Shown: positions 1 through 33,260 of the stretch, piece after piece
Layout of the letters: each line of letters begins with the position of its first letter
Position numbering within the stretch: the first letter of the stretch is position 1
Source: a virus
Taxonomy: Duplodnaviria; Caudoviricetes
Strand: one strand, 5' to 3'
Length of the DNA stretch: 33,260 bases
Virus record (IMG/VR): IMGVR_UViG_3300028629_000440
Location: 1 to 33,260 of that record
Notes under the pieces: generated by a model
Told to the model about the DNA's origin: nothing
The model's database searches: none
What the model saw: only the letters and a program-made list of their open reading frames with translations
Position numbers and translations under genes: made by a program

Positions 1-24
1 GGGAGAGGTGGCGGGCTCAGTCAC
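1..24 (-). CDS. 5' end of a further array member (MTEPATSP...), runs off the window
   Basis: GTG at 24-22 overlaps the TGA of 21..563 (GTGA). The translation MTEPATSP matches the MTEPATRP start of 4576..5316. Confidence 0.6.
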
Positions 25-563
25 TGCGCACCTTCACCGTATATGGCCTTGCCCTCGCTGTCCCACCATCCCAGGAACTGGCTGCACGCGTTCTCCGCAG
101 CAGCGTCGTTCATCAGCCACCAAGCGCCGAAACTCTTGCCTGTTATGTCCTGTGCGGTGATGACCAGCACCAGGGTGCCGCCTCGATCTTCTTCACGCTG
201 GCAAGCATCAGCCAGGAGCGGCAATGTCCATCGGGCTCGAACGTCGCGGATGGCCTGGAGTACGATCCTTCGAGTCTCGGGGCTGGTCAGCAGCCTAGAG
301 ACCGCCGGCGCGGCCTGTGGCCCGGCAGCCACGAGTTGTTTGGCTATGTCGACGGGAACTCCACCGTAGGAGACCGAGCCCAAGGAACTTGCAGCGTTGA
401 GGTCCAGGCAAGTTCGATGGATTTCTTGTTCCCAATAACGGATCTTGAGCGGAGTCCACAGCCATATACCCAGCCCCACCACAGCTGCCACCAAGCCTAT
501 AGCGATGTAGAATCCGGCCAGGCTCCGCCCGTGCTTGGCTGGCTGGCTGACCGGTTCGTTCAC
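21..563 (-). CDS. membrane-anchored HEAT-like protein (leader family B)
   Basis: N-terminal KHGRSLAGFYIAIGLVAAVVGLGIWLWTP TM anchor, shared with 5925..6644. HEAT-like LVAAGPQAAPAVSRLL. GTGA-coupled to 560..1360. Confidence 0.75.
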   Translation of the reverse strand: MNEPVSQPAKHGRSLAGFYIAIGLVAAVVGLGIWLWTPLKIRYWEQEIHRTCLDLNAASSLGSVSYGGVPVDIAKQLVAAGPQAAPAVSRLLTSPETRRIVLQAIRDVRARWTLPLLADACQREEDRGGTLVLVITAQDITGKSFGAWWLMNDAAAENACSQFLGWWDSEGKAIYGEGAQ

Positions 564-1360
564 TTCGGTGGCTCCTCGCCCCTGATCTTCTTCAGCGCCT
601 CGGCGGCGGCGGAACTGACGGCTCTCTCCTCGTCCATCAGCATGGCCTCCACTGCCGGCCGGGCCCGGGGGTCGCCGCTGTCGGCCAGCGCCTCGATGGC
701 CGCGCAGCGAGCGGCTATGCTCTCGGCCTCAAGCGCTCTGACCAGGCAGGGAACGGCAGCCCTGGGGATGCTGGGCACAGGCCGGACCCGTAGTAACGCC
801 ACGAGGCCCTCACCGACGTCCCAGCGCAGCACCTCATCGCCGATCTCCTGGTCAGACGTTACCCGGAGCAGTCCAGCGAGAGTCCGGGTGTATAGTTCCG
901 GGTCAAGCCAGGGATGCTGCCCGTCAGGATGGCGGGTACGCAGGTCGCCAAGCCCCCAGCAGGAGACGGCCCTGAGTATCTCGGCATCCCGGCTCTCAAG
1001 GAGCCTGGGTACGACGAGGGCGCCGGGACGCCCACAGGCGAAGAGCAGAAACGCGGCCTCGTCGGCTTCGTCAGTCGGCACACAGATGATGGGCTTGTGC
1101 CGCCAACTCTTGGGCATCCGCAGATAGAGCGCCAAGCGCCTGGCGGCCCTCTCTTGGCCGCCCAGGCGTTCTACGGCCGTCGACTCGTCAATCCCCTGGG
1201 TCGCGTAGGCGGTCACAATCGTCTTGGTCTGCCACACCGGCACCACCACCGCGCCGACGAACCATGCCAGGCTGAGGGCCAGGAGGATGGCCGCCGTCCA
1301 CGCCGCCATCGGCCGCCAGGTGCGGAGGGGCGGGGTGGGATGGGCGGCAGACGAGGTCAC
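560..1360 (-). CDS. membrane-anchored HEAT/PBS-lyase repeat protein (leader family A)
   Basis: Leader PLRTWRPMAAWTAAILLALSLAWFVGAVVVPVWQ. HEAT repeats AVPCLVRALE..ARCAAIEALA. C-tail AAAEALKKIRGEEPPK. Confidence 0.85.
   Translation of the reverse strand: MTSSAAHPTPPLRTWRPMAAWTAAILLALSLAWFVGAVVVPVWQTKTIVTAYATQGIDESTAVERLGGQERAARRLALYLRMPKSWRHKPIICVPTDEADEAAFLLFACGRPGALVVPRLLESRDAEILRAVSCWGLGDLRTRHPDGQHPWLDPELYTRTLAGLLRVTSDQEIGDEVLRWDVGEGLVALLRVRPVPSIPRAAVPCLVRALEAESIAARCAAIEALADSGDPRARPAVEAMLMDEERAVSSAAAEALKKIRGEEPPK
1229..1335 (-). repeat. leader cassette A, copy 1 (others 3173-3279, 4451-4554, 5203-5295)
   Basis: Near-identical DNA, e.g. ccacaccggcac.accaccgc.cc.acgaacca...cgccgccatcgg.cgccaggtgcgg, in four genes. 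Confidence 0.95.
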
Positions 1361-2322
1361 TTCGCTTTGTCCCTATCTACGACCAGACGCGTGCGCGCCC
1401 AACTCCTGTCCTTCTCGGTCGTTTGCGGGTCCTCCCGGACGGCCTCGGCGATCCTGGTTGCCATCGACCTAGCCCGAGCTCTCTCGTCTTCCGGCCGCTC
1501 AGGATCGGAAGCCAGCCGGTCGAGCTTTTCGGCGGTTCCGCGGCCGTACCCGGCAATATTCGCGACCGCCATAAGTCGATACTTCTCGTCCACGTTCTTG
1601 GAAATCAGCAGTTCCACGTAGTGGTTGGTGCCGTGCTCAACATCAATGGCGTAGATGCTGTGGACGATATGCTGCCGCGACACAGACACAGGCGCGGTGC
1701 CGATGAGTTCTACGAGGATCGGAACCACCTTGGGGCTGGCCTTCTTCATGGCAATCTCGAACATGCCCATACTAGCTGGCGGACAGCCTGACGACCGGGC
1801 GTCGCTTTCGCAGCGCTGATAGACTCTCAATACCTCAGCCCTGGTTACCTCGCGAAGTTCCCAAGGGTTGGCCTTCTCGGCCTGGCCAGTCATACTCGCT
1901 GCGGCAGGCTCCTTGCCCGGCGCTTGGCCCACAAGGCCCAACAGCTCGTCGGCATTCTCAACCAGCCACCTCCTGCCGCGAAAACTAACGGGCTGGTGGA
2001 ATGACCTAGTCTGGGGGTTAGCGTGAACGACCAGGAACTCTCCCTCGGTCGTTGTGGTTTCAAACACCAAACTGCACTTGAGGTCGGGCCCAACGTCGCC
2101 GGCAGGCGCTTCCAGCAGACACAGGCTAAAGGCCTTGATGGGCGTGATCGTCTTGGTAGATGGGCCGCCAGGGGATTCGAGGTCGCGAATCTTGATGTTG
2201 GTCAGGTCCACGGCCAGCCGCGCTCTTGCCGGAGGTTGACTCGACTTCTGAACGGGTTTGCCGCCATCGCCGCAGCCCGCCAGGACGGCGGCCGCCAGCA
2301 GGACCGGAAATGACCGTCTCAC
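1357..2322 (-). CDS. putative lipoprotein with C-terminal HEAT-like helices
   Basis: Signal peptide with lipobox LAGC. GGGAG upstream of the GTG start. The stop overlaps the GTG of 560..1360. Confidence 0.75.
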   Translation of the reverse strand: MRRSFPVLLAAAVLAGCGDGGKPVQKSSQPPARARLAVDLTNIKIRDLESPGGPSTKTITPIKAFSLCLLEAPAGDVGPDLKCSLVFETTTTEGEFLVVHANPQTRSFHQPVSFRGRRWLVENADELLGLVGQAPGKEPAAASMTGQAEKANPWELREVTRAEVLRVYQRCESDARSSGCPPASMGMFEIAMKKASPKVVPILVELIGTAPVSVSRQHIVHSIYAIDVEHGTNHYVELLISKNVDEKYRLMAVANIAGYGRGTAEKLDRLASDPERPEDERARARSMATRIAEAVREDPQTTEKDRSWARTRLVVDRDKAK

Positions 2323-2360
2323 CGCCGATGCTCCCTTCAGTAGCAGCCCCGCCGTCCTTT

Positions 2361-2388
2361 ATTCTCCCCGCCCCCGCGCCCGGCGCAA
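2361..2388 (-). promoter_or_regulatory. repeated sigma70-like promoter motif, copy 1
   Basis: Minus strand TTGCGC-N16-GAGAAT with spacer CGGGCGCGGGGGCGGG. Near-identical copies at 3905-3933 and 6651-6678. Confidence 0.55.
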
Positions 2389-2431
2389 GGCCAGGGGTGG
2401 CCCACATCCCCGCCTCCTCGCCACTCAGTCG

Positions 2432-3307
2432 TTACGGCTGAGGCCTGTCGGGCTCGGCCTGGGCTTTGGCATTCTTTTCGAGGTGATCGAGCACCCACTC
2501 GGCGGCCCGGCGGACCTCTGCGTCCGGATCAGAGGCTTTGAGCCGCTCGATAGCCTGAACGGTTTGGGGAGGGACGTTCTCGGCGTAGCCAACGCCCTCC
2601 GTCGCAGCCCGCCGTACCCAGGGCGAAGGATCGGCCAGCAACTGCGCGAGAGCCCGGAGCACACCGGGATTGTCGGTCGTGCAGAAGGTATCTCCAACGG
2701 GCCACGCGGCGCTGGCGGCATACGCCCGAACCTTCTCATCCGGATCGGCCATGAGCGCCACGAGGGTCTCAGTGATATCGTGGCGAGGAGCGGCACCGTC
2801 CATCCTCCGTCTTGCCTCCATGCTGGTGAGCTCGAAGGCCACCTCGGAGCGTACAAACGGTGACTTGTCGGCGGCACCGGCAAGGCCGGAGCGAAAGCGG
2901 CACTCGTCGCCCTCGGCATGGCGCAGGATGCCAACATAGGCTTGTGCGCGAACCTCCTCATCGGCCGAGCAGCTCAGTTCAAGAAGCGACGCCAGACCAG
3001 GCGTTCCATAGCAGCCGAGAGCGACGATGGCTGGTAACTTGTGACGTGCTACGAAGCTGGGTAGCCGCAGGTAGAGGCGGATTTTGCGCGTCGCTTCGCT
3101 TGGGTCGCCGAGCTCGTTAGTCGGCGTCCGCACCTCATGCACCATTTCATAGGTCGCCGCCAATCGATGCACCTGCCACACCGGCACGACCACCGCCCCG
3201 ACGAACCACACCAGCCCCAGCACCAGCAGGATGCCGGCGGACCACGCCGCCATCGGCCGCCAGGTGCGGAGGGGCGGGGCGGCGGGTCGGTCAGTGGGCG
3301 TGTTCAC
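2432..3307 (-). CDS. membrane-anchored HEAT repeat protein (leader family A)
   Basis: Leader A. Several HEAT repeats (LMADPDEKVRAYAA, LLADPSPWVRRAA, DPDAEVRRAAEWVL). Confidence 0.88.
   Translation of the reverse strand: MNTPTDRPAAPPLRTWRPMAAWSAGILLVLGLVWFVGAVVVPVWQVHRLAATYEMVHEVRTPTNELGDPSEATRKIRLYLRLPSFVARHKLPAIVALGCYGTPGLASLLELSCSADEEVRAQAYVGILRHAEGDECRFRSGLAGAADKSPFVRSEVAFELTSMEARRRMDGAAPRHDITETLVALMADPDEKVRAYAASAAWPVGDTFCTTDNPGVLRALAQLLADPSPWVRRAATEGVGYAENVPPQTVQAIERLKASDPDAEVRRAAEWVLDHLEKNAKAQAEPDRPQP
3173..3279 (-). repeat. leader cassette A, copy 2
   Basis: 107 nt, collinear with 1229-1335. Confidence 0.95.
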
Positions 3308-3322
3308 TGATCAGCTTCTCCT

Positions 3323-3898
3323 CTATTGCGGCTTCTTGGAGCCGTACAGTGTCTTCGCCTTTGCCGCCAAAGCGCGAACCTCCGGATCCTTGTCATTCAG
3401 AGCAAGGTGATCCAGAACCTGCGGCACATCACCCATGGCATTCGGCGTCTTGTCAGAATTGCTCATGGCAAACACCAGGATGGCCATGGCAGCATCCTCT
3501 ATGCCGCGCTCCAATAGGCCAACGGCTTCGCGCAGTCCCGCCTTGCCGCAGTATCCGAGAAGCATACCTGCGAGTAATCGATGGTCGCGATTGTCAACCA
3601 GTGTTCCACTCGTGGCGGTCGATTTGGGGCACTCAAGAAAGCGCCGCAACTTCGTTGCTCCAACATCAGGGCCTCCCAAGCGCTCGATGTATGGGCCTGC
3701 ATCCTTGGGAGTAGATACATAGCTGGACCGGAATCCAGATTGAAGGAAATCTTCGGTTATGGCCCTGACGTCCATCACTGCGTCGCCTGGAACGTGGTGC
3801 TGCTCCTGGACTTGCCCCCGACAGCCGGCGAAGCCCAAGGTGACAGCGATGGCGGCAGCGGCGAGAATCATGCGGCGCATAGGCGCGGTCCTCCTCAC
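3323..3898 (-). CDS. putative lipoprotein with C-terminal HEAT repeat
   Basis: Lipobox-like FAGC after a hydrophobic stretch. C-terminal DKDPEVRALAAKA. The segment IERLGGPDVGATKLRRFL resembles the family-A body. Confidence 0.75.
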   Translation of the reverse strand: MRRTAPMRRMILAAAAIAVTLGFAGCRGQVQEQHHVPGDAVMDVRAITEDFLQSGFRSSYVSTPKDAGPYIERLGGPDVGATKLRRFLECPKSTATSGTLVDNRDHRLLAGMLLGYCGKAGLREAVGLLERGIEDAAMAILVFAMSNSDKTPNAMGDVPQVLDHLALNDKDPEVRALAAKAKTLYGSKKPQ

Positions 3899-3904
3899 GC
3901 CGTC

Positions 3905-3933
3905 AGCTTACCCCGCCCCCGCGGCCGGTGCAA
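3905..3933 (-). promoter_or_regulatory. repeated promoter motif, copy 2
   Basis: Minus strand TTGCAC-N17-TAAGCT, 6 nt upstream of the GTG at 3898. Confidence 0.55.
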
Positions 3934-3946
3934 GGGCGCTGGTGGC

Positions 3947-4579
3947 CTACTTCCCTGCCTCCGAGCCCCGGATATGCCGGAGTGCAGCCTTCGCAGAGTA
4001 TGCCGCATCGGGGTCTTTGTCCCCTAGCATCTTTTCCAGGGCCAGGATGGCGGAACCGGCATTTGGTCCGATGTCTCCCAAAGTGGTGGCCGCAGCCGCA
4101 CGAACCTTTCCGGAGTCATCCTCCAATGCCATCAACAGCACCGGAACGATCTCCTGCGGAAGACTGGGACGCGGCGGCTGTTCAAAGTTCATCAGGGCCA
4201 GCCCGAAGACGGCGTTAAGGCGCACTTCGGGGCTCTTGCTTTTCAGAGATCGCTTTAGCACCGGGACTGCCTGTTCACCGCATTTCCCCAACAGGACCAC
4301 TGCGCCGTGTCTTCTTGGGGCCACCCAGTCAGGCATATCGAGGTAAAGCGAAAGTCTTCTCAACGCTTGTTCCTTGCCGCCCAACTTCACAATGGCCTCC
4401 TCATTGGTGAGAGCACTGGAATCACATTCCCCCAGGACCTTACGGGTCTTCCACACCGGCACGACCACCGCGCCTACGAACCATGCCAGGCCGAGGGCCA
4501 GGAGGATGCCCGCCGTCCCCGCCGCCATCGGCCGCCAGGTGCGGGGAGGAGGGGCAGGATGGCCTGCTGGCTCGGTCAC
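3947..4579 (-). CDS. membrane-anchored HEAT repeat protein (leader family A)
   Basis: Leader A. HEAT repeats AVPVLKRSLKSKSPEVRLNA and VPVLLMALEDDSGKVRAAAATTLG. Tail KAALRHIRGSEAGK. Confidence 0.88.
   Translation of the reverse strand: MTEPAGHPAPPPRTWRPMAAGTAGILLALGLAWFVGAVVVPVWKTRKVLGECDSSALTNEEAIVKLGGKEQALRRLSLYLDMPDWVAPRRHGAVVLLGKCGEQAVPVLKRSLKSKSPEVRLNAVFGLALMNFEQPPRPSLPQEIVPVLLMALEDDSGKVRAAAATTLGDIGPNAGSAILALEKMLGDKDPDAAYSAKAALRHIRGSEAGK
4451..4554 (-). repeat. leader cassette A, copy 3
   Basis: Collinear with copies 1 and 2. Confidence 0.93.
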
Positions 4580-5316
4580 TTCGGCAACTCCGCAGCGCGT
4601 ATCCCTTCAAGCGCCTTGGCGGCGAGCCTACGGACGTCCTGATCCGGGTCACTGAGAGCCGCGGTCAGGCTAGTGATGACCGGCTCGGCCTTGGCTCCCA
4701 TTCTTGACAGCTCAGCTGCGGCATCCCTGCGCACCACCGTATGGTCATCATGCAGCAGCTTGCTAAGGCTGATGATGGCAGCTTCGGTCTCATAGCGGAA
4801 CCGCCTGGAGGGCATTGCCGCCGCATGTCGCACCTCCCAATTGGGGTCCTCCAGCGCCTTCGGCAGCGCCGCCGCAGCCCCGCTGTCGCTTTCGGCCGTA
4901 TTCTTCATGGCGAGAATCGCGATGACCCTGACATGCCAGTTGGCGTCCTGGAGCAGTTCCGCGAGCTTAGGCAGAGCGTATCCATCGCAGGAGGACCCGA
5001 GCATGACGACAGCGGATTCTCGATGCTTGGTCATCCACACAGGTAGTGCCAGATAGATGCCAAGAAGCCTTGCAGCCCGCTCGGGTCCGCCCAAGCGAGC
5101 CACTTCCCTGGGCGCGACCTCACTGACAAGAGAAACCTGGTCTGAGGAAGGCGACTCAACTTCGGCTGCGCAACGCCCGACGGCCGCGCGCACTTGGAGC
5201 AGCGGCACCACCACCGCCCCGACGAACCAGGCCAGGCCGAGGGCCAACAGTATCCCCGCCGTCCACGCCGCCATCGGGCGCCAGGTGCGGAGGGGTCTGG
5301 TGGCCGGCTCGGTCAC
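4576..5316 (-). CDS. membrane-anchored HEAT repeat protein (leader family A)
   Basis: Leader A. About four HEAT repeats (LLQDANWHVR, LEDPNWEVR, LLHDDHTVVR, LSDPDQDVR). Tail ALEGIRAAELPK. Confidence 0.88.
   Translation of the reverse strand: MTEPATRPLRTWRPMAAWTAGILLALGLAWFVGAVVVPLLQVRAAVGRCAAEVESPSSDQVSLVSEVAPREVARLGGPERAARLLGIYLALPVWMTKHRESAVVMLGSSCDGYALPKLAELLQDANWHVRVIAILAMKNTAESDSGAAAALPKALEDPNWEVRHAAAMPSRRFRYETEAAIISLSKLLHDDHTVVRRDAAAELSRMGAKAEPVITSLTAALSDPDQDVRRLAAKALEGIRAAELPK
5203..5295 (-). repeat. leader cassette A, copy 4
   Basis: Collinear with the other copies. Confidence 0.93.
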
Positions 5317-5360
5317 TTCGGCGGCTCCTCGCTCGGATCTCTTTCAGCGTTTCGGCAGCG
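5313..5360 (-). pseudogene. frameshifted remnant of the HEAT-gene C-terminal tail
   Basis: 40/49 identical (1 gap, hand alignment) to 560-608. Reads AAETLKEIR/-1 nt/EEPPK*. Confidence 0.7.
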
Positions 5361-5907
5361 CGACGATCTGAACCTCTACCCGAGGAGATCGCAGTTGATC
5401 CTTGCCTTGAACATGCCAGAACTCAACCCAATAGCTGCCGGGGGCAAGCTCAGGGCTGAACATATAGAGCGTGTAGTCGAAGCTCAAGACGCCCCCGGGC
5501 TTAAGCTTCTGGACACAGCGCTTCACGGCCTCGGGAGGAGGCGGCGGGGTCGGCGGGGGAGTCAGGATGTGGTCCTCCGCGTCCGCGTCCTTGGTTCGAT
5601 ACACTTTGAGAGAGAGCACCGGAGAGCCCAGGGGGAATGTATTCACGTCCACCGACTCCTGCCCCACATTCTTGAGCAGGCCGGTAAGCTTGAGATCGTG
5701 CTGTGACGCCGCCCGTCTCACCTTGGCCTCAATGCCAGCCTGGAGGCCACCAACCGCCTTGGCCCATTGCGAAGCCCCACCGGTGGCTTGATTCGTCTGC
5801 GGTGGCAGAGGTTGGGTCGCGGGGGCCGCATCCTTGCCGCATCCCGACATCAAGAGAAGCAGGGCAGACAGGCAGGCCACGGAATATTCCCCGATGTGGG
5901 CGCTCAC
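5344..5907 (-). CDS. putative lipoprotein, beta-rich (Ig-like) domain
   Basis: LLLMSGC lipobox-like motif. GGAGG upstream of GTG. WAKAVGGLQAGI... beta-strand pattern and ...LAPGSYWV... Confidence 0.75.
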   Translation of the reverse strand: MSAHIGEYSVACLSALLLLMSGCGKDAAPATQPLPPQTNQATGGASQWAKAVGGLQAGIEAKVRRAASQHDLKLTGLLKNVGQESVDVNTFPLGSPVLSLKVYRTKDADAEDHILTPPPTPPPPPEAVKRCVQKLKPGGVLSFDYTLYMFSPELAPGSYWVEFWHVQGKDQLRSPRVEVQIVALPKR

Positions 5908-5924
5908 TCCGCACCTCCGGTTTC

Positions 5925-6644
5925 CTAGATTCCTGTCTTTACGCCCGCTTCTATCAGCTCGATTAACCGCGAGGCGTTCTCTCCGGAACGCAACTTTTCC
6001 CTAAGGAAGGGAAGTGCCACACGGCCGCAGATCACCACAGCATCGCCAGCTAACAACGACGCGCCACCGTCCCATCCTGCTTCCGGGGCGAAACGGAGGT
6101 CAACCAGGATCCTGGCGGCCTCCGGTGTCCCGATATCCGCCAGCCGATACAGAATGAGGTTCCTCGACTCGTAGTATGGGTTGACCCATTGCAGCCGGCC
6201 CTGGTCTTCCGGTTCAGCGTCCGATCTCTTTTGGCAGGCCCAGAAGAGCCGCTCCAGATCCTCAGGGGCATTGACCACCCCTAACCAGGTCCTCATTCGT
6301 TCGTTGACCAGACTCCAGTAGTCCTGGTACGACTTGTACTCCTGCGGGTCCAGCTCCAAAGTGACAATTGCCGCCAGGTAGTCATCGGCGCTCTGCACTG
6401 AGACACGGGCAGAGCCTTTCTTGTGCGTACTGGTGGCCACCTGCCAGTCGCGGTATCGGGTCCTCATCGGCGCCCACTGCCAGACGCCTAGCCCAACCAG
6501 CGCCGCCACCACGCCCAAGGCGATATAGAAGCCCACCAGGCTCTTGCCGTGCCTGACGGGTTCCAGCTTGCGCGTTGGCCTCGGCTCGACCGCCGGCATA
6601 TCCTTGGTCGTGGCGGTGCCGTTGATAGGCTTCTCGGCGCTCAT
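5925..6644 (-). CDS. membrane-anchored protein with HEAT-like C-terminus (leader family B)
   Basis: RHGKSLVGFYIALGVVAALVGLGVWQWAP anchor, shared with 21..563. HEAT-like LADIGTPEAARILV. Confidence 0.78.
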   Translation of the reverse strand: MSAEKPINGTATTKDMPAVEPRPTRKLEPVRHGKSLVGFYIALGVVAALVGLGVWQWAPMRTRYRDWQVATSTHKKGSARVSVQSADDYLAAIVTLELDPQEYKSYQDYWSLVNERMRTWLGVVNAPEDLERLFWACQKRSDAEPEDQGRLQWVNPYYESRNLILYRLADIGTPEAARILVDLRFAPEAGWDGGASLLAGDAVVICGRVALPFLREKLRSGENASRLIELIEAGVKTGI

Positions 6645-6650
6645 GTCCTC

Positions 6651-6678
6651 ATTTTCCCCGCCCCCGCGCCGGGTGCAA
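6651..6678 (-). promoter_or_regulatory. repeated promoter motif, copy 3
   Basis: Minus strand TTGCAC-N16-GAAAAT, 6 nt upstream of the ATG at 6644. Confidence 0.55.
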
Positions 6679-6969
6679 TAGCAGGGCCGGCCTACTTCCT
6701 ATATTCGAGCTGACGTGACTTCTCTTTCAGGAAAACTGCGAGGGCGGCCCCCGCCGCCAGTTCGAACCGGTTACACTCGGCCCGCTGGCGTAACGCGGTT
6801 GTTAAATCTGAGGGGGGTATTAAACAGAGATTCAGAGAGTTCGAGAGCGAATTCTCGGGCATCGGGTGAAACCATGATGGTTTCGCCCGCACCCCGGGCG
6901 CTCTCTTTCGAACCAGAGATTTCGGCCTTTCCGGCGATGTCGGTAGCGCCCTCCGTAGAGAGGGATACG

Positions 6970-7000
6970 AAAAGGCCCCGGACTCTCGCCGCGGGGCTTT
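6970..7000 (-). terminator. intrinsic terminator downstream of the tRNA remnant (possibly bidirectional)
   Basis: Minus strand AAAGCCCCG-CGGCGAGAGTC-CGGGGCCTTTT: GC stem followed by a T run. Confidence 0.65.
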
Positions 7001-7041
7001 GCGTTAACGGATTCGACCGCCCTGGTCGGTAGTTTTTAAGT

Positions 7042-7087
7042 TGGCTCCCCATGTCGGCTCCGAACCAATGGCCTACTGGTTAACAGC
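7042..7087 (-). pseudogene. 3' half of tRNA-Asn(GTT), probable attachment-site duplication
   Basis: Minus strand GCTGTTAACCAGTAGGCCATTGGTTCGGAGCCGACATGGGGAGCCA: anticodon loop CTGTTAA, GGTTCG T-loop, GGA-G-CCA end. No 5' half upstream, and the T-stem is imperfect. Confidence 0.75.
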
Positions 7088-7209
7088 GGGCACATGAATC
7101 TAATCCGGCATTGGCCGCGATCCATAGCCCTCGAGTCATCCGTCCGCCCGCAATCGCTGCCGGGAGCCGTTGACATTTCTTCGTTCCAGAGGGAGCGCAT
7201 CAAATCCAC

Positions 7210-7271
7210 TTGGGGCGCTATTGGGGCCGACTTGAGGGCCTCATAGGGCTTCCCTCGCCCAGTTCATGCTC
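7210..7271 (+). repeat. module-boundary repeat, R arm
   Basis: 50/62 identical, ungapped, to 9072-9133. Confidence 0.9.
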
Positions 7272-7550
7272 AGTACCCGATTTTAGCACTGCCTTCGTCC
7301 TGGCAATCGTCGACCTCGTTCTGCTGCCGATGCTATCTAGACGATGAGGGGGTGGCATGATCCCAAGCGAACCACAAGATCAGCCGCGTCGTCCCACACG
7401 CATGGCACTCGCCCGCCGCTCACTTGAAATCACTCTCATACTTGATTATAAGCCCACTTGCCCGATAGGTGGTTGGTGGATAGCCGCGAGCATGCGTGGA
7501 GTCTAGATGGACCTAACCATTGGGGAGTGGCGACCAGGAGGGAGACTAAC

Positions 7551-8279
7551 GTGGCACAAATGTTCGAGGACGAGAAGAAGTTTCCGGACAATTCATCGCG
7601 GGCGAACTTTGTATTCCTCGGGTACCCACACAAGCCACCGCTTGCCTTGGACGACTACCGATCAGTAACTCGGGAGCTTGAGCAAGAACTACCCATCCGA
7701 CTCTGGTACTTCCTTGATGAAGTCACGACGCAGGAGATGATGCGCAAAGTGTGGCGAGCGATCCTACGAAGCAATCTCTGCTTCTTTGACATTTCAGGCG
7801 GCAACCCCAACGTGGCCCTTGAGTTGGGCATGGCGGTGGCGATTAACAAGCCGTGCCTGACGCTGCTAAAGACCGGCGAAGCAAATCCGCTCGGCGACGC
7901 AGATATGAGTTATGCCGAGCGAGCGGAGTATCAATCCCGCGAGACGCTCAAGACGAAGCTTCGCGAACTGTTACGGACAAAATGCGCCGCGATGAGGATT
8001 CTCAACGAGGTCTCCTATCAGATTCAGAGCGCCCAGTTCCCTTATGCCCGAGACGAAATTGAGAGGCGCCTTGCACAAGCAGTGTCTCAGGTATTCTTGG
8101 CTAAGCGCACAACTCGCGCAGCAATGGCAAAGGTGTTCGGGTCAGATGAGGCGGCCGGCACAGTCTTGAACGCTTTTCGTGAACGAGGAGTATTCAAGCT
8201 TGAAGGCCAACGAAGAGCGGCGAAATGGCTCCTCGGAGATTCATGGGTTCATCACGATCATGAGGTCGTCGGGGCGTGA
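7551..8279 (+). CDS. nucleoside 2-deoxyribosyltransferase/TIR-like domain + C-terminal winged HTH
   Basis: VFLGYP...ILRSNLCFFDISGGNPNVALELGMAVAINKP signature with the putative catalytic Glu. C-terminal TRAAMAKVFG..AAGTVLNAFRERGVFKLEG wHTH pattern. GTG start at 7551 with GGAG RBS. Confidence 0.75.
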   Translation: MAQMFEDEKKFPDNSSRANFVFLGYPHKPPLALDDYRSVTRELEQELPIRLWYFLDEVTTQEMMRKVWRAILRSNLCFFDISGGNPNVALELGMAVAINKPCLTLLKTGEANPLGDADMSYAERAEYQSRETLKTKLRELLRTKCAAMRILNEVSYQIQSAQFPYARDEIERRLAQAVSQVFLAKRTTRAAMAKVFGSDEAAGTVLNAFRERGVFKLEGQRRAAKWLLGDSWVHHDHEVVGA

Positions 8280-8333
8280 GCGAGAACACCGGGGGACACC
8301 GTGGGGCGATCAGGCATTAGAATCGCTGCAGGC

Positions 8334-8361
8334 TTGACGAGGGCGGTCATATAGCGAGAAT
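8334..8361 (+). promoter_or_regulatory. sigma70-like promoter of 8402..9025
   Basis: TTGACG-N16-GAGAAT. Confidence 0.45.
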
Positions 8362-8401
8362 CCAGTTGCTTCGCACGACCAGAGGATTGAAGGACGCGTA
8401 A

Positions 8402-9025
8402 ATGACGAGAGTAGTACTAAATGTTCAGAAGCTCCAATATGTCCGGGCATGGGAATATGTTAGCCGACTTGTCGAAGTGCGTGATCGCAAATACACCGTG
8501 GACGGGAAGGACGTCTGGGACTTTGCTGAAGTGGGCACAGGCACCACATGCGTCATGGCATCGCTGGGATCTCCAGAGGAACCCGAGTTCTGTGTTAACC
8601 CCTTAGCAGACATCTACACAGCGATAGACGCAATGCACCGTAGCGCTGTGACACTACTCTTGCGTCAGCCCTGTTGGAGGCAATCCAGGCCACCCAAAAG
8701 TTACATGTCCATCTATCCGGCATGGTTCCAAGTGACCACGAATGCCCAGCATGATAAGGACTTGCAGAGAGATTTGAGCGACCTCTTTGCGGCAGGCAAT
8801 GGCTTATGTGGGCATCCTAGCTCAGACAAGCCTCTGGCGGTAACATACGGGGGATTCCTAATCCCTAAGGGGCAGGACTCCCAAGAGACCTTCTTGGTTG
8901 ACATCGTCGCTGTAATTCGTTTCTTCCGGGCATTGACCAAGCTATGGCGCGATGTGCTCAGAGCGAGAGGAATGGACCCTATCGAGAATCCCGAGCAACA
9001 TGAACACTTGGTTGATGTCGAGTAG
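8402..9025 (+). CDS. hypothetical protein, possibly degenerate HEPN-like
   Basis: 207-aa ORF with AAGGA upstream. Helical pattern, with motif LSDLFAAGNGLCGHP. Confidence 0.6.
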   Translation: MTRVVLNVQKLQYVRAWEYVSRLVEVRDRKYTVDGKDVWDFAEVGTGTTCVMASLGSPEEPEFCVNPLADIYTAIDAMHRSAVTLLLRQPCWRQSRPPKSYMSIYPAWFQVTTNAQHDKDLQRDLSDLFAAGNGLCGHPSSDKPLAVTYGGFLIPKGQDSQETFLVDIVAVIRFFRALTKLWRDVLRARGMDPIENPEQHEHLVDVE

Positions 9026-9040
9026 CACTAAGCGCGGCCT

Positions 9041-9133
9041 GCGTCGTCTCCGAAAACATCCTCATTTCTCGTTGGGGCGCTATTAGGGTGGACTCGAGGG
9101 CCTCGGAGGGCTTCCTACGCCCAGTGTCCGCTC
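9041..9133 (+). repeat. module-boundary repeat, complete L-core-R copy
   Basis: 9041-9078 matches 20641-20678 (33/38). 9072-9133 matches 7210-7271 (50/62). The overlap is TTGGGGC. Confidence 0.9.
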
Positions 9134-9153
9134 CTTCCCGGAAGACGAAACAC

Positions 9154-10170
9154 TCATATTGGGTTGGTCTTTCGGTCCTGACAAGCGATGCCATCCCACT
9201 TGACAACGTAAGCCCAGCTAGCGCCAGCTCCTTGACTATATGTGGGGTTGTAAGCCTTTGGCTGTGTATAGTAGATTCCAGCGTCTCGCTCTATCGCGTA
9301 GAGCGCCATGCCCAAAGTGATTGGCTTGGGGCCGAACGGAGCAAGAGTCAATCCGTTAGCCCGTGATTCCCATTGCTCTCGCAGTACATGATATGTTCTG
9401 TCTGCGTCCCATGTAGCGATCATTTCAATATCCTCACGGCGAATCGCACTATCTGCACCACCTGTAGCTTCATAGAGCGTCTTCCAGCATCTTCGCGAGA
9501 AAGCTCCGTCGGGAGGAAAGGGCATGATTACCTTAGTTGAGCCAGCATCTCTATCATAGATCTCCTTCATAAGTGACGATATGCGCAACATTTCAAATCC
9601 TACACTCAAGACCAGAGTGTTCCCCTTGGGTTGCAGTTGTGGGGCAAACCCAGGCAGATGATCAGGCGTCATGGGATCCTCAGCTAGATGCCCTGAAGCA
9701 TATCCACCTGGAGCGCTCTCGGTATAAGTGACCACCATACCTCGCACTGCCTGGTCTGCCAGCAGCCTCTTCAGATAGAAACAGAAGAACCGCTTAGGAA
9801 AACAGGAGATGTCAAGAACAACCACATTGCTGCGGATAGACTGTAGCAGTTCCGCCGTGGAGGCCAGCAAATCGTCTTCTGTTGCCAATAACTTGGCGTG
9901 CGAGATCTTGACATCCGGCCGAAACCTTCTGCTTTCCTGCTCCTTCGAAGCGATGCGTGGAGCTCTTGCTTGGCTGTAGTCGGGAGTTGCATCAATCGGG
10001 TCATCAACACACACCAACTGTAGTGAAACGCAATCCGATGCAGGGCCGCACAGCAACTGTGGAACGTGGCAGCAACGGTCTTCGAAAGAAAGACACCCTA
10101 TAACATCATAGGGAGTTTGTCGAAGGAATACGGAGCCAATGTCTTTGAGCTGTCCCCATGGCATTCGCAC
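9154..10170 (-). CDS. tandem Rossmann-like (CARF-like?) partner of the PRTase/ORC-CDC6 operon
   Basis: Motifs GCLSFEDRC, VVLDISCFPKRFF, VLSVGFE, LAPFGPKP, YYTQPKAY. GAGGTG RBS. Starts 9 nt after the ATPase stop. Confidence 0.75.
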   Translation of the reverse strand: MRMPWGQLKDIGSVFLRQTPYDVIGCLSFEDRCCHVPQLLCGPASDCVSLQLVCVDDPIDATPDYSQARAPRIASKEQESRRFRPDVKISHAKLLATEDDLLASTAELLQSIRSNVVVLDISCFPKRFFCFYLKRLLADQAVRGMVVTYTESAPGGYASGHLAEDPMTPDHLPGFAPQLQPKGNTLVLSVGFEMLRISSLMKEIYDRDAGSTKVIMPFPPDGAFSRRCWKTLYEATGGADSAIRREDIEMIATWDADRTYHVLREQWESRANGLTLAPFGPKPITLGMALYAIERDAGIYYTQPKAYNPTYSQGAGASWAYVVKWDGIACQDRKTNPI

Positions 10171-10179
10171 TGTAACACC

Positions 10180-12297
10180 TCACTCGAAGAGCCGCAGCTG
10201 TCTGGCATCATCTTCCTGAAGCGGTCGGACCTGAGACGCGGGCCTCCTGGCTCCACCAAACGTGATCTTGGCATTACAGAAGATCCAGTCGTGAAGCTCG
10301 TCGACCGATACGTATCTTGGCTCTTTGATGCGCTTGTATGGAATATTGAAATACGCGCATAATAGTGGATGCAAGAAGAACTTCCGTCTACGGGCAGATT
10401 CCTGCAGTTTGGATGTGTGTGCGCGCTCCTCGAAAATGGCCCAATTTACCCCATCCTCAAGAAAGCGGAGTGCCCGAACGCCCTTCTCTGAAACGCGAAG
10501 ATCAGACTCGCGAAGCGAGAACCCTGTGAACCCTGGATTGGATATTGCCAGATCGGACTTCAGGTAGTTGCAGACGGCGGGTCCGATCCGACTTAGGAAT
10601 GCATACCGCATGCTTCCGCCGGTGTTCTCATTCCGGTCACGGTTGAACCACTTCTCCGATGCCATGGCTATGCCACTTGTCTGCACGAGAGGGCTGATGG
10701 GGCGCGACTCTACGGGGTGCTCTCCACGCCGGCATGCCACATCCCACATTTCCCCAAGCAGCAACAGGAGCGCACTAATGTTTCCCCCCGATAGGTACAG
10801 CGTAGGCTCCCATCCGAAATACTTCTTCTTCTGGTTTGCCATAGAGGCCAACTGGAGCAGCGCGACGTCTACACGCTCCTTCTTCCATGACCATCGCAGC
10901 CAGGGGCGCGAATCAATGTTCTTCTCAATCCTCTTGCGTGGCTCCCCGCGAGCGACACGCTGCAGAACCCACGCGCCAGCAAGCCGCAGTTCCACACCAG
11001 AACTGTCACGATCTACTAACTTAGCTAGACGTCGGCGGATCACTTCCGGAACGCCCTTGAGTGCGAGTGTATCACGACGCTTGATTACGGAGAAGTAGTG
11101 TGTCGCCTCGACGTCGCGACTCCACCCCCCCAGGATGCTGCTAACTTGATTCTGCTGCAGATTAGAGTATCCCTTAGCCTGCAGTCGCTTGTACGTGACG
11201 TCAAGAGCGAACTTCGGAAATAGCCATCTGCGCCCATCTTCGTCCCGCATCAGCAAGTCGGTCAGATTTATCAGCGAGTAGTCACGGTGTTCTTCAATTC
11301 GTGATTCCGCCCCCCAAATTCGCAATTCCCTGCCCCAATCGTGAGTGCGCGCGCCCAGTTTGTGGAATACGTACGGGTCCCGAGCCTTGATCAGAGTGTT
11401 AACAACTCGCTGTAAAGCCGTGCCATGCACAGCGTTGAGTTCGGAGAGCACTTCATACTGATCGAGAACCACAAAGAGCCTCAGCTCCTTCGATGAGATA
11501 TGTGCCAGCAGCGCCCCCATCTCGCTAAGAGGGTGTTCTGGCGACTCCTTGGAAGCCCAGATGCTCCTTGGTATCTTGTCAATATCAGTGTTCAGGAACT
11601 GCCGCCAGGTATCAAGACGCCCCAAAGCAGTTCTGAGCAGCGCGCGCAAGGTCCTTGCCTGACGATAGTAGTCATACCATCGCCCCCAGCCTCTGAACAG
11701 CTTGACCAGCTTCTGCTCATTCCGAAGAAGTCTGGGGGGAATCCCCATCCAGGCACACATCGCAGCGCTATCCGCTTGCTGCAGGAACTGAATCCCTGTC
11801 AGAAATTCACGGAAGAGGAAGTGAGTCAAGAAGTCAGCGGCACACATGGCGTCCAGACTAGGATCAGCCTGTCCTGACATTGCACGCGATACAGACCTAC
11901 GTCCAAACGTATGGAACGCCGTTCGGACTAGGTTAATGGAAATACCCATATACGGTGGGCAAGTCCTGAGCGCCTTAGGTGGGGATTCTGCGCCAGTGAA
12001 CCACTCCGAAAGAACCTTTGTCCTTATCAAATTCAGGATCATTGACTTGCCGCAGCCTTGAGGCCCGATAAGGATAACATTGCTCGGCTTGAATGCCTGC
12101 AGTGTCTCGCCAACCAGGATCTCTTCGCTAAACATTCGCCTGTACCGCCCCGGAGTTTCGATCAATTCGCTCACCAATGGGTCGTGAAACGGATTCCCAA
12201 GTCTGTGCTCCTCCATAGAAGCGCCTGCTGGGCCAAGATTCGGCTCTTTGGCAGAGCTGTTGTTGGAGGCAGGCAAAGCACTTGTGGTCTTGTTCAT
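10180..12297 (-). CDS. ORC/CDC6-like (STAND-related) P-loop ATPase
   Basis: N-terminal NPF, Walker A GPQGCGKS, Walker B FVVLDQYE, LSGGNIS helix motif, C-terminal wHTH-like FFLHPLLCAYFNIP. Start chosen at ATG 12297, 1 nt after the upstream stop. Confidence 0.85.
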   Translation of the reverse strand: MNKTTSALPASNNSSAKEPNLGPAGASMEEHRLGNPFHDPLVSELIETPGRYRRMFSEEILVGETLQAFKPSNVILIGPQGCGKSMILNLIRTKVLSEWFTGAESPPKALRTCPPYMGISINLVRTAFHTFGRRSVSRAMSGQADPSLDAMCAADFLTHFLFREFLTGIQFLQQADSAAMCAWMGIPPRLLRNEQKLVKLFRGWGRWYDYYRQARTLRALLRTALGRLDTWRQFLNTDIDKIPRSIWASKESPEHPLSEMGALLAHISSKELRLFVVLDQYEVLSELNAVHGTALQRVVNTLIKARDPYVFHKLGARTHDWGRELRIWGAESRIEEHRDYSLINLTDLLMRDEDGRRWLFPKFALDVTYKRLQAKGYSNLQQNQVSSILGGWSRDVEATHYFSVIKRRDTLALKGVPEVIRRRLAKLVDRDSSGVELRLAGAWVLQRVARGEPRKRIEKNIDSRPWLRWSWKKERVDVALLQLASMANQKKKYFGWEPTLYLSGGNISALLLLLGEMWDVACRRGEHPVESRPISPLVQTSGIAMASEKWFNRDRNENTGGSMRYAFLSRIGPAVCNYLKSDLAISNPGFTGFSLRESDLRVSEKGVRALRFLEDGVNWAIFEERAHTSKLQESARRRKFFLHPLLCAYFNIPYKRIKEPRYVSVDELHDWIFCNAKITFGGARRPASQVRPLQEDDARQLRLFE

Positions 12298-12298
12298 C

Positions 12299-13300
12299 TT
12301 AGGCCTCTTGATGTTCCAGGCGACGGAACAATGGATTCCACTGTGGCGCGATCCTGTGAAGGATATGAATGGAGTTGTTTGGTGCATTGTGAGCTGTTAC
12401 AAGGATGGCGCCAGCCCCTCCATGGCCAAAGGGATCTGAAGCCGCCGGACTGGACTTGTGCGCCTTCCTGCGCACTCTGTCCCACGATGACAGGATGAGA
12501 GCACGAAGGGGCGCAAAGTCCTTGTGTTCTGGCAAGACAGGTCTTGCTCGCACGGTGGCAGTCTTGGGGATAATGATAACAGGCCTGATGTCGATACCAG
12601 GCAATGCATTACGCAGTCTCACATACCCATCTTCCATTGCGATCAACGGAGAGAAGAGAACGCGCTGCTTAGAAGTGATTGTTGCCCGCACCGTTTTGAG
12701 GACATCTCTGCATTGCTGCCCACAGCCAACGAAATCTTCAAGAACGATGGCTCCTAAGTCAGTCTTGCGCGTAAATCTCGTCACCATTTCCCGAGCAACC
12801 GTGGCAACCTCGGTAAGCTGGCGCCCTCTCCGAAGACAACTCAAGGAATTCACGCGCTCAAAGGTGTTATAGTCGAAACTGTTGGTCACGTAGAACAGCC
12901 GGTATCTACAAACAAGCCGCACTGTCTTGCGTGCGTAATCAGGTGACAGCAGGTCTGATGTGGTGCATGTGCCATTCCAGACCCACGGCGATATTACACT
13001 CCTGAATACGTCGCGATATAAAGACGCGATTTGAGAGATGTCTACGAACGTCATGTGTCTAAGTACGGAGAACAGGATCTTCTTCTCTGCATCACTGGCA
13101 ACATTGTTAAGCCATGCCAGGAGGCGCGAGAAGAACGGCGGGCCTTCGGATCTGAATGGCATATAGTCCTCGAAGCGAAGGTCGGCATGATACTCTAGTT
13201 CTTTGAGTTCCTCCAGGAAGGAGGGCTCGCTGGAAGGCTCAAAGCTATCACTCGTCCATCCACTGATCAGCTTCTCAAGTTCTGCTCGTGCGTTGGCCAT
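12299..13300 (-). CDS. phosphoribosyltransferase-like conflict effector (PRTase-CE type)
   Basis: PRPP-loop IVLEDFVGCGQQ. N-terminal LLAWLNNV. C-terminal PFGHGG..ILVTAHNAPNNS...WNPLFRR. Start chosen at ATG 13300. Confidence 0.8.
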   Translation of the reverse strand: MANARAELEKLISGWTSDSFEPSSEPSFLEELKELEYHADLRFEDYMPFRSEGPPFFSRLLAWLNNVASDAEKKILFSVLRHMTFVDISQIASLYRDVFRSVISPWVWNGTCTTSDLLSPDYARKTVRLVCRYRLFYVTNSFDYNTFERVNSLSCLRRGRQLTEVATVAREMVTRFTRKTDLGAIVLEDFVGCGQQCRDVLKTVRATITSKQRVLFSPLIAMEDGYVRLRNALPGIDIRPVIIIPKTATVRARPVLPEHKDFAPLRALILSSWDRVRRKAHKSSPAASDPFGHGGAGAILVTAHNAPNNSIHILHRIAPQWNPLFRRLEHQEA

Positions 13301-13310
13301 GACGTCGTCC

Positions 13311-14474
13311 CTACGTGCGATTCTTGCGCGCAATGAAAACTCGCTCAACTATCCGCGCCTTGCGGTGTCCGTTCGAGTCACTCAGCGCGTTGAAGTACCT
13401 GAAGCCGCTAGGGACGGTGTGTGCAAAGATATTGCATACCCTTAGGCCGATGTTGGCATTTCCTCGAAGCATCGATGACAGGAGCTCTCCCGTCCGAAAC
13501 GACCGCACGGTCCGAGGGCTTCTGGCCATCTTCCTGCGCACATCACCCGCTATGCATATGAGCACACCTCCAGGGCGGAGCATTCGTGCCAGCTCGAAGA
13601 AGATCTTAGACATATGCTCTCTATAGGCTGAGATGCTCCCTGTCTGAATGTATCGTCCTCGGATCTGTTTGTGGTCATATCCCAAGAGCCATAGTCTAAG
13701 CCAGTTGTCCTTTGCATATGTCTGCGCATTCAAATATGGTGGTGACGTCAGAATCACATCCACTTTTCCGCGGAGACGCGGGAGCAGGGAGTAGACGTCG
13801 CTGGCAGAGCCCTGAACGACGTGCCCCTTGACTGGGGGTGGCATGCCATCGGACAGTGCGCGAGCAATCTTCTTTGCTATGCAATCCCTGACATCTCGGA
13901 CTGGCCTGCGAAGGCCATGACTGCGCGAGTACTTCCGTACGTATCGGGCGGACATCGAGAATGCATGCGCGCAGGGGAGCGATAGCGAATATGAAGCGTG
14001 ACCGTGGAGGATGCCTAATAGGCACGCCAATGCGAAACATGCGTTGCTCCGGAGATGGGGATCGCTCGATGATGCGTCACGGACCAAGGCGTCCCGAACG
14101 GAAAGCATGCGCCCGAGAGTAACCTTGTGATAGAACACCTTGACATCTGATGGTACCGAGTCAACCGCTCGTTCCCTCTGTCTAAGCGAACGCACATAGT
14201 CAATTGCGCCCTCGGCGTTCACTGCAAGCATCTTAGCCTGCGAACAGATCACCGCCTCAGGTGCAACGTCAATACCGTACGCGCTCATGCCCAGTAACCT
14301 TGCGGCCAGCAGTGATGTCCCTTTGCCGCAAAAGGGATCTAGGATCACAGGCTTGTCTGGGGCATAATCCTTAAGAAGATCGACCGCAACCGTGAGGGGA
14401 AACGACCCGGTACGCGACATTATTGACTGCAGGGGGTGCCGTCCGAGTAGTTGCAGGTGTTCCGATCGCTTCAT
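13311..14474 (-). CDS. amino (N4-C/N6-A) DNA methyltransferase, alpha motif order
   Basis: Motif I ILDPFCGKGT near the N-terminus. Motif IV VILTSPPY near the C-terminus. RMLRPGG motif. Confidence 0.9.
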   Translation of the reverse strand: MKRSEHLQLLGRHPLQSIMSRTGSFPLTVAVDLLKDYAPDKPVILDPFCGKGTSLLAARLLGMSAYGIDVAPEAVICSQAKMLAVNAEGAIDYVRSLRQRERAVDSVPSDVKVFYHKVTLGRMLSVRDALVRDASSSDPHLRSNACFALACLLGILHGHASYSLSLPCAHAFSMSARYVRKYSRSHGLRRPVRDVRDCIAKKIARALSDGMPPPVKGHVVQGSASDVYSLLPRLRGKVDVILTSPPYLNAQTYAKDNWLRLWLLGYDHKQIRGRYIQTGSISAYREHMSKIFFELARMLRPGGVLICIAGDVRRKMARSPRTVRSFRTGELLSSMLRGNANIGLRVCNIFAHTVPSGFRYFNALSDSNGHRKARIVERVFIARKNRT

Positions 14475-14511
14475 GCCGGCCTCGAAGTGGCGCCATTACC
14501 GCAATGAGCGA

Positions 14512-14539
14512 ATATTAGTTCCAGCCGCAGCATTGTCAA
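14512..14539 (-). promoter_or_regulatory. promoter of the MTase-PRTase operon
   Basis: Minus strand TTGACA-N16-TAATAT. Confidence 0.6.
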
Positions 14540-14644
14540 CGTGCACGAAGGGCGCGTGCTAACATGCCCGCAGGGCGTGGGGCAAACACCTCCAGAGCCG
14601 GTGGGCGGCAACCTCATGCCCCGTGTGGCCAGGCCAATGATTGG

Positions 14645-14700
14645 GCTTTGATCCCAAAGCATGACTGTGGCCTTGACCCCCAAAGGTCAAAGCATATCAT
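14645..14700 (+). promoter_or_regulatory. promoter of the TerB operon with operator-like palindromes
   Basis: TTGACC-N16-TATCAT (14673-14700). Inverted repeats TTGACC-N6-GGTCAA (14673-14690) and GCTTTG-N4-CAAAGC (14645-14660). Confidence 0.55.
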
Positions 14701-14775
14701 TCTTCACCAGTTGGTCTTGCGCCGGCGATACCATACTAGCCCTTCGCGTGATCTCAAGACCGGCGCCGGGGAGGA

Positions 14776-17064
14776 ATGGCCTTGAAGTTCTCCTGCGGCA
14801 AGTGCGAAAGACTCTTCCCAGAAGAAGCCTTGGTGGCAGATCCCCAAGGAGGCCCCGACATATGCCCGGCCTGTCTGTCACGCGTTGCTGACAGGCAGAA
14901 TCCCGTTGGTCCTGCAGTCCGCAAAGGCGAAAGCGGAGCCCTCGGTACAGCTCGAACACCAAGTGTGCAGGTGCGTGTCGGCGTTACGCCTCAGTTTGTC
15001 GGACAAGGACAATCGATAGCAGTTGCTGGGTATTCGCTTGCCGATCCGCTCATCTACGTTGCCGATTGCACAATCAACTCGCACTTCGATGCCAGCTTGT
15101 TGTGTTTGAGAAGGCGCATTGATCCGCCGCAACCCGAGCCCCCTAAGTCACTCGGCTACTGGCCGCAGCTCGGCGAACTGAAGCCCTATCAAGTCGGGAT
15201 ATATCTTGAATGGCTTGCTGGCGGCCGAAACGATCCGAATGTGGATATCGGATATGTGTTTCTCTACTTCTATGGGCTTGAGCGGCGCAGTGTGGTTGAC
15301 GGCCAGGACATTGTTGCCATTGGATACGAACTTCTCCGGCTACTGAACACGTATGGTGCTTCAAGGTCCTTCCGGGACTACGCCACTAGCCTACTTATCC
15401 ACCTAGTACTGACCAATCGTCTCAGACCGACCACCAAGCTGATATCGAAGCTCCTTGACCATCAGGACAACCACATTAGCAGTCAACTACTAGCAATGCT
15501 TCTAGGCCATCTTGCGAGGGAACGGAAAGGACTTCCAACCGACTGGGCCTTGCACTTGGCTAAGCAGGATGAGCGGGCCGTAAGGAGCGTAGTAGCCGCC
15601 ACCGTGCCAACAGAACTCATGAAGCTTTTCGGCAAGAAATATGAGAAGGAGTATGGAGATGGGCTGGTCCCACAGCTTAGCGGGGGCACAACCAGCGTCG
15701 AATACCGACCGGCGTCACCGACACTACTCCCAATAATGTGGACTGGCAAGAGGATACTTGCCGAGGAGTGGCCGACGATTATTGGATGGAGGCACCAGTT
15801 TTCAGGAGTTGTCGGCTGCTACAATGAGTGCATTGAAGAACTGAGATCGTATGCAAGGAAGACCAAGACCAGCGGGAAAGACTCGCCACTATCCTACGAA
15901 GCTTTGCCCGCGGCATTGCGGACTGAAACGAAGCACCCTCTGCAAGACGCATGGGATGCCCTCATTGCAGAGTTTGCCCCGGAGAAAGGCCCCATTCTGC
16001 TTCCGATATCGCGTCTTGCCCAGGCCAGAGGCATCGCAAAACGTCCGAAGCTGACGGCTAGTCAGGCTTCCTCCTTGGCAGAACTCGCCGAAGCACTGGG
16101 AAGCGCATTGGAGCCAGATCCTCGATATACGAGAAAGGCCTACACCTGGAATCAGAATGTAGCAGTACTTAGACTTCCAGATAGACCTCTAGTTCCCAAT
16201 GGGCAGAACTATGCGGCGGCAACCATGGTCTTGCGATTGGCACTCGAAATAGCGTCCGCGGATGACACGGTTGATAATAATGAGCGCCAAGCGATAGCCT
16301 CCTTCCTTGCAGAACGTTTCTCTCTTTGTCGTAATGATTGCCTACGACTGGAAGCCTTGATCGCATTGAATGTTGAGGAAGAGTCGTTGCTCGCTGGGCT
16401 AAAGAAGAACCTGGCCAGCTTCGCCGCAGAGCAACGAGAAGCAGTCGCTCGTTTCCTGGTGGAAATCGCTGCCGTTTCGGGTGGTGTAGTGAGTGCAGAA
16501 ATCAAGGCCCTGGAGCGAACGTTCGCCGTCTTGGGTCTGCCGCGTCCACTCGTGATGACGTATCTCCAGGAAATGGGACTGGTCGGTGGTGATACCCCAG
16601 TTCTCGCTCAGCGCGCGACATCGGATTCTGGTGGAGAGCGCATCCCGTCGAGACCACTGGTACTAGACCTGGAGAAGATTCGCCAGAAGCGCCAGGAAAG
16701 CGAGGAAGCGGCAAGGATGCTAGTTTCGGTTATGACGGCCACGGCCGTTGCAGAGGAGGAGCCGGAGGAAGTCTCGAGCCCCGCCAGAGTCAGTACTGTC
16801 GTGGAGCCCGAATCGCGAGATGGGGACACGCTCCATCAACTGGAGGCTTCCTTGCGTGCAGTCTTGTCTGAAGTAGTCGAAAGGCCAACGTGGCCCCGTG
16901 TCGAATTGGATGAGATTGTCAGGAAGCACGGGTTCATGCGCGCCGCAGCTATCGACAGGCTCAATGAGTGGTCGGACGAGCAGTTTGGTGATTTCCTGCT
17001 CCAAGACGGAGACCCTGTGGTCGTGAGCCAGGACATCGCCAGGAAGATCAGGGGGAACTCATGA
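14776..17064 (+). CDS. TerB_N-TerB-TerB_C protein with N-terminal zinc ribbon
   Basis: TerB_N signature LGYWP..YLEWLAGGRNDP..DIGYVFLYFYGLERR. TerB IASADDTVDNNE. TerB_C LDLEKI...AIDRLNEWSDEQFGDFLL. N-terminal CGKC...CPAC. Confidence 0.9.
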   Translation: MALKFSCGKCERLFPEEALVADPQGGPDICPACLSRVADRQNPVGPAVRKGESGALGTARTPSVQVRVGVTPQFVGQGQSIAVAGYSLADPLIYVADCTINSHFDASLLCLRRRIDPPQPEPPKSLGYWPQLGELKPYQVGIYLEWLAGGRNDPNVDIGYVFLYFYGLERRSVVDGQDIVAIGYELLRLLNTYGASRSFRDYATSLLIHLVLTNRLRPTTKLISKLLDHQDNHISSQLLAMLLGHLARERKGLPTDWALHLAKQDERAVRSVVAATVPTELMKLFGKKYEKEYGDGLVPQLSGGTTSVEYRPASPTLLPIMWTGKRILAEEWPTIIGWRHQFSGVVGCYNECIEELRSYARKTKTSGKDSPLSYEALPAALRTETKHPLQDAWDALIAEFAPEKGPILLPISRLAQARGIAKRPKLTASQASSLAELAEALGSALEPDPRYTRKAYTWNQNVAVLRLPDRPLVPNGQNYAAATMVLRLALEIASADDTVDNNERQAIASFLAERFSLCRNDCLRLEALIALNVEEESLLAGLKKNLASFAAEQREAVARFLVEIAAVSGGVVSAEIKALERTFAVLGLPRPLVMTYLQEMGLVGGDTPVLAQRATSDSGGERIPSRPLVLDLEKIRQKRQESEEAARMLVSVMTATAVAEEEPEEVSSPARVSTVVEPESRDGDTLHQLEASLRAVLSEVVERPTWPRVELDEIVRKHGFMRAAAIDRLNEWSDEQFGDFLLQDGDPVVVSQDIARKIRGNS

Positions 17065-18365
17065 TCATCAAACCACGCGAGAAGACGGCCATTCTGCAGA
17101 GCCTCGCTGCTGGCGTTGTGCCGAAGATTGGTCTCCATCTGATCCAGGTCGGCAGGAAACGGGAACTTGAGGCCCTGATTGCCAATCTCATGGCCATCGA
17201 GGATGGTGGCGCAGCGTTCAGGTTTGTGGTGGGCCCTTTCGGAAGCGGGAAGACCTTCTTCCTAAACTTAGTCCGCACGGTTGCCATCGAGCGGAAGTTC
17301 GTAGTGCTGCAGGCAGACATTACTTTGGAGCGCCGGCTGCACAGTACGGGCGGACATGCCCGCGCTTTGTACACGGAGCTAATCCAGAACATGTCCACGA
17401 AGGCCAAACCAGAAGGCGGGGCGATGCCTGGCCTTGTCGAGCGCTTCATTTCCGACATTCATCGGGAAATGGGCGCGAGCTCAGATGCCGCCGCACTGGA
17501 GAAGGAGATCGGTAAGCGCCTGCAGCCGCTTCTGGATATGACTCACGGGTCGAACTTTGTTCGAGTGTTGGCGCGCTATGTTGAGGGATTTGCTTCTCGA
17601 AATGACACCCTTACCAACGCCGCTGTGCGATGGCTGCGCGCCGAGTACACGACCAAGACCGAGGCGCGAGGGGATCTCGGCGTCCGCGACATTGTTGAGG
17701 ACGCACATCTATTTGACATGCTCAAGCTGTGGGCGAGCTTCATCCGCATCGTAGGATATAAGGGCCTTTTCGTGAACATCGATGAGATGGTGGTCCTGTC
17801 TGAACGACTCAACAATGCGGCTTCTCGCGACAAGAACTACGAGGTAATCCTGCAGATGCTTAACGCCTGTTTGCAGGGCAATGTCTGTGGGCTGGGGTGT
17901 TGTCTTGCAGGCACGGACTCTTTTCTGTCAGACAGGCGGCGAGGCCTCTTCAGCTACGAAGCGCTGGCAACCCGCCTCGCGGACAATCCGTTTGCGACCG
18001 CAGGGGCGGCTGACATGAAAGGCCCGGTAATCAAGCTTGATCCTCTTACTCGGGAAGATCTGTTCGTGCTCCTCGAGAGAATTGCCCGAGTTCATGCCGG
18101 CAGTGACGAGGCTAAACCCTTGGTAGATCACGATGGCATTATGAAGTGCATGACCTTTTGCGAAAAACGCCTGGGGGCACAGCACTTCTTGACCCCACGG
18201 GACACGGTCAAGCAGGTTGTCGGGCTTCTCAACGTCATGGAGCAGAATCCAGGAAGGAGTCTGGAATCATTCCTGCAGATCGATGAGCCACCGGCTGCGC
18301 CTCAGCAGCCCGCAAAGCTGGATGGTCCTCAAGACACTGACTCGTTGGCCAAGTTCAAGCTCTAG
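17061..18365 (+). CDS. DUF2791 (BrxD-like) P-loop ATPase
   Basis: ILQSLAAGVVPKIGL..IQVGR start, Walker A GPFGSGKT, Walker B VNIDEM, SYEALATRL. ATGA-coupled to the TerB gene. Confidence 0.92.
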   Translation: MIIKPREKTAILQSLAAGVVPKIGLHLIQVGRKRELEALIANLMAIEDGGAAFRFVVGPFGSGKTFFLNLVRTVAIERKFVVLQADITLERRLHSTGGHARALYTELIQNMSTKAKPEGGAMPGLVERFISDIHREMGASSDAAALEKEIGKRLQPLLDMTHGSNFVRVLARYVEGFASRNDTLTNAAVRWLRAEYTTKTEARGDLGVRDIVEDAHLFDMLKLWASFIRIVGYKGLFVNIDEMVVLSERLNNAASRDKNYEVILQMLNACLQGNVCGLGCCLAGTDSFLSDRRRGLFSYEALATRLADNPFATAGAADMKGPVIKLDPLTREDLFVLLERIARVHAGSDEAKPLVDHDGIMKCMTFCEKRLGAQHFLTPRDTVKQVVGLLNVMEQNPGRSLESFLQIDEPPAAPQQPAKLDGPQDTDSLAKFKL

Positions 18366-18368
18366 CCT

Positions 18369-20606
18369 ATGGCTACCGCCTTCGAAAGGCTGCACCCTCA
18401 CATTCAACACGTCCTATGGGACATGAAGTGGGAGACGCTACGCGATCTGCAGGCCAAGGCCATCGATGCATGGCTTGAGAGGAAGAACGATATCATTCTC
18501 ATGGCCAATACCGCCTCAGGCAAGACCGAAGCTGCCTTCCTGCCTATCCTATCGACATTGGCACCTGACCAGGGCGCCGGTTCCATCAGGGCCATGTACG
18601 TCGGTCCACTCAAGGCGTTGATCAACGACCAATTCAGACGCCTGGAGGATTTGTGCAAGCGCGCCGAGATTCCGGTGCATCGCTGGCACGGCGATGTCGC
18701 TGCCGGAGATAAGAAAGCACTCCTGGAGGCTCCTTCGGGTGTGCTATTGATCACCCCTGAGTCACTGGAATCATTACTCGTGCGTCATGGCCGTGATGCT
18801 CAGCGGCTTTTTGCGCGCTTGGAAGCTGTTGTTATTGACGAGTTGCACGTGTTTCTTGACAGTGAGCGAGGACGACAGCTCTCAAGCCTATTGGCGAGGG
18901 TTGATGAGGCCAGAGGAGGCCTTCGCACGAGGCGTGTGGCCCTGTCGGCAACCATCGGAGACCTCCGCATTGCACAGGAATGGATTACTGATGGGGATCC
19001 GGCCCAATCAGTGATCATACAATCGAACGCATCTCGCGACGTGGAACTGATGCTGAAAACGTTCATCTCCGAGCCGGCTACCGCGAGCATGAAAGTCGAA
19101 GCTGGCAGCGACATGCCGTCGGAGATGGCACCCGTAGCCGATAATGAAGGTGACGGCCTGCTATCCATCGCCGAACACATCATGAATCACTTCTCAGGCA
19201 GTACAAACCTTGTCTTCTTCAACCGAAAGATGGAAATAGAAATTTGTGCCGACTTCCTGAGGCGCCTTTGCGAGAGATCACACAAGCCCAACGAATTCCT
19301 GGTGCACCATGGCTCTCTAAGCAAAGACCTTAGGCTCTACGCGGAGAGGGAGTTACAGTCGGGCCGCCCGTGCACAGCACTCTGCAGCAGCACACTGGAA
19401 CTTGGCATTGACGTGGGCTACGTAGACACTGTCGGTCAAGTCGGGCCGCCACACTCGGTGAGTGCGCTGAAGCAGCGGTTGGGACGCAGTGGGCGCGTGT
19501 CGGGCCGGCCCTCCCGGCTATGGATGTACGTTTCCGTTGAACGTCAGTGCCCTTCTGCTCCACTTCCGGACCGGCTGTACCTGCCGCTCTTGCAGGGAAT
19601 TGCCTTAGTCGAACTCATGCTGGATAAGTGGGTCGAACCTCCCACAGTTCATGGCTCGGACTTGAGCACCCTCATCCAGCAGATTCTGGCAACGATAGCA
19701 CAGAAAGGCGGGGCCCCTGCGACCAGGCTATACGAGGCCATCAATAGGTCCTATGCGTTCAGTAAGATAGGCCAGGAGGCGTTTGCCCAGGTACTCAGAG
19801 ATATCGGTGCTGCCGACCTGATCGAGCAGGTGGCTGATGGCGACCTGATTCTGGGCATCGCCGGTGAGAGGCTAACAAGCCACTATGACTTCTACGCAGC
19901 ATTCGAGTCTCCGGAATCATATGAGGTGCAGCACGCAGGTCGTGCAGTTGGCAGCATTGAAGCCGTAGAAGGATCATATGAGCCCGGACAGTATCTCCTG
20001 CTCGCTGGCAAGCGCTGGCGGATTCTGGAAGTCGATGAGAAGCGCAAGGTCATAGTCGTAGAGCGAGCGCACGGCAAGGGGGCTGTCCGTTGGTCCGGAG
20101 GAGGCGGGCATGTCCATCGGCGCATTCGCGAGAAGATGCTTGAACTCCTGACATCGGAAAGCATTCCTCGCTGGCTAGAGCCCAACTCGATTGAGGTGCT
20201 GTGCTCCGCCCGGGAAGCCGCTAAGGCCTTTGCCTTGGCCAATACACGAATGGGGGTGGAAGGTGATCTTCTTCATCTCTTTACGTGGACAGGCTCTCGT
20301 GGGCAAACAGTCCTGAAGCTTGCCCTGTCTCTTGCTGGCCTTGATGGGGTGCTGGACTTTGGCGCTGGTCTCACGATCCCATCGAGAGCCACCAGTGAGG
20401 ACCAAGTGCGGAGAGCACTCCGCGACTTCGTCGCCTCCGAGCCGAACGCCGATCAGATGGTGTTAGCGGCATTCAGGAATGCACTGCCAAAGTCCGGCAA
20501 GCACGGTGAGTATCTTTCAGGACCACTGCGTGCAAGCACTTACGCATCAGCCAACCTCGATGTGAAGGAGGCAATGACCGCCGCACGCGCCATCCTGGCA
20601 ACGTAG
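18369..20606 (+). CDS. Lhr-like DEAD/DEAH SF2 helicase
   Basis: TASGKT, PLKALINDQ, TPESLE, DELH, SAT, HHGSL, STLELGIDVG, QRLGRSGR. Confidence 0.95.
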   Translation: MATAFERLHPHIQHVLWDMKWETLRDLQAKAIDAWLERKNDIILMANTASGKTEAAFLPILSTLAPDQGAGSIRAMYVGPLKALINDQFRRLEDLCKRAEIPVHRWHGDVAAGDKKALLEAPSGVLLITPESLESLLVRHGRDAQRLFARLEAVVIDELHVFLDSERGRQLSSLLARVDEARGGLRTRRVALSATIGDLRIAQEWITDGDPAQSVIIQSNASRDVELMLKTFISEPATASMKVEAGSDMPSEMAPVADNEGDGLLSIAEHIMNHFSGSTNLVFFNRKMEIEICADFLRRLCERSHKPNEFLVHHGSLSKDLRLYAERELQSGRPCTALCSSTLELGIDVGYVDTVGQVGPPHSVSALKQRLGRSGRVSGRPSRLWMYVSVERQCPSAPLPDRLYLPLLQGIALVELMLDKWVEPPTVHGSDLSTLIQQILATIAQKGGAPATRLYEAINRSYAFSKIGQEAFAQVLRDIGAADLIEQVADGDLILGIAGERLTSHYDFYAAFESPESYEVQHAGRAVGSIEAVEGSYEPGQYLLLAGKRWRILEVDEKRKVIVVERAHGKGAVRWSGGGGHVHRRIREKMLELLTSESIPRWLEPNSIEVLCSAREAAKAFALANTRMGVEGDLLHLFTWTGSRGQTVLKLALSLAGLDGVLDFGAGLTIPSRATSEDQVRRALRDFVASEPNADQMVLAAFRNALPKSGKHGEYLSGPLRASTYASANLDVKEAMTAARAILAT

Positions 20607-20640
20607 TCATTCATGTCCCGACTGCGCAATCGCGTGGTCG

Positions 20641-20678
20641 GCATCGTCTCCGCAAGCATCCTCATTTCCTGTTGGGGC
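20641..20678 (+). repeat. module-boundary repeat, L arm
   Basis: 33/38 identical, ungapped, to 9041-9078. Confidence 0.88.
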
Positions 20679-20833
20679 CACGGCCCGTCCACCATCGAAG
20701 ACTTAGGTTCCGAGCCAGCTGGTTTGTGGCAGTGTGCGGTAACACCATATTGATCCCGAGGCTATCGACACAGCCGGACGCAAGTAGTTCGTCAACGGCC
20801 TTGGCCTCTGCACTATTCAGACATGCACATGCC

Positions 20834-20842
20834 TGCTATGAT
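20834..20842 (+). promoter_or_regulatory. extended -10 promoter of the endonuclease gene
   Basis: TG-c-TATGAT, about 35 nt upstream of ATG 20877. Confidence 0.35.
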
Positions 20843-20876
20843 TTGGGTCTCTTCGTGGGCGGGAAAGGGAGACCTG

Positions 20877-21737
20877 ATGAAGCCAGACCATCGCTTTCAA
20901 GATCTGCCGAAGGCTTTCTGGGCCAACGTCAGGGCCATCAGCCAAGTCGTCGGCTATACGGCGAGCGGCAAGTCCAAAGGCAGGATTAAGATTCCCGATC
21001 TTGCCGAGATGTGTGCGGCACTGAGCGATACGGGTCTTGAATGCACGCACATAGTGAAGAACTGCCAGCCCACACCGATTGGCAAGCTTCTCCACGACTA
21101 CTTCCACTACCGCGCGGAGACGCTCAACAGCTATGTTGAGCCGCGGCTGATGGATGCAAATCGGGCGCGGGACACGTTTCAGAAGCTACGCGCCGAGTTG
21201 AACCCGGGATGTCCGTTGCCGATGAACAAGCAGAAGGGTGCCAAGAAGGCCTCCGCGTTCCTCACCGGCATCGTAAACATGCTGATAGAGACTAATGCCG
21301 CCGGCCTGCCGTGCGACTTTGAGCCGCGCAAGTTGACCACCGTCACCCGAAACGGAGAACTGCTGCGGACGTTTGCCAGATGGGTTGACGGCGCATTCCC
21401 CTCCACCGTCAATCCCGTGGCAGTCTGGGAGATCAAGGAATACTACTACACCACCACCTTTGGGTCTCGCGTTGCGGACGGGGTCTACGAATCCCTCCTG
21501 GACGGCATGGAAATCGAGGAGCTTCGGGAACATGAGGGCATCGACATCAAGCATTATCTGATCGTCGACGCCCACTACACATGGTGGGAGTGTGGCCGGT
21601 CATACCTCTGCCGCTTGATGGACATGTTGCACATGGGTTACGTTGATGAGATTCTGTTCGGGTACGAGACTGTAGAGCGGCTACCGGAAATAGTCAAGGA
21701 GTGGGTGGTCGCTGCACAAGCCAGGCAGGATCAGTAA
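20877..21737 (+). CDS. putative type II restriction endonuclease (PD-(D/E)xK)
   Basis: VDGAFP...VWEIKEYYY catalytic pattern. Adjacent to an MTase. GGGAG RBS before ATG 20877. Confidence 0.8.
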   Translation: MKPDHRFQDLPKAFWANVRAISQVVGYTASGKSKGRIKIPDLAEMCAALSDTGLECTHIVKNCQPTPIGKLLHDYFHYRAETLNSYVEPRLMDANRARDTFQKLRAELNPGCPLPMNKQKGAKKASAFLTGIVNMLIETNAAGLPCDFEPRKLTTVTRNGELLRTFARWVDGAFPSTVNPVAVWEIKEYYYTTTFGSRVADGVYESLLDGMEIEELREHEGIDIKHYLIVDAHYTWWECGRSYLCRLMDMLHMGYVDEILFGYETVERLPEIVKEWVVAAQARQDQ

Positions 21738-22636
21738 GTCAGCAGCAACCTGTCAGCCACAACCTCGTTCTCGAGGCTTTGGCCCTCCATCTGAAACCTC
21801 TTCAACATGCAGCGGCCCGTGGTGACAAGCACTTCTTCCTCAAATAGACCCTCAGGTATCGGCAGATCGCAGAGTTTCCTCCCGGAGCCCTTGGTGCCGT
21901 CAATGCTGAGGGCCACGTAGACCCCTCGGGACTTGCAGCCTGCGATGACTTCGAACAGGTGTCTCAGATCGAAGGACTGGGCGCCGTAGAGAATCGTTTG
22001 ACTATGGCTGTAGGGAGGATCGCAGTAGACCATGTCGCCGCTTTGTGCGCGGGACATTGCTTCCTGGTAGTCCATCCGCTCGAACTGCGCACCGGCAACG
22101 CGCTCATGCCACAGGTCTACCCTCTGAGCGAACTTCTCAGGTGAGATCGGTTCGTGCACACCGCATGGCGTGGAAATGTGCCCATCTGCCTGCCGAAAGC
22201 GGACAACCCCGCCATAGCAGGAACGACTTAGAAACAGCAGGTCCGCGCCGTTGGGCCTAGCGTTATAGGCAGCCTTGACCTGTTCGTAGGCCGCTTCCTT
22301 GGAGGACTTGGCCATGCCCCGCCATCTCTCGGCATACCATGCTTTGAGTTCCTCGGGGCGGTTCTTCAATGTTGCCCATATCTCCATCAATGGGGCAAAG
22401 GCGTCAGAGCCAAGACCGTTCTCTGGCCTCAATGTTGCGAGAACGGCCCCGGTTCCGAGGAAGGGTTCATAGTACTTACCGAAGTTCGCAGGAAAGAAGG
22501 ACACTATCTCGTGGGCGAATCTCTGTTTGTTGCCTACCCACTTGAGCAACTGAGACTTGAAGGGCACTACCATATGCCCAGGCCTACCGAACATGGTCAT
22601 CTGTGCCACTTCGGCTGAATCGGTCCGTGTGCGCAC
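21731..22636 (-). CDS. Dam-family (D12 class) N6-adenine DNA methyltransferase
   Basis: LKWVGNKQR, YYEPFLGTGAV, VYCDPPY. GTG 22636 with AGGAG chosen as start (uncertain). Convergent 7-nt overlap with the REase. Confidence 0.92.
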   Translation of the reverse strand: MRTRTDSAEVAQMTMFGRPGHMVVPFKSQLLKWVGNKQRFAHEIVSFFPANFGKYYEPFLGTGAVLATLRPENGLGSDAFAPLMEIWATLKNRPEELKAWYAERWRGMAKSSKEAAYEQVKAAYNARPNGADLLFLSRSCYGGVVRFRQADGHISTPCGVHEPISPEKFAQRVDLWHERVAGAQFERMDYQEAMSRAQSGDMVYCDPPYSHSQTILYGAQSFDLRHLFEVIAGCKSRGVYVALSIDGTKGSGRKLCDLPIPEGLFEEEVLVTTGRCMLKRFQMEGQSLENEVVADRLLLTY

Positions 22637-22807
22637 GCCCTCTCCTCTCACGCTGATCCTACTCGCGTTCCGAGCGTTGTTCAACTGGTCTTTCGCGCCC
22701 TGGCCTGGAACCGGGAGGTATGTGCGGAGGAGCGTACTACCACGCATTATCATGCTCTTCGGTCTCAAGCATAACGATGGTACGGCAGGATCGATGGCTT
22801 GAGCGGT

Positions 22808-23863
22808 TCACACGTACTCAAACCCCAGCTTCACCATTAGCCCATACATGTGGAAACCGAACTCCGTCCTCCCCGTGGAATAGTAGGTAGCATCGGCTGG
22901 CCGGAAACTGTCGAGATTCGGCGGATACGGGATGATCGCCGGCGAATAGGCTGGGATCACGCCCTTGGCTGGCGGTGCGATGTCCAGGATCATCGTTCCG
23001 TAGCGGAACCAGAAGTAGGTCTCGTCATACAGCGGGATTCCCGCTGGCTGGCCCGCCTGATAGGCGTAGTCGACACCATTCAACCGCACGGTGACGGTGA
23101 ACTCGCCTTGTGTCTTGGTCCACCGCTTGGCGATGTAGACGGGCATCTTGGCTGCCACGATGTCAGGCGCGTAGTTGGGCAGCGGCGCAGCCGCTGCGAA
23201 GGCCCCCGCATCGCTCCACTCGATACCGTATGACAGGCTCCCAGAGAGGCTGTAGCTCTGCAGCAGAAATGATGGGCCTGAACACGCACTGGAGAGCCTG
23301 GACGTGCGTGGCGCCGCGTTCCAGCTTGACTTGGCATTGGCCCATGCAGTGCTCCAGGCCGCACCGAATCCGTAGCCGGAACGACGGTATAGCAGTCCGG
23401 AGAGGTCCATGCAGCTACCCACCGGTCGGAGCCACAGCAGATTGGCCACGGCGTCGCGAACCTCGTTGACGTGGACCGCCTTGATCTTTGTCGCAGGGGT
23501 GCCGGTATACGACTCCTCTCTCTTGCCCACCAGCACCGGATCGGTCCAGTCGCTCTGGCCGATGAACCGTGACAAGAACCCTTCTTTGCCCAGGCCAACC
23601 TGCCACGCCAGTCCAGTGTCAGGATCGTAGTAGTAACTGAGCAGTGTCTCGACGGCCTGGCGCAGCGCACGCATGTTCTCGACAAGGATCTTCTCGTCCT
23701 TGGCCACGAGGGCGAGCGGCGAGATGGCCAGTCCATAGGTGGGGTTGGCTGCAAGGATTCGCTCGTTCACCGCCTCGACAAGCTGGTTCCAGCCACATAG
23801 CCGCTCAGCGTCGGCGTAGATCACCGTCTCCTGGGCGACGGCAGGCCAGCCGGTGAAGCCCAT
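22808..23863 (-). CDS. prophage distal tail / putative receptor-binding protein
   Basis: Last gene of the tail run. ATG 23863 lies just after the upstream stop. KIKAVHVNEVRDAV motif of the type seen in virion proteins. Aromatic, beta-rich C-terminus. Confidence 0.6.
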   Translation of the reverse strand: MGFTGWPAVAQETVIYADAERLCGWNQLVEAVNERILAANPTYGLAISPLALVAKDEKILVENMRALRQAVETLLSYYYDPDTGLAWQVGLGKEGFLSRFIGQSDWTDPVLVGKREESYTGTPATKIKAVHVNEVRDAVANLLWLRPVGSCMDLSGLLYRRSGYGFGAAWSTAWANAKSSWNAAPRTSRLSSACSGPSFLLQSYSLSGSLSYGIEWSDAGAFAAAAPLPNYAPDIVAAKMPVYIAKRWTKTQGEFTVTVRLNGVDYAYQAGQPAGIPLYDETYFWFRYGTMILDIAPPAKGVIPAYSPAIIPYPPNLDSFRPADATYYSTGRTEFGFHMYGLMVKLGFEYV

Positions 23864-23871
23864 GGTCGCGC

Positions 23872-24465
23872 CTACTGGTAGACGATCTCGGACGTTTCCC
23901 CGCCGCCGCCCCCACCGCCGGCCGGGAATCGCACGAGCGCCCACCCCTCGCCGGGGCTGTTCTCGGCCCACAGTATGGCCGCGGTGCCGTCCTTGGAGCT
24001 ACGCAGGCTCTCCGGGCCGTCGCCCACGTCGGCGAACTTGTCCACGTCCTCCCCTTCCTCGGGCTCGGCAATGATGAGCCTTACCGGGGTGATGCCTACA
24101 GCCAGCGCCCGGGCAAGCTTCCCGCCCTTCACCGGTTCCATGAGGACTACGAAGCGTCCCTTGTGGACGTCGGCTGCCGGCGTCACGCCGATCAGTGCCG
24201 GCCGGTTCTTGAACTCGTCGAGGTTGTCGGAGGGGCCGAAGATCGGACCATCGACGCCCAGGATCTCGAAGCGCTCCCGGTCTGCCCCGCTGTCGTTCCG
24301 GACCAACACCACACCGCCAGGCAGCGGAGCGGCCTTCGCGGTCGACGTCTGGTCTCTCTGCCGACGCTTGAAGTCCACCGCGGCGTCGATGAAGGCGTTA
24401 TAGGCCCCGGCCGGGATGCGCAGGCTCTCGCCCGGAGCGACCTTGCGGAGCGCATCCCCGGCCAC
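23872..24465 (-). CDS. prophage minor tail protein (hypothetical)
   Basis: LRKVAPGESLRIPAGAYNAFIDAA...VLVRNDSG. Position in the tail operon, strong host-like codon bias. Confidence 0.75.
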   Translation of the reverse strand: MAGDALRKVAPGESLRIPAGAYNAFIDAAVDFKRRQRDQTSTAKAAPLPGGVVLVRNDSGADRERFEILGVDGPIFGPSDNLDEFKNRPALIGVTPAADVHKGRFVVLMEPVKGGKLARALAVGITPVRLIIAEPEEGEDVDKFADVGDGPESLRSSKDGTAAILWAENSPGEGWALVRFPAGGGGGGGETSEIVYQ

Positions 24466-24468
24466 GGC

Positions 24469-25263
24469 TCAGGCCCCAATGCCCAAGAGCGAGAAGTCCC
24501 CGTCCTCGTAGACCTTCTCGACGTAGACGGCGACCGGCTTCTTGATGAGGGTCTTGGCCAGCGCGTCCTCGGCATCGGCGTACCGGACCCACATGTACTC
24601 CCAGCCCTTCTTCGAGATCCCACCGATGCCGCCCACGGTGATGCCGGCGCGGTTGGGGCTCGAGGCGAACTTGAAGCTGATCTCCCACTTCTCGGTGCCG
24701 CGCTTCGAGCCAGAGGCGCCCAGGAACAGGCACTCCCCGGGCTGGAAGCCGCGGAAGGCGGCCTGGTTCACCCGGCCGGTCAGCATGAAGAGAATGCCCT
24801 TGTACGGGTTCGTGACCACGCTGTCGGCCAGGTAGTGGGTCTCGGAGAAGCTGTAGACAGGCAGGGTGATGTCCACACCCTCGACCGCGTCGGCCGTGAC
24901 GCCGATGGCCCCCTTGAAGTCCGGAGCGTTGACGCCGTACCGGTTCACCGTGGCCAGGCTCTGGGTGATGTGCTGGTTGCCGCCGCCGGTATCGAAGCTG
25001 AAGACCGGCTCGTCTCCGGGGCTGCCGGCCTCAGGGCTCTCGTAGCGGACTGCGACCGTCCAAGTGTGCAGGTTGATGCGTGCGGTGATCTCGATGGATT
25101 TCCGGGGCAGGCCGGCGTAGGTCGTGGGCGTCCCCACCGTGGCCACGGCCTTGACCTCATCCTCGTCGGCCGCGTCCCGGACCACGAAGGAAATCTCGGC
25201 CGAGGACTTCTCGGCCATGGTCTCGGTGCGTCCCGAGAAGAGTTCCTCGATCACCGCGGGCAT
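24469..25263 (-). CDS. prophage minor tail protein following the tape measure
   Basis: 1-nt overlap with the TMP stop. GRVNQAAFRGFQPGECLFLGASG and KKGWEYMWVRY motifs. Confidence 0.8.
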   Translation of the reverse strand: MPAVIEELFSGRTETMAEKSSAEISFVVRDAADEDEVKAVATVGTPTTYAGLPRKSIEITARINLHTWTVAVRYESPEAGSPGDEPVFSFDTGGGNQHITQSLATVNRYGVNAPDFKGAIGVTADAVEGVDITLPVYSFSETHYLADSVVTNPYKGILFMLTGRVNQAAFRGFQPGECLFLGASGSKRGTEKWEISFKFASSPNRAGITVGGIGGISKKGWEYMWVRYADAEDALAKTLIKKPVAVYVEKVYEDGDFSLLGIGA

Positions 25264-27215
25264 CAGTCGAACTCCTGCCCGTTATCGGCCATGCGGTCGA
25301 CGATCTTCTTGGTGTTCTTGGCGGTCTCTTCGGCCGCCTTGGCAGTGCGTTCCTCCACCAGGCTGGGGCCCACGGCCAAGCCCCTAGCTGCTTCGGCGCT
25401 GAACGTGCCCACGACCTCGATCTTCGAGATCCGTTCCACGGCCGGCAGAATCTCGTCCTGGAACTTCTCGCGCGGCGGGATGGTCGGCGCCTCAGGCGGT
25501 GGCTCGGGCTTCTTCTGCTCTGCGGCCAGGCGCTTGGCCTTGGCCTCTGCCAGTGCCGCCGCCCACTCGTCCTTGGCCGCTTTCAGGGCGGCCTCCGAGT
25601 CGGCCAGATCCTTGTCGTGGCTCTCCTTCCGGGCCTTGTCCTTGGCGTCGGCCTCGTCGAGGATGGAGTTGATGACCTCTTTGCGCTCGACCTCGATGGC
25701 GGCCAGCTCCTTGTCCCGTTCTGCGCGGGTTGCCTCGCTCCGCACCTCGGCCGACTTGTTCATCTCTGCGGTCCGGCGGTCGATATTGCGGCTGACGGCT
25801 TCCACGTCGATGCTGGAGTCGAGGGTGCCCAGCACCTTGGCCCACTGTTTAGCCATCCATCCCTGTACCCGGTTCCAGATCCTGAGCACCGCCGTGGAGA
25901 ACCGGGTCCAGAGGTTCAGCAGGAAGTTGATGGTGCCGGTCCAGATCTTCCGCAGTCCGTACCAGGCCTCGGCCACCACGATGGTGAGGCCGTCGAAAAT
26001 GTCGCTCGAAGTCTGCAGGAACCAGTACTTGAACGCGTACCAGTAACCCTTGAGCCAGTTGATGCCGGCCTGCCAAACCACCTTCATGGACAGCCACATG
26101 ATCCTGGCCGCCAGGGCGATATCCCCGGCCGCCAGCGCGTCTTTGATGCCCTGGAGCGAGTCCAGGGCGAAGCTCTTGAGATCGTCGAACCGCGCGCCCA
26201 GCCACTCGAGCGCCTTGCCGCCAGCGCCCGTCGCCCACACGATATAGGCGGCCAGGCCAGCCAGGGCGGTCACGACCATCCCTACTGGCGTCAGAATGAA
26301 GCCCAGCGCGGTGGAGATCACCGACGCCATGACCCCGAATGCGGTGCCCACCGCCGAGACCACGGGCCCCAACGCGGTCAGCCCCACGCCCACGCCGAGG
26401 ACCACCGCCCCAATCTTGAGGATCGAGACCACGAGGCCTCGGTTTTCGGCGAGCCAGTCCCGGAAGGCCATGATCAGCCGGGTGACCTTGTCGGCCATCT
26501 CGGTCATGATGGGCGCGAGCGCCGAGCCTACCGTCACGACCAGGCTCCGCAGTGTTGCCATGACACGGTTGAAGGCGTCGTTGAGCGCAGCTGCCGCCTT
26601 GGCATCCTGCGTCGACATGACCACGCCCAGGCGCCTGGCCTCGGCCCTGGCCTCCCCCAGGCCGTCGATCATGGGCAGGAGCATGGTGCCGGACTTGCCG
26701 AAGATCTCCATGGCGGCCGCCGCCTTGAGCGTGGGATCGGAGATATCGTTGAGCCGTTTGGCGATGGCCAGGAACTGGTCCTCGGGCTTCAAGATCTGCA
26801 GCTGCTCTGCGTCGAAACCGAGCGTGGCCAACGCCTCGGCGGCCGTCTTCGAGCCATCGGCGGCGTTGACGATCACTCGCTGCATACGCTTGGCAGCGGC
26901 CTCTACGTCGGCCAAGTCCGCGCCGGCCATGTCCGCGGCGTAGCCCAGCTCCGAGAGCGTCTCCACGCTGAACCCGGTGCGTTTGGCCATCTTGTCGAGC
27001 TTATCGCCCATATCAGAGAAGCCCTTGGCGCTGGCCAGCAAGGGCGTCACGATACCGGCGCCCACGGCCATCATCCGCAGGCCGGTGGCTTCCAGGCCGG
27101 CGCCGAAGGCTTTCAGCCGCCGTGAGGCAGCCTGCAGCCCCTTCACAAGCCCCAGGTCGTTGGCGTAGAGCTCGATGAAGGCCGCGCCGGCCCGGATGCC
27201 GCCTGCCGATGCCAT
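25263..27215 (-). CDS. phage tail tape measure protein
   Basis: GIRAGAAFIEL start, long Ala-rich helices, AAAMEIFGKSG motif, TM-like central region, Trp-periodic repeats. Confidence 0.92.
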   Translation of the reverse strand: MASAGGIRAGAAFIELYANDLGLVKGLQAASRRLKAFGAGLEATGLRMMAVGAGIVTPLLASAKGFSDMGDKLDKMAKRTGFSVETLSELGYAADMAGADLADVEAAAKRMQRVIVNAADGSKTAAEALATLGFDAEQLQILKPEDQFLAIAKRLNDISDPTLKAAAAMEIFGKSGTMLLPMIDGLGEARAEARRLGVVMSTQDAKAAAALNDAFNRVMATLRSLVVTVGSALAPIMTEMADKVTRLIMAFRDWLAENRGLVVSILKIGAVVLGVGVGLTALGPVVSAVGTAFGVMASVISTALGFILTPVGMVVTALAGLAAYIVWATGAGGKALEWLGARFDDLKSFALDSLQGIKDALAAGDIALAARIMWLSMKVVWQAGINWLKGYWYAFKYWFLQTSSDIFDGLTIVVAEAWYGLRKIWTGTINFLLNLWTRFSTAVLRIWNRVQGWMAKQWAKVLGTLDSSIDVEAVSRNIDRRTAEMNKSAEVRSEATRAERDKELAAIEVERKEVINSILDEADAKDKARKESHDKDLADSEAALKAAKDEWAAALAEAKAKRLAAEQKKPEPPPEAPTIPPREKFQDEILPAVERISKIEVVGTFSAEAARGLAVGPSLVEERTAKAAEETAKNTKKIVDRMADNGQEFD

Positions 27216-27218
27216 GGG

Positions 27219-27425
27219 TTACTTCCCCGGGTCTGCCAGAGCCCACCAGCCGGCCGGGAGCACCACCACCGCCGGCACTTCCCGGCCGTCCTTGTCAGCT
27301 ACCCAGACCTTGGCCTTGACCGGCTCCCGGAGTCTGACCGGCTCCCCCTCGGGAACCACGATGACTCTGGCCCCACAGCCAAGACAGGCAATGAAGAGCA
27401 ATGCGACTATTGCGAGGCTACGCAT
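27219..27425 (-). CDS. small putative lipoprotein (o-spanin-like position)
   Basis: True start at ATG 27425 with GGAGG. MRSLAIVALLFIACLGC signal + Cys, 68 aa, Pro-containing. Confidence 0.7.
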   Translation of the reverse strand: MRSLAIVALLFIACLGCGARVIVVPEGEPVRLREPVKAKVWVADKDGREVPAVVVLPAGWWALADPGK

Positions 27426-27876
27426 GTATCCCGATCCTCCAATCCGGCATGCGGTTCCCGTTGCGCCACTTCGCCCAATTGCAGTTGGAACACAGGACCT
27501 GATATCCCGCCGGATACCCATTGCGCCTGAGCAAATAGTAGATGTTCTTGCGGCCCAACTCCTTTCGGTGCTTGTTCCCATCGCCGTTGACGTGATCTAC
27601 TGCCAGCACTACGGGATCTGATTCGCCGCAACAGATGCACTTGCCGCCATAGGCGCTAACCACTTCGTTTCTCAGCTGTTGTCTCTTAGCGCGCGCGAGC
27701 GCTCGCCTTCTAGCCACTTTCTCGGGGGCCAGCCTTATCCGCTGGTAGCGATCACGGTAATACACGCGAATGCAATCCACACACCATCCTCTGCGCCCAG
27801 TCCTGCATGGGAGCCGGCGTCTGATGAATGCCTCATCAGGGCACTCGCGTCCGCAGTGGCTGCAGACTGCGCTCAT
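27418..27876 (-). CDS. HNH endonuclease with CxxC zinc motifs
   Basis: AYGGKCICCGE..LAVDHVNGDG...YQVLCSNCNWAK. N-terminal CSHC/CVDC. Confidence 0.85.
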   Translation of the reverse strand: MSAVCSHCGRECPDEAFIRRRLPCRTGRRGWCVDCIRVYYRDRYQRIRLAPEKVARRRALARAKRQQLRNEVVSAYGGKCICCGESDPVVLAVDHVNGDGNKHRKELGRKNIYYLLRRNGYPAGYQVLCSNCNWAKWRNGNRMPDWRIGIHA

Positions 27877-28064
27877 TTCGTGCTCTTGGCTTCCCGAACC
27901 CGCTTGATCAGACGCTCGCGCAGATCGTCACGGCGAGCACCATCCTCGACGCTGTCGGCCAGCCCTTCCCTGATCGCATAGGCGAGCACCTCCACAAGCA
28001 CCGGGGCGCACTCGGCGAGCATCGCACCGAGGAAGCGCCCCAGCACGACCGCCAGGCCGCTCAC
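27873..28064 (-). CDS. small protein with hydrophobic N-terminus and charged helical tail
   Basis: GTGA- and ATGA-coupled to both neighbours. Confidence 0.65.
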   Translation of the reverse strand: MSGLAVVLGRFLGAMLAECAPVLVEVLAYAIREGLADSVEDGARRDDLRERLIKRVREAKSTK

Positions 28065-28258
28065 TTGACCCCCACGTCCTCGGACGTGACGCGATTGTCA
28101 CGCGCGGCGATCAACCCGATCCCGGCCGCCACCGCGGCGCACACCGCCGTCCAGTCCGGGTTGGTGTTCGGGTCGCCGTCGACCAGCAGCTTCACCGCGC
28201 CGGCCACCGCCGTCAGGATCGCGCAGATCCCCATCACCGTAGTCTTCCAGCTCTTCAC
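28061..28258 (-). CDS. holin-like two-TM protein
   Basis: MKSWKTTVMGICAILTAVAGAV..PDWTAVCAAVAAGIGLIAARD: two hydrophobic segments and a charged C-tail. GGAGG RBS. Confidence 0.7.
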   Translation of the reverse strand: MKSWKTTVMGICAILTAVAGAVKLLVDGDPNTNPDWTAVCAAVAAGIGLIAARDNRVTSEDVGVK

Positions 28259-28277
28259 GTTCGGCCTCCTTCCTCAG

Positions 28278-28550
28278 CTATGTTCCATCCACGAAGACCA
28301 CCTTCAGGATGGACAGGTTCTTGGTCTTGGGCGCCGACCTCGCTCGCTGCAGGTACGGGTGGAAGCTCTCAGCGCCGTAGGGCCCGTGCTTCTTGGGGTC
28401 CCGGTTCACATTTGCGATCATTGCCATGATGGATGCCGTATGGTTCCAGGCCTCGCGGCTCTTGCCCTCGGCCATCCAGGCGAGTTCCCGCAGCGTGAAT
28501 GGCCCTGGCTCTACTCCGATGATGCCGGCGAGCCGCCAGATGAGCTGCCA
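28278..28550 (-). CDS. tail assembly chaperone T segment (probably reached by -1 frameshift)
   Basis: In the -1 frame relative to 28511..28984. Protein-like WQLIWRLAGIIGVEPGPFTLRELAW extends upstream of ATG 28475 with no start codon of its own. Confidence 0.65.
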   Translation of the reverse strand, partial: WQLIWRLAGIIGVEPGPFTLRELAWMAEGKSREAWNHTASIMAMIANVNRDPKKHGPYGAESFHPYLQRARSAPKTKNLSILKVVFVDGT

Positions 28551-28984
28551 CGTTCGGCCAGCGCCGCCTCGAACTGGGCATCCAGCTCCGGGCTGATCAG
28601 CCGCTGCTCGGCCCTGGTCAGGATCATGGCCTGGAAGGTGTCGAACTTGTCCATCAGCTTCCGGAGCACCTTCCGGCGGCCCTGGGGGAAAAAATCGACG
28701 AGTTCCCCCGAGAGAGCTGCAATCGCGCCGTCGAGCGCATCGCCGCCCATAGCCCGGCCGAAGTCCTCGTCCGAGACCTTCTGGGCGTCGGCCTCGGGCT
28801 TGACCACGGCGTAGAGCACGTCGCAGAGGAAGACCGGATCTCCAGAGAGCCGGTCGATCAGCTTCCCCTCCAGCACCTCGAGGAGGTCCACGGCCAGGAG
28901 CGAGCGCACGCGCTTGAGCGCATCCACGTTCACCTGGATGGACCAGGTCCGGCCGGCGTTGTCCTTGAAGGTTCGCATGGCCAT
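28511..28984 (-). CDS. tail assembly chaperone (gpG-like)
   Basis: Lies between the tail tube and TMP genes. MRTFKDNAGRTW start, LVDFFP motif. Confidence 0.8.
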   Translation of the reverse strand: MAMRTFKDNAGRTWSIQVNVDALKRVRSLLAVDLLEVLEGKLIDRLSGDPVFLCDVLYAVVKPEADAQKVSDEDFGRAMGGDALDGAIAALSGELVDFFPQGRRKVLRKLMDKFDTFQAMILTRAEQRLISPELDAQFEAALAERGSSSGGSPASSE

Positions 28985-28991
28985 CCTCCTC

Positions 28992-29429
28992 TCAGGTGAC
29001 CTTCATCCACTCGGGAGCGTGCTCGGCGTAGGTCGGCTTGATGGTCACCGACACCGACATGGCTTCCTCGAGTGGCTCCTTGCGGCTGAAGCTGATCACC
29101 GACATGGTCGCGCGCAGGCCCTGGCTGCCCGACGTCGCTATGGGACCATCCATGACCGCCATCTCCACCGGCGTGTCGCCGAACCAGGCGTTCTGCAGCG
29201 CGGTGAAGCCGGCGTCCTCGGTGTCCCAGACCATCTCGAACTCGATGGAGCCCTCTTTGAGCGTCCCCACCGTCGCCTTCCAGCCGGCGTTGCCGCGCGT
29301 GGTGAGATCGGCCTCACCCTTCTCGAGGGTCAGGGTCACGTCCTTGACGTTCTTCAGCTCCTTCCAGTCCGGCGTCGCGTAGCTGCCGGCGTTGTAGTAG
29401 AGCTTGCCTTCCATGCCCAGTCGGTTCAT
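28992..29429 (-). CDS. major tail tube protein
   Basis: LKNVKDVTLTLEKGEADLTTR..GWKATVGTLKEGSIEFEMVWD...FSRKEPLEEAMSVSVTIKP. GGAGG RBS. Confidence 0.85.
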   Translation of the reverse strand: MNRLGMEGKLYYNAGSYATPDWKELKNVKDVTLTLEKGEADLTTRGNAGWKATVGTLKEGSIEFEMVWDTEDAGFTALQNAWFGDTPVEMAVMDGPIATSGSQGLRATMSVISFSRKEPLEEAMSVSVTIKPTYAEHAPEWMKVT

Positions 29430-29440
29430 GCGTTGTCCTC

Positions 29441-30016
29441 CTACCCTCGGACCGAGTTAGCCCACATCTTCGAGATCTGCGGCCGGCCGATCTGCAGGGC
29501 CGGGCCCATGAACGGCCGCCGCGGGTACCTCCGCGGCTTGGTGCTCTGCGCCGGACGATGGGCCGGCGGCAGCTTCGCCGCCTCTTCCTTTGCCCGGGCG
29601 ACCTGCCTGGCGGTCTTGAGCCGGACCACCACCGGCTTGCCGCCGTCAACCGAGATCGGGCCATGGCCGCCGACCTCGAACTTCCAGTTGGTCTTCCGCG
29701 CCTTGCGTTTCTTGGCCGGCTCCGTGCCGCCGAACTCGTGGGTCCGGCCAATCTTCCCCACCGCGGTCACCGTCGGCCCGATCACCACGCCCTGCCGGGC
29801 CTTCTCCACCCCGAACAGGATCGCATCCTTGAGCCGACCCTTCCGGCTGTGCGGCTGGTGCCCGGGCGCCGATGGCTCGGCCGAGACCTTGATGCTCCGC
29901 CGGGCGATCCCCCGTAGATAGGCGCCGGCCTTGCCCAGGCTCTTAATCGAGCCCTTGCGGGTGGCCCGCACCACCTTGCGGCGGTCCATCCGGGAGCGCA
30001 CCTTCACGCGAACCAC
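29441..30016 (-). CDS. neck / tail-completion protein (HK97 gp10-like)
   Basis: Basic protein: KAGAYLRGIARRSI...GRLKDAI...HEFGG...PRRPFMGPAL. GTG 30016 chosen as start. Confidence 0.75.
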   Translation of the reverse strand: MVRVKVRSRMDRRKVVRATRKGSIKSLGKAGAYLRGIARRSIKVSAEPSAPGHQPHSRKGRLKDAILFGVEKARQGVVIGPTVTAVGKIGRTHEFGGTEPAKKRKARKTNWKFEVGGHGPISVDGGKPVVVRLKTARQVARAKEEAAKLPPAHRPAQSTKPRRYPRRPFMGPALQIGRPQISKMWANSVRG

Positions 30017-30018
30017 GG

Positions 30019-30432
30019 TCAGAATCCCTGCGGCATCGCGCCGCGTGGATAGCGCAGGTAGTGAGCCTCGAGCCAGGCGCTGCCTGCTGGCTGGCCGGAA
30101 CCGTTCTTTACGAAGGCCACGAGCCGGCCACCGCCCGGGATGATCACGCGCTTGGTGACGTAGCAGTCCAGGAGGTCGAGATCCGAGCCCGAGCGCTCCT
30201 TGGTCATAGCCAGGTCCACCCAGGCCTTGTCGACGCCGACGATGGGCTCCATCTGTAGCACCGCGTAGCACGGCGCGCTGTTGGGCACGTAGACCGACAC
30301 CGCGGTGAGCAGCCAGTTCTCGTCGGCCGGCACAGTGCTGCCATGGAAGGTGACACTGCCGCCGGCGGGCACATGGCCCTCGACCTCCTCCAGGAAGAGC
30401 GGCGGCATCCGGCCGATATCAAGGTTCCACAT
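30019..30432 (-). CDS. hypothetical beta-rich prophage protein
   Basis: ATG 30432 lies 4 nt after the upstream stop and fills the gap in the operon. Confidence 0.65.
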   Translation of the reverse strand: MWNLDIGRMPPLFLEEVEGHVPAGGSVTFHGSTVPADENWLLTAVSVYVPNSAPCYAVLQMEPIVGVDKAWVDLAMTKERSGSDLDLLDCYVTKRVIIPGGGRLVAFVKNGSGQPAGSAWLEAHYLRYPRGAMPQGF

Positions 30433-30436
30433 GGCG

Positions 30437-30868
30437 TTACTCCATGATCCGAAAGGTGAAGGTGAGCACCGACGTGAACTGCCGCAGCTCGGCCATGTGC
30501 TCCTGACTGTAGATGGGCACGTTCTCGGTCTTGACCCAGACCACAAGCGGCTCGTGCGCCAGACGCTTGAGCTTGAAGACCGCCGCGATCTCCTCCACGA
30601 GCTGCATGAGCGGATCGACCTCGGCAGGATCAGTCGTGGCGAGCTTCTTCTGCACCGCCACGTCGACCTTGGCCTCCCGCGGCGTGCTTCCCCGCGAGCC
30701 CAGTTCCTGCTCGAGTCCTTTGGGCACCACCGTCACATGCAGCGTCTTCATGTCAGCCAGCTCGAAGATCGGCTGGTAAGCGCGCACCGCCGTGACCGGC
30801 ATGGAGAGCGTCGCCGAGTTCAACTCGGCGGCCACGGCATCAGCGATCTGCGGAAGAATTGCCGGCAC
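30437..30868 (-). CDS. putative tail terminator / head-tail protein
   Basis: IADAVAAELN...VDVAVQKKL...FTSVLTFTFR. GGAC/AAGGA upstream. Operon position. Confidence 0.7.
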   Translation of the reverse strand: MPAILPQIADAVAAELNSATLSMPVTAVRAYQPIFELADMKTLHVTVVPKGLEQELGSRGSTPREAKVDVAVQKKLATTDPAEVDPLMQLVEEIAAVFKLKRLAHEPLVVWVKTENVPIYSQEHMAELRQFTSVLTFTFRIME

Positions 30869-31127
30869 GGGTGGAGTCCTTCTTGCTAGTCGAGAGCGCC
30901 GCAGTAGTCTTCTCCAGGGCAGCCAACAGCGTCTCCCGGACCCACTTGTGGTCGCGTTCGATGGCCTCAGACATGCGCTTCTCGCGCAGCCAGTCCCGCC
31001 AGAGCACGTACCCGACCACCAGGCCGGCCAGGCCCCACTGCGCCCACATGGCGCCGTCGCCGCCGACCGGCACGGAGATGGCCAAGAGCGCGCCCATCCC
31101 CGTCTTCATGGCGATGTCCACCATCAT
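30840..31127 (-). CDS. small membrane protein (single TM + coiled coil, BhlA/holin-like)
   Basis: ATG 31127 overlaps the upstream stop. QWGLAGLVVGYVLWRDWLREKRM followed by a helical tail. Confidence 0.65.
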   Translation of the reverse strand: MMVDIAMKTGMGALLAISVPVGGDGAMWAQWGLAGLVVGYVLWRDWLREKRMSEAIERDHKWVRETLLAALEKTTAALSTSKKDSTRAGNSSADR

Positions 31128-31507
31128 GGCGCCTCCTCCGCCGCGACCTGCTTGGTATGAATCCGGAAGGTGTGCCGGTACAGATCCGAATACCGCCACT
31201 CTGGCTCCCTTCCTGGCGCCATGACCTCGTAGACGTAGATCGTGGTCCCCTGGCGCTCCCGCACCTGGTCGCCGCGCTTGGGAGTCGTTTCCGCCCCCGC
31301 GAGCACCAGTTCGCGGGCCAGGACCAGGTAGTCCCTGGTCTCTGTCCGCTCGGCCACGCCGTAGTCGTTGAGGATTTCGAAGACCGTCTTGCCAATCGTG
31401 GCCCGGACTTCGATGGCCTCCCCGGCGCGAACGTAGTGGACGGCCCGCGAAGCATGCTTTACGCGCTCGCGTTCCAGCCACTCCAATCCGCGCCGGAGGA
31501 GATCCAT
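31124..31507 (-). CDS. head-tail joining / head closure protein
   Basis: VHYVRAG..VRATIGKT...RDYLV...PKRGDQV...YEVM...RIHTK. Follows DUF2190. Confidence 0.75.
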   Translation of the reverse strand: MDLLRRGLEWLERERVKHASRAVHYVRAGEAIEVRATIGKTVFEILNDYGVAERTETRDYLVLARELVLAGAETTPKRGDQVRERQGTTIYVYEVMAPGREPEWRYSDLYRHTFRIHTKQVAAEEAP

Positions 31508-31516
31508 CGCCGGCTC

Positions 31517-31855
31517 CTACTGGCTGAGCCTGGCCCGGACGGCTTCGTCGGCGTCGGCCGCCGCCTTCACCGACTTCCCGAGGTACTTGTTGGCCCCGGC
31601 CTCGTCGTCGGTCTTGGCGACCTTGTCGGCCTCGTCCCAGTAGAGCTTGGCCCCGGCCGCAATGGCACTGCCCGCACCGGTTGCCTTGGGGAAGTCGAAG
31701 ACCCCGGCCACCGCCAGCGCCGCGAGTTCGCCGGCCTTGTGGTTGCGCTTCGTCACCCCCACCAGGTCGCCCACCACCACCACCGACCCGGCCGCCACAT
31801 CCGCGACCGGCACGTAGTCGATGGCATTGCCCTCATGCACGTACTCGGTGATCAT
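31517..31855 (-). CDS. DUF2190 family capsid decoration/cement protein
   Basis: YVHEGNAIDY..ADVAAGSVVVVGDLVGV...GVFDFPK...GAKLYWD...YLGK. Confidence 0.9.
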   Translation of the reverse strand: MITEYVHEGNAIDYVPVADVAAGSVVVVGDLVGVTKRNHKAGELAALAVAGVFDFPKATGAGSAIAAGAKLYWDEADKVAKTDDEAGANKYLGKSVKAAADADEAVRARLSQ

Positions 31856-31873
31856 CGCTCAGTTCCTTTCTGC

Positions 31874-33260
31874 TCAAGCCTCGCCCTTGACCTTCACCGC
31901 TCCGCGCGGATCCTGCTCCTGGACCCCCACATCCAGATATCCGCGGAAGCCCATGCCGAGCATGTTGGCCGGGGCATCGACCCTTTCGATGACCGGCTCG
32001 CGGCGGCCGTTGAGGAAGACCACCTCGAAGGCCGGCAGCACCGCGGGGTTGGCGAAGAGGTACCACGCCTTGGAGCTCGCCCCGGAGAAGAAGGTGTCCG
32101 AGAGGTGCGGCGCCGAGACCACCCGGTACTTGTTGCGGTGGGGGTTGTCGGTCGGGATCTTGGTCTTCACCCCCATCGAGTCCATCATCAGCTGCGCCGC
32201 GCCGATCAGGACGTCCGCCTCGGTCTCGAGTTCGACCGGCACCACCAGGATCTCCGGCCGAACGTTGATGGGCTTCTTGTCCCGCTCCTTCGTCCCGGGT
32301 CCGGCCTTCTGCTTCCGGAAGAGCGTCCGCGCCTTGGTCAGGCTGTCCGGCCCGAAGGCGCTGTCCGCGCCGTCCAGGAAGTTGCCGTTGGGCGTGCCGA
32401 AGAAGCCGCCGGGATTGGCGAGCAAGAGCGAGAAGAAGAGCTCGTCGATCAGCTCCGCGCCGCTCCGGCCCATCTGGCTGGGGATCTCGAGGAACGCCCC
32501 GAGATCGTCGTTGATGACGTCCTTCCTGGTGAGCATCAGCATCTGGCCGTAGGTGTCGGCCTTGTTGCGGAAGCCCTGCTCACCGAGCCGGCCGTGCTTC
32601 AACTCCCCGTCCGGAGCGACCTTCTCGAAGCCCCCGGTGCCCAAGAGGCGATACCGGGTCACCTCCTTGAAGTCGCTGACCGAACCGACCTGGGCCAGCT
32701 CCAGGGCGGCAATCGGAGTCGCCTCGTAGCTGGCCAGCATCACCCGGTTCATCACCGACTCGAGGATCCCCGGCAGGCTCACCGTCGAGAACCCCGCGGT
32801 AATGGTCTCGGCCCCGTCGCCGAACACCCGGGGCACCGACATCCCCTCCATCCGGGCGCACTCGGCCACCAGTTCCCGCAGCCCGATGTGCCGCATCGGG
32901 TGCGCCGCGTCCAGCGCCCGCTCCCCGAAGACGCCGAGCAGCTTCTTGGCGTCAAGCCCCGCCGACAGGCACACCGCCGCCTCCAGCACCTTGGCCGACG
33001 GCACCGACGCCCCCGTGACCACCGCCGGCGCCTTCGGCCGGCTCGCCCGGAGCACCTCCAGCTCCGTCTTGACCACGTCCCACCCCTCGGCGATGGCCCT
33101 GGCCGCGACCTCCGCGTGGTCCTGGCCGCAGAGCTTCCGGATCGACTCGATCCGCTTGAGCTCCCCGGAGTACTCGGCCCGGAGCCCGGCGATGGCATCG
33201 GCGCCGTCCGGCGCGCCAGCGGCGCCACCCTCGGACGGGTCGGCCACCGCCACGGCAGCG
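31874..33260 (-). CDS. major capsid protein, Mu gpT-like (5' end beyond the window)
   Basis: SVSDFKEVTRYRL..FEKVAPDGELKHG...TYGQMLMLTRKDVINDDLGAF...FEVVFLNGRREP...DPRGAVK. The frame stays open to the window edge. Confidence 0.92.
   Translation of the reverse strand, partial: AAVAVADPSEGGAAGAPDGADAIAGLRAEYSGELKRIESIRKLCGQDHAEVAARAIAEGWDVVKTELEVLRASRPKAPAVVTGASVPSAKVLEAAVCLSAGLDAKKLLGVFGERALDAAHPMRHIGLRELVAECARMEGMSVPRVFGDGAETITAGFSTVSLPGILESVMNRVMLASYEATPIAALELAQVGSVSDFKEVTRYRLLGTGGFEKVAPDGELKHGRLGEQGFRNKADTYGQMLMLTRKDVINDDLGAFLEIPSQMGRSGAELIDELFFSLLLANPGGFFGTPNGNFLDGADSAFGPDSLTKARTLFRKQKAGPGTKERDKKPINVRPEILVVPVELETEADVLIGAAQLMMDSMGVKTKIPTDNPHRNKYRVVSAPHLSDTFFSGASSKAWYLFANPAVLPAFEVVFLNGRREPVIERVDAPANMLGMGFRGYLDVGVQEQDPRGAVKVKGEA

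Follow-up and report, generated by a model that had tools for sequence, protein, structure and literature searches.

Repeats bordering stacked defence modules next to a prophage are probably tmRNA attachment-arm copies of Planctomycetota tyrosine-integrase elements

We mapped the genes and repeats of the window, the whole stretch of 33,260 nucleotides analysed here (Table 1). Defence modules separated by repeat copies A, B and C adjoin the tail and head genes of a prophage, within which the contig ends. The NDT call made earlier for the first module is weak: the Pfam match (E = 0.003) does not reach the curated cut-off. The unit that the earlier note had described as a TerB operon was identified by PADLOC as Shango SngABC. 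Scans with the tail genes and the NDT gene found no relatives. The type II restriction-modification pair is likely cargo behind copy C and not native flank, as judged from its GC content of 0.57 against 0.64 and 0.66 on its two sides. To the left of module 1, the tRNA-Asn relic, for which Rfam and ARAGORN gave no call, is an old att scar that marks the low-GC block's left border. The excisionase relic beside it was recognised by a blastn match to contig C77 of the host MAG (G004:C77) that splits into 6938-7144 and 7146-7192; both ends are weak by tblastn, and the intact excisionase-like gene of that contig gives a Pfam HTH_17 match. No integrase, tmRNA fragment or far-arm body was found in the window, in agreement with the claimed absence of a recombinase near the repeats.

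Table 1. Features of the window, with coordinates counted from its first nucleotide.
Feature	Position	Strand	Remarks
Decayed 3' half of tRNA-Asn(GTT)	7042..7086	-	33/45 to intact tRNA-Asn of G004:C53
Excisionase-like (HTH_17) gene, two ends	7106..7191	-	middle ~430 bp deleted; blastn to G004:C77
X	7171..7209	+	39/39 to G004:C108, there preceding the same heptamer pair
Copy A	7210..7271	+	heptamer pair 7210-7216 and 7221-7227, B-type tail
Module 1	7458..9025	+	weak NDT/TIR-like gene and orphan gene
Copy B	9032..9133	+	near arm: 3' half of hairpin, L spacer, heptamer pair 9072-9078 and 9083-9089, tail
PRTase-CE operon	9154..14474	-	MTase, PRTase-CE, ORC-CDC6-like ATPase, CARF-like gene
Shango SngA-SngB-SngC	14776..20606	+	PADLOC E 1e-60, 1e-152, 2e-235
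Copy C	20618..20678	+	near arm: complete hairpin 20618-20641, L spacer, first heptamer; second heptamer lost
Type II restriction-modification pair	20823..22768	.	GC 0.57 vs 0.64 and 0.66 on two sides
Prophage tail and head genes adjoining the stack	22808..33253	-	

Each repeat copy is intergenic and borders a module, as had been reported, and both reported matches were reproduced: 7210-7271 agrees with 9072-9133 at 50/62 positions (best of 200 shuffled windows, 36/62), and 9041-9078 with 20641-20678 at 33/38 (26/38). Around the shared heptamer TTGGGGC, the core, the copies read X-core-R (A), L-core-R (B) and L-core-Y (C). Alignments of X with L and of Y with R were no better than shuffles (p 0.33-0.98), and the split layout is therefore real; a likeness noticed by eye between X and L, and between Y and R, was rejected on the same alignments as chance level. 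Copies A and B are present unchanged in a second assembly (Ga0302238_1000138; the comparison covers A and B, the 80.7-kb contig having been compared up to window position 19101). A fourth match claimed near 14609-14630 proved to be chance (14/22 at 14610 vs a mean shuffle maximum of 15). Inverted arms around the core are visible by inspection (7/9), but the reverse complement of L aligns with R at chance level (p 0.78 and 0.70). No promoter-like site was found within copies A or B. A tRNA-Sec resemblance of X and L was rejected with RF01852, as was attC-like folding (z -0.8 to +1.7 for either strand of each copy), and no integron integrase or Rfam/attC-like match was found nearby.

Short, intergenic and GC-rich repeats of this kind might belong to a REP/MITE family or be alike by chance. 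We consider this exceedingly improbable, since the matches lie far above shuffles, folding is unremarkable (z -1.5 to +1.7), and clear copies number only three in the 6-Mb host MAG and one in each of two sister MAGs, none lying more than 5 kb from a tmRNA or tmRNA-like end. Copy number and position thus rule out the genome-wide REP/MITE alternative that had been raised beforehand.

In intact relatives, L-core-R forms one uninterrupted stretch directly 3' of tmRNA, in a contig of the host species' MAG (G004:C57) and one of a sister MAG (G006:C80), with the heptamer at +69 in each. TTGGGGC opens a pair of 7-bp direct repeats set 11 bp apart. The tmRNA of G004:C57, which received no ARAGORN call, was identified through its 93% identity to the ARAGORN-called tmRNA of G005. 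The order in the intact elements is tmRNA 3' end, hairpin, L spacer, heptamer pair, cargo, integrase and excisionase, the cognate tyrosine integrase facing the target gene. Cargo lies directly behind the arm in both: a PDC-M23-like defence pair precedes the PF00589 integrase in G004:C57, and 8.8 kb of other cargo precedes an 89% identical integrase end in G006:C80. The heptamer pair also occurs in the far arms (G004:C77 and C108), 150-160 bp before a tmRNA-like 3' fragment, and there X-core is followed by R; X is read as what lies before the repeat pair in an integrase element's far arm, the one on the tRNA-fragment side.

Against these arms, copy B matches the near arm 3' of tmRNA at 81% over 64 nt (E 5e-11) and carries no tRNA/tmRNA core, while copy C matches it at 82% over 39 nt with its hairpin in register and ends exactly at the end of the heptamer. 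Copy A is a hybrid of far arm and near arm: its positions 1-25 agree with the far arm at 22/25 and with copy B at 21/25, and positions 26-62 with copy B at 29/37 and with the far arm at 14/37. This tail, common to A and B, was absent from every other arm examined. That the repeats derive from site-specific recombination sites, as the earlier note had proposed, is borne out. The comparison genomes were all incomplete MAGs. A scan of genome contigs with the L pattern gave no match, L/R pattern scans of viral contigs returned nothing or again only the G004:C57 element, and blastn against phages and plasmids gave chance matches only. Single pattern matches in G057, G299 and G029 were set aside as likely chance because a reversed control pattern matched about as often.

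We then considered the integrase family more widely. Homologues were present in 28 of 61 relatives, and ARAGORN placed a tRNA or tmRNA at 17 of 30 integrase loci. A 7-mer pair (at least 6/7 match, lag 11, within +62..+78) was found at 11 of these 17 loci, six having no clear pair; the +62..+78 interval was set after an initial look at the data and was centred on two loci of the lineage that are excluded from the 17. The same test at lags 9, 10, 12 and 13 gave 0, 3, 1 and 0 loci, and the mean pair score at lag 11 was reached by none of 1000 shuffles. The locus whose integrase N-terminus is nearest to that of G004:C57 (52% vs 21-35%) carries the same TTGGGGC pair. Repeat sequence was correlated with integrase relatedness over the catalytic domain (r 0.39, p 0.0005) and, among 13 sequences, not significantly with that of the N-terminal arm-binding region (r 0.18, p 0.075). 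A heptamer pair about 70 bp from the tRNA end has the layout of integrase arm-type sites and not of a crossover core, and we predict that the pair is bound by the integrase as such. A hairpin and then, some 70 bp past the tRNA end, a 7-bp pair of 11-bp period can serve as a signature delimiting elements of this integrase family and their relics.

The earlier note had read the layout as circles, each with attP = L-core-R, integrated in tandem at an X-core-Y site, with TTGGGGC as the crossover core and a tyrosine or serine recombinase acting in trans. The split layout is indeed real and copy C terminates at the heptamer, but the supposed circle junction is the native arm of intact elements, and the supposed core belongs to a pair with arm-site layout. 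The switch point of copy A is not confined to the heptamer, and the dyad symmetry is not significant. Contiguous X-core-Y, the presumed empty site, was absent from 61 genomes, and all 18 viral seed matches to X-core failed to extend; in far arms X-core natively precedes R. The arm was found at 0 of 11 distant Shango loci, a weak test at 39-45% identity; a score of 41 for copy B in one Shango locus was rejected as a gappy match within a helicase gene. The circle model is largely refuted by the tmRNA-arm context, and we rate it as very improbable.

The repeats are copies of the DNA that follows tmRNA in integrase elements, and they are therefore likely remains of decayed islands that had stacked, not a novel site for the loading of cassettes. 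Our favoured explanation, which we regard as probable, is that they are tmRNA attachment-arm copies from Planctomycetota tyrosine-integrase elements, two or three of which stacked in tandem before all but arm and defence cargo was lost. Strand exchange would have taken place in the tmRNA 3' end and not in TTGGGGC, as suggested by the tmRNA fragment retained behind the far arm. Deletions would have stripped each integrase, backbone and tRNA core, so that an element's final cargo gene became fused to its neighbour's arm, which would give copies B and C. Copy A may have arisen when the repeat pair of a far arm recombined with that of a near arm, at any point in 25 shared bases. Because the cores are gone, we predict that the defence modules cannot move unaided. 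The earlier view that the repeats mark defence modules stacked in tandem is upheld. None of the comparison genomes showed a stacking intermediate, in which arm, cargo, backbone, core and next arm would follow one another. Copies B and C start 6-11 bp from a stop codon and both retain L, which random deletion does not require.

Alternatively, arms of the same origin may have been joined by homologous recombination between the ~100-bp arms of co-resident elements, without prior tandem integration. The tail shared by A and B, the switch point of copy A within shared sequence and the placement of cargo directly behind the arm in both intact elements are consistent with this route; however, it leaves the joints between cargo end and next arm unexplained, no homology having been found there, and the copies are just about 81-87% alike. 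We consider it unlikely.

Stacking followed by decay has precedents; the earlier note did not recognise a described element, but the concept is known as tandem accretion and CIMEs (cis-mobilizable elements). CIMEs are integrase-less, measure 1.2-13 kb and accrete in tandem in ICESt1-related and Streptococcus salivarius islands (PMC5704250, PMC7563491). The window modules likewise lack integrase and transfer genes, measure 1.9-11.6 kb, lie in tandem and are bounded by attachment-site DNA of related elements. CIMEs keep attL and attR with their cores (PMC5704250, PMC7563491), whereas the window keeps arm DNA only; it also has no adjoining target gene, its stack abuts prophage tail genes, and its parent would be a phage-like integrase-excisionase element of Planctomycetota. 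The stack is best read, from sequence comparison, as CIME-like and decayed further; we do not call it a CIME because no tmRNA/tRNA 3' fragment or far-arm body is present at any copy. It would be a further example, from a little-sampled lineage of Planctomycetota, of defence islands that grow as integrative elements stack and decay.

The intact arms also resemble the attP of cluster K mycobacteriophages, in which paired arm-type repeats flank the tmRNA core with a stem-loop between (PMC3203893). Shared with cluster K1 are short direct-repeat pairs on both sides of a tmRNA 3' core, a stem-loop between the core and one pair, and repeat sequences that vary among elements. Unlike there, the predicted arm sites here are 7-bp units that recur at 11 bp and lie some 70 bp from the CCA end, and two elements of the lineage have cargo between arm and integrase. 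As in integron cassettes with their attC sites, the window repeats follow shortly after stop codons and separate defence cargo; unlike them, they show no stable folding and no integron integrase, the repeat is an att arm, and the modules hold several genes and reach 11.6 kb.

A different mobile element was found in the host MAG. In G004:C108, a relative and not the window, an IS1111-type element is inserted precisely within heptamer 1 of a far arm, and the X of that arm is identical to the window's. The element's inverted repeats are subterminal, and its 2-bp core is AG. Guides are predicted in the non-coding region downstream, where 9 nt complementary to the right flank (9/10,000 shuffles) precede a stretch that matches the left flank at 7/8 positions; IS1111 seekRNAs are described with this order (PMC11187229). 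The window's two best sites for the predicted 16-nt target are copy A (14/16) and copy B (13/16).

An IS1111-type RNA-guided recombinase programmed on the first heptamer might thus have made the hybrid junctions, by insertion at two arms followed by fusion and excision or by direct guided recombination. Against this, the guide assignment is itself a prediction, copy C matches the target at 9/16 only, all three window copies have GG where the element's core is AG, and the modules carry no IS ends. The sole IS1111-type transposase found is 5'-truncated, and no second copy was detected at E 1e-40 in four MAGs. We judge this reading improbable. The bolder proposal, that such an enzyme made cassette sites out of relic att arms and acts in trans at the heptamer to load or exchange entire defence operons, as an RNA-guided, integron-like system drawn from two unrelated mobile elements, seems to us quite unlikely; had the enzyme moved modules as well, it would represent a natural loader of defence cargo that is guided by RNA.

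The G004:C108 element is predicted to target an integrase arm repeat, that is, to be a parasite aimed at the excision machinery of another element; a narrow literature check found no publication on IS1111-type elements targeting integrase arm-type attP sites. L and R belong to its target and are not its ends, the inverted similarity of L and R being at chance. The ISPpu9 A/B modules are bounded by IS ends (PMC12288879), and the window modules are not. Like the IS1111-attC group (PMC11187229), the G004:C108 element targets a recombination site of a mobile element; the targets given for IS1111-attC and ISPpu9 elements are attC or REP (PMC11187229, PMC12288879), whereas here the target is an integrase arm repeat.

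Comparison with shuffled sequence bore out the split repeat at the defence-module borders. Copy A (7210-7271) matched the right part of copy B at 50/62 positions, where the best of 200 shuffled windows reached 36/62, and copy C (20641-20678) matched the left part of copy B at 33/38, against a best of 26/38 among 200 shuffled windows. The unshared flanks aligned no better than chance, and the split layout (X-core-R, L-core-R and L-core-Y, with TTGGGGC as the core) is therefore real. Two further proposals of the earlier note fell away: its weak fourth match scored 14/22, under the mean shuffle maximum of 15, and the similarity of the inverted arms around the core was non-significant. Copies A and B were both present, with unchanged sequence, in a second assembly. 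The motif is rare: among the 61 relatives 4 have it, and among 401 genomes of the phylum 3, with clear copies only in the Planctomycetota MAGs G004-G006. The MAGs used for comparison were G004, reached through a protein of the left array that is 100% identical in it, and G005-G007.

Intact elements in relatives showed that the repeat sequence originates as an att arm. On contig G004:C57, the tmRNA 3' end is followed by an 11-bp spacer, a hairpin, L, two 7-bp direct repeats 11 bp apart (the heptamer pair), a PDC-M23-like defence pair and a tyrosine integrase, beyond which lie an HTH_17 excisionase-like gene and phage-like replication genes. This arm is 81% identical to copy B over 64 nt (E 5e-11) and 82% identical to copy C over 39 nt. 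ARAGORN made no call for the C57 tmRNA, which was identified through its 93% identity to the G005 tmRNA, one that ARAGORN does call. G006:C80 carries the same arm at equal distance with other cargo, and its integrase end is 89% identical; cargo lies behind the arm in both intact elements. In the far arms the heptamer pair is present too, followed by a tmRNA 3' fragment in G004:C77 and by a degenerate one in G004:C108.

Integrase homologues were present in 28 of the 61 relatives, and a tRNA or tmRNA was found in 17 of 30 returned integrase loci. In 11 of these 17, the stretch within +62..+78 of the gene end, an interval set after a first look at the loci, contained a 7-mer repeated directly at lag 11 (at least 6/7); control lags gave 0-3 of 17, and the mean score was reached in 0 of 1000 shuffles. 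The 7-mer unit varies between elements, and the element whose integrase N-terminus is closest (52% identity, others 21-35%) has an identical TTGGGGC pair. In a matrix test, repeat similarity tracked overall integrase relatedness (p 0.0005), and the N-terminus alone gave a non-significant result (p 0.075). Loci L210-L239 represent a Planctomycetota integrase family whose targets comprise tmRNA and a large variety of tRNAs; it retains a hairpin, and its repeat pair, with an 11-bp period, lies about 70 bp past the gene end, a usable border signature. The pairs resemble described arm-type integrase sites, in which paired repeats flank a tmRNA core on both sides, with a stem-loop (PMC3203893). The proposal that TTGGGGC is the crossover core was unsupported; the heptamer pair lies in near and far arms, and TTGGGGC would instead be the first arm-type site, with strand exchange in the tmRNA end.

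The window is the entire 33,260-bp virus record, and it has lost the cores and the integrase: a search of it found neither an integrase nor a serine recombinase, and neither a tmRNA fragment nor a far-arm body. In copy C, which stops after heptamer 1, the hairpin is complete and in register with the tmRNA arms, and it may act as a terminator for Shango. The hairpin of copy B is reduced to its 3' half. At copy A, X is identical to the far arm of G004:C108 (39/39), the next 25 bases match the far arm at 22/25 and copy B at 21/25, and the tail matches copy B at 29/37 versus 14/37 for that far arm. Judged from these alignments, copy A is a hybrid of arms. As X follows the far arm throughout and the 25 bases match both arms, X-core-R is natively arranged and the position of the switch is not tied to the heptamer. 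A search for the predicted empty X-core-Y site did not find it; in incomplete collections, Y was not found (rather than absent) among 61 genomes, and the X-core seed had 18 viral hits, none of which extended. The low-GC block does not stop at copy C but extends to about 22,800, and Y is therefore probably a non-native flank.

Features of the window in relation to the repeat copies
Feature	Position	Strand	Remarks
HEAT/lipoprotein gene array	1-6644		GC 0.64
Decayed tRNA-Asn 3' half	7042-7086	minus	33/45 to intact gene
Two ends of deleted excisionase-like gene	between tRNA-Asn remnant and copy A		
Weak NDT/TIR-like gene and orphan	between copies A and B		
PRTase-CE operon	right of copy B, left of Shango		
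Shango	between PRTase-CE operon and copy C		tested three-gene anti-phage system (10.1101/2022.11.11.516204)
Type II R-M pair	right of copy C		
Prophage tail and head genes	right of type II R-M pair		

The repeat is real, its origin is identified, and the island growth is of an already known kind. Related elements would have integrated one after another; deletion of backbones and cores would have left arm-plus-cargo pieces, recombination between repeat pairs would have removed one junction, and defence genes would have been retained through selection. PMC5704250 and PMC7563491 describe tandem accretion in which integrase-less remnants occur, and the window resembles the CIME stacks reported there in having such remnants in tandem. 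However, CIMEs as described there retain cores and the window modules have none, so the window is not itself a CIME stack. Both fusions, at copies B and C, lie directly past a stop codon with L retained, and copy C ends exactly at the heptamer end, which stacking and decay do not explain well.

The earlier note had also supposed a recombinase acting in trans, for which a tentative candidate was found. In G004:C108, an IS1111-type element (4498-5739) lies in heptamer 1 of an integrase arm; its IS110/IS1111 transposase gene (PF02371) is defective through 5' truncation or internal deletion. The element has subterminal inverted repeats, AG at both junctions and a downstream non-coding region in which 9 nt are complementary to the right flank (9/10,000 shuffles) and are followed by a 7/8 left-flank match, the order of predicted guide segments reported for IS1111 seekRNAs. 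A related IS end in G005:C119 has another flank, and by alignment inspection its sequence is altered at the corresponding position and is complementary to that flank (7/8). Within the window, the predicted target of the G004:C108 element fits copies A (14/16) and B (13/16) best, but copy C at only 9/16, and all three copies have GG where the element has AG. RNA-guided loading of defence modules at the arm repeats is very improbable. By inspection, 7236-7245 (copy A tail) and 20677-20684 (start of Y) have 10- and 8-nt matches to the IS1111-type subterminal repeat, probably by chance.

Several minor observations concern the remainder of the window. In the left array, the HEAT-repeat and lipoprotein genes share an N-terminal segment, present in four copies, and a 57-nt promoter-like unit at 2388, 3933 and 6678 (minus strand) recurs on several G004 contigs. 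The array looks variable from gene to gene, since the gene at 5921-6555 is 97% identical in G005:C149 and the G004 locus diverges at 5920. A 37-bp imperfect inverted repeat (6839-6913) lies in a conserved region downstream of tRNA-Asn. The join of the array to the defence block may be uncertain, because 6926-7041 occurs again on contigs C53 and C77 of the host MAG, and it is here that the second assembly begins, with 10 differences matching the C77 variant. Related prophages in G005:C155 (L155, 8519-11041) and G006:C54 (L165, 5066-6963) carry a large serine recombinase and a DUF2924 gene shortly behind the last tail genes; neither was found at that place in the window. The operon at 9154-14474 combines PRTase-CE and ORC-CDC6-like genes with a DNA methyltransferase-like and a CARF6-like gene.
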